A stretch of DNA of 64,000 nt from Acidimicrobiales bacterium (GTDB lineage Bacteria; Actinomycetota; Acidimicrobiia; Acidimicrobiales; Aldehydirespiratoraceae). The stretch is taken from the NCBI GenBank assembly GCA_965116965.1, contig OZ220743.1:3792418-3856417 (forward strand), given 5' to 3'. The notes beneath the pieces were generated by a model that worked only from the letters and a program-made list of their open reading frames with translations, ran no database searches and was not told where the DNA came from. The position numbers were made by a program, and so were the translations under genes. Shown piece after piece: positions 1-64,000 of this stretch (the stretch's first letter is position 1; every line of letters begins with the position of its first letter).

Positions 1-164
1 CACTCAGCGCGGTCATCAACGAACTCCTCGCCGAGGGCCTCAGGCAATTGACTCGACCCCCAGCGCGTCGCCGGCTAGGACAGCTCCGCGGCACCATAGT
101 GATCGCCGACGACTTCGACGACACGCCCGCGGAGATCCTCGACTCGATCATCGAACCACTCTGA
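1..164 (+). CDS. type II antitoxin, 3' part (gene starts upstream of the window)
   Basis: Frame is open from the window edge (...AVINELLAEGLRQL...DDFDDTPAEILDSIIEPL*). Its TGA (162-164) overlaps the ATG (164) of the downstream PIN toxin gene (ATGA), the usual antitoxin-toxin coupling. Confidence 0.5.
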   Translation, partial: LSAVINELLAEGLRQLTRPPARRRLGQLRGTIVIADDFDDTPAEILDSIIEPL

Positions 165-544
165 TGGCGGCGCTGCTGCTCGACACGCACGTCCTGCTGT
201 GGGCCAACGAGGCACCGGAGCGACTCTCGGGCGAGGCTGTCGACGCGCTCGAAGATCCAGCCAACGATCTGTTCGTGTCATCGATCTCGGTGGCAGAGAT
301 CGAGATCAAGCGCGCCCTAGGGAAGCTGGCCCTAAAGCACAGTTGCCGCACGCTGGCCGCACGGCTCGACGCCAACTGGCTGGACTTGACGGCAGTTCAC
401 GCCATGGGCCTGCGAGCACTCCCTCACTTGCACGCCGACCCGTTCGATCGGCTCCTCATTGCCCAAGCTGTCGCCGAGGGCCACACGCTCGTCACGAGCG
501 ACGACAAGGTGCTCGCCTACCCGGTCTCATCGCTGGCCGCATGA
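164..544 (+). CDS. vapC: PIN-domain ribonuclease toxin (VapC family)
   Basis: 126 aa. 'LLDTHVLLW', 'SSISVAEIEIK' and 'DPFDRLLIAQA...LVTSD' match the conserved acidic PIN motifs. Translationally coupled to the upstream antitoxin. Confidence 0.85.
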   Translation: MAALLLDTHVLLWANEAPERLSGEAVDALEDPANDLFVSSISVAEIEIKRALGKLALKHSCRTLAARLDANWLDLTAVHAMGLRALPHLHADPFDRLLIAQAVAEGHTLVTSDDKVLAYPVSSLAA

Positions 545-577
545 CCTCCCGGCCAACAACATCCCTCGCCGCCGCTC

Positions 578-865
578 TCATCCTCGGCTCGGGCTGGTGC
601 AGATGAAGACGGCCCCGCCGACGGTCAGCGGAGCGGGCCCGTCACCGAATCGCGCTCTCAGGATCTCGGTTACCCGCCCGGCAAGCCGGACACGGTCTGG
701 CTCGGAATCGAACGCCATCTCGTAGTACGCAGTGCTCCGGTAGTAGTCGAGCACCGCATCGACGGCCGGGAAGGCGAGGACGCCCGACCACGGCTCGGCG
801 CACACCCGTCGAAACGAGGCGGAGAGCTTGCGGTCACCGGATTCGGCATCGAAGTTGGTTGACAT
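578..865 (-). pseudogene. 95-aa ORF resembling only the C-terminal tail of a class I SAM-dependent methyltransferase (probable remnant)
   Basis: Internal ATG (865) of the 578..1132 ORF. The upstream part of that ORF overlaps the macro-domain gene in another frame. The sequence (...AFPAVDAVLDYYRSTAYY...RVTEILRARFGDGPAPLTVGGAVFICT) looks like a methyltransferase C-terminus without the SAM-binding fold. Confidence 0.3.
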
Positions 866-894
866 CCGCTCGACGAGCCGACCGCCAAGATCGG

Positions 895-1461
895 TCACGG
901 CCTTGGTGTGGGCATGCTGCAACCGAGGAGCGCCTGGTAAGCGTCGAGGGTCTGCTGGTTGAAGCACACGAAGCGCACGACCCGGACGCCGGTCGGAGTC
1001 GTCCGCACGGTGCTGACGGCAATGGCGGCGGCCGGCTCGGTGGGGTAGCCGTAGACGCCGGTAGAGATGGCCGGGAACGCCACCGACTCGGCTCCGACCT
1101 CGTCGGCCCGGGCCAACGACTCCCGGTAGCACGACGCCAGCAGACCGGGCTCACCCTGGTTGCCGCCATGCCAGACCGGGCCGACAGTGTGGATCACCCA
1201 ACTGGCCGCCAGCCGGAAACCGGGCGTGATCTTGGCGTCACCGGTAGCACAGCCGCCCAGCCCCCGGCAGTGCTCAAGCAGTTCGGGTCCGGCTGCCCGG
1301 TGGATGGCCCCGTCCACTCCCCCGCCGCCCAGCAGCGACGAGTTGGCCGCGTTGACGATGGCATCCACCTGCTCGGCAGTGATGTCTCCCAGCCCCGCCT
1401 CGAGTCTTGGCCCCGATCGATCGGCGTCCACACGAGCGGGCTCTCCATCCATGGCGGCCAT
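895..1461 (-). CDS. macro-domain protein (ADP-ribose binding / O-acetyl-ADP-ribose deacetylase, YmdB-like)
   Basis: 188 aa with 'DAIVNAAN', '[14 protein letters not shown]', 'VIHTVGPVW' and '[13 protein letters not shown]', the canonical macro-domain motifs. Confidence 0.85.
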
Positions 1462-1509
1462 TCTGCCCGCTGAAGCCGGCAGAGATCTCGGTTCGGAGGG
1501 CTAAGACTC

Positions 1510-2343
1510 TCAGCCGGCGACGATGAGCGCGACGGCCGCCAGCGCGATCCCGAGTCCCAGCATCTGGACCCCTCGCAGTCTCTCCCGGAACACCAGCCAC
1601 GCCCAGAACACCGTGGCGGCGGGGAACAGGGACGTGAGGACGGCCGCCACCGATGTCGACCCCAGCCGGGCCGCAGTCACGAACAGCGCGTTTCCGGCCG
1701 TCACCAGTGCCGCGATGCCGATCATGTGGGGCCAGACGCCGCGAGACGCCGACAGAGGGAACCGCTTGGCGGCAATGATCACGGCCAGCACCACGAACCC
1801 GGACCCGCGCGCCGCCACAATCGGCCACAGGCCGCTGTCCTCGGACGTATTGGCGAGGCAGACCAGCAGCATCCCGACCCCGACGGCGCCGCCCAGCCCG
1901 TAGAGCACGCTGGAGCCGACCGAGCCTCGCTGCTCGGAACGGGCCATGCTGACCAGCCCGATGGCCAGCAGCCCGAGCAGGACCCCTGCGGTTGCGGTCG
2001 GCGACAGGGCGTCATCACCGAAGACTGACGCGACGATCACCGGCAATGCGGCCGCGCCCACGCCGGCCACCGGCGCCGCGATGCTGACCCGGACGCGGGC
2101 GTACCCCGCGTACAGCGCCACCAGACCGCCCGCCAACACCACGCCGCCCAGCGCCCCCCACGCCACATCGGCCATGTTCGCCTCGCCCACCACCACTAGC
2201 GAGGCCACGAACGCCAACACAAGGCCCACCAGACTGGAGGCGGCCGTCACGACGACCGGGTCGGCTCGCCGGCTGGCCAGACCGCCGAGAAAGTCCGATG
2301 TCCCCACTGACAGCGCGGCCAGCAATCCCAACAGCACCGTCAT
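1510..2343 (-). CDS. EamA/DMT-family transporter
   Basis: 277 aa, almost entirely hydrophobic with about 10 helices in two similar halves, typical of the EamA duplication. Confidence 0.8.
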   Translation of the reverse strand: MTVLLGLLAALSVGTSDFLGGLASRRADPVVVTAASSLVGLVLAFVASLVVVGEANMADVAWGALGGVVLAGGLVALYAGYARVRVSIAAPVAGVGAAALPVIVASVFGDDALSPTATAGVLLGLLAIGLVSMARSEQRGSVGSSVLYGLGGAVGVGMLLVCLANTSEDSGLWPIVAARGSGFVVLAVIIAAKRFPLSASRGVWPHMIGIAALVTAGNALFVTAARLGSTSVAAVLTSLFPAATVFWAWLVFRERLRGVQMLGLGIALAAVALIVAG

Positions 2344-2456
2344 GACGACATCACCAGCGTGAGTCTGGCCGACTGATCGCCCCCTTGCCGAGGTCGCAAG
2401 GCGGGCGCAGCCACGACATCGGCCGCCCGGCCCAACTCGGCGCGTACTCTCGGAGC

Positions 2457-2939
2457 ATGCCGCGGCTGTTCGTCGCTGTCTGGCCGCCAGAGGATGTGCT
2501 GCGGGAACTGGTCGCCGTGCCGAGGCCCGCGGTGGACGGGCTGCGCTGGACCAAGCCCGGGCGGCTGCATGTCACCCTCCGGTTCCTGGGCCAGTGCGAC
2601 GAGGCCGAGGTCCGGGCCGCCCTGGCCGCCACTCGCCTACCAGCGGCTCGGGTGACGCTGGGGCCGCGGGTCAAGCGGCTGGGACGTGGCGTGCTGATGG
2701 TCCCGGTCCAGGGCCTCGACGACCTGGCCGCAGCAGTCGAGGCCGCCATCTCGCAGGTGGGCCTGCCGCCGGCCGACCATCCCTTCACCGGCCACCTCAC
2801 CGTGGCCCGGTTCAAGCGCAAGCCCCCGCCCGGCTACCGGCCCACGCTGAAGGCGTCGTTCGCGGTCACGGAGATCGCGCTCGTGAGGACCGAGCCATCC
2901 GGCTCCTACACGAACGTGCAGCGTTTCGATCTGCGCTGA
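2457..2939 (+). CDS. thpR: RNA 2',3'-cyclic phosphodiesterase (2H phosphoesterase, ThpR/LigT family)
   Basis: Two H-x-T motifs ('HVTLRF', 'HLTVAR') and the typical N-terminus 'MPRLFVAVWPP'. ATG 2457 is preferred over the in-frame upstream start at 2385. Confidence 0.8.
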   Translation: MPRLFVAVWPPEDVLRELVAVPRPAVDGLRWTKPGRLHVTLRFLGQCDEAEVRAALAATRLPAARVTLGPRVKRLGRGVLMVPVQGLDDLAAAVEAAISQVGLPPADHPFTGHLTVARFKRKPPPGYRPTLKASFAVTEIALVRTEPSGSYTNVQRFDLR

Positions 2940-3048
2940 CCGGCGATGACAAGGGGGCGGCTCAGGGCTGGAACTCGACGAAGCCCGGCAGCGATGGAGC
3001 CGTTGTCGGAGGCCACCGGCGACCGGGGTGGAAGCGTCGGGACAGGTC

Positions 3049-3354
3049 TCAGTCGAGCAGGGCGTCGGAGCGGACCCGGCGCCGCTCGGCCTCCTCGTGC
3101 TCAGCCAGCACCCGGCCGAACAGCTGGCGGGTGCACAGGTCGGCGCCCAGCGCGCCGTCTCGCGCCGACACCGCAGCCACCGCCCCGACGTCCACCGCCG
3201 CAGCCAGCGCAGCCGCGTCGAGGTCATAGGCCGTCACCGAGTAGCCCGCAGCCACCAGCCGCCGGCACATCGGCCCGCCCATGGTGCCCAGTCCCAGGAA
3301 GCCGACCCTTGGGCGGCCTCGGTCCGATCCCTGTCCCGGCGATGGATCGCTCAC
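3049..3354 (-). pseudogene. truncated NAD(P)-binding N-terminus of a 3-hydroxyisobutyrate/6-phosphogluconate dehydrogenase-family gene
   Basis: 101-aa ORF with the Rossmann motif 'VGFLGLGTMGGPMCRRLVAAGYSVTAYD'. Family members are about 290 aa, and the resemblance is lost after about 60 aa. Confidence 0.5.
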
Positions 3355-3365
3355 TGACAGCCAAG

Positions 3366-3734
3366 CTAGGCGAGGTCAAGCTCCAACACGAGCCTCAAGC
3401 CGGCCTCGATGCGCCACATGGTTGCAGCATCGACCCCTCCCACACGGTCGTCGAGACGCGCCTTGTCGATGGTCAACACCTGAGTCACGTTCGCAACCGA
3501 GTCTTGGCGAAGGCCCGAGTCAGCGCCCGAGAGCTCCACGTTGCCGGGTGACCGGGCCAGGTCGACGTTCGATGAGATGGCCACGCCGACCACCGTGTTC
3601 AAGTCACTGATATTGAACGAGTCCGCCGATACGACCAACACCGGTCGCCGGTAGCCGGGCTCCGATCCAGCGGGCGGCGGCAGGTGCGCCCACCAGATCT
3701 CGCCCCTCGCCGGCACGGCCGGCACTGTCACCAC
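3366..3734 (-). CDS. MazF/PemK-family endoribonuclease toxin
   Basis: 122 aa with 'ARGEIWWAHLPPP...RPVLVVS...' and 'VANVTQVLTIDKARL', the PemK-fold hallmarks. Overlaps the upstream RHH antitoxin gene by 7 nt. Confidence 0.85.
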   Translation of the reverse strand: MVTVPAVPARGEIWWAHLPPPAGSEPGYRRPVLVVSADSFNISDLNTVVGVAISSNVDLARSPGNVELSGADSGLRQDSVANVTQVLTIDKARLDDRVGGVDAATMWRIEAGLRLVLELDLA

Positions 3735-4009
3735 TCCTCGCGCACGGCCTCGGATTGGGCAGCGGCCAGTCCGGGATCGAGACGCGAGTCGACTCTGCTG
3801 TGCACCTCGTTGAGCCGTCGGGTGATCTCGCTGCGATCCTCGCGGCTCACGAGCAACGCGAGCGCCTCGGCGTAGAGCTGGGAGCGGGACAGCTTGCGGC
3901 GCTTGGCCAGACGATCGGCCTCCGCGAACAGCGGGTCGGGTATGGAGACGGCAACCTTCACAACGCGAGCATACCCGGTATGACCGCCGCGCCGATTCGG
4001 TGCCGCCAC
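3728..4009 (-). CDS. ribbon-helix-helix (CopG/MazE-like) antitoxin
   Basis: 'VKVAVSIPDPLFAEADRLAKRRKLSRSQLYAEAL' is an RHH beta-strand plus two helices. The alternative GTG at 3961 (VKVAVSIP...) may be the true start. Confidence 0.7.
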   Translation of the reverse strand: MAAPNRRGGHTGYARVVKVAVSIPDPLFAEADRLAKRRKLSRSQLYAEALALLVSREDRSEITRRLNEVHSRVDSRLDPGLAAAQSEAVREEW

Positions 4010-4076
4010 GTCTCCGTCGGTCAGCCCGGCCGGCGCCCGATCGATGCCGGCTTCGTGCCGTTGGGGACTAGTGTCC

Positions 4077-5303
4077 TTAGACCAGGTCGAGGGGGTAGGT
4101 GGACAGGCGTTCGTGGCCGGTCTCGGTGATGAGGATCTGCTCCTCGAGCTTGACCCCCTCGCCGCCGGACTTCGGGCCCACGAAGGCTTCGACGCACATC
4201 ACGGTGCCCGGCTCCAGTACGGCCTCGTATCCCTCTCTCCCCCAGCGCTCGCGGGTGAACACCGACGGGTACTCGTCGCACAGGCCTGCGCCGTGCGACA
4301 GCACCGTGTAGCAGTTGTAGTCGTCCAGCGACGGGTACCACGACCGCTGCGCCAGCTCGCGCACCGACGCTCCCGGCCCGTGCAGCTCGATGTTGCGCTC
4401 GATCTGCTCCCGGGCCAGCGACCACACATCCTGCTGGGCCGCAGACGGCGCGCCCCCGCCGCACAGCCACGTGCGGGAGACGTCCACGCACGCGCCGTAG
4501 GCGCACACCATGTCGGTGTCGAAGCCCATCAGCTCGCCGGCCTGGACCCGGCGGCTGCTGACCTCCTGGTACCACGGGTTGGTGCGGGGGCCCGACGCGA
4601 GCAGCCGGGTCTCGATCCACTCCCCGTAGCGGGCGAAGTTGCCGGCCTGCAGGGTCGCCCACAGTTCCATCTCGGTGACGCCGGGCTCGAACACCGCCCG
4701 CATGTCGCCGATGGCGGCCTCGCAGGCGTGGACCGCGCAGCGCATGGCCGCGATCTCCTCTGGCGACTTGACCACGCGGGCCTCCTCCATGAGCGACCAG
4801 GCGTCTACCAGGCACACTCCGTGAGCCTCCAGCGCCCGCATCCCGATCAGGTCGAGATGGTCGACCGCCAGACGGCGGTCGCCCCGCCCGTGCTCCGCCA
4901 ACAGGTCGGCGATCTCTTGAGCCCACCGGTCGGCTACCTCCGGAGCCCGGGTCCCGGCGTAGAAGTAGATGTACGACAATCCCGGCCTGATCTCGTCCAC
5001 CACCTCTGAGTGGGTGTCGAGGAACTCTCCCTTCGAGAACTCGAACAGCACCACCGGCCCGTCGGTGGCCACGAAGGCGTAGCGCACCGCGTTGTGCATC
5101 GTCCAGATCGACATGTTGGTGGTGTCGGTGGCGTAGCGGATGTTCAGAGGGTCATACAGCAGTGCGGCGTCGCAGCCCGCGGCCCGCAGTTGCGAGCGCA
5201 CCCGCTCGATCCGGTAGCGCCGGATCGCCGTGCGGTCGGGCAACCGCAAACCGGCTGCGACCCACTCCGCCTCCAGTTCGGCGCCAGGCCCCAGGGAGTG
5301 CAT
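4077..5303 (-). CDS. M24-family metallohydrolase (creatinase / Xaa-Pro peptidase / DddP-like fold)
   Basis: Creatinase-like N-domain plus pita-bread C-domain ('GFDTDMVCAYGACVDVSRTW', 'HGAGLCDEYP', 'VMCVEAF...VKLEEQILIT'). ATG 5303 is preferred; the longest ORF start is 5387. Confidence 0.8.
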   Translation of the reverse strand: MHSLGPGAELEAEWVAAGLRLPDRTAIRRYRIERVRSQLRAAGCDAALLYDPLNIRYATDTTNMSIWTMHNAVRYAFVATDGPVVLFEFSKGEFLDTHSEVVDEIRPGLSYIYFYAGTRAPEVADRWAQEIADLLAEHGRGDRRLAVDHLDLIGMRALEAHGVCLVDAWSLMEEARVVKSPEEIAAMRCAVHACEAAIGDMRAVFEPGVTEMELWATLQAGNFARYGEWIETRLLASGPRTNPWYQEVSSRRVQAGELMGFDTDMVCAYGACVDVSRTWLCGGGAPSAAQQDVWSLAREQIERNIELHGPGASVRELAQRSWYPSLDDYNCYTVLSHGAGLCDEYPSVFTRERWGREGYEAVLEPGTVMCVEAFVGPKSGGEGVKLEEQILITETGHERLSTYPLDLV

Positions 5304-5444
5304 ATTGCGGTCCCCGTGGTCGAGCAGCCACTCCGGCGGCTCCCCACGGTCAGCCCCGATCCTTGGACGATGCCTCGGTCCAGCCACGGCGAGATTCTGC
5401 CCTGTTGCCGACGCCTAGTGGTGACTCCACTAAGGTCGCTAGCA

Positions 5445-6962
5445 GTGGTCAGGCGAGGACGCCCCCGCGTCGCAACCCGGTCATCTGCGATCGCCCAACT
5501 GCCGTGGCGGTCCGTGGAGAACCCGCACGGAACGCTGCAGGTGCTCGACGACGAGGGACTGTCCACGATCCACGCGGCCTCGATGCGGGTACTGGAAGAG
5601 CTCGGCATCGAGCTGTGGTCGCCGGACGCTTGCAAGCTCTTCGCCGATGCCGGCGCCATTGTCGAGGGCGAGGTGGTGCGGGTTGGCCGCGACATCGTGG
5701 AGGCCGCGCTGGCCACCGCACCGGCCAGCTTCACGCTCACCCCTCGCGACCCGGTCAAGCAGCTCCGGATCGGGGGCCGCAGCATGGCTTTCGGTCTGGT
5801 GGCCGGCCCGGCGGCGGTGCACGACGAGATCAATGGCCGTCGCAGCTCCAACATGGCCGACTACGAGAACTTCATCAGGCTGGCCCACTACTTCAACGCC
5901 ATCCACATCATCGGCAACCAGGTCGTCGCGCCGATGGAGCTGCCGGCCAACACCCGCCACCTCGACGCCTACCGGGCCAACCTGGTGCTGTCGGACCTGT
6001 CGTACCACTGCACCTCGATCGGCCGGGGCCGGGCACTCGACGGGATCCGGATGATGGCCATCAGCCGGGGCGACACGCTCGACGAGATGGCGGAATCGCC
6101 CGGGGTGACCACCATCATCAACGTGAACTCGCCGCGCCGCTTCGACGCCGAGATGGCCAACGGGCTGATAACCATGGCCGAGCACGGCCAGCCGGCGTCG
6201 GTCACCCCCTTCACGCTGATGGGAGCCATGGCCCCGGTGACACTCGCGGCTGCGCTCGTGCAGCAGAACGCCGAGGCTCTGTTCGGGATCGCCCTCACCC
6301 AGCTCGTTCGCCCAGGCGCGCCAGTGCTGTACGGCGCGTTCACCTCCAATGTCGACATGCGCTCGGGCTCGCCCGCGTTCGGCACGCCGGAGCAGGTCAA
6401 GGCCAACGTGGCGTCGGGGCAGCTGGCCCGCCACTACGGTCTTCCCTACCGGGCGTCGAACTCGAGCGCGTCAAACGTCGTGGACGCCCAGGCCGCCTAC
6501 GAGACGCAGATGTCGCTGTGGGGCTGCATCCTGGGAGGGGCCAACCTCGTGTACCACGCGGCCGGATGGATGGAGGGCGGGCTGCAGGCCAGCTACGAGA
6601 AGCTGATCCTCGACGTGGAGATGCTCCAGCAGACGATGGAGTTCCTGACACCCGTTCCCGTCGCCGGCCCGGACCTCGCCTTCGAGGCCATGCAGCGGGT
6701 GCCCACCGGCGGCCACTTCTTCGGCGACGAGCACACCCTGGAGCGCTACGAGACCGCCTTCTACCCGCCGCTGATCTCGGACTGGCAGAACCACGGCGCC
6801 TGGGCCGACTCGGGCGGGCTCAACGCCACCCAGCGGGCCACCGCCGTCTGGCAGGCGGCGCTGGAGGAGTACGTCGAACCGCCGCTCGACAGTGCCCGGC
6901 GGGAGCAACTCGACGACTACGTCGAGCGCCGCCGGCGCGAGATCGGCGACGGCGAACCCTGA
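5445..6962 (+). CDS. trimethylamine methyltransferase (MttB) family protein, non-pyrrolysine type
   Basis: 'QLPWRSVENP...LDDEGLSTIHAASMRVLEELGIE' N-terminus and MttB-like sequence throughout, with no in-frame TAG. GTG 5445 is chosen because the long upstream extension (from 5010) overlaps the divergent M24 gene. Confidence 0.85.
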   Translation: MVRRGRPRVATRSSAIAQLPWRSVENPHGTLQVLDDEGLSTIHAASMRVLEELGIELWSPDACKLFADAGAIVEGEVVRVGRDIVEAALATAPASFTLTPRDPVKQLRIGGRSMAFGLVAGPAAVHDEINGRRSSNMADYENFIRLAHYFNAIHIIGNQVVAPMELPANTRHLDAYRANLVLSDLSYHCTSIGRGRALDGIRMMAISRGDTLDEMAESPGVTTIINVNSPRRFDAEMANGLITMAEHGQPASVTPFTLMGAMAPVTLAAALVQQNAEALFGIALTQLVRPGAPVLYGAFTSNVDMRSGSPAFGTPEQVKANVASGQLARHYGLPYRASNSSASNVVDAQAAYETQMSLWGCILGGANLVYHAAGWMEGGLQASYEKLILDVEMLQQTMEFLTPVPVAGPDLAFEAMQRVPTGGHFFGDEHTLERYETAFYPPLISDWQNHGAWADSGGLNATQRATAVWQAALEEYVEPPLDSARREQLDDYVERRRREIGDGEP

Positions 6963-7008
6963 GGCCGAGCGGGCAGGCGAGCGGACCCGGTCCTCGCCGA
7001 TGAACGGC

Positions 7009-7038
7009 GATGGGGCGGGGCCGAAGCCCCGCCCCATC
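7009..7038. terminator. perfect 13-bp stem / 4-nt loop hairpin between convergent genes (candidate bidirectional terminator)
   Basis: gatggggcggggc-cgaa-gccccgccccatc lies between the mttB-like stop (6962) and the substrate-binding-protein stop (7079). A second weaker hairpin is at about 7049-7075. Confidence 0.5.
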
Positions 7039-7078
7039 AACTGTTGGTCTCTCGTGAGGCCTCAGGCCTCGAGAGTGG

Positions 7079-8302
7079 TTAGGCCGCGGCCAGAGCTGCG
7101 GCGATCCACTCGTCGGCCAGAGCGCGGTTGTCCGCGAGCCACTGGGTGGCCAGGTCGGTCGGGTCTGCGCCCTCGTCCTGCTCCACGTTGGCCAGTGACA
7201 CGTCGATCACCGACAGCTTCACCACTTCGAAGAGCGCCTCGGCGGCGGGGTTGGCCGCGAGGAAGTCGTTGTTGGCGGTGATCAGAATGTCGGCCGCTAT
7301 CCAGCCGATCGGGCACAGGCCGTCGGCGTTGTCAGCCGCCGCCGGGCACTGGTCCGGGCCGATGGCCGCGTAGCCGCCGGAACCGTCGGCACCGCGCTGG
7401 TCGTGTTCCGCGCCGCCCTCCTGGTTGGCCGGGTTGGAGTCGTCGAGGATAGCGTCGACACCCGCCCAGTAGACGTTGTCGCCCGGCCGCAGCTGGGTGA
7501 TGTACCCCGACGGGGTCCAGGTGTAGGCCACCATCGGGACGCCTTCGTTGGCGCTGTCGGCGGCCTGGGCGAACATCGCGTCATAGCCGGCGATCGTCTG
7601 CTGGATGTTGTCCCAGCCCGAGAACGCGATCTGGTTGGTGATGATGTTGTCGCAGGTCCAGGACTCGGGGCAGCCGAAGATGTCGGCGATGCCGTTGCCG
7701 GGCACGGGGTCGGTAGCATCGAACACAGCCAACGCGTCGGCGTTGCTGTTGAGCTCGTCCAGCGTATAGACGCCGTACTCGTCGGCGAAGGACTTGGTGA
7801 TCAGGAAGCCCTGCAGGCCGCCCGCGATCATCTCCTCGCCCACGATCGAGACGTGATCGCCTACCAGCGAGCCGTCGGGCAGCTCGCCCGCCAGCCACGC
7901 CAGGTGGCCCGGGTACCAGCTGTTGGGCCAGAAGTCCATGTCGCCCTGGGCCATGGCCACATAGCCGTTGTTGGGCCCGAGCTCCAGCTCGGCGGGGTCG
8001 GACACGTTGTAGCCCAGCTCCTCGAGCAGCTGCTTGTAGAGCTCGGCCTGGAAGTAGCCCGTGCTCCAGTTGGCCCGGCCGGCGATCACGTCGACGCCTT
8101 CGCCGGGCAGCATCGGCTCCTCAGCCATGGGCTCTTCTTCAGCCATCGGCTCTTCTTCAGCCATCGGCTCTTCGGCGGCCGGCTCCTCCGCAGCTGGGGC
8201 GGGCGTGGTCGTGGTGTCCTCGTCGTCGCCGCAGGATGCGGCGATCAGAGCGAAGGCCGCGAGCAAAGCGAGCATCATGCTCGCGCGCTTCTTCATTTTC
8301 AT
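7079..8302 (-). CDS. glycine betaine/proline betaine ABC transporter substrate-binding lipoprotein (ProX/OpuAC family)
   Basis: Signal peptide plus lipobox 'LIAASC', an acidic repeat linker, then an OpuAC-type fold ('ANWSTGYFQAELYKQLLEELGY', 'WPNSWYPGH'). SD AGGAGGG lies upstream of the ATG. Confidence 0.85.
   Translation of the reverse strand: MKMKKRASMMLALLAAFALIAASCGDDEDTTTTPAPAAEEPAAEEPMAEEEPMAEEEPMAEEPMLPGEGVDVIAGRANWSTGYFQAELYKQLLEELGYNVSDPAELELGPNNGYVAMAQGDMDFWPNSWYPGHLAWLAGELPDGSLVGDHVSIVGEEMIAGGLQGFLITKSFADEYGVYTLDELNSNADALAVFDATDPVPGNGIADIFGCPESWTCDNIITNQIAFSGWDNIQQTIAGYDAMFAQAADSANEGVPMVAYTWTPSGYITQLRPGDNVYWAGVDAILDDSNPANQEGGAEHDQRGADGSGGYAAIGPDQCPAAADNADGLCPIGWIAADILITANNDFLAANPAAEALFEVVKLSVIDVSLANVEQDEGADPTDLATQWLADNRALADEWIAAALAAA
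8106..8177. repeat. tandem 18-bp coding repeat (about 4 units) in the lipoprotein linker
   Basis: gccatgggctcttcttca / gccatcggctcttcttca / gccatcggctcttcggcg plus a degenerate unit. Encodes (E)EEPMA repeats just after the lipobox. Confidence 0.8.
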
Positions 8303-8444
8303 AAGGGTTCCCTCCTAGGGTGGGGCTTGTTGGGCCGGGCCAAAGGTTAGGCGGCGACCGGCCAAGGATCAACACCCGGACCGGCAACACCGCCGCGGGT
8401 TTCAGTCAATGGAAATGACGGCCTCGATGAACCGCAGCGATTTG

Positions 8445-11096
8445 TCAGGCGCTGCCAGCCGTCTCGGGGATGTCGCCGTAGACCTTGTTGCGGTCGAACT
8501 CCCCGAGGGTCCCTCGCGACGTGGCGAAGATGGTCGCTCCGGCCGCCATCACGAACGCGGACCCGACCCCCGACACGAAGTTGGTGTCCGCAACCCGCAC
8601 GATGCTCGCCACCCAGCCGAGGGCGACTATCGCTATGCCGAGTCCGAGACCGGCCACAAGGGCGCTCCAGCGGTAGCGGAGACCCTCGTCGATCCCGAAC
8701 ACTCCGATGGCCGGGAACACCAGCGCCAGAGCCCCGATACCGGCGATGAGGGTCCAGATCCCCATCCCCGCGCCGGTTCCTTCGAAACCGTCGTGGATCA
8801 CGTCACCGGTGCGCTTAGCCTCCGCGATCTTCGCGGCGATGTCGGCCGCTCTCACACCGGCGAGCGCGAGCGCATCGTTCTCCATGCGCCTCATCTCCTG
8901 GTAGAGATCGACATCGCCGGCGGCCTCGGCCGCGTCGGCCGCGGCGGACGCTTCAACGGCATCCCTCTGGGCGGCCGCTCCCTCCTCGGCGATCCGGTCC
9001 AGCTCGGCCCGTAACTCCGGGCCGATCACCGACTCGGTGCGAGTGTCGAAGCTCCATCCCGCGTAGCCGCCCATCACCAGCAGCAGCACGGCGAAGACCG
9101 CTCCGATCAGCCTGCCCCAGCCGATGCTGGCCGACAGGGGCCGGCGGGCTGTCATGGGCGCCCGCCACAGCCACGCGATCGCGCCGACCGTCGCCGACAG
9201 GCCGCCGATCACCGCGACCCACACGCCGAATCCGGTTGAATGGACGAGTACGTTGTCGGGCGGGCTGGCCAGCAGGAAGACGAACGAAGCCACGAAACCG
9301 GCGATGGAGAACACGACCGCCCCGTGCGCTGAGAACCATCCTGAGCCCTCCCCGGGCCGCCACAACGTGGCGAAAGCAGACCAGATCACGACGGCGGCTG
9401 TCAGGGCGATGAAGATGCCGTACCACGACCCCCCGGAGGCGGCCACGCCGTTGTAGCTGTTGGAGATCCACTCGATGTCGCGGGTGCAGGTCAACTCCCC
9501 GACCTCCGCGCCCGACAGGGGATCGAGCGCGACAGTCTCGATCCATTGGCCGGGGCAATTCTCGGTCCGCAGATCGACGTCGGTGGCCCGGGCATAGGCC
9601 GAGACCAGACCGGCGTCCGTCGTCCACGGCAACAGCAGCGAGACGAGCATTATCAGCGCCCCGACGCCGGTGACGATGACCGAAGTCCGCTCCTTTCCGG
9701 AGGCCGGCACGAACGACTCCTCGGGCGTCTCCGGCTCTTCTGCCAGCCTGGAGACCTTCTCGTCCGCCGCGGCCTGGGCCTCCTCCAGCAGCTTCTCGGG
9801 AGTCCGGCGGTTGGCCCAAGCCTTGGCGATGCGGGAGAACAGGTTGCTCGAGTCGGTGTCGGTCTGGCTGAGGCGGTCGAGCACGACAGCCACCAGGAAG
9901 AAGGCCAGGCCGGCCGAACCGGCCAGGGCGACGTCGAGGTTGGCGATGGCCTGGAACAGCAGCCGGCCCAAGCCGCCCGCGCCCATGATCGCGGCTACGC
10001 CCAACATGGAGATGGCCAGCAGCAGCGTCTGGTTGAGCCCGGTCATGATGGCGGGGCGAGCCAACGGGATCTGCACATCCATCAGAACCCGCCACTCGGG
10101 CGCGCCGTAGGCGCGGGAAGCTTCCACCACATCCTCGGGCACCTGCCGGATGCCGAGGTTGGTCAGCCGTATCAGCGGGGGAAGCGCGAAGGTCATCGTC
10201 ACCATCGTGGCCGAGACGAAGCCCACTCCGAAGAAGAAGATGAACGGGAGCATGTAGACGAACGAGTGCACCACCTGCATGGCGTCCATCACCGGTCTGA
10301 CCACTTTCCAGGCGCCGTCCACCCTTCCGCAGAGCACGCCTATGGGTATGCCGACGATGACGCAGAGCAGCACGGCCACGCCGATGAAGCCGATCGTCAG
10401 CGCCGTCTCCCTCCAGAAGTCCTCGCCCAGCAGGCCGCAGATCGTCAGCCCGATGAACGACAGTGCGCCGATCTGGAAGCCGCGCATGGCCCAGCCCAGA
10501 GCGAAGATGGCGATGCACACGGTCAGCCAGGACATGCCCAGCAGCCAGTCGTCCACGATGACGTTGAGCAGCCGCAGGAACGGCCACTCGATGATCTCGA
10601 GGGTGGCCTTCAGGTTGTTGTCCACCCAGAACACCGTCTGCTCGACCCAGTCGCCGACGGGTATCTGCCATTGGTCCAGGACAGTGTTCTGGCGCGCCTG
10701 CGCGACCACGCCGGAACTGCACTCGAGCAGCTCTCCCTCGCTGTCGACGATCGCGTTCTTGCACTCGAACGTCTCGCCGAGCTCGGTGAACTTGGTGTTG
10801 CCCGAGGCCACGACCTCCTTGGGCAGCGTGCGGTACCACCAGATGGCCAGTCCTGCGAGCAGGCCGCCCGCGACCATCCCGTAGCGGCGGCCCCTGACGC
10901 CGCCGAAGATCACCAGCAGCGGCACCACGACGAAAGCGAGCAGGATCAGCCACTCGATGCCGGTCGAGACCCAGTCGACGACCCGGTCGCCCGCCTCCGG
11001 GCTGGTGACGGCGTCTATGAAGCGATCGAGGAAGTGGCCCTGGTACTCATCGCCGTTGGCTTGGGCGAACACGCCGGCTGCGCCTAGCCCGCTCAC
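8445..11096 (-). CDS. betaine ABC transporter permease (ProW/OpuAB type) with a ~470-aa polytopic C-terminal extension
   Basis: Central BPD-transporter domain ('MDAMQVVHSFVYMLPFIFFFG', 'EASRAYGAPEWRVLMDVQIPLARPAIMTG'). GTG 11096 overlaps the ATPase stop (GTGA). The region 8445-9865 encodes extra TM helices and an Ala/Glu-rich coiled segment. Confidence 0.8.
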   Translation of the reverse strand: MSGLGAAGVFAQANGDEYQGHFLDRFIDAVTSPEAGDRVVDWVSTGIEWLILLAFVVVPLLVIFGGVRGRRYGMVAGGLLAGLAIWWYRTLPKEVVASGNTKFTELGETFECKNAIVDSEGELLECSSGVVAQARQNTVLDQWQIPVGDWVEQTVFWVDNNLKATLEIIEWPFLRLLNVIVDDWLLGMSWLTVCIAIFALGWAMRGFQIGALSFIGLTICGLLGEDFWRETALTIGFIGVAVLLCVIVGIPIGVLCGRVDGAWKVVRPVMDAMQVVHSFVYMLPFIFFFGVGFVSATMVTMTFALPPLIRLTNLGIRQVPEDVVEASRAYGAPEWRVLMDVQIPLARPAIMTGLNQTLLLAISMLGVAAIMGAGGLGRLLFQAIANLDVALAGSAGLAFFLVAVVLDRLSQTDTDSSNLFSRIAKAWANRRTPEKLLEEAQAAADEKVSRLAEEPETPEESFVPASGKERTSVIVTGVGALIMLVSLLLPWTTDAGLVSAYARATDVDLRTENCPGQWIETVALDPLSGAEVGELTCTRDIEWISNSYNGVAASGGSWYGIFIALTAAVVIWSAFATLWRPGEGSGWFSAHGAVVFSIAGFVASFVFLLASPPDNVLVHSTGFGVWVAVIGGLSATVGAIAWLWRAPMTARRPLSASIGWGRLIGAVFAVLLLVMGGYAGWSFDTRTESVIGPELRAELDRIAEEGAAAQRDAVEASAAADAAEAAGDVDLYQEMRRMENDALALAGVRAADIAAKIAEAKRTGDVIHDGFEGTGAGMGIWTLIAGIGALALVFPAIGVFGIDEGLRYRWSALVAGLGLGIAIVALGWVASIVRVADTNFVSGVGSAFVMAAGATIFATSRGTLGEFDRNKVYGDIPETAGSA

Positions 11097-12319
11097 ATGA
11101 ACACCTCCCGCTCGAAGCCGTCTATGAGCTGCTCGACACGGCCCATCTCCTCCATGATGAGACGGGGGTCGAGGTTGCCGACCAGCTTGCCGTCGTCGTC
11201 CACCACCGCGATCGACAGCCCCCGGCCCGCCGCGGCGTACATCTCGTTGAGCGTGGCGTCGGGGCTGCACTTGTCGAAGTCGCTGCGCAGCGCGGCCTTC
11301 AGGTCGTCGGATCCCATCGACCGGACCCGCAGGCCGTCGGCGGCCGTCAGCAGGGCGACCGGCCGGCCCTCATCGTCACAGCAGAAGCGTCCCGTGACAT
11401 CGTCGCACAGGGTCATCGCCTGCGAGAGCGAGATGTCTGTGGGGACCGGCTTCGGCTCGGTCATCACCTCGAGGACCTTGATCACACGGCCCTGGTCCAC
11501 GTCCTGGACGAACTCGGCCACATAGCCGGTGGCCGGTTCGGTGAGGATCTCCTCGGGCGTGCCGATCTGCACCACCGCGCCGTCCTTCATTATGCAGACC
11601 CGGTCGCCGATGCGCAGAGCCTCGTTGAGGTCGTGGGTGATGAACAGGATCGTCTTCTTGACCCGGGACTGGATCTCCATCATCTCGTCCTGCATCTGGC
11701 GGCGGATGAGGGGATCGAGGGCCGAGAACGCCTCGTCCATCAACAGGATGTCGGGGTCCGACGCCAGCGCACGGGCCAGGCCGACCCGCTGCTGCATGCC
11801 GCCGGAGAGCTGGGCCGGCCTGTGCTCGGCGAACGGGGCCAGGCCCACGAGCGACAGGGCGTGCAACGCGGCCCGGTTGCGCTCGTCGCGGTCCACCTTC
11901 TGCACTTTCAGGCCGTAGCCGACGTTGTCGATCACGTTGCGGTGGGGGAACAGCGCGAAGTGCTGGAACACCATCCCCATCTTCTCGCGGCGGAAGGCCT
12001 GGAGCTGGGTGCCTTCGAGTTGCTGCACGTCCACGCCGTCGACCAGTACCTCGCCGGCGGTGATGTCATAGAGCTTGTTGACCATGCGGATGGCGGTGGA
12101 CTTGCCCGACCCCGACAGGCCCATGACCACGAAGAGCTCGCCCCGGTTGACCTTGAAGTTGACGTCGGTCATGCCGACGACATGGCCGGTCAGGCGTTGG
12201 ACTTCCTTCTTGGGAATACCCGATCGGGCCAGTTCGAGAGCCCGTCCCCGCGGCTGCGGTCCGAAGATCTTGTACACGTCGTTGAATTCGACGATGGTGT
12301 CGCCATTTGTGTCGCCCAT
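11093..12319 (-). CDS. glycine betaine/proline ABC transporter ATP-binding protein (ProV/OpuAA type) with C-terminal CBS pair
   Basis: Walker A 'GLSGSGKST', signature 'LSGGMQQRV', Walker B 'ILLMDEAFSALD', and a CBS-like C-terminal ~130 aa. Confidence 0.9.
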   Translation of the reverse strand: MGDTNGDTIVEFNDVYKIFGPQPRGRALELARSGIPKKEVQRLTGHVVGMTDVNFKVNRGELFVVMGLSGSGKSTAIRMVNKLYDITAGEVLVDGVDVQQLEGTQLQAFRREKMGMVFQHFALFPHRNVIDNVGYGLKVQKVDRDERNRAALHALSLVGLAPFAEHRPAQLSGGMQQRVGLARALASDPDILLMDEAFSALDPLIRRQMQDEMMEIQSRVKKTILFITHDLNEALRIGDRVCIMKDGAVVQIGTPEEILTEPATGYVAEFVQDVDQGRVIKVLEVMTEPKPVPTDISLSQAMTLCDDVTGRFCCDDEGRPVALLTAADGLRVRSMGSDDLKAALRSDFDKCSPDATLNEMYAAAGRGLSIAVVDDDGKLVGNLDPRLIMEEMGRVEQLIDGFEREVFM

Positions 12320-12372
12320 GCCTTCCCTCGTTTGGTTGCCGCGCAGTACCGGCTGGCTACCCTAGTCGCTTG

Positions 12373-13056
12373 ATGTCCGACGCTCCAGACAGCGCCCAAT
12401 CCGCGACCCGGCGCAAGACTAGGGGCAAGTCCCAAGCCCGTGCGTCCAGGCATCAGGACACAACAGCTGGCACGCCCGCTCCCGTGCTCGACGACGAGAC
12501 CGCCGCGGCGCTGACCCTCTACAACACCTACCTCGTGGCCGATCGCGAGCAGCAGGCCCACGAGCGCGCCCTGAAGAAGGCCGAGAGGGCGAAGGACGAC
12601 GCGGCCGCAGCCGTGCGCAAGCTGAACGACCGCAAGGCCCCTGCCGCCGAGACGGCCGAGGCCGAGGCCAGGTACCGCGAGGCGGCCGAGGCGCTCCAGA
12701 ATCTGCGCGGCGGCGACACCTCGGCCCCCGGCGAAGACGACGACACCGAGAATGCAACCGCGGACGACACGGCGGCAAAGCGCAGCACTGGGGACGCTGA
12801 AGACGCCACCGACGACAAGGGCGAACAATCCGAAAGCGCTGCTCCCGAAGACACCTCCAGCGAGAACGCCGAAGATGCCGGAGGCACGACCCGCGAAGGC
12901 TCGCCCCCCGAAGACACCACCGACACCGCAGCCGAAGACACCGACGGAGCCGAAGAGAACGCCGGCGAGGATGCTGGCGAGACGTCAGTGGGGGTGGAGG
13001 CCTCCGTCGGCGACGAGAACCTGGCCGGTGATGAACCGGCCGGCGTCGCTGGCTAG
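12373..13056 (+). CDS. hypothetical acidic low-complexity protein with N-terminal coiled-coil
   Basis: ATG 12373. High third-position G+C and a coherent coiled-coil segment (ADREQQAHERALKKAERAKDDAAAAVRKLNDRK) followed by a D/E/T-rich tail. The 3' end overlaps the convergent SDR gene by about 70 nt, so the C-terminus is uncertain. Confidence 0.5.
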   Translation: MSDAPDSAQSATRRKTRGKSQARASRHQDTTAGTPAPVLDDETAAALTLYNTYLVADREQQAHERALKKAERAKDDAAAAVRKLNDRKAPAAETAEAEARYREAAEALQNLRGGDTSAPGEDDDTENATADDTAAKRSTGDAEDATDDKGEQSESAAPEDTSSENAEDAGGTTREGSPPEDTTDTAAEDTDGAEENAGEDAGETSVGVEASVGDENLAGDEPAGVAG

Positions 13057-13755
13057 CAGCAGCGCCGGGCCCACCATCTCGTCGGGATGGGCCAGGCGGC
13101 CCAGCAGCGTTCCCGCGCCCATCGACCGGGCCGCCTCGGGTCCCTGGTTGCGCACCATGTCGGTGTCCACGGGTCCGGGCGCCAGAGCGTTCACCCTGAT
13201 GCCTCTGGGGGCGAGCTCGCCGGCCGCGGCTCTTGTGTAGGACAGCAGGGCGGCCTTCATGGCGCCATAGATCGAGAAGCCCCTCGAGAACATGAACGCC
13301 CCCACGCTGATCACGTTGACCACCGAGGCGTGCGGACTCGCCTCCAACTGAGGCAGGCAGGCCTGGACCAGCAGCGCCGGACCCTGAAGATTCACCTCGA
13401 AGGACTTCTGCCAGGCGGCCGCGGTCTGGGCCCCGATCGGCTGAGCCAGGGCGTTGGCCGCATTGTTGACGAGAATGTCGATCCCGCCGAAACGGTCCAC
13501 CGCGGCGGCCGCTAGCGCTTCGACCGCGTCGAGGTCACCCATGTGGGTGGGAACCCCCAGCGCCTCGAACCCGGAATCGACCAAGTGGGTTTCCGTGGCC
13601 GCGCACGCCTCCGCGGACCGGGACGCCACGACCACCCCGGCACCGGCGCAGGCCAACCCTTCGGCGATAGAACGGCCGATCCCCCGCGTGCCACCGGTAA
13701 CGATGGCAGTGCGATCCGTAAGGTCGAACAGACCGCGATAACTCTCAGGATCCAC
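12985..13755 (-). CDS. SDR-family oxidoreductase
   Basis: 'TAIVTGGTRGIGRSIA' (TGxxxGxG), 'NNAA', 'YGAMKAAL' (YxxxK), 'PGPVDTDM'. GTG 13755 chosen; the longer ORF to 14088 has no SDR-like sequence. Confidence 0.8.
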   Translation of the reverse strand: MDPESYRGLFDLTDRTAIVTGGTRGIGRSIAEGLACAGAGVVVASRSAEACAATETHLVDSGFEALGVPTHMGDLDAVEALAAAAVDRFGGIDILVNNAANALAQPIGAQTAAAWQKSFEVNLQGPALLVQACLPQLEASPHASVVNVISVGAFMFSRGFSIYGAMKAALLSYTRAAAGELAPRGIRVNALAPGPVDTDMVRNQGPEAARSMGAGTLLGRLAHPDEMVGPALLLASDAGRFITGQVLVADGGLHPH

Positions 13756-14124
13756 GCCAGGCAGCGTAGACAGGACATGGCGGCACAGCGCGACGGCCAG
13801 ACCGGGGGGTGGCGGCGAGTCCGGGCGACCGGCAATGGGCGCAGCCCCGCCGGTCGAACGGGCTCGACGACAGGACCCGCCGGCCGGGAACAGCAGGCCG
13901 GCGGGGCGATCAGACCTTCTAGCGGGGCGAGTCCGCGCCATTTGCGACCCGCCCATCGGCATCGAGAATCCCGGCCTTGGACCCGAGGGAGAGCGGGTTC
14001 GCGCCGAACAGGTCCTCGCGATATATCGCCACCCAAGGTCCATGACTTCCCAAGAACGCTCCCGGAACGCAAGTGCGATGCCTATCACAATGCAGTTTGA
14101 ATAAAATTATGGTACACTATCTGC

Positions 14125-14373
14125 ATGGTGCAATTGGTTACTCGCATTAGCGACGAGCTTGCGGCCAGCATCGACGAACTCGTTGCCTCCGGCTCGGTGT
14201 CTTCGCGGTCGGACGCGGTTCGAAACGCCCTCGAGCGCTGGATCGACTCAGAGCGGCGGCGTCGCATCGGCGAGGCGATCGTCGAGGGCTACCAACGGAC
14301 CCCTCAGACCGACGAAGAACTGGCCTGGGCCGACAGCGGTGCCGCAGCCATGATCGCCGAGGAGCCGTGGTGA
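14125..14373 (+). CDS. ribbon-helix-helix antitoxin (MazE/CopG-like), paralog set copy 1
   Basis: 82 aa, 'MVQLVTRISDELAASIDELV...SRSDAVRNALERWI'. An AT-rich promoter-like stretch lies directly upstream, and a MazF gene follows after 40 nt. Confidence 0.8.
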   Translation: MVQLVTRISDELAASIDELVASGSVSSRSDAVRNALERWIDSERRRRIGEAIVEGYQRTPQTDEELAWADSGAAAMIAEEPW

Positions 14374-14413
14374 CGGGGCCAGCCTCGGCGCGGCCGTCGT
14401 CGGGGCACCCCCA

Positions 14414-14731
14414 GTGGCCGCGCTGACTCCCGCCCGCGGCGAGATCTGGTGGGCCGAGTCCGACGATATGCGCAGACCAGTGATGGTCGTAACGCGCGAC
14501 GCCGCAATTCCAGTACTTGGAGCAATCCTCGTCGCGCCGGTCACCCGCACCGTACGGGGCATTCCGACCGAGATCCCGTTGGGTCGCGACGAGGGCCTGC
14601 CTGAGCCCTGCGCCGCCTCATTCGACAATCTGCGTCCGGTGCGAAAGGCCTGGCTGACCCGCCGCATGGGCGACCTCGGGCCTCGCAGCCATGAGATCTG
14701 TGGCACCCTCGCAGCTCTGAGCGACTGCTAG
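14414..14731 (+). CDS. MazF/PemK-family toxin, paralog set copy 1
   Basis: GTG start. 'ARGEIWWAESDDMRRPVMVVTRD...LVAPVTRTVRGIPTEIPL...ASFDNLRPVRKAWL' is the PemK fold signature. Confidence 0.85.
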   Translation: MAALTPARGEIWWAESDDMRRPVMVVTRDAAIPVLGAILVAPVTRTVRGIPTEIPLGRDEGLPEPCAASFDNLRPVRKAWLTRRMGDLGPRSHEICGTLAALSDC

Positions 14732-14739
14732 GTTGGAGG

Positions 14740-15075
14740 TTGCCCCAGAAGAGGACGCGAGATGATCCACAACGCCTTCAGAAGCATCAGGCGGTTCGTG
14801 CGGGTGCTGTTCCAGAAGCCGCCGGAGAACGCGGCCATGAAGGAAGTGAGGGCGGCCGCCGTCTGGGACCCGATCGGCTGGGCCAGAGCCTTGGCCGCAT
14901 TGTTGACGACAATGTCCACACCGCCGAAGCGCTTCACCGCGGCGGCCGCGAGCGCTTCGACCGCGTCGAGGTCACCCATGTGGGTGGGAACCCCGAGCGC
15001 CTCGAAACCGGCATCGACCAAGTGGGCTCGGTGGCCGCGCACGCCTCGGCAGACCAGGACGCCACCACCCGGGCA
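14740..15075 (-). pseudogene. partial, frameshifted duplicate of the SDR gene at 12985..13755
   Basis: About 225 nt (about 14851-15075) align with 13411-13640. Encoded 'HLVDAGFEALGVPTHMGDLDAVEALAAAAVKRFGGVDIVVNNAAKALAQPIGSQTAAA' versus 'HLVDSGFEALGVPTHMGDLDAVEALAAAAVDRFGGIDILVNNAANALAQPIGAQTAAA'. No Rossmann N-terminus or catalytic C-terminus in frame. Confidence 0.6.
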
Positions 15076-15088
15076 ATGACCTGCGCAC

Positions 15089-15481
15089 ATGGATCGACAC
15101 TCGCTGCAACTGGTAGAGAAAGCCACACCGGTCGCAAGGGTGCGGCGCCGGCTGGGGCGGCTCGAGCCGCCGACCGTCACAGCTGCCGCCGGCCTGGCCG
15201 CCGCGGTCGGTGCGGCGGCGGTGTGGCTCGCGCTCGCCCTCTCCCGGGACTACAGCCAGGGGATTGAGGCCTGGAACACCGCCGACGAATCCTGGTTCGT
15301 CGTCTTCGCGGTCACGTGGCTGGCGGGGCTCGGGCTGTCCGTCGCCCCGCGGTGCCTTCGACGGCTGCTGGGACGGGCGTGCCGGCGACTCTCGCTCGCG
15401 GGTGTGGTCCTGTGCGGCCTGCTGGTGGCCGCGTCGCCGCTGGTGTTCCTGATGATGCTGTTCGCGGTCGTTCCGTCGTGA
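15089..15481 (+). CDS. hypothetical membrane protein (3 predicted TM helices)
   Basis: 130 aa with high GC3 and three hydrophobic stretches. No recognisable family. Confidence 0.4.
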   Translation: MDRHSLQLVEKATPVARVRRRLGRLEPPTVTAAAGLAAAVGAAAVWLALALSRDYSQGIEAWNTADESWFVVFAVTWLAGLGLSVAPRCLRRLLGRACRRLSLAGVVLCGLLVAASPLVFLMMLFAVVPS

Positions 15482-15604
15482 ACGGCCATTCTCAGAGGCA
15501 GACGACCTCGGCGCTGATGAAGCCCCGCGACGCCCGATAGTCGAGCACCCTGCCGGCGGCGTGGAGTTCTCTGAACAGGTCACCGCCCGCCCGGCCCCGA
15601 AAGG

Positions 15605-16024
15605 TCATCCATTGCCGCCAGAAATTGAACAGGATGAACAGCGCCAGAATGGCGAACAGCCCCATCCGGCGCTTGTGGCCCAGACGGACGCTCGTCCCGA
15701 GCGCCCGGAGGCCGCGCTGCGCAGCGATTCGCCGGAGCCGTAGCGGAGCCCGTCGCCGGGGTGGCCGACGATCCACACGGTGCCGCCCTCCAGCGGCCAG
15801 AGACGGCGGCGCTGCGTGAAGGCGGCCTCGACACAGGCCCATGGCTCCGACAGCGCCGCGGCGGCGCAGCCGACATCATCGTCGACCGGTATCACGTATG
15901 CACCGTCATCAGCATCGAGGATCTCTGGACCGATGGGGTGGTACTGGATCAGCCCGCCACCGATGGTGTAGCCGTATGAGTTGTGCCGGCCGTCCACATA
16001 GATGTCGGGCTGGTTCCAATCTTG
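15605..16024 (-). pseudogene. 5'-truncated, out-of-frame remnant of a medium-chain (Zn-ADH-like) dehydrogenase gene
   Basis: '...QDWNQPDIYVDGRHNSYGYTIGGGLIQYH...VGCAAAALSEPWACVEAAF...GGTVWIVG' resembles the middle of an MDR enzyme. A stop lies at 16025-27 with no N-terminal domain, and the frame degenerates after the 'WIVG' nucleotide-binding start. Confidence 0.4.
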
Positions 16025-16109
16025 TCATATCTCCAGGTCCTCAGGCCTGTCGATGCCCCCTGGCTCTTTCGCCGTGGCCCAACCAGGGTCGCCGGTAGCC
16101 TGACCCGCC

Positions 16110-19100
16110 ATGACTGAAGGCGGCGGCAAGCCGTATCCCGAGGTCGGCAGCCCCGATTTCCCGGCCATCGAGCGCCGGATTCTGGCTCGCTGGAAGGCCG
16201 AGGGGACCTTCGAGCAGTCGGTGATGGCGCGGCCCCCCGAACGGGACTGGGTCTTCTACGACGGCCCGCCGTTCGCCAACGGGCTCCCCCACCACGGCCA
16301 CCTCCTCACCGGCTACGTCAAGGATGTCGTGCCCCGGTACCAGACCATGCGGGGCAACCGGGTGGACCGGCGCTTCGGGTGGGACTGCCACGGGCTGCCG
16401 GCCGAGATGGAGACCGAGCGCGAGCTGGGGGTGGCCGGCCGGGCCGCCGTCCAGTCGTTCGGCATAGCCGAGTTCAACCAGCGCTGCCGCCAGTCCGTCG
16501 TCCGCTACACGCAGGAGTGGGAGGACACGGTCACTCGCCAGGCCCGCTGGGTCGACTTCGGCAACGACTACAAGACCATGGACCTGACCTATATGGAGTC
16601 GGTCATGTGGGCCTTCGCCCAACTCCATCGCAAGGGACTGGTGTACGAGGCGTACCGGGTCATGCCGTACTCATGGGGGGCCGAGACACCCCTGTCGAAC
16701 TTCGAGATCCGTCTCGACGACGCCACCCGGCCCCGCCAGGACCCGGCCATCACCGTGGCGTTCGACCTGGTGCCGGCGCCCGGCGACCCCGGGCCGATGC
16801 GCATGCTGGCCTGGACCACCACTCCGTGGACGCTGCCGTCGAACCTGGTGCTGGCGGTGGGCCCCGACATCTCCTACGCAGTGATGGCGCAGGACGGCGT
16901 CCACTACGTGCTGGCCGCCGACAGGGTGGCCGCCTACGACGCCCAGCTGTCGCAGGCCCGCCTCGTCGGAACGGTTCTGGGCGCCGAGCTGGTGGGCCGC
17001 AGCTACGTCCCGCTGTTCGACTTCTTCGCCCACCGCACCGAGGCCTTCCGGGTGCTGGCCGGCGACTTCGTCGACACCGCCGAGGGCACCGGCATCGTCC
17101 ATGCCGCCCCCGGCTTCGGCGCCGAGGACCAGGAGGTGTGCGAGGCCAACGGCATCGCCATCGCCGACGCCGTGCCGGTCGACGACCGCGGGCGGTTCAC
17201 CGAGCCCGTGTCCATGTGGGCCGGAACCAACGTGTTCGAGGCCAACGCACCGATCATCCGCCATCTCAAGGCCGAGGGCCGCATCGTCCGCCATGACAGC
17301 TACGAGCACAACTACCCGTACTGCTGGCGCACCGACACCCCCGTCATCTACCGGGCCATCAACAGCTGGTACGTGGAGGTGACCGCCATCCGGGACCGGC
17401 TGATGGATCTGAACCAGCAGATCAACTGGGTGCCGGACCACGTGCGCGACGGCAGGTTCGGCATGTGGCTCGAAGGCGCCCGCGACTGGTCGATCAGCCG
17501 CAACCGGTTCTGGGGCTCGCCCATACCGGTGTGGCGCAGCGACGACCCCGATTACCCCCGCATCGACGTGTACGGGTCGCTCGACGAGCTCGAGCGCGAC
17601 TTCGGTGTGCGCCCCGACGACCTGCACCGGCCCTTCATCGACGCCCTCACCCGCCCCAACCCCGACGACCCCACCGGACGGTCGACGATGCGGCGGGTGC
17701 CCGAGGTGCTCGACTGCTGGTTCGAGTCGGGATCGATGCCCTTCGCTCAGGTGCACTACCCCTTCGAGAACACCGAGTGGTTCGAGAGCCACTTCCCCGC
17801 CGACTTCATCGTGGAGTACATCAACCAGACCCGGGGCTGGTTCTACACCTTGCACGTGCTGGCCGGGGCGCTGTTCGACCGGCCCGCCTTCTCCAACGTG
17901 ATCTGCCACGGCATCCTGCTGGCGGCCGACGGCGCCAAGCTCTCCAAGAAACTGCGCAACTACACCGAGCCCACCGACATCTTCGAGGACCAGGGCGCCG
18001 ACGCCCTGCGCTGGTACCTGATGGCGGCCAACATCGTGCGGGGCGGCGACCTGCGGATCAACGACGACGGCATCGACGAGGTCACCCGCCAGATCCTGCT
18101 GCCCGTCTGGAACGCCTATTCGTTCTTCACCATGTACGCCAACGCCGAGGGCTACACCGCCCAGCGACGCACCGACAGCGACGACGTGCTCGACCGGTAC
18201 GTACTGGCCCGGACCCGCACGCTGGTGGAACGGGTCGCCGAGCGGATGGACTCCTACGACCTGCCCGGCGGCGCGGCCGAGATCGCGACCTTCATCGACG
18301 CCTTGAACAACCGGTACATCCGCCGCTCCCGGGACCGCTTCTGGAACGCGGGCGGCGCCGACACCGACCGGGCCGCCTTCGACACCCTCTACGTGGTGCT
18401 CACCACCCTGACCAGGGTGGCCGCGCCGTTCCTGCCCATGATCGCCGAGGAGATCCACGGCGGGATCGGTGGCGGCGCCTCGGTGCACCTGGCCGACTGG
18501 CCCGACCCCGACGCCGAGGGGCTGCCCGCCGACGACGCGCTGGTTGCTCGCATGGAGCGCCTGCGCGACGCGGCCTCGGCTGCGCTGCGGGTGCGGGAGG
18601 ACGCCGGCCTGCGGGTGCGCCTGCCGCTGGCGCGAGCCACCGTGGCCGGCGAGGGTGCCGAGGATCTGTCCCCGCTGGCCGATCTGCTGGCCGACGAGAT
18701 CAATGTCAAGTCGGTAGTGCTGACCGACGACCTCGCGGCGCACGCCTCCCTGGTGCTGCGGCCCAACGGCTCGGTGCTGGGACCCCGTCTCGGCGGGTCG
18801 GTGCAGGAGGTGTTCAAGGCGGCCCGCTCCGGCGACTGGACCCGCAACGACGACGGAACCGTGACCGCGGCCGGCCACGAGCTGGAGGCGGGCAGCTTCG
18901 AGTTGGCCGTAGAGGCGTCGGAGGGCGGCACGGCCGCCGGGCTGCAGTCCGGCGACGCGGTGGTCGTGCTCGACACCGCAGTCACCCCGGAGCTGGAGGC
19001 CGAAGGCTGGGCCCGCGACGCGGTGCGGGTTATCCAGGACTGCCGTCGCATCGACGGCTACGTGGTGACCGACCGCATCCATGTGTCGCTGGCGCTGGCC

Positions 19101-19352
19101 TCAGCCGAGCAGGCCGCGGCCGTGGAACACTGGCGCGACTACGTGGCCGAGCAGGTGCTCGCCACCGACTTGGAGGTCGCCGAGTTCGATGAAGGTGACG
19201 CGGCCGGAGCAGCCGGATCCAGCGCGACGAGCCGCTGGCTGGCGGGCTTCGTCGCCCATGACGTCACCATCGACGGCCAGCCGGCCCGCTGCGACCTGGC
19301 TCCCAGCTCAACCGAGCCGCGCCAACCCGGCGACAGCACCCGTCAACACTGA
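16110..19352 (+). CDS. ileS: isoleucine--tRNA ligase
   Basis: 1080 aa with 'PPFANGLPHHGHLLTGY' (HIGH), 'KLSKKLRNY' (KMSKS), a CP1 editing domain and a long C-terminal extension as in type-2 (eukaryote-like) IleRS. Confidence 0.97.
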   Translation: MTEGGGKPYPEVGSPDFPAIERRILARWKAEGTFEQSVMARPPERDWVFYDGPPFANGLPHHGHLLTGYVKDVVPRYQTMRGNRVDRRFGWDCHGLPAEMETERELGVAGRAAVQSFGIAEFNQRCRQSVVRYTQEWEDTVTRQARWVDFGNDYKTMDLTYMESVMWAFAQLHRKGLVYEAYRVMPYSWGAETPLSNFEIRLDDATRPRQDPAITVAFDLVPAPGDPGPMRMLAWTTTPWTLPSNLVLAVGPDISYAVMAQDGVHYVLAADRVAAYDAQLSQARLVGTVLGAELVGRSYVPLFDFFAHRTEAFRVLAGDFVDTAEGTGIVHAAPGFGAEDQEVCEANGIAIADAVPVDDRGRFTEPVSMWAGTNVFEANAPIIRHLKAEGRIVRHDSYEHNYPYCWRTDTPVIYRAINSWYVEVTAIRDRLMDLNQQINWVPDHVRDGRFGMWLEGARDWSISRNRFWGSPIPVWRSDDPDYPRIDVYGSLDELERDFGVRPDDLHRPFIDALTRPNPDDPTGRSTMRRVPEVLDCWFESGSMPFAQVHYPFENTEWFESHFPADFIVEYINQTRGWFYTLHVLAGALFDRPAFSNVICHGILLAADGAKLSKKLRNYTEPTDIFEDQGADALRWYLMAANIVRGGDLRINDDGIDEVTRQILLPVWNAYSFFTMYANAEGYTAQRRTDSDDVLDRYVLARTRTLVERVAERMDSYDLPGGAAEIATFIDALNNRYIRRSRDRFWNAGGADTDRAAFDTLYVVLTTLTRVAAPFLPMIAEEIHGGIGGGASVHLADWPDPDAEGLPADDALVARMERLRDAASAALRVREDAGLRVRLPLARATVAGEGAEDLSPLADLLADEINVKSVVLTDDLAAHASLVLRPNGSVLGPRLGGSVQEVFKAARSGDWTRNDDGTVTAAGHELEAGSFELAVEASEGGTAAGLQSGDAVVVLDTAVTPELEAEGWARDAVRVIQDCRRIDGYVVTDRIHVSLALASAEQAAAVEHWRDYVAEQVLATDLEVAEFDEGDAAGAAGSSATSRWLAGFVAHDVTIDGQPARCDLAPSSTEPRQPGDSTRQH

Positions 19353-19385
19353 CCGTCGGCGAAGGCACCGGCTGGAGTAGACCGG

Positions 19386-19550
19386 TCAGGACTGCTTGCG
19401 GGCCTTCTCGTGGCCCTCGGCGAGTTCCTTTCCCGCAACCTCGTCCAGCCCGCGGATAGCGGCGTCGCGGGTCACCACCATCACCGGCCTGCGCACGTCC
19501 TCTGACTCGGCCCACCAGGTCTCGCCGCGGGCGGGAGTCATCGCGGCCAC
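19386..19550 (-). pseudogene. truncated MazF toxin (54 codons), paralog set copy 2
   Basis: Manual translation gives VAAMTPARGETWWAESEDVRRPVMVVTRDAAI|RGLDEVAGKELAEGHEKARKQS*. The first 32 aa match copy 1 (28/32), then unrelated sequence and a stop follow. The 40-nt spacing to its antitoxin is the same as in copy 1. Confidence 0.65.
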
Positions 19551-19590
19551 TCGGCGCGCCGCGCCGGCGGCCGCCCTAGCGCCAGCCCCG

Positions 19591-19839
19591 TCACCACGGC
19601 TCCTCGGCGATCATCGCAGCAGCTCCGCTGTCGGCCCAGGCCAGCTCCTCGTCAGTCTGAGGGATGCGCTGGTAGCCCTCCACGATCGCCGCCCCGATGC
19701 GACGCCGCCGCTCCGAGTCGATCCAGCGCTCGAGAGCGCTTCGAACCGCGTCCGACCGCGAGGACGCCAAGCCGCAGTCGACAAGCTCGTCAACCCCGGC
19801 CGCGAGCTCGTCGCTCACGCGCGTAACCAGTTGTACCAT
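19591..19839 (-). CDS. ribbon-helix-helix antitoxin, paralog set copy 2
   Basis: 82 aa, 72/82 identical (manual alignment) to the 14125..14373 product. Confidence 0.8.
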   Translation of the reverse strand: MVQLVTRVSDELAAGVDELVDCGLASSRSDAVRSALERWIDSERRRRIGAAIVEGYQRIPQTDEELAWADSGAAAMIAEEPW

Positions 19840-19938
19840 GCAAATAGCATACTATTTTGAAGGTCAATTCGCATTGCAAGGCTCCACGAGCGATGCGCCA
19901 CAAGCGAACGGGGTTGTAAGACTCGGTATAGTCACTGT

Positions 19939-20190
19939 ATGACGATGTTGACGTGCCGGATGGCAGACGCGGAAGCCAGCCGAATTCGAGAGGCGGCCGA
20001 GTCGCTCGGAGTGTCCGTGTCAGAGATGATCCGCGAGGCGCTGCGTCGTTATCTCAACTCCGTCGGGGCGGAGCGCGACGCGGAGATCTACGAAATGTCG
20101 CCGCTGCGGCCCGACGAGCTGTCGTTCATCGGTGCTGAGAGTTGGGGGCCGGCTGAGGACTGGTCCGACTGGGCGGATGCGTCGAGGTGA
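19939..20190 (+). CDS. ribbon-helix-helix antitoxin
   Basis: 83 aa. 'EASRIREAAESLGVSVSEMIREALRRYL' is the RHH core. Overlaps the downstream MazF gene. Confidence 0.75.
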   Translation: MTMLTCRMADAEASRIREAAESLGVSVSEMIREALRRYLNSVGAERDAEIYEMSPLRPDELSFIGAESWGPAEDWSDWADASR

Positions 20191-20485
20191 GATCTGGTTC
20201 GCCGCGGCTCCCGACGGCGACCGGCCTGTGCTAGTGCTGACACGCGACCCCGTTGCGGACCGCATCGGCTCGGTGGTCGTCGCGGAACTCACACGAACTC
20301 GCCGGGGCTTGATCTCCGAGCTGCCGCTCACCGCAGGTTTCGACGGCGTTCCGTCCGACAGCGTCGTTAACTTCGACGCCCTCCATACCTTGCCCCGAAC
20401 CGCCTTCCGGCGACGCGTGGCGCAACTGAGCGAGGCACGCCTAGAAGAGGCGTGCCAGACGCTGAAGGCCGCGACAGGCTGCTGA
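20177..20485 (+). CDS. MazF/PemK-family toxin
   Basis: ATG 20177 gives 'MRRGEIWFAAAPDGDRPVLVLTRD...VVVAELTRTRRGLISELPL...VNFDALHTLPRTAF'. Overlaps the antitoxin stop. Confidence 0.85.
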   Translation: MRRGEIWFAAAPDGDRPVLVLTRDPVADRIGSVVVAELTRTRRGLISELPLTAGFDGVPSDSVVNFDALHTLPRTAFRRRVAQLSEARLEEACQTLKAATGC

Positions 20486-20525
20486 CTGGCGCCCAGTCCG
20501 CGACCACACAGGAGCGGGCCTCAAG

Positions 20526-20597
20526 TCACCATGTCTCCTCCGCGATCATCGCGCCGGCGGCACTGTCGGCCCAGGCCAATTCCTCCTCGTCTGCGGG
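20526..20597 (-). pseudogene. C-terminal relic (23 codons plus stop) of a third copy of the RHH antitoxin
   Basis: Encodes 'PADEEELAWADSAAGAMIAEETW*' versus 'PQTDEELAWADSGAAAMIAEEPW*' in the intact copies. No N-terminal RHH part is present. Confidence 0.55.
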
Positions 20598-20605
20598 CTG
20601 CGCTC

Positions 20606-21592
20606 TTAGCCCTCGACGGTCGCGTCGTCGAGGCGGCGGCCGTCCTCTACCAGGTTGATCTCCCAGATCACCTTGTCCAACGCGTCGGACGAAGCGATCG
20701 TGGGGAACCTCAGAGGATGCTCGTCGGTCACGCACGTCGGCAGCGGCGACAGGATCGTCCACGGCGTGGGATGGGCGAACTGGACCACCGAGTAGCGGTC
20801 TCCGGCCTGGCCCTCGGTGGCCATCACCCGATGGATCCCGGCGCCGATCACGCCGTTGGTGAGGTGCTCCAGCATCATGCCGGTGTTGATGATGGCGCTG
20901 CCGGTGGGCGGGATGGCGTCGACCCAGCCGCCACCGGTCCGCACCTGCAAGCCCGGTGCGGTGGCCCGGGGAAGCATGGTGATGAGGTTGATGTCGCCGT
21001 GCTCGGCCGCCCACATGAAGCCGTCTGAGGGCGCGGTCTTCATGGGCGGGTAGTGGATGGCCCGGTTGAGGGTCGCGCCGTGCTCGAGCATGACGTCGAA
21101 GAACTCCTCGTGGATACCCAAACCGACCGCGATCACCCGCAGCACCCGGCGCTGGATATCGAGCACGGAGGCATGGAACGAGAGCAGCAGCTCGGTGACG
21201 CCCGGCTGGTCGTCCTCGGGCAGGGTGGGTGGCCCGTAGCGGTGGGGATATCGCTGGCGGAGCGGGTGGCCCGGCGGCGCGGGCTCGCCCCAGTTGAGCA
21301 TCTCCTTGAGGTCGGGGACGTCGGAGATGGCGGCCGTCTCGGTCATCATCGGCGTATAGCCGGTCTGGCCGTGGGAACCGGCCACGATGTAGCGCTCCTT
21401 GCGGCCCTGGGGCAGTTTGAAGAACGCCTCCAGCTGCCCGTAGGCCTCGTCGATGACGCCCGCGCCCAGGTCGTGGGCCACATAGACGAAGCCGGTGGCC
21501 AGGCTGCGCATCACCCCGTCCACCACTGCGTCACGCTGGGCTCGGCTGCCCTGCTCGAAAGCCACCAGATCGACGTCGAGTATCCCCACCAC
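20606..21592 (-). CDS. 2-oxoglutarate/Fe(II)-dependent oxygenase (isopenicillin N synthase-like family)
   Basis: 'GFVYVAHDLG', 'RAIHYPP', 'AAEHGDINLITML' (HxD), 'GIHRV' (distal His) and 'RYSVVQF' (Arg). GTG 21592 or 21589 is preferred over the longest start at 21661. Confidence 0.8.
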   Translation of the reverse strand: MVGILDVDLVAFEQGSRAQRDAVVDGVMRSLATGFVYVAHDLGAGVIDEAYGQLEAFFKLPQGRKERYIVAGSHGQTGYTPMMTETAAISDVPDLKEMLNWGEPAPPGHPLRQRYPHRYGPPTLPEDDQPGVTELLLSFHASVLDIQRRVLRVIAVGLGIHEEFFDVMLEHGATLNRAIHYPPMKTAPSDGFMWAAEHGDINLITMLPRATAPGLQVRTGGGWVDAIPPTGSAIINTGMMLEHLTNGVIGAGIHRVMATEGQAGDRYSVVQFAHPTPWTILSPLPTCVTDEHPLRFPTIASSDALDKVIWEINLVEDGRRLDDATVEG

Positions 21593-21765
21593 ACGGCACG
21601 CTAGCCGCGAACAGCCGGGGCGGACCCCCTCTGACGTGGGACGCGAGTGGTGATTTGACACGCGTGTAGTTACGGTGCTGTAATTCAGTGTCCGAGGCTT
21701 TGGCCGGTCTGAAGCGGGGCCACAGCGGACGGGGACACCCAGGAACCGTATGAGGAGGCATTGAC

Positions 21766-24198
21766 GTGACGATGATCCAGGACCGGCTGACCTCCGTCAC
21801 CGACATGCCTGCGGCTGCATCGACGTCCACAACCATGAGGGTGCGCAAGCGCAACGGCAATCTCGAGCCGGTCGACGTGAACAAGATCGTCAACGCCGTG
21901 GCCCGGGCGGCCGAGGGCCTGCTCGGCGTCGATCCGCTGACGGTCAGCACCCGCACCATCGCCGCCCTCGCCGACGGCGCCACCACCCGCGAGCTCGACG
22001 AGTTGAGCATCCGCACCGCGGCCGGGCTCATCGTGGAGGAGCCCAACTACTCGAAGCTCGCGGCCCGCATGCTGGCCACCTACATCGACAAGGAAGTCCG
22101 CAACCAGAACATCCCGTGGTTCTCCGAGGCCATGGAGACCGGACACCGGCTCGGGCTGATCGGCGACGAGACCGCGGAGTTCGTGCGGGCGCACTCCCCC
22201 GCGCTGAACGCGGCCATCGACTCCGGCCGTGACCGCAACTTCGAGTTCTTCGGGCTGCGCACGGTTTACGACCGCTACCTGCTGCGCCATCCCGACACCC
22301 GGCTGGTGATCGAGACCCCGCAGTACTTCATGCTCCGCGTGGCCTGCGGGCTGAGCACGAACCCCGACGAGGCCGTCGAGTTCTACGACCTGATCTCGTC
22401 GCTGGCCTACCTTCCGTCGAGCCCCACCCTGTTCAACTCGGGGACGATGCACCCGCAGATGTCGAGCTGCTACCTGCTCGACTCTCCTGAGGACTCCCTG
22501 GAGGGCATCTACCAGCGCTACACCGACATCGCCCGCCTCTCGAAGTACGCGGGGGGCATCGGGGTCGGCTGGCACCGCGTCCGCTCGAAGGGATCGCTGA
22601 TACGGGGAACCAACGGGCTGTCCAACGGCATCGTGCCGTGGCTCAAGACCCTCGACTCGTCGGTGGCCGCCGTCAACCAGGGCGGCCGGCGCAAGGGCGC
22701 GGCCTGCGTCTACCTCGAGACCTGGCACGCAGACGTCGAGCAGTTCCTGGAGCTGCGCGACAACACCGGCGACCACGCCCGCCGCACCCACAACATCAAC
22801 CTCGCCAACTGGGTGCCCGACCTCTTCATGGAGCGCGTGGAGCTGGACTGGCGGTGGAGCCTGTTCGACCCCAAGAAGGTGCCCGAGCTCACCGACACCT
22901 ACGGCGACGAGTTCCGAGCCATCTACGAGCAGGCCGAGGCCGACGGGCGTTACGAGATGCAGGTTCCGGCCCGCCAGCTGTACACGCGGATGATGCGGAC
23001 CCTGGCCGAGACCGGAAACGGCTGGATGACGTTCAAGGACGCCTCCAACGCCAAGTGCAACCAGACGGGCCCAGGGACGGGCGGCGATGCCAACTCACGC
23101 GACCGGGTCGTGCACCTGTCCAACCTGTGCACCGAGATCATCGAGGTGACCAGCGCCGGCGAGACCGCGGTGTGCAACCTCGGATCAGTCAACCTCGGCG
23201 CGTTCGTTCAGCGGGCGGCGGGCTCCAACGGCAGTGCTCCGGTGCACTTCGACTTCGAGCGGCTCGGCGAGGTGGTGCGCCTGGTGGTCGGCTTCCTCGA
23301 CCGCGTCATCGACATCAACTACTACCCGACCGAGGAGTCGGCGGCCTCCAACCGCCGCTGGCGCCCGGTGGGGCTGGGCCTAATGGGCCTGCAGGACGTG
23401 TTCTTCAAGCTGGGCCTGGCCTTCGACTCCGCCGAGGCCCGCCGCCTCAGCCGCCGCATCTCCGAGGAGATCTACTTCAACGCCCTGTTGGCCTCCACCG
23501 AGCTGGCCGAGGCTGGCGGGGCCCATCCCGGCTTCGCCGACACCCGGGCCGCGGCCGGCGATCTGCAGTTCGACCTCTGGAACGCCGAACCGTCCGACCC
23601 CGACCGCTGGAGTCCGCTGCGCGAACGGATCGCAGAGCACGGTCTGCGCAACTCCCTGCTCATCGCCATCGCCCCGACGGCCACCATCGCGGCCATCGCC
23701 GGCTGCTACGAGTGCATCGAGCCCCAGGTGTCGAACCTGTTCAAACGCGAGACCCTCTCCGGCGAGTTCATGCAGGTGAACCGGTACCTGGTGGCCGAGC
23801 TGAAGGCCCGGGGCCTGTGGGACGACAAGATGATCGCCGACGTCAAGAAGGCCGAAGGCTCGATTCAGCAGATCGATCGCATACCCGAGGACCTGCGGAC
23901 CGTCTACCGCACCGCCTGGGAGATATCGCAGCGCTCCCTCATCGAGATGGCCGCGGACCGGGGCGCCTTCATCGACCAGAGCCAGTCGCTCAACCTCTTC
24001 ATGGAGGCCCCGACCATCGGGAAGCTGTCGTCGATGTACATGCACGCCTGGAAGCAGGGCCTCAAGACCACCTACTACCTGCGCTCGAGGCCGAAGACGC
24101 GCATCAACCAGACCACCACCAACGGCTCGGGGGCCTCCGATGACGAGGCCGTGGCCTGCTCCCTGGAGAACCCTGAGACCTGCGAGGCATGCGACTGA
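21766..24198 (+). CDS. nrdA: ribonucleoside-diphosphate reductase, alpha subunit (class I)
   Basis: 810 aa. ATP-cone-like 'VRKRNGNLEPVDVNKI', catalytic 'SNLCTEI' and 'NLGSVNL', C-terminal 'CSLENPETCEAC' redox tail. SD GAGGAGG lies 7 nt upstream of GTG 21766. Confidence 0.95.
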   Translation: MTMIQDRLTSVTDMPAAASTSTTMRVRKRNGNLEPVDVNKIVNAVARAAEGLLGVDPLTVSTRTIAALADGATTRELDELSIRTAAGLIVEEPNYSKLAARMLATYIDKEVRNQNIPWFSEAMETGHRLGLIGDETAEFVRAHSPALNAAIDSGRDRNFEFFGLRTVYDRYLLRHPDTRLVIETPQYFMLRVACGLSTNPDEAVEFYDLISSLAYLPSSPTLFNSGTMHPQMSSCYLLDSPEDSLEGIYQRYTDIARLSKYAGGIGVGWHRVRSKGSLIRGTNGLSNGIVPWLKTLDSSVAAVNQGGRRKGAACVYLETWHADVEQFLELRDNTGDHARRTHNINLANWVPDLFMERVELDWRWSLFDPKKVPELTDTYGDEFRAIYEQAEADGRYEMQVPARQLYTRMMRTLAETGNGWMTFKDASNAKCNQTGPGTGGDANSRDRVVHLSNLCTEIIEVTSAGETAVCNLGSVNLGAFVQRAAGSNGSAPVHFDFERLGEVVRLVVGFLDRVIDINYYPTEESAASNRRWRPVGLGLMGLQDVFFKLGLAFDSAEARRLSRRISEEIYFNALLASTELAEAGGAHPGFADTRAAAGDLQFDLWNAEPSDPDRWSPLRERIAEHGLRNSLLIAIAPTATIAAIAGCYECIEPQVSNLFKRETLSGEFMQVNRYLVAELKARGLWDDKMIADVKKAEGSIQQIDRIPEDLRTVYRTAWEISQRSLIEMAADRGAFIDQSQSLNLFMEAPTIGKLSSMYMHAWKQGLKTTYYLRSRPKTRINQTTTNGSGASDDEAVACSLENPETCEACD

Positions 24199-25325
24199 TG
24201 GCCATCACCGACGTCTCAGTCGAGCCTCTCGATCTCCCGGGCCGGGACTCTGCCGTCCCCGCCCCTCCCGCAGGCTTTCAGCCTGAAACGGAGGCCGAGC
24301 CCCGGCCCGGGCAACCCTCGCACCGGCCCAACATCCTGGATCCGGGCTTCGACCTGACGCTGCGACCCATGCGCTACCCGCAGTTCTTCGAGATGTACCG
24401 CGACGCCATCAAGAACACCTGGACGGTCGACGAGATCGACTTCTCCGACGACCTGGTCGACCTGGACCGCAAGCTCATGCCGGCCGAGAAGCATCTGATA
24501 CGCCGGCTGGTGGCCTTCTTCGCCACCGGCGACTCGATCGTGGCCAATAACCTGGTCCTGAACCTCTACGAGCACATCAACGCGCCCGAGGCCCGGATGT
24601 ACCTGTCTCGCCAGCTCTTCGAGGAGGCGCTGCACGTGCAGTTCTACCTGAACCTGCTCGACAACTACATCCCCGACCACGACGAGCGGGCGGAAGCCTT
24701 CGCCGCCATCGAGAACATCCCTTCCATACGGGCCAAGGCCGAGTTCTGCTTCAAGTGGATGGACTCGGTCGGAGACGGGCCGCTGCGCACCGCAGACGAC
24801 CGCCGCCGCTTCCTGATGAACCTGATCTGCTTCGCGGCCTGCATCGAGGGCCTGTTCTTCTTCGCCGCGTTCGCCTACGTGTACTTCCTGCGGTCCAAGG
24901 GTCTGCTCAACGGGCTGGCCGCCGGCACCAACTGGGTGTTCCGCGACGAGTCGATGCACATGAACTTCGCCTTCGAGGTGATCCGCACGGTGCGCAACGA
25001 GGAGCCCGAACTGTTCGACGAGGAACTGAGCCGGGACATCAGCGACATGCTGGCCGAGGCGGTGGACGCCGAGCACCAGTTCGCGGCGGACCTGCTGGGC
25101 GAGGGCGTGCCCGGCATGTCGGTGGCCGACACCCGCTCGTACCTGGAGTACGTGGCCGACCAGCGCCTGATGCAGCTCGGCCTGCGGAGGCGATTCGGCA
25201 GCCGCAACCCGTTCTCGTTCATGGAGCTTCAGGACGTGCAGGAGCTGTCAAACTTCTTCGAGCGCACCGTGTCCGCCTACCAGGTGGGCGTGGAGGGCGA
25301 GGTCTCCTTCGACGAGGACTTCTGA
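24189..25325 (+). CDS. nrdB: ribonucleoside-diphosphate reductase, beta subunit (class Ia-like, tyrosyl-radical type)
   Basis: Metal ligands 'FFATGDS', 'EEALHVQFY' (E-x-x-H then Tyr at the radical position), 'CIEGLFFF', 'RDESMHMNF'. The start may be ATG 24198 (TGATG overlap with the alpha-subunit stop). Confidence 0.95.
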   Translation: MRLMAITDVSVEPLDLPGRDSAVPAPPAGFQPETEAEPRPGQPSHRPNILDPGFDLTLRPMRYPQFFEMYRDAIKNTWTVDEIDFSDDLVDLDRKLMPAEKHLIRRLVAFFATGDSIVANNLVLNLYEHINAPEARMYLSRQLFEEALHVQFYLNLLDNYIPDHDERAEAFAAIENIPSIRAKAEFCFKWMDSVGDGPLRTADDRRRFLMNLICFAACIEGLFFFAAFAYVYFLRSKGLLNGLAAGTNWVFRDESMHMNFAFEVIRTVRNEEPELFDEELSRDISDMLAEAVDAEHQFAADLLGEGVPGMSVADTRSYLEYVADQRLMQLGLRRRFGSRNPFSFMELQDVQELSNFFERTVSAYQVGVEGEVSFDEDF

Positions 25326-25390
25326 CACCGGCCGAGCCTCGCCGGGGCGGCCCGTTTCCGATCGACGGATCCCGTGATACACAAAGCGTC

Positions 25391-26044
25391 ATGCTGAGAT
25401 TCGCAGAGGAGATCGTCCTGCTGATGCTGCGGGACGACGACGGCAAGTTCGAGCCGGTGCCGGTCACGTCGATGCAACATGCGCTGGCCGCGGCCGTGCT
25501 CATGGATCTGGCTCTGGAGGACCGCATCGACACCGACCCGGAGAACCTCGTCCTGATCGACTCCACGCCGGTGGGCGACAGCCTGCTCGATCCGACGCTG
25601 GAGCAGATCGCGGCCGGCGAGCAGCACGACGCCCGCCACTGGGTGGAGCAGACGGCCAGGCAGGCCGACGACATCCGCGGCCAGGCGCTGGCCCGCCTCA
25701 TCGAGCGAGGAATCCTCGAGCAGCACGATGAGCGGTTCCTGTGGGTGTTCCGGTCCCGGCGCTACCCGATAGTCGACGGCAAGGAAGAGCGAGAGGTGAA
25801 GCTGCGCATTCTGGGCGTGCTCCTCAGCGATGAGATCCCCGACCCGCGAGACATCGTGATCATCTGCCTGGCGGACGCCTGCGGCCTGCTGCGCCTACTG
25901 CTGCCGAAGCGGGAGTTGGAGAGTGTTCGCGACCGCATCGAGCAGGTCCGCAAGCTGGACCTCATAGGCCAGGCCATGGCCCAGGCGATCCGCGACGTCG
26001 AGCTGTGGCTGGCCGCCAGCCGCATAGAGGGCCGGATGTTCTAG
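25391..26044 (+). CDS. GPP34/GOLPH3-family protein
   Basis: 217 aa from ATG 25391. 'MLRFAEEIVLLMLRDDDGKF...ALAAAVLMDLALEDRI' is the typical GPP34 N-terminus. The longer upstream ORF overlaps nrdB in another frame. Confidence 0.7.
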   Translation: MLRFAEEIVLLMLRDDDGKFEPVPVTSMQHALAAAVLMDLALEDRIDTDPENLVLIDSTPVGDSLLDPTLEQIAAGEQHDARHWVEQTARQADDIRGQALARLIERGILEQHDERFLWVFRSRRYPIVDGKEEREVKLRILGVLLSDEIPDPRDIVIICLADACGLLRLLLPKRELESVRDRIEQVRKLDLIGQAMAQAIRDVELWLAASRIEGRMF

Positions 26045-26141
26045 ACCCCGGCCGCAGGTCGCAGAGTCGCCGAATCCGGCAGACTCGCTCACAGACACTC
26101 TGCCTATTGACCGGCGTTCAAAGACGGTCTCGCTGACGGAG

Positions 26142-26390
26142 TTGGGCTCCGCAGTCGTCGACCCAACAAAGCGGGACGAAGCGTTAGTCGAGGCGTTCCT
26201 GGCAGTTCCGCTGTACCGCAAGCTTTATGACAAGTTTGCAGGGACGCTGCTGCCACAAGACGCTGGGCTGGAGGCTGAGATCCAGGCCTTGGGCGTCACG
26301 CCCAAGTCCGTTGCGAGAGCTAGGCAGACACTTCAGCGATCTGCCTCTGTGGCTGGCTTTTTTCATGCGGGCCGGAACCGGCTGGTGTGA
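26142..26390 (+). CDS. hypothetical protein (upstream half of a same-frame ORF pair split by TGA)
   Basis: 82 codons with a TTG start. Same reading frame as 26409..26666, separated only by TGA (26388-90) plus 18 nt. Confidence 0.4.
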   Translation: MGSAVVDPTKRDEALVEAFLAVPLYRKLYDKFAGTLLPQDAGLEAEIQALGVTPKSVARARQTLQRSASVAGFFHAGRNRLV

Positions 26391-26408
26391 CCGGCGACTC
26401 CGCAGGAA

Positions 26409-26666
26409 ATGGAACCGCCGCCCGCGGCAGACCTGGAGCAGGAAGCGGCGACAGCCCCCGACGGGAGCGAAGCGCAATCTGCAGTTCCCGATGGCCCGAG
26501 CGATCCCCTCCTCGTTGGACTCTGGTCAAAGCTCCCCGCAGCGGGCAACTTCAGCAAGGAGGAGCAGGAGCAGTGGCTCGAACTAGCAATGCTGGCCCTG
26601 GCCATGGTCTACGGATCCACGCCAAACAGAGTCAGCACTCACGACTCAGACGTTGACCCCTTCTGA
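26409..26666 (+). CDS. hypothetical protein (downstream half of the split ORF)
   Basis: 85 codons, followed by a strong hairpin. No family recognised. Confidence 0.4.
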   Translation: MEPPPAADLEQEAATAPDGSEAQSAVPDGPSDPLLVGLWSKLPAAGNFSKEEQEQWLELAMLALAMVYGSTPNRVSTHDSDVDPF

Positions 26667-26676
26667 GTGAGAGCCA

Positions 26677-26705
26677 GGGGGTGGCGCGTATGCGGCGCCA
26701 CCCCC
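26677..26705 (+). terminator. 11-bp perfect stem / 7-nt loop hairpin after the split ORF
   Basis: gggggtggcgc-gtatgcg-gcgccaccccc, 10 nt after the stop at 26666, followed by 'tt'. Confidence 0.55.
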
Positions 26706-26778
26706 TTAGGTTCCCCGGCTTTCCCGGGGAGTCTGCCCCAAGCAGCTTCAGCGAGAGGCCTACAAGGAGCGTACGCAT

Positions 26779-27465
26779 ATGACCATACCGCTTGAACAGG
26801 CCTCTAGCACTTCCGGACGATTTCGGTACGACGGAGCAACGATAAGGGCGTTATGTGCCACCATGTCGGAGGAGCGATTCGCCACATACCTCAAGATGGC
26901 TAAGGGCGACCGCAGGCGGGCCCTGCAACTCTATGCACAGAACGCTGCTCTAGGTAGCGCATTCCATGGGCCTCTTCAGGCGCTTGAGGTCACGCTGCGC
27001 AATGCAGTACATGACGCGATGACGGTCACAGGCGGCGTGCGCTGGTTTGAGAGTCCGCAGCTTGATCAACCTCAGCAAGATGCTGTCACCAAGGCGAAGG
27101 GCAAGCTTGACAACGGAATGGCACCACACGATCCTGGCCGCATCGTGGCTGAGCTAAGCTTCGGCTTCTGGGTTGCGTTGTTTGCGCGACGGTACGACGA
27201 GTCTCTGTGGCGGACCGCACTGCATCGGTGCTTCGATCCAACGCCCCCACGACGCCCTCTACACGATCAGCTCAATCGCCTGCTGGCGCTCCGTAATCGG
27301 ATTGCGCACCATGAGCCGATCCTTCAGCGAAACCTACGCGGCTACCACGACGCAGTCCTGTGGGTCCTAGGAATGCTGTCACCAGAGATGGAGCATTGGG
27401 TGAAGCACCACAGCCGCGTTCTGGATGTCCTCGCGCAACCGGCCCATCGAATTGTCCACTTCTAA
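26779..27465 (+). CDS. Abi-like protein (Abi_2 / AbiD-AbiF family abortive-infection candidate)
   Basis: 228 aa. 'EERFATYLKMAKGDRRRALQLYAQNAALGSAFHGPLQALEVTLRNAVHDAM', 'GRIVAELSFGFWVALF' and 'LLALRNRIAHHEPI' match the conserved blocks I associate with Pfam Abi_2. Confidence 0.7.
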   Translation: MTIPLEQASSTSGRFRYDGATIRALCATMSEERFATYLKMAKGDRRRALQLYAQNAALGSAFHGPLQALEVTLRNAVHDAMTVTGGVRWFESPQLDQPQQDAVTKAKGKLDNGMAPHDPGRIVAELSFGFWVALFARRYDESLWRTALHRCFDPTPPRRPLHDQLNRLLALRNRIAHHEPILQRNLRGYHDAVLWVLGMLSPEMEHWVKHHSRVLDVLAQPAHRIVHF

Positions 27466-27468
27466 CCC

Positions 27469-28932
27469 CTATCCGGTGGTGTCGTCCGCGAGGATGAGGG
27501 TCTTGAGGTCGCTGTGGAAGTCGAGGGCGTGGTCGCCGCCCTCGCGGCCTATGCCGGACAGGCCGCATCCGCCGAAGGGGGCGGCCAGGTCTCGCACCAG
27601 GAAGGTATTGGTCCACACGATCCCGGCCCGCACCGCGGCGCCGACCCGCTCGGCCCGGTCGGCTGAGCCCGTGTAGACGATGGCCGACAGGCCGTAGCGG
27701 GTGGAGTTGGCCAACTCCACGGCCTCCGCCTCGGTCGCGAAGGCCTGGATGGTCAGGACCGGGCCGAAGACCTCGCGCTGGACGATCTCTGAGTCGTTGG
27801 AAGCCGGCTCGATCAGCGTGAGCTCGTAGTGGAGGGAGCCGGCACGGCGGCGGCCGCCCCACACCACCGTGTCGCCCGCGGCCCGGGCTCGCTCCACGAA
27901 GGCCTCGACCCTGGCCAGATGGTCGGGATGGACCATCGGCGCGATGGTGGTCGAGTCGTCGCGGCTGTCGCCCAGCACGTGGGCTTCGGTGCGGATCCGC
28001 AGTGCTTCCAGGAAGTCGTCGAGGATCGATGCCTCCACCAGTAGGCGAGTCCCGGCCAGGCACACCTGGCCTGAGTCCTCGTACTGGGCGGCGGCCTGCT
28101 CGACGGCCGCTTCGAGGTCGCAGTCAGCGAACACCATGAGCGGGCCCTTGCCTCCCAGCTCGGCTGTGAACGGCACGATGTTGGCCGCCGCGGCCGTGCC
28201 GATGTGCCGGGCCGTCTCCGGTGAGCCGGTGAAACTGATACGGCGGACCCGCGGATCCGCGGTCAAGGCCGCGCCCACCTCGGAGCCGATTCCCTGCACC
28301 AGGTTGAAGGCGCCGGGTGGCAGCCCGGCCTCCACCGTCAGGTCGGCCAGCAACGAAGCCGACAGCGGGGACCACTCGGCCGGCTTGAGCACCACGCTGT
28401 TGCCCGCTGCCAGCGCGGGGGCCACCTTCCAGGTGGCCAGCATGAACGGAGCGTTCCACGGTGTGATCACCACCGCGGGGCCGGCCGGCATCCGCTGCAC
28501 GGTGTGGGCGGTGCCCCGGGCCGGCCACCGGGGCTCGTCATGGGCCTCGGCCATGTCCGCGTAGAAGCGGAAGTTGAGCGCGCCCCTGGCCACCAACCGC
28601 TCGCGCATGGAGCGGTGCAGGAAGCCCATGTCGAGCGTCTCGACCAGGGCGATGTCGTCGTTGCGGGCTTCGATCAGGTCCCCCAGCCGGCGCAGGGCCG
28701 CGGCTCGCTCGCTCACGGGCAGCTCGCTCCAGGCGTTGAAGCCGTCCACCGCCCCGCCCACGGCCCGCTCAGCCGTGGACGCATCCCCGCGGGATACGTC
28801 CGCGAGCTTGTTGTCCCAGTCCAGCGGCGGGCGGCACTCGAACGTGCGGGGCGAAGCCACCCGCTGGCCACCGATCAGGTGATCGACGCTGACGCCGACC
28901 CCACCGACGTCGATCCGGGCCGACTCAGCCAT
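27469..28932 (-). CDS. NAD(P)-dependent aldehyde dehydrogenase
   Basis: 'VITPWNAPF', 'FTGSPETA', 'ELGGKGP' (catalytic Glu), 'SGQVCLAGTR' (catalytic Cys), 'EVFGPV'. ATG 28932. Confidence 0.9.
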   Translation of the reverse strand: MAESARIDVGGVGVSVDHLIGGQRVASPRTFECRPPLDWDNKLADVSRGDASTAERAVGGAVDGFNAWSELPVSERAAALRRLGDLIEARNDDIALVETLDMGFLHRSMRERLVARGALNFRFYADMAEAHDEPRWPARGTAHTVQRMPAGPAVVITPWNAPFMLATWKVAPALAAGNSVVLKPAEWSPLSASLLADLTVEAGLPPGAFNLVQGIGSEVGAALTADPRVRRISFTGSPETARHIGTAAAANIVPFTAELGGKGPLMVFADCDLEAAVEQAAAQYEDSGQVCLAGTRLLVEASILDDFLEALRIRTEAHVLGDSRDDSTTIAPMVHPDHLARVEAFVERARAAGDTVVWGGRRRAGSLHYELTLIEPASNDSEIVQREVFGPVLTIQAFATEAEAVELANSTRYGLSAIVYTGSADRAERVGAAVRAGIVWTNTFLVRDLAAPFGGCGLSGIGREGGDHALDFHSDLKTLILADDTTG

Positions 28933-29004
28933 CCGCCCACCCGGTTCTGTGAGCAAATATGGCGCCCAGAGCGGCTTCGTGGCGCACAAAATCTCCCGGG
29001 GCCA

Positions 29005-29910
29005 TCAGCTGTCCTCGTCGAGGGTCGACTGGTAGTGGCGGGCGCCGGGGCCGCGCGGCGCCCGCTTGCCGCGGTGCTCCCAGTCACCGCCCATGGCCGT
29101 GGACACGACTTCCTCGCTGTCGGACGGCTGGGCGCCGACGTCGGAGCGAATGGGCTCGGGGCCGGTGACGACGGTGTTGGTCAACGCGCCCAGGCCCTCC
29201 ACCTCGACGGTGACGAAGTCGCCGGGCACCACCGGGCGCGACCCGGCCGGAGTGCCCGACAGCACCAGGTCGCCCGGCACGAGAGTGATGGTGCGGGCCA
29301 GGTCGGCCACCAGGTAGTGCATGTCCCACTCCATCTCGTCTGTGCTGCCGTCCTGACGGACCTCGCCGTTGACGAGGGTGCGGATCCGCTTGTGGCGGAA
29401 GTCCCAGCCGGTCACCAGCGCCGGCCCCACCGGGCACAGCGTGTCGCTGCCCTTGACCCGCAGCATCGAACCCGCGTCGGTGTCGCGGAAGTCGTGCAGC
29501 CCGTAGTCGTTGGCCACCGTGTAGCCCGCGATGTAGTCGCCCGCATCGACCGGCGACACGTTGCGGCAGGTCCGGCCGATGACGATGCCGATCTCTCCCT
29601 CGTAGTTCATCCACCGGCACGGCTCGGGCCGCACCACGTCGGCGCCGTGGGCGCTCAGGGCGGTGATCGGCTTGTGGAAGTAGGTCGGGGCGGGCGGGAG
29701 CCTGGTCATGAACTCGGCCACCCGGCTGGCGTAGTTGAGGTGGACGCAGATGATCTTGGTCGGCTCGCAGGGCGGCAAATGCACTGCGTCGGCCACTGCC
29801 ACCCGCCGCCCGTCCCGGGCCACGAGAGCATCGCCGTCGCGCTGGACGAGCACCGGGTACCCTTCCAGCAGGATGCGTCGGTACTCGCTCACGGCCGTAT
29901 CTCCATTCAT
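29005..29910 (-). CDS. fumarylacetoacetate hydrolase (FAH) family protein (HpaG-like isomerase/decarboxylase)
   Basis: 'KIICVHLNYASRVAE', 'YEGEIGIVIGR', 'GYTVANDYGLHDF', 'LVPGDLVLSGTPAG'. ATG 29910 overlaps the upstream gene stop (ATGA). Confidence 0.9.
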   Translation of the reverse strand: MNGDTAVSEYRRILLEGYPVLVQRDGDALVARDGRRVAVADAVHLPPCEPTKIICVHLNYASRVAEFMTRLPPAPTYFHKPITALSAHGADVVRPEPCRWMNYEGEIGIVIGRTCRNVSPVDAGDYIAGYTVANDYGLHDFRDTDAGSMLRVKGSDTLCPVGPALVTGWDFRHKRIRTLVNGEVRQDGSTDEMEWDMHYLVADLARTITLVPGDLVLSGTPAGSRPVVPGDFVTVEVEGLGALTNTVVTGPEPIRSDVGAQPSDSEEVVSTAMGGDWEHRGKRAPRGPGARHYQSTLDEDS

Positions 29911-30644
29911 GGTTGCTCGGATTCTGGCGAGTCGGAGTCGCGAGCGGCTCCCACGAACGTGTCGAAGAGGTCGTCTCGCCCGAGAAGGCACGAAGCCGCA
30001 CCCTCGGCTGCTATCTCGCCGGTGCGCAGCACATAGGCACGGTCGGCCACCTCCAGCAGCCGGGTGGCGTTCTGCTCGACGACCAGCAGTGTCCGTCCCT
30101 CGGAGCGGAGACGCCCTATGAGATCGAATACGAAGTCGACCAGCACGGGCGCGAGGCCCAGTGACGGCTCGTCCATCAGCAGGACCCGCGGGTTGCTCAT
30201 CAACGCTCGGGCGATGGCCAGCTGCTGGGCCTCGCCGCCGGACAGGTAACCGGCCGCGGTCGCCCACTTGTCCTTGAGCACGGGGAACAGCCCGGCCACC
30301 TCGTCGAGCCGCTCGGCACGCTCGTCTGATGGGACGATCTTGCCGCCGATGCGGAGGTTCTCGGCGACGGTCATCTGGGCGAAGAGTCGACGATGCTCGG
30401 GGACCAGCGCCAGACCGGCCCGGAGCATCCGGTCGGGGCTGTGGCCGGTCACCGATCGGCCGTCGAGACGGACTTCGCCGGTGGAGGGGCGTAGCAGACC
30501 GGCGACCGTGCTCAGCAGGGTGGTCTTGCCCGCGCCGTTGGGACCGATGAGGCCGACGATCTCATGGGCCGCGACGGAGAGGCTCACGCGGCGCAGCGCC
30601 GAGATTGACCCGTAGCGAGTGGTCAGCCCGGACACCTCAAGCAC
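29907..30644 (-). CDS. ABC transporter ATP-binding protein, branched-chain amino acid (LivF) type
   Basis: Walker A 'GPNGAGKTT', signature 'LSGGEAQQLAIARAL', Walker B 'VLLMDEPSLGLAP'. No permease or partner ATPase gene is adjacent. Confidence 0.9.
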   Translation of the reverse strand: MLEVSGLTTRYGSISALRRVSLSVAAHEIVGLIGPNGAGKTTLLSTVAGLLRPSTGEVRLDGRSVTGHSPDRMLRAGLALVPEHRRLFAQMTVAENLRIGGKIVPSDERAERLDEVAGLFPVLKDKWATAAGYLSGGEAQQLAIARALMSNPRVLLMDEPSLGLAPVLVDFVFDLIGRLRSEGRTLLVVEQNATRLLEVADRAYVLRTGEIAAEGAASCLLGRDDLFDTFVGAARDSDSPESEQP

Positions 30645-30773
30645 TACGAAACCCTATCTGAGGCCCCTCACCCCCGACGTTGGGCCGGCTTGCCTTGCAG
30701 ATGACTGGGAGCGATCTGCCGCCTAGTCTTGCGCCGATTCCGTTTGGTAGCAAACAAAACCGGAGACGCCGAC

Positions 30774-31298
30774 GTGGAAGACCGAGCGAGCCCGCGCCTA
30801 CTCGATGCAGAGCGCCTCATTCAGGCGCGCCTCGGCGACCGTCAACTGGACTTCGACTCCATGCTGGCGGTGTCCAACATCTACCGGGCCGCGACCGCGG
30901 TGCGCCGCAGCGCCGAACGGGGCGTGCTGGCGCAGTTCGGCCTGTCCTGGGGCGGCTTCACCACCCTGTGGGTGCTGTGGGTGTGGGGCGAGATGCGGAC
31001 CTCGGACCTGGCGGAGGAGTGCGACCTGTCCAAGGCGACGCTCACCGGAGTGGTCAAGACGCTGGAGAAGCGGGGATTCGTGGAACGCAGGCAAGTCGAG
31101 TCGGACCGCCGCCGGGTGACGGTCGCGCTCACGGACGCCGGCCTGGACGCCATCGAGAGCCTCTTCCCCCGCTTCAACCGCTACGAGGGCGAGATGGTGC
31201 GCGAGCTCTCGACTGGCGAGAAGCAGGCACTGGCCGAGCTGCTACGTCGGGTGATCGTCGAGGCCGGCGGCAGTGACCGGGACCGTCCGCAGGCCTGA
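30774..31298 (+). CDS. MarR-family transcriptional regulator
   Basis: Winged-HTH core 'MRTSDLAEECDLSKATLTGVVKTLEKRGFVERRQVESDRRRVTVALT'. GGAGA lies 8 nt before GTG 30774; the longest ORF starts at TTG 30729. Confidence 0.85.
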   Translation: MEDRASPRLLDAERLIQARLGDRQLDFDSMLAVSNIYRAATAVRRSAERGVLAQFGLSWGGFTTLWVLWVWGEMRTSDLAEECDLSKATLTGVVKTLEKRGFVERRQVESDRRRVTVALTDAGLDAIESLFPRFNRYEGEMVRELSTGEKQALAELLRRVIVEAGGSDRDRPQA

Positions 31299-31300
31299 TC

Positions 31301-32080
31301 TCAGCGCTCGAGGTTGTCGAAGGGTCCGAGGGCTAGCGCTCCGCCGTCCAGCCTGAAGGACGCGCCGTTGGCGAATCGCCCCGCCGGCGCCACCAGATAG
31401 TGGACCAGCGCGGCGATCTCGTCGGGCTTGCCAGCCCGGTTCGCGATGTTGACCGACGCTCCGGCCTCGCGCAGCTCGCGGATGATCTCCGCGGCCATGG
31501 GCGTGTCGACCAATCCCGGATCGACCTGGTTGACCCGGATCCCGTCGACCCGCCACTCCTTGGCCAGCGCCACGGTGACCGCTCCAAGCCCCGCCTTGGT
31601 CGCTCCGTAGACGGCGCTGCCCGCCGAGGGCCGCACCGCGTCCACCGAGCCGATCATCACCACGGCCGAGTCGCCGCCCGCGGCCAGGTGGGGATGGGCG
31701 AACTGGCATAGTCGAAGCGGGGTCCACAGGTTGAGCCTGATCAGCCCGTCGAAGTGCTCGCGGTCGAGGTCGCTAAGCGGCAGCCAGTCGGCCCGGCCGG
31801 CGTTGTTGACGAGGATGTCGAGCCCGCCCAGTACGGCTGCCGCGGCCGGAATCACCCCGTCGACATCGGTCGGGTCGCTCAGATCGGCCACCAGCGGCCT
31901 GATGGAGCCTTCCGCAGGCACTCGACCGGACCGCGACACCGCCACGACCGACGCGCCCGCGCCAGCCAGCCGGGCGGCAATGGCCGCTCCGATCCCCGAG
32001 GACGCCCCGGTCACCACGGCTCGCTTACCGGTCAGGTCGAAAGCAGGATCAACCACGGCGCCACGATAACTGCGCCACAT
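31301..32080 (-). CDS. SDR-family oxidoreductase
   Basis: 'AVVTGASSGIGAAIA', 'NNAG', 'YGATKAGL', 'PGLVDTPM'. Confidence 0.85.
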   Translation of the reverse strand: MWRSYRGAVVDPAFDLTGKRAVVTGASSGIGAAIAARLAGAGASVVAVSRSGRVPAEGSIRPLVADLSDPTDVDGVIPAAAAVLGGLDILVNNAGRADWLPLSDLDREHFDGLIRLNLWTPLRLCQFAHPHLAAGGDSAVVMIGSVDAVRPSAGSAVYGATKAGLGAVTVALAKEWRVDGIRVNQVDPGLVDTPMAAEIIRELREAGASVNIANRAGKPDEIAALVHYLVAPAGRFANGASFRLDGGALALGPFDNLER

Positions 32081-32194
32081 CCACGCATAGGTGCCCGAGG
32101 AACCTCGGTCGGAGCCTGGGTAAGTGCTGGCCTGTCACACTTACTTGCGAACATGTGTTTGCACACAGGTATCCCCCACAAGCAGGGCGACACG

Positions 32195-33859
32195 ATGGCA
32201 GACTGCATTCAAATGACCCTGATCGACCGCGAAGCAAGTCCACGGGCCGGCGACGAGGGCGGACCGTGTAGCGAGCATGAACTTGCTCATGCTGCGTGGT
32301 CGATCGCCAGGCACGGTGGCCTTGCCGAACTCTCGGAGCCCGAGTCGGTTCTCGTCTGCGGGCTGACCATGCCCGACCGCGACCCGGGCGACGACAGACT
32401 GATCGATCTGATCCGTTCTGGTCAGGATCCACTGGGCGACACGCTCATGCGCTTGCGCTCACCTGATCAACGCAGGCCGTTCGGTGCCACGTACACACCT
32501 TCTGAGATCGTGTCCTCGATGGTCGCCTGGGTTGTCGAGCAATCAAGGCCAGACCGCGTTGTCGATCCTGGAACCGGCTCGGCGCGGTTTCTTCTGGCTG
32601 CGGGCCGCGCCCTGCCCGGTGCCCTCCTCGTCGGCGTGGAGATCGACCCGCTGGCAGCGCTGCTAGCCCGTGCCAACCTCACGGCTGTCGGACTCGACCA
32701 TCGATCGCAGATCTTGGTGCGGGACTACCGGGACGCCGACCTCGGCGAGTGCGGCGGCATCACGGCCTTCATCGGGAATCCGCCCTATGTTCGCCACCAC
32801 CAGATCGAGCCGCAATGGAAGGAGTGGCTGACTGCCAACTCTGCCTCCCTCGGACTCAAGGCCAGCGGTCTAGCCGGGATGCACGTTCACTTCATGTTGG
32901 CGACCGCCCTGCATGCCCGACCTGGCGATCTCGGCGCGTTCGTGACATCGTCGGAGTGGCTCGACGTGAACTACGGCCACCTGCCGAGGATGCTGTTCGC
33001 GACCCGACTCGGCGGAGTCTCGATCCACTTGGTCGATCCGCACACGACACCGTTCGCTGATGCGGCCGCAACAGCGGCCGTCACCTGCTTTCAGATGGGC
33101 GGACCTAGTGCGTCGATCCGCATGAAGCAGGTTCCGAGCACTTCCGACCTGGGCGCACTCGACGGAGGACAACCGTTCAGCAAGCGACAGTTGCGTTCTG
33201 CGCCGAGGTGGTCGCCCCTGCTCAACGGCTCACAGAGGCCGCCTGATGGTTACGTCGAACTGGGAGAAATCTGTCGTGTGCATCGGGGTGCAGTGACAGG
33301 TGCCAACGCCATATGGATCACCGATGCCAACGATCCTGCTCTTCCTTCAGAGGTACTCTTCCCCTCCGTCACACGCGCGGTCGAACTGTTCGGCGCAACT
33401 GACGGCGTCCTCTCGGACACGGACGGCTTACGAGCGGTGATCGACCTGCCAGCCGATCTCGACGCGCTCGACGAGGACGACCGTCACCGCATCGACCAGT
33501 TTCTGCGAGTTGCGGAGCGCAACGGGGTTCGTTCCGGCCATATCGCTCGCAACCGCAACCCGTGGTGGGCCGTGGGCCTGCGGTCTCCTGCTCCAATCCT
33601 CGCCACCTACATGGCACGTCGTCCTCCAGCGTTCGTTCGAAACCTGGCTGGCGCCCACAACATCAATGCCGTACACGGCATCTACCCCCGGGAGTCGATG
33701 TCGCCAGCGATTCTGGACACGTTGGCAGCTGCGCTGCGTGATGCAGCCCCCACAGCGATCGGACGCACCTACGCCGGTGGCCTCTTGAAATTCGAGCCAT
33801 CGGAGATGGCAAGGATCTTCGTCCCGAGTCCGACAATGCTCGAAACGATGGAAACATGA
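32195..33859 (+). CDS. N6-adenine DNA methyltransferase (gamma-class, Eco57I/TaqI-like)
   Basis: Motif order X-I-IV: 'GATYTPSEIVSSMV', 'VVDPGTGSARFLLAA', 'FIGNPPYVRHHQ', plus a C-terminal target-recognition region. ATG 32195; the upstream part of the 701-aa ORF overlaps the SDR gene antisense. Confidence 0.85.
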   Translation: MADCIQMTLIDREASPRAGDEGGPCSEHELAHAAWSIARHGGLAELSEPESVLVCGLTMPDRDPGDDRLIDLIRSGQDPLGDTLMRLRSPDQRRPFGATYTPSEIVSSMVAWVVEQSRPDRVVDPGTGSARFLLAAGRALPGALLVGVEIDPLAALLARANLTAVGLDHRSQILVRDYRDADLGECGGITAFIGNPPYVRHHQIEPQWKEWLTANSASLGLKASGLAGMHVHFMLATALHARPGDLGAFVTSSEWLDVNYGHLPRMLFATRLGGVSIHLVDPHTTPFADAAATAAVTCFQMGGPSASIRMKQVPSTSDLGALDGGQPFSKRQLRSAPRWSPLLNGSQRPPDGYVELGEICRVHRGAVTGANAIWITDANDPALPSEVLFPSVTRAVELFGATDGVLSDTDGLRAVIDLPADLDALDEDDRHRIDQFLRVAERNGVRSGHIARNRNPWWAVGLRSPAPILATYMARRPPAFVRNLAGAHNINAVHGIYPRESMSPAILDTLAAALRDAAPTAIGRTYAGGLLKFEPSEMARIFVPSPTMLETMET

Positions 33860-34797
33860 GCACGACTGACCCGCCTCGCTGGAGCGGAGCTGAGTTCGCG
33901 GAACAGCTCGCGACGGCGTCAGCCGCGTTCCGCGAGGAACGGCTTCGGGAGCCAGTCGAGCAATACAGAGAAATCTTCGACGGGTACGCCGCACGCGTGA
34001 GAGCGCTGCTAACCGGAACCAAGAACTTGACAAGCTGGGACGACGCCTTAGAGATCGCTCTCCAAGAGGATGTAGGGCTGGACGCGCTGCGATACCTAGC
34101 AGGCCCACCGATCTCCGCCGACGACCTCAAGACTCTCGCCGAGGCCTCGCTGGCTTCAAGCCGGCTGCGCGGGGATCCTGAAATGGCAGCACGAGTTCTC
34201 GACGTTGTGCTGAAGAGTCTTGACGCCAAGCGCTTCCCATGGGTGGCCGAACACCGCAGTCCCGACGAAGCGGAACTAAGTGCAGCGTCATTGGCATCGG
34301 CGAGCCTCATGGCGATGCAGCGGGTACTCACAGACCGAAAGAACGTTGCGAAGACCAGGCAGGAGAGACAAGTAGCCGACTTCCTGACGGAGATCGGACT
34401 CACTGAAGTTGACCGGCGGGCAATCAGCACCCACTCGGACGCTCCAGATCGCGGATCGTTCTGCGGGGAGAGCTTGTTCGGCGAGGACAAGGCGGACCTC
34501 ATCGCGCACTTGTTCGACGGTCGCCTCATGCCGATCGAATGCAAGGTGTCGAACTCGGCGACGAACTCCGTCAAGCGGCTGAAGGAGGCGTACAACAAGG
34601 CGGCGCGCTGGTTGGATGCGTTCGGCAAGCGCCAGACCGTTCCGGCCGCGGTCCTGTCGGGCGTGTTCAAACAGCACAATCTTGCTCAAGCACAGGAAAC
34701 TGGCTTGACGATCTTCTGGGCACACAACCTGGAGCCGCTGGGCGAGTTCATAGGGTCCACAGCAGACCTGGCTCACAGTAGTGGGACCACGCAATGA
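33856..34797 (+). CDS. type II restriction endonuclease, XamI-like (PD-(D/E)xK)
   Basis: ATGA overlap with the methyltransferase stop. 'ADLIAHLFDGRLMPIECKVSNSATNSVKRL...VLSGVF...AQ..GLTIFWAH' resembles the RE_XamI family core and contains a D...E-x-K signature. Confidence 0.6.
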   Translation: MSTTDPPRWSGAEFAEQLATASAAFREERLREPVEQYREIFDGYAARVRALLTGTKNLTSWDDALEIALQEDVGLDALRYLAGPPISADDLKTLAEASLASSRLRGDPEMAARVLDVVLKSLDAKRFPWVAEHRSPDEAELSAASLASASLMAMQRVLTDRKNVAKTRQERQVADFLTEIGLTEVDRRAISTHSDAPDRGSFCGESLFGEDKADLIAHLFDGRLMPIECKVSNSATNSVKRLKEAYNKAARWLDAFGKRQTVPAAVLSGVFKQHNLAQAQETGLTIFWAHNLEPLGEFIGSTADLAHSSGTTQ

Positions 34798-34895
34798 CGG
34801 AGGCTGGGCACCCCTGCCGCAATTGTGGTAGCTGACCGAGATGCGAGGAGGTCAAGCAGGCCACGCATGGTTAGATCTATAGCCCTTTACATGAT

Positions 34896-34924
34896 TTGAC
34901 AGACTATTTCATGTGTGTCAGAAT
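34896..34924 (+). promoter_or_regulatory. candidate sigma70-type promoter for the m5C methyltransferase operon
   Basis: TTGACA (34896-34901), 17 nt, CAGAAT (34919-34924), in an AT-rich gap. Overlaps the short inverted repeat TGACA...TGTCA. Confidence 0.3.
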
Positions 34925-35006
34925 GATCTAGAGCGTTCGTCCCCTGCGAGATCCACTTCGTCGGCTACTACCGTGCTCAACCTCCGCTGGGAAAGGGAAC
35001 CACCAA

Positions 35007-35942
35007 GTGATCCACCCGAGTTCACGCCCGGTTGCTGCGATCGACCTCTTTTGCGGCGCGGGCGGACTCTCGTATGGCCTAGAGGCAGCCGGCGTGAACG
35101 TGCTTGCCGGCGCCGACATCGATCCATCCTGTCGATACCCGTTCGAGGTGAACATCGAGGGCGCGAGGTTTCTTGAACGAGACGCCTGCCTCCTTGCGCC
35201 GGAGGAACTCGTCGAGATCTGGCCTCAGGACTCCCTCAGGCTCCTCGCAGGCTGCGCTCCGTGCCAGCCCTTCTCCCCCTATCAGCGCGGTCGCGGGACG
35301 CCCAGTGACTCTAGATGGCCCTTGCTTCGCGAGTTCGGTCGCCTGGTGAAGGCCACCCAGCCAGAACTCGTGACAACTGAGAACGTGCCACGGTTGATGG
35401 GTACCTCAGTCTTCAAGGCCTTCGTCGAACTCTTGCTTGACCTCAACTATTCGATTGCGTACCGCACATGCAACTGTGCCGACTATGGCTTGCCGCAGAA
35501 GCGCAGGCGATTGGTGCTCATCGCATCCAGGCTCGGACCGATAGACATCCCAGACGGCCATCTCTCGGGATTGCAGCCCAGAACGGTAGGCGACGCAATA
35601 CGTCGCTTACCTCCGATTGCGTCCGGAGAGGCTGACGCCGCCGACGCGCTTCACCGCAGCAGAACGTTGCAGGAGATCAATCGACGACGAATACAGGCAT
35701 CAGTACCAGGAGGAAGTTGGTACGACTGGCCTGAGGAGTTGCGAGCTCCGTGTCATCGCCGGGCGAGTGGCAGAAGGTTCAGGAATGTGTATGCACGGAT
35801 GTCGTGGGATGAACCAGCACCCACCCTCACCACCTACTTCCACAATTTTGGTGCTGGGCGGTACGGCCATCCCGAGCAAGATCGGGCCATCTCAATCCGC
35901 GAGGGCGCAATGCTGCAAGGTTTTCCGGCGCTTCGCGTTTGA
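35007..35942 (+). pseudogene. DNA (cytosine-5)-methyltransferase, 5' part (motifs I-IX), interrupted by IS insertion after codon 306
   Basis: GTG 35007. 'DLFCGAGGLSYG' (I), 'GCAPCQPFS' (IV), 'TTENVP' (VI), 'QKRRRLVLIA' (VIII), 'REGAMLQGFP' (IX). The last 5 codons (ALRV*) derive from the IS left end. Confidence 0.85.
35919..35926. repeat. 8-bp target-site duplication, left copy (GGTTTTCC)
   Basis: An identical octamer flanks the other IS end at 37341-37348. Confidence 0.8.
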
Positions 35943-37340
35943 GGTCGGAGTGGGGGCGGTAGGGGTCCGCGGCTGAACGCGAGGGATCCCCCAGAATCGG
36001 CGCTTCCGAACAGCCGAGGTCTGGAGGATCCCTGTGGAGTGCGACCCTACGCGCGTGTGCGAGTTGTTGGTGGGACTGGGAGATGTGGAGGTGCTCGGCG
36101 TCGACGACGAGGCGGGCGCGCCGCTGCGGGTGCACATACGCTGTCGGGCGCCGCGGCCTGGCTGTGAGCGTTGCGGCGGTGCGCTGTGGTCTGACGGCGA
36201 ACGGGAGGTGGAGCTGGTGGATCTGCCGGTGTTCGGCCGGCCGGCGCGGCTGGTGTGGCACAAGCGCCGCTGGCGCTGCGGGGATCCCGACTGCGCGGCG
36301 GGGACCGTGACCGAGCAGGACCGCGAGATCGCGCCCGAGCGCGAGAGACTGACGACGCGCGCGGGGCGCTGGGCGACGCGCCAGTCCGGGCAGGGCCGGC
36401 CCCACAGCGATGTCGCCACAGAGCTCGGGTGCAGCTGGCACCCGGTGAACGAGTCGGTGCGCCGCTGGGGCTCTGCGCTGCTCGAGGCCGACACCGAGCG
36501 CATCTGCGATGTGGTCGCGCTCGGCCTCGACGAGCACCTGATGTGGCGCCGCGGCCGGTTCCGGACCAAGGCCTGGGCCACCGGCATCGTCGACATCGGC
36601 CGGGGCCAGCTCCTCGACATAGTCCCAGGCCGCACCGCACAGGCGCCCACACAGTGGCTGCTTGCGCGGCCCCGCCGCTGGCTGGCCGGCGTCCGCTGGG
36701 CGGTGCTGGACCTCTCAGGCCCCTACCGAGCCGCGTTCGACGCAGCAGTGCCCCACGCCGAGCAGGTCGCGGACCCGTTCCACGTCGTGCGGCTGGGCAA
36801 CGACGCCCTCGACGAGGTCCGCCGCAGAGTCCAACAGCAGACCCTCGGCCACCGCGGCCACAAACACGACCCGCTGTATCGGGCCCGCAAGCTGCTGGTC
36901 TCCGCGTCCGAGAAGATCACCGAGCAAGGCCGCGTCCGGCTGCGGGGCCTGCTCGACGCAGGAGACCCCTACGGCGAGGTCCGCGACGCCTGGCACCGCT
37001 GAAGAGACCCTCCGCTCGATCTATGACATCGACGACACCGAAGTGGGCGCAGCCACCGTCGCCCGCCTCGCCCAGGACCTCCAGGACCCCGCCATGCCCG
37101 CCGAGATCAACCGGCTCGGCCGCACCCTGTGGCGCTGGCGCACCCAGATCGCCAACTGGCACACCGCCCGGGTCACCAACGCCGCCGCCGAAGCCGCCAA
37201 CAACCTCATCAAACGCGTCAAACGCGCCGCGTTCGGGTTCACCAACTTCGCCAACTACCGAATCCGAGCCCTCCTCTACGCCGGCAGACCCAACTGGACA
37301 CTGCTCGACACCCTCACTCCGACCTGATTCGCGAAGAGCC
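35927..37340 (+). mobile_element. ISL3-family insertion sequence (1,414 bp)
   Basis: About 30-bp imperfect terminal inverted repeats (GGCGCTTCGCGTTTGAGGTCGGAGTGGGGG versus the reverse complement of the right end GGCTCTTCGCGAATCAGGTCGGAGTGAGGG, 25/30), an 8-bp direct repeat and an ISL3-type transposase ORF. Confidence 0.85.
36034..37327 (+). pseudogene. ISL3-family transposase, frameshifted near 36997
   Basis: 322-aa ORF (zinc-ribbon 'CERCGG...RRWRCGDPDC', HTH, DDE region) stops at 37000-02. The rest ('ETLRSIYDI...NWHTARVTNAAAEAANNLIKRVKRAAFGFTNFANYRIRALL') continues in the +1 frame. One extra C in 'caccgct' explains the shift. Confidence 0.8.
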
Positions 37341-37496
37341 GGTTTTCCTGCAAATTATGACTTTGTGGAGCCTGGGTCGCCAATCAGTTACACCACTCTC
37401 GGCAGACTGATCGGCAACGCCGTTCCTCCGCCGCTTGGAGCAGCGATTGGAAGAACCATCATCAAGCACATCGGAGGTATGAGCAAGAATGACTGA
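37341..37496 (+). pseudogene. DNA (cytosine-5)-methyltransferase, 3' part (motif X) displaced by the IS
   Basis: 'GFPANYDFVEPGSPISYTTLGRLIGNAVPPPLGAAIGRTI...' contains motif X 'GNAVPP'. Removing the IS and one TSD copy restores a 355-codon ORF (35007..35926 + 37349..37496). Confidence 0.85.
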
Positions 37497-39507
37497 AGAC
37501 CACATGTACACAATGACTGTGGATTTCGCGATCGTTGAGTCCTTGGGAATCAATCTCTATAGCAACGCCGCTGCCGTACTCTCTGAACTGGTTGCGAATG
37601 CATATGACGCCGATGCGACCGTCGTCCAGATCACATGGAAGACTGATGATGCCCAGGATGTCGTAGAGATCATCGACAATGGTTGCGGAATGGATATCAC
37701 TAACATCAACAAGAAGTTCCTCGTTACCGGGTATAAGAAACGAGAGAACGAAGGTAACGTATCACAAGAATGGGAACGCCCTTTCATGGGGCGCAAAGGG
37801 ATCGGCAAGTTATCTGTCTTCTCAATTGCGCGACATGTCCAAGTCTATTCTTCAAAGACCGGCTCCGATAGTCTCGGATTAGAGATTCGTATCGAGGAAC
37901 TCGAGAAACGAATCAAGGCGAAGAAGCCCTACCATCCTGATCCCATTGAGGTTCCAGGGGAGTATCGTAGCAAAGACACGAGAATAGTACTAAGAAACCT
38001 AAAGCGCAAGCGCGCCGATTTGACGGTAGCAGCCTTGCGCAAGCGACTAGCCCGACGCTTTGACGTTCTTGATCAAACTCCTCCATCAGAGGGCGGTTTC
38101 AAGATCCAAATCAACGGTGAAGACGTTACGTACGCCGATCGTCAAGAACTCAAGAGACTGGAGTATATTTGGGAGTTCGGCCACGAGTCTCTTCCAGTTG
38201 AGGCGTTACCAGCTGACATCGTCAGGTTCACACTCCCCAACAAGATTGTGCAACCTGGAAAGGACTGGGTTATCGATGGCTGGATAGGAACAGCTCGCGT
38301 ACCCTCGGACCTTACCGCTGACAAAGAAGCGGGATCGCTGAAGAACATCATTGTGCTCGCGAGAAAGCGTCCGATCCAGGAGGGCATCATCGACAAACTA
38401 GACTTCTCGAGGGTCTTTGGTAACTATGTCACAGGCCAAATCGAGGCAGATTTCTTAGATCAAGAGGGTGAGGACGATATTGCAACTAGTGACAGGCAAC
38501 GGCTTATTGAAGATGATCCACGAGTTCAGGCTCTCCAAGAGTTTCTTCGCGATGCGTTTTCGAAGGCGTCAGATACATGGAATAGCGTGCGGCCCAGGCG
38601 AAAAGCGAAAGATGCATTCGCCGATAACCCAAAGCTCCGAGAGTGGGTAGACGGACTGCCCCCGTGGCAACAAGGGTCAGCCGAGAAGCTAATTGGAACG
38701 ATTGCAGCACTCCCGATGGAAAAGGGACGAGAACAAGCTCACCGAAGTGACTTGTATCGCGCAGGCATACTGGCATTCGCTAGGATTGGCTTGAGACAGA
38801 CCAGTGAAGATCTAAGCACCTTGAGTGACTTTAATGCAGAGGAACTGTTGCGATTGTTGGGGGCCCAAGACGAATATGAAGAAGCACTCTGGGTCGATAT
38901 CTTGAAGTCACGTGTACAGGCAATTCAACAATTCGAGAACCTCACGAGCACTGACGAGAAAGAGGAGGTCCTACGCAACCACCTATTTGATCACTTGTGG
39001 CTCCTGGATGCCTCATGGGAAAGAGCTACCGGTGATCCCAAGATGGAGGAGGATCTCCGGAAGGTTGATCCCGAACTGTTTCCTGTAGACGCCGAAGGCA
39101 AGGAGATTCGCGGACGCATGGACCTTAGATTTGCTAAGGCGACTGGTGTCCATATCATTGTGGAACTCAAGCGGTATTCCAGAAGGATGAAGATTGAAGA
39201 TCTGGTTTCGCAGGGTCGAAAATACCGCGCAGGTGTTGAGAGCATTTTAACTCAACAAGGAGAGAAGTTCCCGCGCATTGAGGTGGTATTCGTCATAGGC
39301 TCTAAGCCGCGCGTTTCAGATCTCGGTAGATTCTCTACGGATCATGAGGCTATCGAATACGCACTCTATGCGATCGCAGGCCGGTACGTCCTCTATGATG
39401 AACTGATCGCGAGTGCTTGCAAGCGATACGATGACTACTTCAACGCGAGCAGGAAGGCTCGTGAGTTGGATGATGTCTTGAACTCCTTGATCCCGAGCGA
39501 ATCGTGA
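37489..39507 (+). CDS. GHKL-superfamily ATPase (HATPase_c_3 / MORC-MutL-like) fused to a C-terminal PD-(D/E)xK nuclease-like domain
   Basis: 672 aa. Bergerat motifs 'ELVANAYDA' (N37, D40), 'DNGCGM' (63-68) and 'GRKGIGKLS'. C-terminal 'HLWLLDASWE...GRMDLRF...HIIVELKRY' (D545, E559-x-K561). ATG 37489 overlaps the methyltransferase stop (ATGACTGA). Clearly A/T-richer codon usage than the neighbours. Confidence 0.8.
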   Translation: MTEDHMYTMTVDFAIVESLGINLYSNAAAVLSELVANAYDADATVVQITWKTDDAQDVVEIIDNGCGMDITNINKKFLVTGYKKRENEGNVSQEWERPFMGRKGIGKLSVFSIARHVQVYSSKTGSDSLGLEIRIEELEKRIKAKKPYHPDPIEVPGEYRSKDTRIVLRNLKRKRADLTVAALRKRLARRFDVLDQTPPSEGGFKIQINGEDVTYADRQELKRLEYIWEFGHESLPVEALPADIVRFTLPNKIVQPGKDWVIDGWIGTARVPSDLTADKEAGSLKNIIVLARKRPIQEGIIDKLDFSRVFGNYVTGQIEADFLDQEGEDDIATSDRQRLIEDDPRVQALQEFLRDAFSKASDTWNSVRPRRKAKDAFADNPKLREWVDGLPPWQQGSAEKLIGTIAALPMEKGREQAHRSDLYRAGILAFARIGLRQTSEDLSTLSDFNAEELLRLLGAQDEYEEALWVDILKSRVQAIQQFENLTSTDEKEEVLRNHLFDHLWLLDASWERATGDPKMEEDLRKVDPELFPVDAEGKEIRGRMDLRFAKATGVHIIVELKRYSRRMKIEDLVSQGRKYRAGVESILTQQGEKFPRIEVVFVIGSKPRVSDLGRFSTDHEAIEYALYAIAGRYVLYDELIASACKRYDDYFNASRKARELDDVLNSLIPSES

Positions 39508-39619
39508 CATCCGTACCCTCAAGACGCTGACTGGAACCGAGTGGCCCACAGCGCCGAAAAGAGCAACCTCTCTCGACCCACCGGTTGATCGTTCGGGGCC
39601 GAACGAATAGGGTTGAGGC

Positions 39620-40453
39620 GTGGCTGAGCTTCAGGGGTTCATGTACCCGAGGACACCGACCGGGGCAGCGGGCATCGTGCCTGCGCCGCCCTGGCACTAC
39701 TCCGGCGACATGTTGACGGTGGAGTACCGCACCGACCCGGACCGGGTGGCCGAACTGCTGCCCGAGCCGCTGGAGCCCGCCGACACCGACCCCGGCGCGG
39801 TGGCCATGATCTGGGCCGAGTGGCAGAGCTGCGGCGACACCTTCGAGGAGTTGCTCGACCCGGTGCGGGCCCAGTACCGGGAGGTGTTCGCGGTGGTGCG
39901 CTGCAAGTTTCGGGGCTCCACCTACAGCCGGGCGGCCTACATCTGGGTTGACAAGGACTTCGCCATGGCCAGGGGCCACTTCCAGGGCTACCCCAAGAAG
40001 ATGAGCGAGATCGCCATGACTCGGCCGGTGACCGCGGGACGGGCCGGGCCGCGCCTGGAGGTGGGCGGCCGCTTCGGAGCGACTCTCAGCACCTGGGGAC
40101 GGCGCATCGCCGAGGCCCGGTTCACGATCACCGGCACCGCCGACACCCCCGGCTTCGTCAACGGCCACCCCATGCTGCACAGCCGCCAGATGCCGTCCAT
40201 CGAGGCCGACGGGGACGACTCGCTCGACGAGCTGGTCACCATGCGGGGCTACGACGCCGACTTAGGGCCGGTGTACGCGGGTGACGCCGAGCTGGTCCTG
40301 CCCGAGTGCCCCACCGAGGAGCTGCACCGCCTGCCGCCCATCGAGATGATCGGCGGCTACTACCGCCAGATCGGCATGTCCATGGCCGGGGGCACGACCC
40401 TGTGGGCCGCCCCCAACCCCAGAGGCCGAGCGAACATCCGCGAATCATCATGA
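39620..40453 (+). CDS. acetoacetate decarboxylase (ADC) family protein
   Basis: 'PAPPWHYSGDMLTVEYRTDPDRVAELLPEPLEP' and the following beta-cone-like sequence are typical of the ADC family. GTG start. Confidence 0.75.
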   Translation: MAELQGFMYPRTPTGAAGIVPAPPWHYSGDMLTVEYRTDPDRVAELLPEPLEPADTDPGAVAMIWAEWQSCGDTFEELLDPVRAQYREVFAVVRCKFRGSTYSRAAYIWVDKDFAMARGHFQGYPKKMSEIAMTRPVTAGRAGPRLEVGGRFGATLSTWGRRIAEARFTITGTADTPGFVNGHPMLHSRQMPSIEADGDDSLDELVTMRGYDADLGPVYAGDAELVLPECPTEELHRLPPIEMIGGYYRQIGMSMAGGTTLWAAPNPRGRANIRESS

Positions 40454-40519
40454 GAGTTCTCAGGGCATCGAGCGAGGCCGTGGCCCGAGCGGCCCGTGAG
40501 CGAAGCGAACAAGAGCGGG
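40418..40519 (+). repeat. dispersed ~100-nt repeat, copy 1 (48-nt invariant core 40472-40519)
   Basis: Core gcgaggccgtggcccgagcggcccgtgagcgaagcgaacaagagcggg is identical in copies 1, 2 and 4. The 5' arm supplies the last codons and the TGA of the ADC-family gene. An 8-bp stem hairpin (agagcggg...cccgctct) follows. Confidence 0.85.
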
Positions 40520-40580
40520 AGACACAACATCGCAGCGCGACCCGCTCTGAATCCGTGCACGCTCGCGCGGGAGCCGGTTC

Positions 40581-41861
40581 ATGAGCACAGTGACGGCCGC
40601 GTTCGTGGACGGCTACCTGGACGACCACGGCCACGACGACGCCGACCTGTCCTCGCACGATTCGTTCACCTCCGGGGTGCCCCACGCCACCTTCAGCCGG
40701 CTGCGCCGCGAGGACCCGGTGCACTGGACGCCCGAGGCCGGCGGCTCCGGCTTCTGGTCGGTGACCCGCTACCACGACGCCCTGGCCGTGAGCCGCGACG
40801 TCGAGACGTTCACCTCCAGCCGGGGCATCCGCCTCGAGGAGATGGACGACGACGAGCTCGAGGCCCGCCGCACGATGATGGAGCTCGACCCGCCCGAGCA
40901 CACCCGGCTGCGGCGGCTCGTCAACCGGGGATTCACCCGCCGCACCGTCGAGTCCTACGAGGACTCCATCCGGGCCCTGGCCGCCGAAGTGCTCGACGAG
41001 GCCCTCGCCGCCGACGCCTTCGACTTCGTCACCGAGGTGGCGGCCAAGCTGCCCATGCGGATGCTGGGCCGGCTGCTGGGCACCAGCGACGCCGACGGCC
41101 ACCAGCTCGTGGAGTGGGGCGACGCCTTCCTGGGCAACAGCGACCCCGAGTTCACCACCCATGTGATCGACACGGCCGACACCGAGGAGTACCGGCTCAT
41201 GCCGTTCCGCAGCCCGGCCGCCATCGAGGTGTTCGACTACGCCGAGCGCCAGGCCGTGGAGCGCCGGGCCTGCCCCCGCAACGACGTGATCACCCAGCTG
41301 CTGGCCCCCACCCGCGACGGCGAGCCCCTCAGCGACCTGGAGTTCAAGAACTTCTTCACCCTGCTCATCGCGGCGGGCAACGACACCACCCGCTACACCA
41401 TGACCCACGGCTTGCGGACCATGATGCTCCACCCGAGCCTGTGGCAGGCCTGGCGGGCCGACCCGTCGCTCACCGCGACGGCAGTGGAGGAGATCCTGCG
41501 CACCAGCGCGGTGACCATGCACTTCCGCCGCACCGCCACCCGTGAAGTCACCCTCGGCGGGAAGAACATCGCGGCCGGCGACAAGGTGGTGATGTGGTTC
41601 TGCTCCGCCAACCACGACGACGACGGGTTCCCCCATCCCTGGCGCTTCGACCTGGCCCGTGACCCCAACGACCACATGGCGTTCGGGCGCAACGGCCCCC
41701 ATCTGTGCCTGGGAGCGTGGCTGGCCCGCATGGAGGCCCGCCTGGTGTTCGAGGAACTCATGAAGCGGGTCGAGCGCCTCGAACCCGACGGCGAGCCCCA
41801 GTACCTGCGCTCCAACTTCATAGCCGGCATCAAGCACCTGCCCGTCCGGGTGGTGGCATGA
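40581..41861 (+). CDS. cytochrome P450
   Basis: I-helix 'AAGNDTT', 'EEILR' (ExxR) and heme loop 'FGRNGPHLCLGAWLAR'. Confidence 0.9.
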   Translation: MSTVTAAFVDGYLDDHGHDDADLSSHDSFTSGVPHATFSRLRREDPVHWTPEAGGSGFWSVTRYHDALAVSRDVETFTSSRGIRLEEMDDDELEARRTMMELDPPEHTRLRRLVNRGFTRRTVESYEDSIRALAAEVLDEALAADAFDFVTEVAAKLPMRMLGRLLGTSDADGHQLVEWGDAFLGNSDPEFTTHVIDTADTEEYRLMPFRSPAAIEVFDYAERQAVERRACPRNDVITQLLAPTRDGEPLSDLEFKNFFTLLIAAGNDTTRYTMTHGLRTMMLHPSLWQAWRADPSLTATAVEEILRTSAVTMHFRRTATREVTLGGKNIAAGDKVVMWFCSANHDDDGFPHPWRFDLARDPNDHMAFGRNGPHLCLGAWLARMEARLVFEELMKRVERLEPDGEPQYLRSNFIAGIKHLPVRVVA

Positions 41862-41890
41862 TGCTGCCCAACTAGCGGGAGACTTGAACC

Positions 41891-42751
41891 ATGGGATCGA
41901 TTGTGGGGGCCGCGCTCGTCTCGCACGTGCCGCCGCTGGTGATGCCCGAGCACGAGCGCCGGGCCCTCAACGACGGTGAGGACACCACGCTGTTCGCGGG
42001 CCTTCACGCCCTGCGGACCGAGCGTCTCTCGCCCGCCGCGGCCGACACCGTTGTGGTGATCGACACCCACTGGTTCACCACCGTCGAGCACGTCGTGACG
42101 GCCCATGCAAGGCGCAAGGGCCTGTTCACCTCCGACGAACTGCCCCGCGGCATGAGCGCCATGCCCTACGACATGCCCGGCGACCCCGAGCTGGCCCGCG
42201 CCTTCGAGGCTGCGGCCGCAGACCGCGACGACACTTGGGTGACGGCCACCGACGACCCGCACCTGCCGGTGCACTACCCCACCGTGAACCTGCTCGGCTT
42301 CCTGCAGGGCGACGAGCGCTGGGTGTCGATGGGCGTGTGCCAGACCGCCGAGCCCTACGACTTCCTGCTGGCCGGCCGGCTGCTGGCCGAAGCCGTAGCG
42401 GCTCTCGATCGCAGGGTGGTGGTCCTGGCCAGCGGCGGGCTAAGCCACCGGTTCTGGCCGCTTCGCCAGTTCCGCGACCACGAGGCCGCCGATCCCGACC
42501 TTCACATCCGCACCCCCGAAGCGGCCGCGGCCGATCGAGCGGTGCTGGCCTGGATGGCCGCCGGCGACCACGCCGCCATCATCGACTTCGTGCCCGAGTT
42601 CTCCCGCCACGCCCCCGAGGGCTACTTCGGCCATTACCTGACCATGGTGGGCGCGCTGGGCGGCGCGGCCTGCACCGCTCGGGGCGTCCAGTTCGGTCAG
42701 TACGAGTCGGTGTCGGGGACGGGTCAGGCCCACGTATGGTTTGACCTGTGA
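41891..42751 (+). CDS. class III extradiol ring-cleavage dioxygenase (LigB family)
   Basis: 286 aa. 'GAALVSHVPPL', 'VVIDTHWF', 'HYPTVNLL', 'ASGGLSH' and 'GHYL' resemble LigB/2-aminophenol dioxygenase-type motifs. Confidence 0.75.
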   Translation: MGSIVGAALVSHVPPLVMPEHERRALNDGEDTTLFAGLHALRTERLSPAAADTVVVIDTHWFTTVEHVVTAHARRKGLFTSDELPRGMSAMPYDMPGDPELARAFEAAAADRDDTWVTATDDPHLPVHYPTVNLLGFLQGDERWVSMGVCQTAEPYDFLLAGRLLAEAVAALDRRVVVLASGGLSHRFWPLRQFRDHEAADPDLHIRTPEAAAADRAVLAWMAAGDHAAIIDFVPEFSRHAPEGYFGHYLTMVGALGGAACTARGVQFGQYESVSGTGQAHVWFDL

Positions 42752-43476
42752 ACAGGCCGCGGCGAGCACTGGTCCTGGCCCACGAGCCGCAGGGCACGAG
42801 CGCGCTGGTCGGCGAGAGGCTGGCCCAGCGGGGCTTCGACGTGCACGACCATGTGGTGACCGAGGACCTGGACCGGCCCAACGACGCGGTCCCCTTCCCC
42901 GACCTCGCCGACTACGACGTGCTGGTGCCGATGGGCTCGATCCGCTCGCTCACCAACACCGACGAGATCGACAGCTGGATCTTCGAGGAGATCGAAATGG
43001 TGCGGGCCGCCCACGCGACGGGCGTGCCGATTCTGGGGGTCTGCTTCGGAGGGCAGCTGCTGGCCGCGGCTCTCGGCGGCGAGGTGGAGCAGGCGCCGGT
43101 CGCCGAGATCGGGTGGTACGAGATCCACGAACCCGGGGGCTCGCCCAACGGGGCGCGCAACCCGCTGGGTCCGGGGCCGTGGTTCCAGTGGCACCACGAC
43201 CGCTTCACCCCTCCGGCCGATGCCGAGGTGCTGGCCGTCAACGAGAACGCCGTGCAGCTGTTCCGGCTGGGGCGCTGTGTGGGCACTCAGTTCCATCCCG
43301 AGGTGACCTACGCCCACGTCGAGGACTTCCTGACGGGGGCGGACGACGAGTACCTGGCCGAGCACGGCTTGAACCGGACGGAACTGCTGGAGAGCCTGCG
43401 CCAGCACGAGGACCGCAACGCCCGGCAGTGCGCCGCCCTGGTCGACTGGTTCCTCGACGAGGTGGCCCAGTCCTGA
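42748..43476 (+). CDS. class I glutamine amidotransferase-like protein
   Basis: 'ILGVCFGGQLL' (nucleophile Cys) and 'TQFHPE' (His-Glu). GTG overlaps the preceding stop. Confidence 0.8.
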   Translation: MNRPRRALVLAHEPQGTSALVGERLAQRGFDVHDHVVTEDLDRPNDAVPFPDLADYDVLVPMGSIRSLTNTDEIDSWIFEEIEMVRAAHATGVPILGVCFGGQLLAAALGGEVEQAPVAEIGWYEIHEPGGSPNGARNPLGPGPWFQWHHDRFTPPADAEVLAVNENAVQLFRLGRCVGTQFHPEVTYAHVEDFLTGADDEYLAEHGLNRTELLESLRQHEDRNARQCAALVDWFLDEVAQS

Positions 43477-43518
43477 GTCCGGAACAGCGAGGGCCGGCCA
43501 GATCGCTCTAACCGGTGC

Positions 43519-44877
43519 TCAGTGGTAGCGCAGGTACTGCCTCAGCTCCCACTGCGAAAGGGGCTCGGTGCCATCGATGGCGTCCCAGTCGGCGACGACT
43601 TCGTCGCCCGCCTCGGCGAGGTAGCGGCCCCACTCCTCCCGCTTGTTGAACACGAAGTTGGCGCAAACCTCCGAGCCGACCGCGGCGCAGAGAGCCTCGT
43701 CGACCTCCATGTCGTCGAGGGCCTCATTCAGGGAGTGGGCGCAGCGGACGTCGGTGTTGATCTCCTCGAAGCCGTCGGCAGTCAAGGGATCGGGGCACTC
43801 CAGACCGTCGGCCACACCGAGGCGGGCCGCCTGCAGCACCGCGGCCACCAGGAGGTACGGGTTGGCGGCGCCGTCGCCGATGCGGCTCTCGATGCGCATG
43901 CCCGGGCCGGCGCTCCCCGGCACCCGGTTCCCGGCGCAGCGGTGCTCCACGCCCCAGTTGGCCCAGTAGCCGTTGATCTCGCCGGGGCGCAGGCGCCGGT
44001 AGGCGTTGACGGTGGGCGCGGCCAATGCCGTCATCCCGCGGTGATGGCGGATCAGGCCGGCGAGGCTGCCCCGGGCAACGTCCGACATCCCGTGGGCGCC
44101 GCCGGCGTCCGAGAAGGCGTTGTTGCCGTCGGCGTCGGCCAGCGAGAGGTTCACGTGGATCCCGCTGCCGGATACGCCGGGGAAGGGCTTGCCCAGGAAC
44201 GTGAGGTCGAGGCCGAGGGGGCGGCCAGCTGAGTCGGTGGCGGTGAGGACGCTCTCGCGGGCCAGCAGGCGGAACAGGAAGGCGTCGTCGACGGCCGCCA
44301 GGGCGTCGCCGTATTCGAGGGTCAGCTCGAACTGCCCCTCGTCGTACTCGGCGTTGACCGACTCCACCGCGATGCCGATCGCCTCGGCCCGGCGCACCAG
44401 CGACGTGATCACCCCGGCAGGGTCCGAGCCGGGCCCGGTGCCGTAGACCATCGACCGGGGCGTGTCATAGGGCCGGGGGGTCTCCATGTCGCCGTTGAAC
44501 ACGTAGGCCTCGAACTCGAGTCCTACCTTGGGGCTGTAGCCGAGAGCCTCCCAGTCGGCCACCGCCCGGCGCAGCGCCTCCCGGGGCGACACCGGCAGGG
44601 GCTCGCCGTGCATGGTCAGGTCGCCGATGACGACACCAGTGGCGTCGTCGTCCCAGCCCTGCCGGACGTCGGCCGCGTCGAAGCTGACGTGGGTGTCGGG
44701 CAGACCCTCCAGCAGGTAGGCGCCGGGCGCGGGGGCCATGCTGCGGTCATAGCCCAGCGCGAACACGCACACGCAGTGGTTGGCGCCCTGATGGGCGAGA
44801 CGGATCGGCACGTACTTGCCCCGAGCCAGCCCGAAGTGGTCGGGCCACAGAACCCTGACGCGGTCCCAGTCGGTCAT
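43519..44877 (-). CDS. glutamine synthetase-family ligase (gamma-glutamyl-amine synthetase-like, PuuA/GlnA3/IpuC type)
   Basis: 452 aa. GS catalytic-domain blocks 'EFEAYVF', 'NAEYDEGQFEL', 'FLGKPFPGVSGSGIHVNLSL', 'NAYRRL', 'NRVP...RIESR'. Confidence 0.9.
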   Translation of the reverse strand: MTDWDRVRVLWPDHFGLARGKYVPIRLAHQGANHCVCVFALGYDRSMAPAPGAYLLEGLPDTHVSFDAADVRQGWDDDATGVVIGDLTMHGEPLPVSPREALRRAVADWEALGYSPKVGLEFEAYVFNGDMETPRPYDTPRSMVYGTGPGSDPAGVITSLVRRAEAIGIAVESVNAEYDEGQFELTLEYGDALAAVDDAFLFRLLARESVLTATDSAGRPLGLDLTFLGKPFPGVSGSGIHVNLSLADADGNNAFSDAGGAHGMSDVARGSLAGLIRHHRGMTALAAPTVNAYRRLRPGEINGYWANWGVEHRCAGNRVPGSAGPGMRIESRIGDGAANPYLLVAAVLQAARLGVADGLECPDPLTADGFEEINTDVRCAHSLNEALDDMEVDEALCAAVGSEVCANFVFNKREEWGRYLAEAGDEVVADWDAIDGTEPLSQWELRQYLRYH

Positions 44878-44957
44878 GGCAGCTCCCCCGGTAGCGGGAC
44901 GGTGAACGTTCGGCCCCGAAAGGTAGTCCGCGCCGCAGCGGGGGTCACGCCGGTCTG

Positions 44958-45048
44958 CTCAGAGGCCGAGCGAACGCGCGACCGAATCCGCCCCATACGG
45001 GCGAGGCCGTGGCCCGAGCGGCCCGTGAGCGAAGCGAACAAGAGCGGG
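44958..45048 (+). repeat. dispersed repeat, copy 2
   Basis: Identical 48-nt core (45001-45048) preceded by the 'cagaggccgagcgaac' arm. Lies between two minus-strand genes, 4 nt from the ACAD stop. Confidence 0.85.
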
Positions 45049-45051
45049 CTC

Positions 45052-46284
45052 TCAGACTGGCGGTTCGTCCTGTTCCGGGTAGAGGCCGGTGCGGCCCAGA
45101 CGCTCCAGGCACACCTCGACGCTCCAAGGCAGCATGGCCGCCCCGCAGCGGGCGTCGCGGTAGGCCTGTTCCAGGTAGGACGGGCGCAGCATGCTGCGAC
45201 CGCCGCACACCTGCAGGGCCAGCGACGCCACCGCGGGGGCGCCCTCCATCACCGTCACCACCGACGACCACGCCCGCCGCACCTGGTCGGCGCCCGGGTC
45301 GACGGCGCACTCGGCCAGCACCCGGTAGGTGAGCGACTGGGCCCGGTCGTAGAGCAGGTTCATCTGGGCCCAGCCCTGCTGTTTGATGGGATGGTCCCGC
45401 CGGGCCGGCCCGGAGCCTGCCGACCCCTCGCCCCGCAGGTATGCGCCCGTGGCGTCGAGCACGCCCCGCATCAGTCCCAGGTAGGCGAACGACAGCGTCG
45501 TGTAGAAGTACGGCCAGCGGGTCGCCGCCTGATCGAAGGCGCCGGGAGGGAGCCATTCGTTGCCGGAGGGCACTACCGCTTCGTCGAGCACCAGCGTGCG
45601 GGAGTCGGTTCCCCGCATCCCGAGCGGATCCCAATCGCCCTCGATGGTGGCGCCGGGCGCGTCGGCGGGTACTCCCATGAAGCGGATCCGCTCGTCGCCG
45701 GGAACCAGGCAGACCACGTTGTGTATGTCGGCCGCGCCCGACAGGGAGGCGAAGATCTTGCGCCCCGTCACCCGGTAGCCGCCGGGGGCGGGGACCGCCC
45801 GGGTGGAGTAGCCCGCGGTGGCGCCCGCGGCTGCGCCCTCCGAGAAGGGCTGGCTGTGGATGGTGCCGTCGGCGACGATCCCGCGACGCAGCTCGGCCCG
45901 TCGCTCCGCCAGCAGTGACCGCTCGGCGGCGGTGAGGTCCAGGTCGTCGGCGATCTGGCCGACGAGGATGGTGGTGACGGTGTGCATGTTGAAGGTCAGC
46001 GCGGTGGTGGCGCAGTGCCGCCCCAGCTCCTCGGACACGAGGGCGTAGGCCACGAAGTCGCCGCCCAGGCCGCCGTCGGCTGCCGGTATGCACAAGCCCA
46101 GCAGGCCGGCGTCGCGCAGGTCGGCCCAGTTCTGGGTGGGAAACGTGGCATCGCGGTCGTAGGACTCGGCCCGCTCGGCGAAGCTCGGCCCGAGCGCGGC
46201 CATGCGCTCCACCAGCGCGACCCGCTCCGGCGTGAGGATGTCTGTCACTACTCCCACGAGGGAACCATTCAAGTCGCTACACAT
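45052..46284 (-). CDS. acyl-CoA dehydrogenase family protein
   Basis: ACAD N/M/C domain pattern ('GGLGGDFVAYALVSEELGR', 'GYRVTGRKIFAS', 'GMRGTDS', 'CGGRSM...YRDAR'). ATG 46284. Confidence 0.85.
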   Translation of the reverse strand: MCSDLNGSLVGVVTDILTPERVALVERMAALGPSFAERAESYDRDATFPTQNWADLRDAGLLGLCIPAADGGLGGDFVAYALVSEELGRHCATTALTFNMHTVTTILVGQIADDLDLTAAERSLLAERRAELRRGIVADGTIHSQPFSEGAAAGATAGYSTRAVPAPGGYRVTGRKIFASLSGAADIHNVVCLVPGDERIRFMGVPADAPGATIEGDWDPLGMRGTDSRTLVLDEAVVPSGNEWLPPGAFDQAATRWPYFYTTLSFAYLGLMRGVLDATGAYLRGEGSAGSGPARRDHPIKQQGWAQMNLLYDRAQSLTYRVLAECAVDPGADQVRRAWSSVVTVMEGAPAVASLALQVCGGRSMLRPSYLEQAYRDARCGAAMLPWSVEVCLERLGRTGLYPEQDEPPV

Positions 46285-46316
46285 GTCGATTGCGCCATGC
46301 TGCAACCCGACTCGGC

Positions 46317-47180
46317 CTATATCGCCCACCTGGGGCCGGAGGGTCCCAACCCACGACCGCGGCCGAGGAAGTCTCTCACTAGGCGGTTGAAGGTCCGCGG
46401 TACCTCCGAGACTGCCAGGTGTCCCACACCGTCCAGCACGATCAGTTCGGCGTTCTGCAGCCCCTCGGCGAGGACACGCGAGTAGGCGACCGGCGTCTCG
46501 GTGTCGAGTCCCCCAGCCACCACCAGCGCGGCCGAGGCGATCGCGCCCAGCCGCTCGCGCACGTCGTGGGCGGGCAGGCACTCGACGGCCGCTCGCAGCC
46601 CTCTTGCCGGAATGCGAGCGAAACCTGCCACCCGCATGGTGAGGGCGTCGTCGCTGAGGGTGGGGCCCGCAACGGCGGTCAGGACATCTGCAGCTATGTC
46701 GGCTGGGGTCAGCCCGGCGTCGAGCGGGGCGAGTCGGGCCGCGCGCCAAGCGGCGGGGTCGGTGCCGTCGAGTCCGAAGGCCGGGCTGGTGTTGGCCAGC
46801 ACGAGACGGGCGACCCGTTGGGGGTGGCGCAGCGCGGTGTGCAGGGCATGCATCCCGCCGAAGGATTCGCCCACCAGATGGGCCCGGTCGACACCGGCGC
46901 TGTCGAGCAGCCGGACCACCGAGTCCGCTATGACGGTCAACGTCAGGGGCTCAACGGGGGCCGAGGCACCGTAGCCGGGCATGTCCCAGGCGATGCAGCG
47001 GAATCCGGTTCTCAGGCCGGCCAGCTGAGGTTCCCACGAGCTGCGCGAGCCGCCGAGGCCGTGCAGGAACACCACCGGCTCCCCGTCACCCGTCTCGCGC
47101 CAGGCCAACGGTCCATCCACGTCGACGGCGCCCGCGACAGCGTGGCAGGACGACGGGTCGGGCACGGTCGGAACATACAC
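46317..47180 (-). CDS. alpha/beta-fold hydrolase
   Basis: 'VVFLHGLGGS', nucleophile elbow 'GESFGG', C-terminal 'GVGHL'. The start is uncertain because only 8 nt separate it from the divergent gene start; an internal GTG is likely. Confidence 0.8.
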   Translation of the reverse strand: MYVPTVPDPSSCHAVAGAVDVDGPLAWRETGDGEPVVFLHGLGGSRSSWEPQLAGLRTGFRCIAWDMPGYGASAPVEPLTLTVIADSVVRLLDSAGVDRAHLVGESFGGMHALHTALRHPQRVARLVLANTSPAFGLDGTDPAAWRAARLAPLDAGLTPADIAADVLTAVAGPTLSDDALTMRVAGFARIPARGLRAAVECLPAHDVRERLGAIASAALVVAGGLDTETPVAYSRVLAEGLQNAELIVLDGVGHLAVSEVPRTFNRLVRDFLGRGRGLGPSGPRWAI

Positions 47181-47188
47181 TCTCGCCC

Positions 47189-47932
47189 GTGGCCAGCGAA
47201 CCGCTCATCGGCATCACGGGTCGGACCAAGACTGCGGGCGAGCTCGACATGAAGCCCGAGACGTTCCGGGACCTGCACCTGGACGTGTTCTACTGCGACT
47301 ACGCCCGCGGCGTGATCGCCGCTGGAGGCCTGCCGGTCTTCCTACCCGGCAGCGCCGATCCCACCGACTACGCCGACCGCCTCGACGGGCTGCTGCTGAC
47401 CGGCGGAACCGACATCGAGCCGGAGCGCTACGGCCACGCGCCGAGCCCCGAGTTGTACACGCGCGAGCCGGAGCGCGACGCCTTCGAGCTGAGCCTGCTC
47501 GACGGAGCGCTCGGCACCGGAAAGCCGGTGCTGGGCATCTGCCGGGGAATCCAGGTGCTGAACGTTCACGGCGGGGGCACGCTGCACCAGCACGTCCCGC
47601 CCCACGCCCGCCACGACCAGCCCCCCAACTCGATCATCCACCGGGTCGATCTCGCCGAGGGCTCGCTGGCTGCGTCGCTGTACGGCCCGTCCATCCGGGT
47701 CAACTCGCTGCACCACCAGACCATCGACGAACTCGCCGACGGTTACGAGGTCACAGGCCACAGCGACGACGGCGTCATCGAGGTGATCGAGTCCCGCCGC
47801 CGACCATGGATCGGCGTGCAGTGGCACCCCGAGCTGATGGACTCCCGCGACCGCGATCCGATCTTCGACTGGCTGGTGAAGGCGGCTTCGGCTGAGCGGC
47901 TTCAGGTCGAGGGTCGAGAGGCTTCTCGATGA
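47189..47932 (+). CDS. gamma-glutamyl-gamma-aminobutyrate hydrolase family protein (PuuD-like peptidase C26)
   Basis: 'PLIGITG', 'LLLTGGTDIEP', 'GICRGIQVLN' (Cys), 'VQWHPE'. Confidence 0.85.
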   Translation: MASEPLIGITGRTKTAGELDMKPETFRDLHLDVFYCDYARGVIAAGGLPVFLPGSADPTDYADRLDGLLLTGGTDIEPERYGHAPSPELYTREPERDAFELSLLDGALGTGKPVLGICRGIQVLNVHGGGTLHQHVPPHARHDQPPNSIIHRVDLAEGSLAASLYGPSIRVNSLHHQTIDELADGYEVTGHSDDGVIEVIESRRRPWIGVQWHPELMDSRDRDPIFDWLVKAASAERLQVEGREASR

Positions 47933-48019
47933 GTCTCATATACCTAGCTTGATGGATGTCGTAGGGTTGCGATACCATCTATGCAGGTCAGGAGGCAGAA
48001 ATAGATAGCTCACAACGCG

Positions 48020-48221
48020 ATGGCTCACAACGCGCCGGGCAAGAAGTGCTGGGAAGGGATCAGCCTGATGGAACCAACCCAGGTGTTCCCCACCTAGGGA
48101 CACCGCGGTCACATGGCTCGAGACCGTGCGCTGGGATGACCGCCGAACCGCTGACCGGATGGAGTCGGTGATGCGGTCCATGGTGGAACACATCGTCCCC
48201 TCCGCCGCACTGGTCGCATGA
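48020..48221 (+). pseudogene. degenerate N-terminal remnant of an IS1595-family (ISXO2-like) transposase
   Basis: 'MAHNAPGKKCWEGISLMEPTQVFPT*' then, in another frame, 'RDTAVTWLETVRWDD...', resembling the conserved N-terminus and zinc-ribbon region but with stops, a frameshift and lost Cys residues. A 12-nt direct duplication (gctcacaacgcg) lies at the start. Confidence 0.3.
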
Positions 48222-48367
48222 CTCGCTGGGGTTCGACGTGAAGATCACCACGGACTACGCGACCGGCAAGTCCGTAAAGGACGGCCCCGAGGAGCGTCCT
48301 TGAAGGAGTCCAGCACCCGCAGGAATCCGCTCTTCGATGGCTCCGGGTTCTCGCGTGATGCGCCAAG

Positions 48368-49477
48368 CTAGCCAGCGAATACTATGCGTCGCTTCAAACG
48401 GTTGCCGATCTTGTAAGGCAGTAGGCCTTCAAACTGCAACCGACCCACGACGATGCCTGCGGCGATTCCCAGTCCTGCGGCAAAGGACTCGATCTCCGCC
48501 AGTGTCCTCAACTCCATCAACTGTTCCTCGTAGCCCTCAGGAATCAAGGTTGTGGCCGCGAAACGATTCGCTTCAAGCTCCCGTTCAGCGCCCTCTGCTG
48601 GTCCTGCCGCCTCATCCCCGAGGTGCGGGGCTGCTCCCGCGTCGATGAAACGCTCTCTGCGGGGATGCAGCAGGATATGACCAGCTTCGTGAAAGAGCGA
48701 GAACCAGAACTGATCATCACTTCGATACCGAAGGCTCAAGGCAATTACCGGCTGGCCAGCCAACCAGTAGGCCGCTCCACTGACGCGCGCTCCCTTGATC
48801 TCGGGTTCGAACACTACGGCCACTCCTACGGCGCCGCAGATGCGCTGGAGCCACGGGCCAATATCGTCAGGAGGATCAGCAGTTGCCGAACGGATATCCG
48901 TTAGAACCCTGCGGAACCTCGATTCGTCGTATTCGTCGTGTTGAGCTTCGGTGGCGTGCATTTCAGTGATCCGCACCCAGGACGCCAAGGCTCCCGCATC
49001 GACCTCATAAGCGCTGGCATGGCGGAACGACGCTGCTGGCTCGCTCCAGACCGCGTTCCAGGCGGCGGCGGTAGCGACCCCGAAGAAGCGCTTCGCCGCG
49101 GAGACAAGAGCCGCCTTGTCGTCGGTATCGGGCAGGTGTCCGCGCTCTCGCAGTTCACGCCAAGGCAGACCCTGCAGCCACTCCAGGTCCTCAGCAGTCG
49201 CCTGTCGCTCGGCAAGTCGGGCAAGTCGAGCCTGGTAGTTGGCCTCCCGAGCGTTCCAGAACTGCGACGGGATCCCGAGCACCCTTTCGAGCTTCACAGC
49301 AACAGCCGGAGTAAGTGCCGCATGACCCTTCGCAAGCCGGTTGACGTGCTTGGGGCTTAACTCGGCGCGGCAGGCTAGCTCGGCCTGGGTCAGGCCAGCC
49401 TCCTCCAATGCCTCAAGAAGCGTCGCGCCCGGAGGCACCGCGTAGTCGGGCTCATAGCTGATCAGTCCACCGGTCAT
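48368..49477 (-). CDS. XRE-family HTH antitoxin fused to an ImmA/IrrE-type (COG2856) zinc metallopeptidase domain
   Basis: N-terminal 'LLEALEEAGLTQAELACRAELSPKHVNRLAKG' HTH and C-terminal 'FSLFHEAGHILLH' (HExxH). ATG 49477. Sits directly downstream of a HigB-like toxin gene. Confidence 0.8.
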   Translation of the reverse strand: MTGGLISYEPDYAVPPGATLLEALEEAGLTQAELACRAELSPKHVNRLAKGHAALTPAVAVKLERVLGIPSQFWNAREANYQARLARLAERQATAEDLEWLQGLPWRELRERGHLPDTDDKAALVSAAKRFFGVATAAAWNAVWSEPAASFRHASAYEVDAGALASWVRITEMHATEAQHDEYDESRFRRVLTDIRSATADPPDDIGPWLQRICGAVGVAVVFEPEIKGARVSGAAYWLAGQPVIALSLRYRSDDQFWFSLFHEAGHILLHPRRERFIDAGAAPHLGDEAAGPAEGAERELEANRFAATTLIPEGYEEQLMELRTLAEIESFAAGLGIAAGIVVGRLQFEGLLPYKIGNRLKRRIVFAG

Positions 49478-49550
49478 TGGTCTTCCACCCCTGACGTCTG
49501 TCTCGGTCAGAGGTACTGGCGCCCACCAGGCCAGCGCCTCCAAGTCTTCT

Positions 49551-49886
49551 TCAATCGTGGGTGTCGGAGATCTCGACTACCACTACTCCGGTCACCCGTG
49601 TCCAGTCAACGCTTCCGTCGGAGCGTTGAACTCCTTCCAGGTCTGCTGGCTCGATGATGAGCCGCCTGGGATGATCCAGGTCGCCGCTCATCTGTCCTGC
49701 TCGATCGGCGCGGAGCGGATGCCACCGCCCCGGCAAGTCGAGAAGCTGGCTTGCGTTGGAGACAGCCTCCAAGTCCACCAACCGCTGCTTTAGCCGCTTT
49801 GCTCCGTCAGACCCGAACTTCCGGGTCAACGACCTGTCGCTCTCGCAGAGCTTCGCAAGCCGTTGATCCCGAAACCAGATCTGCAC
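49551..49886 (-). CDS. HigB-like (RelE/ParE superfamily 'killer protein') toxin
   Basis: 111 aa with 'FRDQRLAKLCE...GAKRLKQRLVDLEAVSNASQLLDLPGRWHPLRADRAGQ'. GTG start; toxin-first order as in HigBA. Confidence 0.75.
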   Translation of the reverse strand: MQIWFRDQRLAKLCESDRSLTRKFGSDGAKRLKQRLVDLEAVSNASQLLDLPGRWHPLRADRAGQMSGDLDHPRRLIIEPADLEGVQRSDGSVDWTRVTGVVVVEISDTHD

Positions 49887-49894
49887 CTCCGAAA

Positions 49895-49913
49895 CTTTAC
49901 CATGTAGGTAAAG
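49895..49913. promoter_or_regulatory. 7-bp perfect inverted repeat (CTTTACC-5 nt-GGTAAAG) upstream of the higB-like gene: candidate operator
   Basis: Located 9-27 nt upstream of the GTG start in an AT-rich gap. Confidence 0.3.
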
Positions 49914-49950
49914 ATATCACGGGGACGAGACAATGTCTAGCACCCCGGAG

Positions 49951-51330
49951 TCAGGAGGCGGTGCGCTCCACGTGGCCGCCGAAGCCGACCGTTCCCGACA
50001 CGCCGGCTGCGGAGCCGAGGCGGTGCAGCGGCACGGTGTTGTACGACGGCGACGGGGTGTAGGCCACCGGCAGCCGCTTGACGCCGCCGATGAAGTTGGA
50101 GCGCAGATAGTCGGGCTCGCCGTCGAGGCGGATGTCGGGCATGCGCCGGGCGATCTCGCGGAACATCAGGCGGATCTCCATACGGGCCAGGCTGGCGCCC
50201 AGGCAGTAATGGGGGCCTCCCCCGCCGAAACCGACATGGTCGTTCGGCGTGCGCTCGATGTCGAAGCGCCACGGGTCCTCGAAGGCCCTCGGGTCGCGGT
50301 TTGCGGCCACGTGCCACATGAGCACCTTGTCGCCCGCCGCGATCTTGACCCCGCCGATCTCGTGGTCGGAGAGGGCCTGGCGGCGGAAGTACATGACCGG
50401 GGTGGCCCAGCGCACGATCTCCTCTACCGCGGCCTCCATGTGGCGGTCCGGGTCGGCCACGAACTTCTCCCACTGATCGGGGAAATCAAAGAAGGCCATC
50501 ATCCCCCGGGTGATCGAGTTGCGGGTGGTCTCGTTGCCGGCCACGCACAGGACCAGGAAGAACATGTCGAACTCGAGTTCGGAGAGGGCCTCGCCGTCGA
50601 TGTCGGCCGCCAGCAGCGTGGTGACGATGTCGTCGGAGGGCGTGCTGCGGCGCTCCATCTGAAGCTGGTGGGAGTAGCCGAACAGATCGGCCGCGGCCGC
50701 GAGGATGTCGTCCCGGCTCTTGACGAACTCGGGGTCCTCGCCGCCGACCATGGCGTTGGTCCAGTCGAACACCCTGGAGCGGTCCTCGACGGGGATGCCC
50801 ATCATCTCGGCGATAGCCTGCAGGGGCAGCTCGGCCGAGACGTCGCGCACGAAGTCGCAGCGGCCCTCCTCCACCACCCGGTCGAGGATTATGTCGGTGC
50901 GGTTCTGGAGATAGTCCTCGAGCAGGTTGATCATCCGGGGGGTGAAGCCCCGGTTGACGAGCTTGCGGTAGCGGGTGTGGCGGGGCGGGTCCATGTCGAG
51001 CAGCGTGTGGTCGTTGGCGATGCCCGACGCCCACTCGCGCCGATCGGGATCTCGCATCTGCGTGCCGCTGTGGCTGGACGAGAACACGTCGGCCCGGCGG
51101 TTCACCTCCTTGAGGTGGGCCTGGCGGGTGATGGCCCAGTAGCCGGGACCCTTGTCGCCCTCGTCCACCCAGTGGATGCCGGGGTCCGTCTCGCGCAGCC
51201 GGGCCAGGGCGTCGTGATGGTCCTGGCGCTGGAACAGGTCGAAGTCCCACAGGTCGATGTCCGCGGCTGGGCAGAGCCCCGCTCCGTGGTCCACGGGACA
51301 GGCTGTAGCTCGCTCCTCGGTGACTGTCAT
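49951..51330 (-). CDS. cytochrome P450 (paralog of 40581..41861)
   Basis: 'VAGNETT', 'EEIVR' and heme loop 'FGGGGPHYCLGASLAR'. C-terminus 'GEPDYLRSNFIGGVKRLPV' parallels the other P450. ATG 51330. Confidence 0.9.
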   Translation of the reverse strand: MTVTEERATACPVDHGAGLCPAADIDLWDFDLFQRQDHHDALARLRETDPGIHWVDEGDKGPGYWAITRQAHLKEVNRRADVFSSSHSGTQMRDPDRREWASGIANDHTLLDMDPPRHTRYRKLVNRGFTPRMINLLEDYLQNRTDIILDRVVEEGRCDFVRDVSAELPLQAIAEMMGIPVEDRSRVFDWTNAMVGGEDPEFVKSRDDILAAAADLFGYSHQLQMERRSTPSDDIVTTLLAADIDGEALSELEFDMFFLVLCVAGNETTRNSITRGMMAFFDFPDQWEKFVADPDRHMEAAVEEIVRWATPVMYFRRQALSDHEIGGVKIAAGDKVLMWHVAANRDPRAFEDPWRFDIERTPNDHVGFGGGGPHYCLGASLARMEIRLMFREIARRMPDIRLDGEPDYLRSNFIGGVKRLPVAYTPSPSYNTVPLHRLGSAAGVSGTVGFGGHVERTAS

Positions 51331-51461
51331 GTTTCTCACCTCACTCCCGGAGGTTCCGGGCCTCGCACCGGCCGCGGCTCGCACGGCTGGCAGGCTCGTC
51401 TAGCTTCCTAGGAAGTTACCTTCCTCGGAAGATACCTTAGGGCGAGGTCGTTTGCAAACGG

Positions 51462-52568
51462 TCAGGACCGAGTCGGCTCCGGGCCGACGTAGCGGGCGCT
51501 GGGGCGCAGGATCTTGCCCGCCTCCGCCTGCTCGAGCACATGGGCGCTCCAGCCGATCGTCCTGCTCACCGCGAAAGTCGGCGTGAACATGGCCCGGGGC
51601 AGGCCGGCCAACTCCAGCACCACCGCGGCCCAGTACTCGACATTGGTGACGATGCGGTGGCCGGGCCGCCACTCGGCCAACACTCGCAGGACTTCCGCCT
51701 CGATGGCGGCCGCCCGGCAGACGAGCTCGCCGCCGAGGGACTCCGCCGCGGCCCGCAGCACCACGCCCCGCGGGTCGGCGGCCCGGTAGACCGCATGGCC
51801 GAAGCCCATGATCTTGTGGCCCGCCTCCAGCCGGGTCCGCACCCAGGCTGCCGCCCGCTCGGGCTCGCCGATCTCTTCGATCATCTCCATGGCCCGGCTC
51901 GGGGCGCCGCCGTGGAGCGGCCCGGTGAGCGCCCCCACCCCGGCCACGAGCGAGCCGGCCATGTCGGCCCCGGTGCTGGCCACCACCCGGCTGGTGAACG
52001 TCGATGCGTTGAAGCCGTGATCCAGGGTGGCCACCAGGTACTGCTCCACCGCTCGGGCAGCATCCGGGCCGGGCCGGACGCCGGTGGTCATGCGCAAGTA
52101 GTCCTCGCAGTGCGAGAGCCCGGCGTCGGGACCCACCGGGTCGAGACCCCGTCGGCGGCGATGATGACGGGCCAGCACCGTCGGCACGACGGCGGCCAGC
52201 CGCAGAGCGTCGTCACGGCGCTGAGAGGCGGTGCGGTCCAGCAACGGACCCCGGTCTTCGAGGGCCGCTACCGCTAGCAGGCCCACCCGCAGCACCGCCA
52301 TGGGATCGGGCAGCCGCGTGGCCGCCCCGTCCACGATCTCCGCGGCCTCTTCGGGCAGCGCCCGGCCGGGGCCTCCGTCGACGGCGGCAGCGTCAGGGGG
52401 CAGCCCGCCGTCTATCTGCAGGGTCCAGACGTCCTCGAGTGTGCGGGTGCGGGCCAACTCGGCCGCGTTGTGCTGGCGGTAGTGGTAGAAGCCCTCCTCG
52501 CCCCGCACCGCGCCGAGCTCGGTGTCGGCGACGGCCAGGCCCTTCAGTCCCGGAGGAGCGATCTGCAC
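51462..52568 (-). CDS. citrate synthase / 2-methylcitrate synthase family protein
   Basis: 'LDHGFNASTF', 'GPLHGGA', 'MGFGHAVYR', 'NVEYW'. GTG 52568 chosen. Confidence 0.85.
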   Translation of the reverse strand: MQIAPPGLKGLAVADTELGAVRGEEGFYHYRQHNAAELARTRTLEDVWTLQIDGGLPPDAAAVDGGPGRALPEEAAEIVDGAATRLPDPMAVLRVGLLAVAALEDRGPLLDRTASQRRDDALRLAAVVPTVLARHHRRRRGLDPVGPDAGLSHCEDYLRMTTGVRPGPDAARAVEQYLVATLDHGFNASTFTSRVVASTGADMAGSLVAGVGALTGPLHGGAPSRAMEMIEEIGEPERAAAWVRTRLEAGHKIMGFGHAVYRAADPRGVVLRAAAESLGGELVCRAAAIEAEVLRVLAEWRPGHRIVTNVEYWAAVVLELAGLPRAMFTPTFAVSRTIGWSAHVLEQAEAGKILRPSARYVGPEPTRS

Positions 52569-52755
52569 GGCTGCTGCTCTCTTCTTCTGGCGAGTTCCCG
52601 CCCACCAAGATCGACGCGGCTGGTCAGGCGCCGAACGTCGCCCGACCAGAAAATCGGGCGATTGTTGCGATTGGAGCAACTGTGCCGCGATTTCAGCTGC
52701 CAGGGGGCCGAGTGGACAGGCAGCGACCCGCAGCCATCTTCCCCGGGGCACCAGC

Positions 52756-52802
52756 GGGGCCGTGGCCCGAGCGGCCCTCAGGTCGCAGCGAACAAGAGCG
52801 GT
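52756..52802 (+). repeat. dispersed repeat, copy 3 (diverged core only)
   Basis: ggggccgtggcccgagcggccctcaggtcgcagcgaacaagagcggt retains the 'ggccgtggcccgagcggccc' and 'gcgaacaagagcgg' blocks. Intergenic between two minus-strand genes. Confidence 0.7.
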
Positions 52803-52844
52803 AATGCCCCGCTTCCGCGCGAGGGGTCTCGCCCAGTCGCGATT

Positions 52845-54092
52845 TCAGCTGATGTTGCTGGCGGGCACGGCGGCCTGGACGACCGACGCCTCAACCACCG
52901 GGATCTCGTGGCGCTCCAGGGGGCGCATCCGCTCCTTGCGGGCCAGAGCCTTCTCGATGTAGGGCGCCAACTCCTCGGCCTTGGCCGCCTCGCGCTCGGC
53001 CCGGCCCGGAACGAACTCGCCCAGCACGTCCGATCCGAACAGGCGCAGGCTCGCACAGATGTCGCTATGGAGGTTCTTGCCGCCCTGCTGCAGGAAGATC
53101 ACATGGTCGATGCCGGCGTCCTCGGCCTGCTTGAGCCAGCGGACGGCGTCGGCGGGGGTGCCGATGGTGTCGGCGTAGTCGTCGCCGGCGCCCATCGCGA
53201 CGGCCACCGCGTCGTCCAGCGCCGAGCCCCGCTGGGCCTCGTAGCGGTCCCAGATGTCGGAGTGGCCCGGGATGGTGTGGTGCACCACCAGCTGCCGCAG
53301 GGCGTAAGCGAAGAAGTGGAACCCTTCGAAGCCTCGCCGGATGGCCTCGGCCCGCTCGGAGTGCAGCGAGAAGCCGGTGACCACCGCGATGTTGGCGTTG
53401 ACGCTGTGGCCGAGCGGCACGCACTCGTCGCTGCGGATGATGTCGTAGTACACCTCGGCCCAGTGGCGGGCCTCGGCCGGGTCCACGAAGGCGAATGCCA
53501 GGGCGCCGAGACCCCGGCGGGCGGCCAACTCGATGGTGGTGCGGTTGGTGCAGGCGATCCACATGGGTGGATGGGGCTTCTGCGCCGGCTTGGGTATCAC
53601 GTCGCGGCACGGCATCGAGAAGAATTCGCCCTCGAAGCCGGGGTAGGGCGACATGGCCATCATGTTGGCGATCTGCTCGCCCGCCTCGAGGCTCATGGCC
53701 CGCTTCTGCTTGGCCGGGATGCCGAAGCCGCCGAGCTCCAGGCGGGTCGCTCCCTCACCGATGCCGTACTCCACCCTGCCCCCGGAGATCAGGTCGAGGG
53801 TGGCGATGCACTCGGCGGTGCGGGCGGGGTGGTTGTAGGGAGGCGGCGCCTGGCGGATGCCGTGGCCGAGGCGGATGCGCTTGGTGCGGGCCGCGCAGGC
53901 GGCCAGGAACACCTCCGGCGCCGAGCAGTGCGAGTACTCCTCCAGGAAGTGGTGCTCGACCGCCCAGGCCACATCGATGCCGACCTCGTCGGCCACCTCG
54001 ACCTGCTCGATCGCCTCGGCTATCAGCCGCTGCTCGGAGTCCGGGGCCCAGGGTCGGGGCATCTGCAACTCGTAGAAGACGCCGAACCGCAC
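52845..54092 (-). CDS. LLM-class flavin-dependent oxidoreductase (luciferase-like monooxygenase)
   Basis: 'MRFGVFYELQMPRPW...VEVADEVGIDVAWAVEHHF...' is the typical LLM TIM-barrel N-terminus. 415 aa. Confidence 0.9.
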   Translation of the reverse strand: MRFGVFYELQMPRPWAPDSEQRLIAEAIEQVEVADEVGIDVAWAVEHHFLEEYSHCSAPEVFLAACAARTKRIRLGHGIRQAPPPYNHPARTAECIATLDLISGGRVEYGIGEGATRLELGGFGIPAKQKRAMSLEAGEQIANMMAMSPYPGFEGEFFSMPCRDVIPKPAQKPHPPMWIACTNRTTIELAARRGLGALAFAFVDPAEARHWAEVYYDIIRSDECVPLGHSVNANIAVVTGFSLHSERAEAIRRGFEGFHFFAYALRQLVVHHTIPGHSDIWDRYEAQRGSALDDAVAVAMGAGDDYADTIGTPADAVRWLKQAEDAGIDHVIFLQQGGKNLHSDICASLRLFGSDVLGEFVPGRAEREAAKAEELAPYIEKALARKERMRPLERHEIPVVEASVVQAAVPASNIS

Positions 54093-54138
54093 GACGACTC
54101 AACCTAACGGGCGGCCTTGTGGGGCCATGAATCGCGGT

Positions 54139-55038
54139 TCAGAACTCGAAGCCGGCCATGCCGAAGTAGCCGCTGGCCGCAGTCTTGTCGCGGCGGTGGC
54201 GGTCCCACCTCGGAGCATCCGCGGGCGGTTGCGGATCGTCGCCCAGCACCGTCACCCGGTGCAGGACCCGGGTCCGGTCCGCCTCACCGATGTCGTCCAC
54301 GATGGAGTGCAGCGTGACCCGCTCGTCCCACAGCGCCACATCGCCGGGCGACCAGCGCCAGCGGCAGCTGAACTTGATCTGCTCCTGCCAGCGGTACAGG
54401 AAGCCCAGCAGCGCCTGGCTCTCGGGCCGGGACAGCTGGGGGATGCGCCGCCCGTGCTGCCTGTTGACGTACAGGCTGCGCCGTCCGGTGCCGGGATGGA
54501 CCCTCACCACCGGATGCTCGGCCCGCAGCGACCCCTGCTTGCCGTCGTCGTGGATGCAGGTGAGACCGGTCAGGAAGGCCTGCATGGGCGCCGACAGCGA
54601 GTCGTACACCTCGTAGCAGTTGATCCACATGGTGTCGCCGCCTGCGGGCGGGCACTGCACCATGTGCAGCAGCGCGGCGATCGGGGGGTGCTCGCTGTAG
54701 GTGACGTCGGTGTGCCAGATGTCGGCCTTGGGAGTGGCCGACGTGTCGAGCACGCACACCTCGGGGGTGTTCTCGTCGACCTTCTCGATGTACGGGTGCA
54801 CCTCGAGCTCGCCGAACAGCGCGCCGATGTCGCGCAGCTGCTCCACGCTGGGGCCCAGCCCCGGTAGGAAGATCACCAGGCGGGCGTCGAGAGCGTCGCG
54901 CAGCGCGGCTGCGGCCCGCTCGTCGAGGCGGTCGGGATCGAGGCCTCTCACCTCGGCCCCGAGCGCTCCGGCGATGGGCTTGACGTCGAGTTCCAGGGCG
55001 GATTGAAGGCCGACCGGCCGGGCCGGGGCGAGGGTCAT
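54139..55038 (-). CDS. TauD/TfdA-family Fe(II)/2-oxoglutarate dioxygenase
   Basis: 'WHTDVTY' (HxD), 'GGDTMW', 'WDERVTLH'. ATG 55038; the longer ORF to 56025 is antisense to the next gene. Confidence 0.85.
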   Translation of the reverse strand: MTLAPARPVGLQSALELDVKPIAGALGAEVRGLDPDRLDERAAAALRDALDARLVIFLPGLGPSVEQLRDIGALFGELEVHPYIEKVDENTPEVCVLDTSATPKADIWHTDVTYSEHPPIAALLHMVQCPPAGGDTMWINCYEVYDSLSAPMQAFLTGLTCIHDDGKQGSLRAEHPVVRVHPGTGRRSLYVNRQHGRRIPQLSRPESQALLGFLYRWQEQIKFSCRWRWSPGDVALWDERVTLHSIVDDIGEADRTRVLHRVTVLGDDPQPPADAPRWDRHRRDKTAASGYFGMAGFEF

Positions 55039-55161
55039 GGCGGCCAGGGTACCGCTGGTACTGCGCCCGAGCCGACGGGAGGGGGCGCTACCGTGGCAGG
55101 CGGTCACCAAGCCTGGACCGCTGCACGACGAGGGGACCTGCGACATGTCGGACCGGAGTCC

Positions 55162-56154
55162 GTGACCGTCACCATCGGTGAACTCCTGCAGGCCAAGGGA
55201 TACGTCGTGGCCGACGGGGCCATGGGGACCCAGCTCTTCGCGGTGGGGCTCAGCGCCGGCGACCCTCCCGAGGCCTGGAATGTGCATCACGCCGACGAGG
55301 TGCGAGCCATCCACCGGGCCTACCTGCAGGCCGGGGCCGATCTGGTGATCACCAACAGCTTCGGGGGAACCTCGTTCCGCCTGGCCCTGCACAGCCTCCA
55401 GGACAGGGTGGTCGAATTGAACGAGGCCGCGGCCCGCGTCGCCCGCATCGAAGCCGACGCCGAGTCCGAGCGGACCGGCCGCCCGGTGCTGGTGGCCGGC
55501 TCGATGGGTCCGTCCGGGGAGCTGCTGGAGCCGATGGGGAACATGTCGGCCGCGGCGTGCGAGGCCGCCTTCGCCGAGCAGGCCGAGGGTCTGGCCGTAG
55601 GTGGCGCGGATGTGCTCTGGATCGAGACAATGAGCGATCTCGACGAGTTGGAGGCCGCGGTACGGGGAGCTCGCTCGGCCTGTGATCTTCCGGTGGCCGC
55701 GACCATGAGCTTCGACACGGCCGGACGCACCATGATGGGCATCACCGGCACCGAGATGGCCGAACGTCTGGACGGGCTGGGCTTGGCGGCCATGGGCGCC
55801 AACTGCGGCAACAACGTTGCTGACACCGAGGCGGCCGTCGGCGCGGTGGCCGCGGCGTCGACGGGCACCCCGGTGATCTCCAAACCCAACGCGGGTGTGC
55901 CGGTGTGGAGTGGCGACGCACTGGTCTACGACGGCACCCCCGAAGTGCTGGCCGCCCACGCCCACCGGGCCCGGGCCGCCGGGGTGGCCGTGATCGGCAG
56001 CTGCTGCGGAAGCACCCCGACCCACACCGCCAAGATCGCGGCCGTGCTGGCCGGCGACGAGCCGCCCCCCGACATCGAGGCCGCACCCCCATCAGCCGTA
56101 CCGGGCACAGAGGACCGCCTAGCCCGCCGCCGCACCCGCCGCCGTACCCACTAG
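55162..56154 (+). CDS. homocysteine S-methyltransferase domain protein (BHMT/MmuM-like)
   Basis: 'DGAMGTQL', 'ITNSFG', 'GANCG', 'IGSCCGSTPTH' (zinc-binding Cys). GTG 55162. Confidence 0.85.
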   Translation: MTVTIGELLQAKGYVVADGAMGTQLFAVGLSAGDPPEAWNVHHADEVRAIHRAYLQAGADLVITNSFGGTSFRLALHSLQDRVVELNEAAARVARIEADAESERTGRPVLVAGSMGPSGELLEPMGNMSAAACEAAFAEQAEGLAVGGADVLWIETMSDLDELEAAVRGARSACDLPVAATMSFDTAGRTMMGITGTEMAERLDGLGLAAMGANCGNNVADTEAAVGAVAAASTGTPVISKPNAGVPVWSGDALVYDGTPEVLAAHAHRARAAGVAVIGSCCGSTPTHTAKIAAVLAGDEPPPDIEAAPPSAVPGTEDRLARRRTRRRTH

Positions 56155-56252
56155 TGGTCCGTCGCTGAAATGATCGGGGCGTCCGGAGCGCTCTCAAGCA
56201 GGGTCTCGGTCCTGCTGCGCTGCCCTAGCCATTTCGACGACACAGCACTAGT
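56151..56252. repeat. 102-bp long-hairpin (MITE/REP-like) element, copy A
   Basis: CTAGTG...CACTAG termini with about 21-nt imperfect terminal inverted repeats and nested internal pairings (gcagg/cctgc, agcgc/gcgct, gggc/gccc). 99/102 identical to copy B. Contains the stop codons of both convergent flanking genes. Confidence 0.85.
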
Positions 56253-57846
56253 GGCGGAACTGGCGCTCTCCGGTGAAGAGCATGGCGATATTGCGCTCGT
56301 CGGCTGCGGCGATGACTGCGGCGTCATTGACTGAGCCGCCCGGCTGAACCACGACCGCCGCGCCCGCCTCGACGGCCGCGTGGATGCCGTCGGCGAACGG
56401 GTAGAACCCGTCGCTGGCGCAGGCGCCGCCCGCGGCTCGGCCCCTGGCCTTGGCCGCGGCGATCTGGCCTGCCTCTACCCGGCTCTGCTGACCGGCGCCT
56501 ATGCCCCAGGCAGTCCGGTCGCGGGCCAGCACCACCGCGTTAGAGCTGGTGTGGGCGCACACCCGCCAGGCGAACACGGCATCGGCCCGTTCGCTGTCGG
56601 TGGGCTGGCGAGCGGTGACCACTCGCCAGCCGTCAGGGTCGGTCTCAAGCCGGCGAGGAGTCTGCACCAGGAACTCGCCGGCCAGACCGCCGAGAGTGCG
56701 CAACTCCCACGGCGGCTCGTCGATGCGGTCCTCCGGTGCTTCCAGAAGGCGGGTGTTGGCCCGGCGCGCGGCCAGGCAGTCAACGACGCCCTTCTCAAAG
56801 CCGGGGGCGATCACGACGTCGGCCTGGGCCGCGACGACCATGGCGTCCGCGGTGACCTGGTCGATCACCGTGTTGGTGGCTACGATCCCGCCGAAGGCAC
56901 TGCGGGGGTCGCAGTCGAAGGCCCGCGAGTAGGCGGTGGCCAGCTCATTGGCGACGGCGGCGCCACACGGGTTGGCGTGTTTGACGATCACCGCAGCGGG
57001 CCGGTCGCCCAGGTCGTGGGCTAGGCGCCAAGCCGCCTCCGCGTCCATCAGGTTGAGGTAGCTCAGCGCCTGGCCGCCGTGCTGGACGACGGCGTCGAAG
57101 AATCCGGGCGTCCGCCGGGCGCGGTATCGGGCGCCCTGCTGGTAGGGGTTCTCGCCGTAGCGCAGCGTCTCGGCCCGCTCGAGTTCGAGGCGGATCACCG
57201 CGGGCAGACCAGGCTCGTCCGGCCCGCTCCCGGCGTCGAACCAGCCAGCGATGGTCGCCTCGTACGCCGCGGTGTGGGCGAACGCCTTGCCGGCCAGCCG
57301 GCGGCGGCTGGCCGCTGACAGACGCCCGTTCAAGCGAAACTCGTCCAGGACCGCCTGGTAGTCAGCCGGGTCCACCACTACGCCCACGTGGGCATGGTTC
57401 TTGGCCGCGGCCCGCACCATGGTCGGGCCGCCTATGTCGATCGTCTCGATGCCGGGCGAAGCCTCGAACGGATACAGGTTCGCCACCACCAGATCGATCG
57501 GGTCAATGCTGTTGGCCTCCAGGTCAGCCCTGTGGGCGGGGTCCTCCCGGTCGGCCAGGATCCCGCCGTGGACTCGAGGATGGAGCGTCACCACCCGGTG
57601 CCCCAGCATGACCGGCGAACCCGTGTAGTCGGCCACATCCGCCACTGGCAGTCCTGCGTCCTCCAACACCCGGGCCGTGCCCGCACTCGCGATCAGCTCC
57701 CACCCCAACTCGACCAGCCCCGCGGTCAACTCGACCACGCCTGACTTGTCATAGACAGAGATCAGCGCTCGTGGTGCCGTGTCCACAAACGTCGAGCCTA
57801 CGGGCCGGACGCTGTAGGAGAGACCACTGTCACACGGTCCCGACAT
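56248..57846 (-). CDS. purH: bifunctional AICAR transformylase / IMP cyclohydrolase
   Basis: 'ALISVYDKSG', 'SAGTARVL', 'VVTLHPRVHGGIL', 'VVNLYPF', 'IGAGQQSRV'. ATG 57846 chosen. Confidence 0.95.
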   Translation of the reverse strand: MSGPCDSGLSYSVRPVGSTFVDTAPRALISVYDKSGVVELTAGLVELGWELIASAGTARVLEDAGLPVADVADYTGSPVMLGHRVVTLHPRVHGGILADREDPAHRADLEANSIDPIDLVVANLYPFEASPGIETIDIGGPTMVRAAAKNHAHVGVVVDPADYQAVLDEFRLNGRLSAASRRRLAGKAFAHTAAYEATIAGWFDAGSGPDEPGLPAVIRLELERAETLRYGENPYQQGARYRARRTPGFFDAVVQHGGQALSYLNLMDAEAAWRLAHDLGDRPAAVIVKHANPCGAAVANELATAYSRAFDCDPRSAFGGIVATNTVIDQVTADAMVVAAQADVVIAPGFEKGVVDCLAARRANTRLLEAPEDRIDEPPWELRTLGGLAGEFLVQTPRRLETDPDGWRVVTARQPTDSERADAVFAWRVCAHTSSNAVVLARDRTAWGIGAGQQSRVEAGQIAAAKARGRAAGGACASDGFYPFADGIHAAVEAGAAVVVQPGGSVNDAAVIAAADERNIAMLFTGERQFRH

Positions 57847-57956
57847 CGCCCGTTGACCTATTTCAAATATATTAGCATAGCATGAAACAAGCAAAAAGGG
57901 GTCTCCGCTACCTATGCTGACTGCGCCATCGCCGTCAACTGCCCAATCGAGGATCG

Positions 57957-58288
57957 GTGGACGTTCTGTTCTCGACAGCCAAGCTGCGACGACAACTGTC
58001 GGACCAGAGACTGCTCCAGCGTCGCTGGGGGGCGGAAGGCGCGAAACGAATCACGCTGCGACTTCAGCAGCTTGCGGCTGCGGTTAGCCTCGATGACATG
58101 CGCCACCTGCCCGGCAGATGCCACGAGTCGTCGGCCGCCGCGCCGGCGAACTCGCCGTGGACTTGCACCGTGGCCACCGCCTCATTTTCCGCCCGACGGC
58201 TGTGCCTCCGCTGACGAGGGAGGACGACGGCCTCGATTGGACTCGGGTCAAAAGCGTGACCGTCACCGAGATCGTCGACTACCACTGA
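57957..58288 (+). pseudogene. HigB-like toxin gene with a frameshift near 58127
   Basis: Frame 0 encodes 'FSTAKLRRQL...GAKRITLRLQQLAAAVSLDDMRHLPGRCHE'. The conserved C-terminal half 'GRRAGELAVDLHRGHRLIFRP...DWTRVKSVTVTEIVDYH*' is in another frame. Confidence 0.6.
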
Positions 58289-58303
58289 CACGAGGAGGCT
58301 GGT

Positions 58304-58615
58304 ATGGCCGATACGACCGCAGGCGGGCACCACTACGTCCCTGAAGTCGTGCTGCCTCCGGGCGACACGCTCGCCGAGGTGCTAGAGGAGAGGGGCATCG
58401 CTCCAGCCGAATTCGCCGAGCGCACCGGCCTGTCGGTCGAGCACGTCAACCTGATGATCGGCGGCCAGGCGCCCGTAACCCTCGAGATCGCCGAAATGCT
58501 GGAGCGTGAGACCGGAGTCTCGGCAGAGGTGTGGGCGAACCTCGAGGCCGCGTTTCGAGCGTACGAGACGCGCATTCGGGCACGCGCCGACCGAGGCCTA
58601 GTGGTCCGTCGCTGA
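58304..58615 (+). CDS. higA: HigA-family antitoxin (XRE HTH)
   Basis: 'PPGDTLAEVLEERGIAPAEFAERTGLSVEHVNLMIGGQAPVTLEIAEML'. Its last 6 codons and stop lie inside repeat copy B. Confidence 0.8.
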   Translation: MADTTAGGHHYVPEVVLPPGDTLAEVLEERGIAPAEFAERTGLSVEHVNLMIGGQAPVTLEIAEMLERETGVSAEVWANLEAAFRAYETRIRARADRGLVVRR

Positions 58616-58699
58616 AATAATCGGGGTGTCCGGAGCGCTCCCAAGCAGGGTCTCGGTCCTGCTGCGCTGCCCTAGCCATTTCGACGACACAGCACTAGT
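58598..58699. repeat. 102-bp long-hairpin element, copy B
   Basis: Differs from copy A at 3 positions. Lies between the convergent higA and sucD genes. Confidence 0.85.
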
Positions 58700-58731
58700 T
58701 GCGGGGGCAGCCGACGGACGCTGACGTTTCG

Positions 58732-59612
<881 letters not shown>

Positions 59613-59616
<4 letters not shown>

Positions 59617-60776
59617 GGCTGCACCTTCCCATCGGCGGCGCCGGCCAGCTCCACCGCCCGGCGGGCGGCGTCCAGCATCGTCGGCTCCATCATCAGGGCG
59701 CCGCTCAGGTGGGGTTCCAGCAGTTCCCGGCCCTCGGCCGCGTTGGTGCCGTCGAGGCGGATCACGATGGGTGAGTCGATGTCCACCCGGCGAGTGGCCT
59801 CGATGATGCCGTTGGCGATCTCCTCGCCGCGGGTGATGCCCCCGAAGATGTTGATCAGGATGGCCCGCACCGCGGGATCGTTGTTGATGACCTCCAGCGC
59901 ACCCGCCATGACCTCAGCGTTGGCGCCTCCGCCGATGTCGAGGAAGTTGGCCGGACTGCCCCCCACCTGGTTCACGACGTCCACGGTGCTCATGGCCAAG
60001 CCCGCGCCGTTGGCGATCACCCCGACCGAGCCGTCCAGGCCCACGTACTGGAGCCGCTTGGCGTGGGCGGCCTGCTCCCGCTCGTCGCGGGTCTGGGTGG
60101 CGTCGTAGGTGGCGTAGTCGTCGTGGCGGAACGTGCTGTTGGCGTCGAGGGTGACCTTGGAGTCGAGCAGCACCACGTCGCCGCCGGAGGTCAAGATGAG
60201 CGGGTTGACCTCGACCAGGTCGGCGTCGGCATCCACGTAGGCGCCATACAGGGTCACCAGCACATCGGTCACCGCGTCGGCCACGGAGCCGGGGATGCGG
60301 GCTGCCTTCACCCACTGGCGGCACGCCGGTTGCGTCAGGCCGTCCACCGGGTCGATGTGGATGCGGGCGATGGCGTCGGGGTCGCGGGCGGCCACGGTCT
60401 CGACGTCCACGCCGCCCTCGGCCGACAGCATCCCCAGGTGCTTGCGGGCGGAGCGGTCGAGAGTGAAGCTGGCGTAGTACTCCTCGGCGATGTCGGACGC
60501 CTGCTCTATCCAGAGACGGCGCACGATGTGGCCCGAGATGTCGAGGCCCAGGATGCCGGCGGCATGGCTGCGCACCGCGTCGAGGTCCGCGGCCAGCTTC
60601 ACGCCCCCGGCCTTGCCCCGTCCTCCGGTGTGGACTTGGGCCTTCACCACGACGGGCAGTCCGAGCCTGGAGGCCACGGCTGCAGCGTCGTCGGGCGAGA
60701 ACGCCACTTCGCCCGTGGGCACCGGCAGCCCGTACCGGGCGAACAGCTCCTTGCCCTGGTGCTCGAACAGATCCAC
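59613..60776 (-). CDS. sucC: succinate--CoA ligase subunit beta
   Basis: 'MDLFEHQGKELFARYGLPVP', ATP-grasp domain, 'GGRGKAGGVK', 'NIFGGITR'. 4-nt overlap with sucD. Confidence 0.97.
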
Positions 60777-60783
60777 GAGCGGC

Positions 60784-60811
60784 GATACTAGGCCGCGATG
60801 CCCGTTTCCCG
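60784..60811 (+). repeat. direct repeat unit 1 (duplicated translation-start region)
   Basis: gatactaggccgcgATGcccgtttcccg versus unit 2 gcgataggccgcgATGcctgtttcccg (60848-60874). The unit 1 ATG (60798) opens an 18-codon ORF MPVSRSSATTGPANRLRR*. Confidence 0.7.
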
Positions 60812-60847
60812 ATCCTCGGCCACCACTGGACCGGCGAACCGTTTGAG

Positions 60848-60874
60848 GCGATAGGCCGCGATGCCTGTTTCCCG
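60848..60874 (+). repeat. direct repeat unit 2 (contains the start of the 163-aa ORF)
   Basis: See unit 1. The ATG at 60861 starts MPVSRGQRPD... Confidence 0.7.
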
Positions 60875-61352
60875 CGGACAGCGGCCCGACCTGCGTTCCG
60901 CCGTCGTGGTGGGCCTGGCGGGCGTGGCGGTCGCGCTGGGTCTGGCGCTGGCGGTACTACTGCTGGCCCGCGGTGGCGGCGACGTTGAGATCCGCCTCGG
61001 CGACCGGGACTTCCGCGACATGGAGACCGGCCGGATCAGCGCTGAGATCGCCGATCGGGGGCCGATCCTGTTCGGTGACGTGGCCGACGGCGAGCTCGAC
61101 ATCATCCTGCAGCATCTCGGGGACGATCCTGAGTCGGGATGGCTGGCGTTCGAGGCCCGCCGGCCGGGCCAGAGCCGGGACTGCTTCTTCGAGTGGCAGG
61201 CCGAGCAGGCCGAGTTCGTGAACACTTGCGACCCAGACGACGTCGTGGACGCGGCGGGCACCGGCTTGCGCCACTTCAGCGTGGCTGTCGTGGACGGCGA
61301 CGTCCGGGTCGACATCAACCCAGAGGCCGAGCGGACAGGCCGCGATCCGTGA
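60861..61352 (+). CDS. hypothetical membrane-anchored protein
   Basis: 163 aa with one N-terminal TM helix (VVVGLAGVAVALGLALAVLLLA) and a soluble domain with two Cys. The stop is supplied by repeat copy 4. Confidence 0.55.
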   Translation: MPVSRGQRPDLRSAVVVGLAGVAVALGLALAVLLLARGGGDVEIRLGDRDFRDMETGRISAEIADRGPILFGDVADGELDIILQHLGDDPESGWLAFEARRPGQSRDCFFEWQAEQAEFVNTCDPDDVVDAAGTGLRHFSVAVVDGDVRVDINPEAERTGRDP

Positions 61353-61420
61353 GAGTCTCTGCCATCCACCGAGCGAGGCCGTGGCCCGAGCGGCCCGTGA
61401 GCGAAGCGAACAAGAGCGGG
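61318..61420 (+). repeat. dispersed repeat, copy 4
   Basis: Identical 48-nt core (61373-61420). The 5' arm aligns with copy 1, including the TGA used as a stop by the upstream gene. Ends about 30 nt before the AlaX start. Confidence 0.85.
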
Positions 61421-61452
61421 CATTCACCGCTGACGCGCACACTGGAGGCCCT

Positions 61453-62181
61453 ATGGCTGACGTGAACCCCACCGACCGGATATTCCTGCGCGACGCCCAG
61501 TGCCGGGCCTTCGACGCCACCGTGGTCGCGGTCGACGACGACGGCCGGGTGGCCCTCGACGCAACCGCCTTCTACGCCACCAGCGGCGGCCAGCCCCACG
61601 ACACCGGCACGCTGAGCTTCCACGGCGGCACGGCGGCGGTGACCGACGTGAGGGGCCACGACGTGGTGTGGCACACCCTCGACGCCCCGGCCCCGCCCGT
61701 AGGCACGCCGGTGCACGGGGAGCTCGACTGGGAGCGCCGCCATGCCCTGATGCGCACCCACACCGCGCTGCACATCCTGTGCGGGGTGATCTGCAACACC
61801 TGGGGCGTGTCGGTTACCGGCGGGAACATGGCCCCGCTGTCGGCTCGCATGGACTTCGAGTTCGATCCGTTGCCAGAGGGGTTCGCGGCGCAGGTCACCG
61901 AACTGGTCAACGCCGAGATCGCGGCCGACCGTCCGATCGAGATCTCGTTCCTGCCCCGGGCCGAGGCCCTGGCCGATGAGGACCTGATCCGCACCAAGGT
62001 CAACCTCATACCGGAGTCGGTGACCGAGATCCGGGTGGTCGACATCGTCGGGCTGGACAAGCAGGCCGACGGGGGTACCCACCTTCCCTCCACCGGAGAG
62101 GTGGGCCGTTTCGAGGTGGTCAAGACCGAATCGAAGGGCAAGGCCAACAAGCGCCTGCGCATCGCAGTCCACGACATCTGA
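61453..62181 (+). CDS. alaX: alanyl-tRNA editing protein (AlaX-type, Thr/Ala-tRNA synthetase second additional domain)
   Basis: 'RTHTALHIL' (HxxxH) and 'KQADGGTH' zinc/editing motifs. GGAGG lies 5 nt upstream of ATG 61453. Confidence 0.85.
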   Translation: MADVNPTDRIFLRDAQCRAFDATVVAVDDDGRVALDATAFYATSGGQPHDTGTLSFHGGTAAVTDVRGHDVVWHTLDAPAPPVGTPVHGELDWERRHALMRTHTALHILCGVICNTWGVSVTGGNMAPLSARMDFEFDPLPEGFAAQVTELVNAEIAADRPIEISFLPRAEALADEDLIRTKVNLIPESVTEIRVVDIVGLDKQADGGTHLPSTGEVGRFEVVKTESKGKANKRLRIAVHDI

Positions 62182-62262
62182 CAGGATCGTTCTCTTGCAC
62201 AGCAAGGGCGCGAAAGATAATGTGAACCCTGGAGGTTGGCTCGACAGAGTTATGGATATACA

Positions 62263-62682
62263 ATGAGTTTCATGGAGATTGCGATCATTTCTGTGATGGG
62301 TGCCGGGCTGCTCGGGTTCCTCGGCATCCTGGTTCAGTATCTGTTCGGCCAGAACGCCCAGCGTGGCGACGATCACGTTGCCGCGCTGGGCGCCATCCAC
62401 GAACAGGGCATAGCAATGGAACGGCTTCACTCGGCGACCGTCGACTTGATCCAGCAGAGCGCCCTCGCGGCGCGTCAGCACGCCGACGACCTGCACCGCG
62501 AGGCCATGGACGCCATCACCGCCCAGGGCACCCGCATGCAAGAACTCCACACCAAAGCCATAGACGCCATCACCGCGCTGGACCGCGAGCACCGCGAGCA
62601 CCGGGAGAAGCTGCACACCGAGACGATGGCCCAGATCGCCGCGCTCAGCGAGCGGACGGCGGTGCTCGAGACCAAGATCTGA
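62263..62682 (+). CDS. hypothetical membrane-anchored coiled-coil protein with internal repeats
   Basis: N-terminal TM helix (IAIISVMGAGLLGFLGILVQYLF), then three repeats of the L-H-x-(E/K)-(A/T)-(M/I)-(D/A)-(A/Q)-I-(T/A)-A type. Start uncertain (TTG 62236, ATG 62263 or ATG 62272). Confidence 0.5.
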   Translation: MSFMEIAIISVMGAGLLGFLGILVQYLFGQNAQRGDDHVAALGAIHEQGIAMERLHSATVDLIQQSALAARQHADDLHREAMDAITAQGTRMQELHTKAIDAITALDREHREHREKLHTETMAQIAALSERTAVLETKI

Positions 62683-62861
62683 GCCGGCGCGGCGTCGCTT
62701 CTGCCTGACGCCTCCTGCGACTCCACGGCCAGACTGCCGCACTCTCAGTCGCGGCGCGCGGCAAGAGTCCCGGCTAGCAGCTTGCGGAAGGTTGCAGAAG
62801 TCCACAAGACTGCGCCGATGCTCTATGGGCCGATCCGCAGGTAGCTACGGGGGGGGGGACT

Positions 62862-63455
62862 ATGCCGGCGTGCCCCAAGTGCGGCCGTTCCATGGTCCGC
62901 CGCACCGCCCGGCAGGGGCCCAACACGGGGGACGAATTCTGGGGCTGCCCGGCCTTTCCGCGATGCCGCGGGAATAGGCCGATCTCGAACGAGGACAATG
63001 CCGCCACAAAGCCCCCGCAACCGATTCGCGAACGTTTCGAGGACGCCGGATCTCTGCGGCAATCCGGAATGGCAGGACTCCGGCCGTCGGCCGAGACGCG
63101 GCACGGGGCACCGGAGACTGGCGAGCCGGCCGCGGCCCGCAGCGGCGGGCGGCTTCGCGTGCCGTGGCGTGATGCCACTCTGACGGCGCGGAGGAGGCAC
63201 GGGTGGCGCGCCCGCTACGCCACTGTGGGCGCTTCGCTTCGATCCATTCCTGACGCCCGCTTCGCCACACTGTCCAACTGCTGGGTAGCAAGGTCCGACC
63301 ACGCCCCATCGGCAGGACCCGGCGTTTGCAGCAACGCATCAACGAGGTTGAGGAGACCATCTCCCGGATTCCGCAACGGCAGCAGAGAAAGCTCGGTCTT
63401 GGCTGACGTCCGTCTGACTGTCTCCTGGGGAGGGTCGGCTCTGAGCCGGAGCTAG
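62862..63455 (+). CDS. topoisomerase-type C4 zinc-ribbon protein, probably a decayed gene
   Basis: 'CPKCGRSMVRRTARQGPNTGDEFWGCPAFPRCRG' is a zf-C4_Topoisom-like ribbon. The remaining ~150 aa are Arg/Ser/Gly-rich with no recognisable fold. The 3' end overlaps the helicase stop. Confidence 0.4.
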   Translation: MPACPKCGRSMVRRTARQGPNTGDEFWGCPAFPRCRGNRPISNEDNAATKPPQPIRERFEDAGSLRQSGMAGLRPSAETRHGAPETGEPAAARSGGRLRVPWRDATLTARRRHGWRARYATVGASLRSIPDARFATLSNCWVARSDHAPSAGPGVCSNASTRLRRPSPGFRNGSRESSVLADVRLTVSWGGSALSRS

Positions 63456-64000
63456 ATCTTCTCGAGCGGGGTCCACAAGAGCACCAATCGCTTCTCGCCG
63501 ACGCTGGCGAAATGCACCGACGCCTCAGGCTCGCTCCTCGTGCTGTCGATGTCGACGATCACGCCCTCGCCCCACTGGGCGTGGCGCACGTCGTCTCCCA
63601 CCCGAAGGCCCAGGCGGTCGGCCCCCGACGGGGAGGGTGCGGGTCGCCGGCCGGCGTCGAGGGCCCGCTCCACGATCTCGTCGCGGTTGGCCGACCGTCG
63701 CTCAACGGCGCGCCCGCCGCTGTCCGCCGTGCGCACTCTAGGAGTGCGGCTGCCAGCAGCCGGCAACCGCTCGTCGTGGGTCTGCGACGAGCCGTAGCCT
63801 GAGGCGATTCCTGCGCGATATCGGCTCCGCCGCAGTCGCGGGCTAAGGATTACCTCAAGGTTCTCTTTGCGAATTTCTTTGAGAAACGTGCTCTGCGGAT
63901 TGTACTGGCGGGTTCCGTGCAACCACCGGCTCGACGCGTGGGTCAACGTGAGACGTGTCATTGCCCGTGTGATCCCCACATAGGCGAGGCGGCGCTCCTC
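63452..64000 (-). CDS. ATP-dependent DNA helicase, UvrD/PcrA family, 3' part (continues beyond the window)
   Basis: 'EERRLAYVGITRAMTRLTLTHA...YNPQSTFLKEI' (helicase motif VI region) and the C-terminal 'GDDVRHAQWGEGVIVDI...VHFASVGEKRLVL' Tudor-like tail. Confidence 0.85.
   Translation of the reverse strand, partial: EERRLAYVGITRAMTRLTLTHASSRWLHGTRQYNPQSTFLKEIRKENLEVILSPRLRRSRYRAGIASGYGSSQTHDERLPAAGSRTPRVRTADSGGRAVERRSANRDEIVERALDAGRRPAPSPSGADRLGLRVGDDVRHAQWGEGVIVDIDSTRSEPEASVHFASVGEKRLVLLWTPLEKI

Follow-up and report, generated by a model that had tools for sequence, protein, structure and literature searches.

The 672-codon gene at positions 37489-39507 of the window (the whole 64-kb stretch of Acidimicrobiales DNA that was analysed) is very probably the R gene of a classical two-gene Type II restriction-modification (R-M) module of the HgiDII/BbrUII family. 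Judged by its sequence, it is an ordinary member of a restriction-enzyme family that is already catalogued, and it should be annotated as 'BbrUII/HgiDII family restriction enzyme' rather than as a new defence effector. The unusual point of the locus is that the partner methylase is split by an insertion sequence (IS) while the nuclease gene is intact, an arrangement that is unexpected in a live R-M system. The features of the locus are listed below.

32195-33859, forward strand: N6-adenine DNA methyltransferase (Type II) with a XamI-type nuclease partner; Pfam N6_Mtase and Eco57I
33856-34797, forward strand: intact Type II restriction endonuclease of the XamI family, matching Pfam RE_XamI over profile positions 10-256 of 256 (E = 3.6e-37)
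34896-34924, forward strand: weak promoter-like site, TTGACA-17-CAGAAT with upstream TG; 10/12 consensus matches, consensus scan only
35007-35926, forward strand: 5' part of an m5C DNA methyltransferase (M.HgiDII-like), motif I to the first half of motif IX (…REGAMLQGFP)
35927-37340, forward strand: ISL3-family insertion sequence of 1414 bp, with inverted repeats and an 8-bp target duplication, splitting the methylase in motif IX
36034-37327, forward strand: ISL3 transposase gene, frameshifted near 36990-37005 (ORF 36034-37002, then another frame to 37327)
37341-37496, forward strand: 3' remnant of the m5C methyltransferase, holding the other copy of the target duplication, the remainder of motif IX (ANYDF) and motif X (GNAVPP)
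37489-39507, forward strand: BbrUII/HgiDII family restriction endonuclease gene, 672 aa, ATG start, intact
37570-37950, forward strand: GHKL (Bergerat-fold) ATP-binding domain, aa 28-154; Pfam HATPase_c_3 E = 3.9e-18
37966-38517, forward strand: predicted GHKL-associated middle (transducer) domain, about aa 160-343, of Hsp90/TRAP1/MORC2/SMCHD1 type; R336 invariant
38518-38988, forward strand: predicted all-helical linker or arm, about aa 344-500, from AlphaFold2 secondary structure
38989-39504, forward strand: predicted C-terminal PD-(D/E)xK nuclease domain, Shedu (SduA_C/DUF4263)/NucS-like, with E520, D545, E559-x-K561 and Q575-xxx-Y579

Family and domains of the nuclease

The reading-frame check found 672 codons from the ATG without interruption, and the motifs read by the first-pass annotation were all recovered in place, with ELVANAYDA starting at aa 33, DNGCGM at aa 63, GRKGIGKLS at aa 101 and NHLFDHLWLLDASWE located at aa 497-511. 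The protein matches the equivalog model NCBIfam NF050001 ('BbrUII/HgiDII family restriction enzyme') end to end, aa 7-667 on HMM positions 1-659 of 659, with 760.4 bits against a cutoff of 550. PADLOC assigns it to REase_II (E = 5.8e-152), a class matched by the query and by 66 of 66 diverse relatives. More than 2900 homologues were found, forming 375 clusters (50% identity) at E < 1e-30, with full-length alignments among the best-scoring matches listed. The closest are Acidimicrobiia MAG proteins, 74%–81% identical and mostly labelled 'ATP-binding protein'. The named members R.HgiDII (Herpetosiphon) and R.BbrUII (Bifidobacterium breve UCC2003) correspond to the window nuclease at full length and at equivalog level. 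R.HgiDII was described in 2008 as a Type II enzyme with a GHKL N-terminal domain, as found here, and its C-terminal domain was then assigned to no fold (PMC2441816). The proposal that the gene encodes an uncharacterised effector is therefore abandoned.

The low G+C content noticed earlier was confirmed, at 50.5% for the nuclease ORF against about 68% in the flanks, in a genome of roughly 68%. However, this is a trait of the family: across 59 loci the nuclease averages 11.5 points under its flanks, and the family-wide order is nuclease, then methylase, then flank. In addition, the R-M island occupies an identical chromosomal position in two related MAGs, with synteny extending over both flanks. 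Since the composition is family-wide and the position is common to related genomes, the low G+C does not point to recent acquisition by the strain, and a reading of it as recent horizontal acquisition was rejected. No tRNA gene that could serve as an island landmark was found in the 64-kb window. In comparison with the gene of the syntenic locus L001, the nuclease gene gave pN 0.12 and pS 0.74.

The ATPase domain carries all the GHKL catalytic residues (E33, N37, D63-x-G-x-G67 and the lid G101-R-K-G-I-G-K107). Residue conservation was assessed on 66 representatives of 29%–59% identity, in which E33, N37, D40, D63, G65, G67, G101, K103, G104, G106, K107 and R336 are invariant. The nuclease signature D545/E559/K561, as first read, is conserved in at least 90% of them, together with E520, Q575 and Y579. 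Every residue conserved in these relatives is kept in the window nuclease. The roughly 400 residues between the two domains, previously thought to match nothing, are best read from the structural models as an Hsp90/MORC-like transducer domain followed by a helical linker. In the AlphaFold2 model the middle domain has pLDDT of 80-93, and Foldseek aligned 430-500 columns with the N+M modules of TRAP1/Hsp90 and the ATPase modules of MORC2 and SMCHD1, with E down to 4e-12; the helical arm is partly of low confidence, with aa 435-479 under pLDDT 50.

Because the Foldseek search with the whole model was swamped by Hsp90/TRAP1 and uninformative on the nuclease, aa 480-672 were modelled alone (pLDDT 82.7). 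The Foldseek matches of this domain are weak, all with E >= 0.019, and the ranked list consists mostly of PD-(D/E)xK nucleases, including NucS/EndoMS (probability 0.96-0.97) and SduA 8ps5 (probability 0.66). Among the 66 relatives, Pfam SduA_C (PF14082) was matched by 24 (best E = 2.2e-5), PDDEXK_4 by 13 and NucS_C by 3. In the window protein itself Pfam HATPase_c_3 matched at the N-terminus, as the first-pass annotation expected, and no SduA_C, PDDEXK_4 or NucS_C match was found at E <= 1. A PDB sequence search returned only marginal GHKL matches (MutL, PMS2, Hsp90) and none for the C-terminus. Taken together, the consistent Foldseek matches, the motif conservation and the Pfam matches of relatives assign the C-terminus, at model level, to a Shedu/NucS-like PD-(D/E)xK domain, in line with the original hunch.

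The split methylase and its linkage to the nuclease

The nuclease ATG lies within ATGACTGA and shares 8 nt with the end of the methylase frame carrying motif X, up to its TGA (37494-37496). This overlap had been noted correctly; however, the methylase is not one gene. Only its last 52 codons adjoin the nuclease ORF, because the frame is split by the 1414-bp insertion sequence. The 5' part matches Pfam DNA_methylase (E = 3.9e-40) over profile positions 3-290 of 324, and in silico removal of the IS and one duplication copy restored an in-frame 355-aa methylase with a TIGR00675 dcm score of 120 bits. The element ends in imperfect inverted repeats about 30 nt long (GGCGCTTCGCG… / GGCTCTTCGCG…), with 32-nt arms 84% complementary, and on either side lies a copy of the 8-bp target duplication GGTTTTCC, at 35919-35926 and at 37341-37348. 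The syntenic loci L001 and L003 hold the empty, IS-free site, and alignment with them breaks exactly at 35929/37341. Pfam DDE_Tnp_ISL3 scored above its cutoff, with positions 1-143 in one frame and 152-239 in another, and the transposase is split likewise in the independent assembly L081; Zn_ribbon_ISL3 and HTH_Tnp_ISL3 also match, both under their gathering cutoffs. The insertion looks recent, since the methylase halves carry no further lesions. With the methylase interrupted, the pair is predicted not to be a working two-gene system as it stands, contrary to what had been suggested for this locus.

The promoter-like site at 34896-34924 lies in an A+T-rich spacer 5' of the methylase-nuclease operon.

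Elsewhere in the family the operon link to an m5C methylase, and with it the R-M reading, is upheld. An orthologous Dcm-type methylase is directly adjacent to the nuclease gene in 71 of 78 informative loci, a pattern that identifies a classical two-gene Type II R-M module. In 68 of the 78 it lies upstream and co-oriented (45%–89% identical, gap of -4 to 207 nt), and in three it is downstream and convergent; plasmid copies of the nuclease gene likewise adjoin Dcm genes. A divergent Dcm gene was found within about 2 kb in L012, L049 and L063, three of the six remaining loci, and in L033 a weak Dcm match lies about 2.3 kb downstream. L056, L044 and L012 have no orthologous Dcm gene adjacent and are surrounded by other defence genes. 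Among the Dcm-lacking loci with Pfam-scanned neighbours, large helicase genes lie nearby in L012 and L056 only, and a Pfam scan of the window's island (31.7-39.5 kb) found no helicase gene. The prokaryotic MORC proteins proper, as described by Iyer, Abhiman and Aravind (2008), are operon partners of a superfamily II helicase in Type I/III-like R-M systems, a linkage that this island does not show. Once the IS is removed, the window matches the HgiDII/BbrUII type, with an upstream, co-oriented Dcm-type methylase of about 355 aa; it differs from those systems in the ISL3 interruption and in that the GTCGAC specificity, known for the named members, is here predicted.

Host protection and rival readings

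Upstream of the split methylase lies a second two-gene, translationally coupled M-R module of XamI/SalI type, in which the nuclease ATG overlaps the methylase stop. The N6 methylase frame is open from 31754, and the start at 32195, taken from where homologue alignments begin, is probable; PADLOC matched it to MTase_II PDLC03222 (E = 1.6e-191) and its partner to REase_II (E = 7.4e-58). This nuclease is 70%–71% identical to the L001 and L003 orthologues over aa 1-307. The module differs from the window nuclease in its N6-adenine chemistry and in its small, unrelated nuclease of 313 aa without an ATPase. Sixteen loci have a homologous N6 methylase in linkage with the Dcm-nuclease pair; a division of these methylases into XamI-linked and Dcm-linked clades was considered and found no support in a neighbour-joining tree.

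The target of XamI is presumably GTCGAC (REBASE, Pfam PF09572), and BbrII is a SalI neoschizomer. A literature search returned neither a statement of the XamI target as GTCGAC, XamI being listed as a PD-(D/E)xK family without a target in the one biological paper found to mention it, nor BbrII as a SalI neoschizomer. M.HgiDII is an m5C methylase acting on GTCGAC (PMC5867850, PMC6329791). By family transfer only, the window nuclease is predicted to cut GTCGAC, and the upstream m6A module probably shares this target and may shield the host. GTCGAC occurs 47 times in the 64-kb window, about once per 1.4 kb, against 68.5 expected. CTCGAG and TGGCCA show a comparable deficit, and the depletion was therefore set aside as uninformative on whether an active enzyme is present.

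With the cognate methylase split, the nuclease intact and its predicted site so frequent, some other protection of the host is needed, unless the nuclease is intact on paper and silent in the strain. Such a relic, unexpressed or subtly inactivated and decaying, would need no cross-protection. Loss of the methylase in a genome with this many GTCGAC sites speaks for silence, and so does the position of the IS, which moves the R gene 1.4 kb further from the promoter-like site at 34896 and would break translational coupling and detach the gene from the operon promoter; as the insertion looks recent, visible damage may not yet have built up. Against this, the invariant and nearly invariant family residues are all kept, two other assemblies with this IS junction encode an identical 672-aa protein, and a GGAGG sits 10 nt before the ATG. 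Moreover, the transposase and R genes are co-oriented with no forward-strand terminator-like site between them, so read-through into the R gene is possible. On balance a silent nuclease is considered rather unlikely.

A different way to make the methylase loss harmless would be a nuclease that tells self from non-self independently of methylation, as a stand-alone anti-phage enzyme of the Shedu type (type I-D, VcSduA/paraMORC3-like). The predicted GHKL, middle and DUF4263-like architecture is that of VcSduA, with the catalytic lysine at a similar position (K561 against K557), the nuclease persists intact without its methylase, and L056, L044 and L012 show the gene amid other defence genes without an orthologous Dcm. 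However, an orthologous Dcm gene directly beside the nuclease in 71 of 78 loci would not be expected if the enzyme were methylation-independent, the protein matches a restriction-enzyme family at equivalog level, and PADLOC SduA models find only a few of the 66 relatives, weakly and at 1-2 relatives per model, against all 66 for the REase_II models; this reading is regarded as improbable. Still less credible is a modification-dependent, Type IV-like nuclease acting on m5C DNA, whose conflict with the methylase the IS would have resolved. GHKL/MORC-type proteins have been linked to the reading of methylation marks (PMC2292703), and a broken methylase beside an intact nuclease would fit. However, in 68 of 78 loci the nuclease gene is paired with a co-oriented, often overlapping Dcm gene, which would be suicidal with such an enzyme, and HgiDII and BbrUII are catalogued as Type II enzymes with protecting methylases.

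Mechanism and meaning

As a Type II restriction enzyme, the nuclease would work by a mechanism proposed by analogy with MutL, MORC, Hsp90 and VcSduA, in which the GHKL heads dimerise on binding ATP and a clamp closes around the DNA, and the D545/E559/K561 active sites then cleave unmethylated target sites. The host DNA would normally be shielded by the co-transcribed, translationally coupled m5C methyltransferase. In the present genome, with this enzyme broken in motif IX by the recent ISL3 element, the likeliest shield would be the intact upstream XamI-type N6-adenine methylase, probably acting on the same hexamer; the alternative to such cross-protection is that the orphaned nuclease is silent.

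The GHKL and transducer fold is shared with MutL, MORC and Hsp90, with weak sequence matches to MutL and PMS2; unlike MutL, the window nuclease has a fused PD-(D/E)xK domain and not the MutL C-terminal endonuclease/dimerisation domain, and its role would be R-M rather than repair or chromatin. The three-module architecture predicted for the window nuclease is also that of VcSduA, type I-D Shedu and paraMORC3, and both VcSduA and the window nuclease have the conserved GHKL catalytic Glu and the PD-(D/E)xK Lys. VcSduA is a single-chain GHKL-DUF4263 nuclease in which E27A and K557A each abolish defence, so that both ATPase and nuclease are needed (PMC12137116), and this too counts against the proposal of an uncharacterised effector. 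In contrast, Shedu is a stand-alone gene without a methylase, while the window family is nearly always paired with Dcm and classed as REase_II, and its sequence similarity to the SduA models is marginal. The HgiDII/BbrUII restriction enzymes were first detected by standard Mg2+ assays, a fact not easily squared with an obligatory ATP gate, and a literature search found no statement on whether HgiDII or BbrUII cleavage requires ATP.

As a gene call the result is of little weight, the family being a curated one of restriction enzymes. The Shedu/NucS-like assignment of the C-terminus, however, would link the recently characterised GHKL-Shedu nucleases with a classical Type II enzyme, and by analogy it suggests an ATP-clamp mechanism common to both. 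Since most database copies are labelled just 'ATP-binding protein', many R-M systems of this type are under-annotated. The locus itself, with an intact nuclease, a cognate methylase killed by an IS and a probably iso-specific second methylase, is a natural test of R-M cross-protection or 'incompatibility'. A wider proposal is offered tentatively: the HgiDII/BbrUII enzymes may be ATP-gated, Shedu-type clamp nucleases tied to Dcm, kept in this Acidimicrobiia lineage together with an m6A methylase of the same hexamer, and the window would then hold a natural orphan enzyme, tolerated only through cross-protection by the neighbouring system. If true, these enzymes would be an evolutionary and mechanistic bridge from classical R-M to Shedu defence.

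Family membership and pairing with a methylase

The nuclease at 37489-39507, read by the first-pass annotation as a candidate uncharacterised GHKL ATPase-nuclease effector coupled to an m5C methyltransferase, very probably belongs to the curated and named BbrUII/HgiDII family of restriction enzymes. The island that holds it is composed as follows.

Genes and elements of the restriction-modification island (window positions)
32195-33859 (start at 32195 probable): N6-adenine methylase of the directly upstream R-M pair (PADLOC MTase_II, E = 1.6e-191)
33856-34797: XamI-family nuclease, translationally coupled to the N6 methylase (RE_XamI, E = 3.6e-37)
35007-35926, + strand: m5C methylase, first 306 codons (Pfam DNA_methylase, positions 3-290)
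35927-37340: ISL3-family element of 1414 bp between the methylase pieces, with imperfect terminal inverted repeats of ~30 nt
frame ending at 37496, + strand: m5C methylase, last 52 codons, the only piece adjoining the nuclease
37489-39507, + strand: BbrUII/HgiDII-type nuclease, 672 codons from an ATG start, uninterrupted

The equivalog model NCBIfam NF050001 ("BbrUII/HgiDII family restriction enzyme") was matched by the nuclease with 760 bits (curated cutoff 550), and the match runs end to end (aa 7-667 on HMM positions 1-659 of 659). In PADLOC-DB the protein is called REase_II (PDLC03419, E = 5.8e-152), as are 66 of 66 diverse relatives. More than 2900 homologues were found at E <= 1e-5 among 8000 word-sharing candidates scored, and a 50%-identity library held 375 representatives at E < 1e-30, the best-scoring matches listed being mostly full-length. 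R.HgiDII has already been described as a two-domain Type II enzyme (PMC2441816), the m5C methylation of GTCGAC by M.HgiDII has been characterised experimentally (PMC5867850, PMC6329791), and transformation of B. breve UCC2003 is limited by three characterised R-M systems, BbrUII among them. The label "uncharacterised" was therefore mistaken, while the reading as an ATPase-nuclease R-M effector was right in kind: such a system is already known, and the window nuclease, which shows every testable feature of membership, is an HgiDII/BbrUII member.

The reading frame itself is intact, as had been reported, and its ATG lies in ATGACTGA, where 8 nt are shared with the stop of the frame encoding GNAVPP, the last motif of a cytosine-5 methyltransferase. 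The quoted ATPase motifs (ELVANAYDA at residue 33, DNGCGM at 63, GRKGIGKLS at 101) and nuclease residues (D545, E559, K561) were all found in place. Among 66 aligned cluster representatives, which share just 29-59% identity with the window nuclease, E33, N37, D40, D63, G65, G67, G101, K103, G104, G106, K107 and R336 are invariant, and E520, D545, E559, K561, Q575 and Y579 are conserved at >=90%; such conservation across so divergent a set argues that the motifs are not due to chance, and the window nuclease keeps every one of these residues. Comparison with L001, a locus in a related Acidimicrobiia MAG, indicated purifying selection on the gene in this lineage (pN 0.12 vs pS 0.74). Two further public assemblies encode the protein with 100% identity and have the same right IS junction as the window. 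The identical gene occurs in ENA ERZ25072196 and ERR14375724.

The lower G+C of the frame noted earlier was also seen (~50% inside vs ~68-70% outside), and across 59 loci the G+C content follows the order nuclease < methylase < flank. Against L001, synonymous sites are saturated in the nuclease gene (pS 0.74) and not in the adjoining methylase (pS 0.42). Mutational or recombinational history seems to differ between the two genes.

The expectation that homologues would consistently lie beside m5C methyltransferase genes was borne out in a survey of 80 loci, one genome per species, 78 of them with enough upstream DNA. In 68 of these 78 a methylase orthologue (45-89% identical) directly precedes the nuclease in the same orientation, with an alignment gap of -4 to 207 nt, and in 3 further loci it is convergent, just downstream of the nuclease. 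Six loci have no orthologous methylase. Three of these (L012, L049, L063) carry a more divergent Dcm within ~2 kb, separated from the nuclease in L049 by a GIY-YIG gene, and in L033 a weak Dcm match (30% identical) lies on the other strand ~2.3 kb downstream. The remaining two exceptions, L056 and L044, lie like L012 among defence-type genes: an MmeI-like enzyme upstream and a Schlafen/AlbA_2-HATPase_c_4-Fic-like gene and a 1346-aa helicase downstream in L056, a SIR2-like gene in L044, and a 1812-aa DEAD/MZB helicase in L012. Plasmid-borne copies in Rhizobium and haloarchaea, most of them labelled merely "ATP-binding protein", also adjoin Dcm genes. Pairing this close to universal marks an R-M module, and would not be expected of a methylation-independent nuclease.

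Domain architecture and likeness to Shedu nucleases

The full-length nuclease was modelled with AlphaFold2 on 61 homologues (mean pLDDT 75.6). The GHKL and middle region, aa 1 to ~343, was modelled confidently. Foldseek alignments of 430-500 columns were obtained with the N-terminal and middle domains of TRAP1/Hsp90 and with the MORC2 and SMCHD1 ATPase modules (E down to 4e-12). In view of these matches, part of the ~400 aa between the two domains, in which nothing had been recognised at first, is assigned on the model to a GHKL-associated transducer domain that contains R336; the remainder includes an all-helical arm (aa 344-500), where model confidence is partly low.

The C-terminal region, aa 480-672, was modelled separately (pLDDT 82.7). 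Its best Foldseek E-value, 0.019, is not a statistically strong match, although PD-(D/E)xK nucleases dominate the ranking despite the weak E-values: EndoMS/NucS (prob 0.96-0.97, rmsd 4.2 A over 140 columns), E. coli Shedu SduA, bunyavirus and arenavirus cap-snatching endonucleases, BspD6I, FokI and Cas4-like proteins. In Pfam scans the window nuclease itself did not match SduA_C (formerly DUF4263), PDDEXK_4 or NucS_C, which were matched by 24 (best E = 2.2e-5), 13 and 3 of 66 relatives, respectively. Together with the conserved pattern E520...D545...E559-x-K561...Q575-xxx-Y579, the ranking and the relatives' matches lead us to assign the predicted C-terminal fold to a Shedu/NucS-like branch of the PD-(D/E)xK superfamily, and the early hunch of a DUF4263/Shedu-type domain proved sound.

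GHKL clamps are found in MutL, Hsp90, MORC and type II topoisomerases. By inference from these clamps, ATP would drive dimerisation of the N-terminal heads and close the clamp, R336 of the transducer domain would sense the gamma-phosphate, and unmethylated targets would then be cut by the C-terminal PD-(D/E)xK sites. In the literature searched, no documentation was found on whether cleavage by the HgiDII family needs ATP.

Among experimentally tested relatives, the nearest in architecture is VcSduA, a stand-alone Shedu nuclease (GHKL-DUF4263) earlier classed as paraMORC3, in which mutants of the ATPase (E27A) and of the nuclease (K557A) both lost phage defence (PMC12137116). A type 1D Shedu class (bioRxiv 10.1101/2023.08.10.552793) and paraMORC3 proteins with E-D-ExK motifs (PMC2292703) have been described. 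The window nuclease differs from Shedu systems in that it does not stand alone, and it is marginal on sequence; by analogy it probably works like a Shedu nuclease. It is not a MORC proper, since the helicase partnership is absent.

The broken methylase and possible protection of the host

The cognate methylase is interrupted inside motif IX (LQGFP|ANY) by the ISL3 element, flanked on both sides by a perfect 8-bp duplication, GGTTTTCC (span 35919-37348). Removal in silico of the element and one duplication copy yielded a 355-aa methylase, in frame and complete in its m5C motifs, which matches TIGR00675 dcm. In the loci L001 and L003, both from related Acidimicrobiia MAGs, synteny with the window (81-88% nucleotide identity) extends across the whole island and on to the acetoacetate-decarboxylase and P450 genes that flank it, and because their alignments break exactly at 35929/37341 they show the empty, uninterrupted site. 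The insertion is probably recent, since further lesions are absent from both methylase halves. The transposase is frameshifted near 37000, and the same split occurs in an independent assembly.

Locus L081 (ENA ERZ25072196 contig, 313 kb; 1-8430 compared with window 35919 onward) agrees with the window at 99.9% identity to the right of the IS boundary, IS included. Left of the IS its DNA is entirely different: it holds a further ISL3 copy and genes for a DDE_Tnp_1 (IS4-like) transposase, for Vsr and for a second Dcm plus MTaX1, and the 8 bp adjoining the IS are not the same either. The difference is due either to rearrangement mediated by the IS or to chimeric assembly at the repeat. Directly downstream of the island, 39620-42751 encodes functions of ordinary metabolism (acetoacetate decarboxylase, cytochrome P450, LigB-type dioxygenase). 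Acidimicrobiia MAGs carry these genes at 85-89% nucleotide identity, which assigns the host to that class. A G+C-rich repeat of ~50 nt (GAGCGAGGCCGTGGCCCGAGCGGCCCGTGAGCGAAGCGAACAAGAGCGGG), which may be a REP-like element, has at least three copies in the window (40466-40519, 44994-45048, 61370-61421). A ~100-nt repeat with ends CACTAGTGG / CACTAGT, possibly MITE-like, occurs at 56151-56251 and 58592-58698, with a third copy in L081 (1429-1535).

With 47 GTCGAC sites in the 64-kb window, an unprotected active nuclease would be lethal. The XamI-type R-M pair upstream is intact, and XamI is presumably a SalI isoschizomer (GTCGAC). If so, the two systems modify one and the same hexamer, and m6A from the N6 methylase could keep the orphaned HgiDII-type nuclease from cutting the genome. 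In 16 of the 80 loci (among them L001, L003, L006, L010, L014, L020 and L026) a homologue of the N6 methylase is linked to the Dcm and nuclease genes, and many of those 16 do not have the XamI nuclease; L006 and L020 contain two paralogous copies each, and in L026 a remnant lies between the systems. This recurrence, often without the XamI nuclease, points to a functional connection between the two systems, which probably have GTCGAC as a common target, and gives indirect support to such cross-protection. Alternatively, the nuclease may be silent in this genome; cross-protection is rated somewhat more likely.

The 209-bp spacer between the two systems (34798-35006) has a G+C content below that of its flanks and contains a promoter-like site (TTGACA-17-CAGAAT, 34896-34924), and its AGATCTA/TCTAGA palindromes could be an operator.

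What is added to the known family is a fold assignment for the C-terminus, a link between a Type II family and GHKL-Shedu nucleases, and a case in which a nuclease orphaned by an IS lies beside a probably iso-specific methylase.
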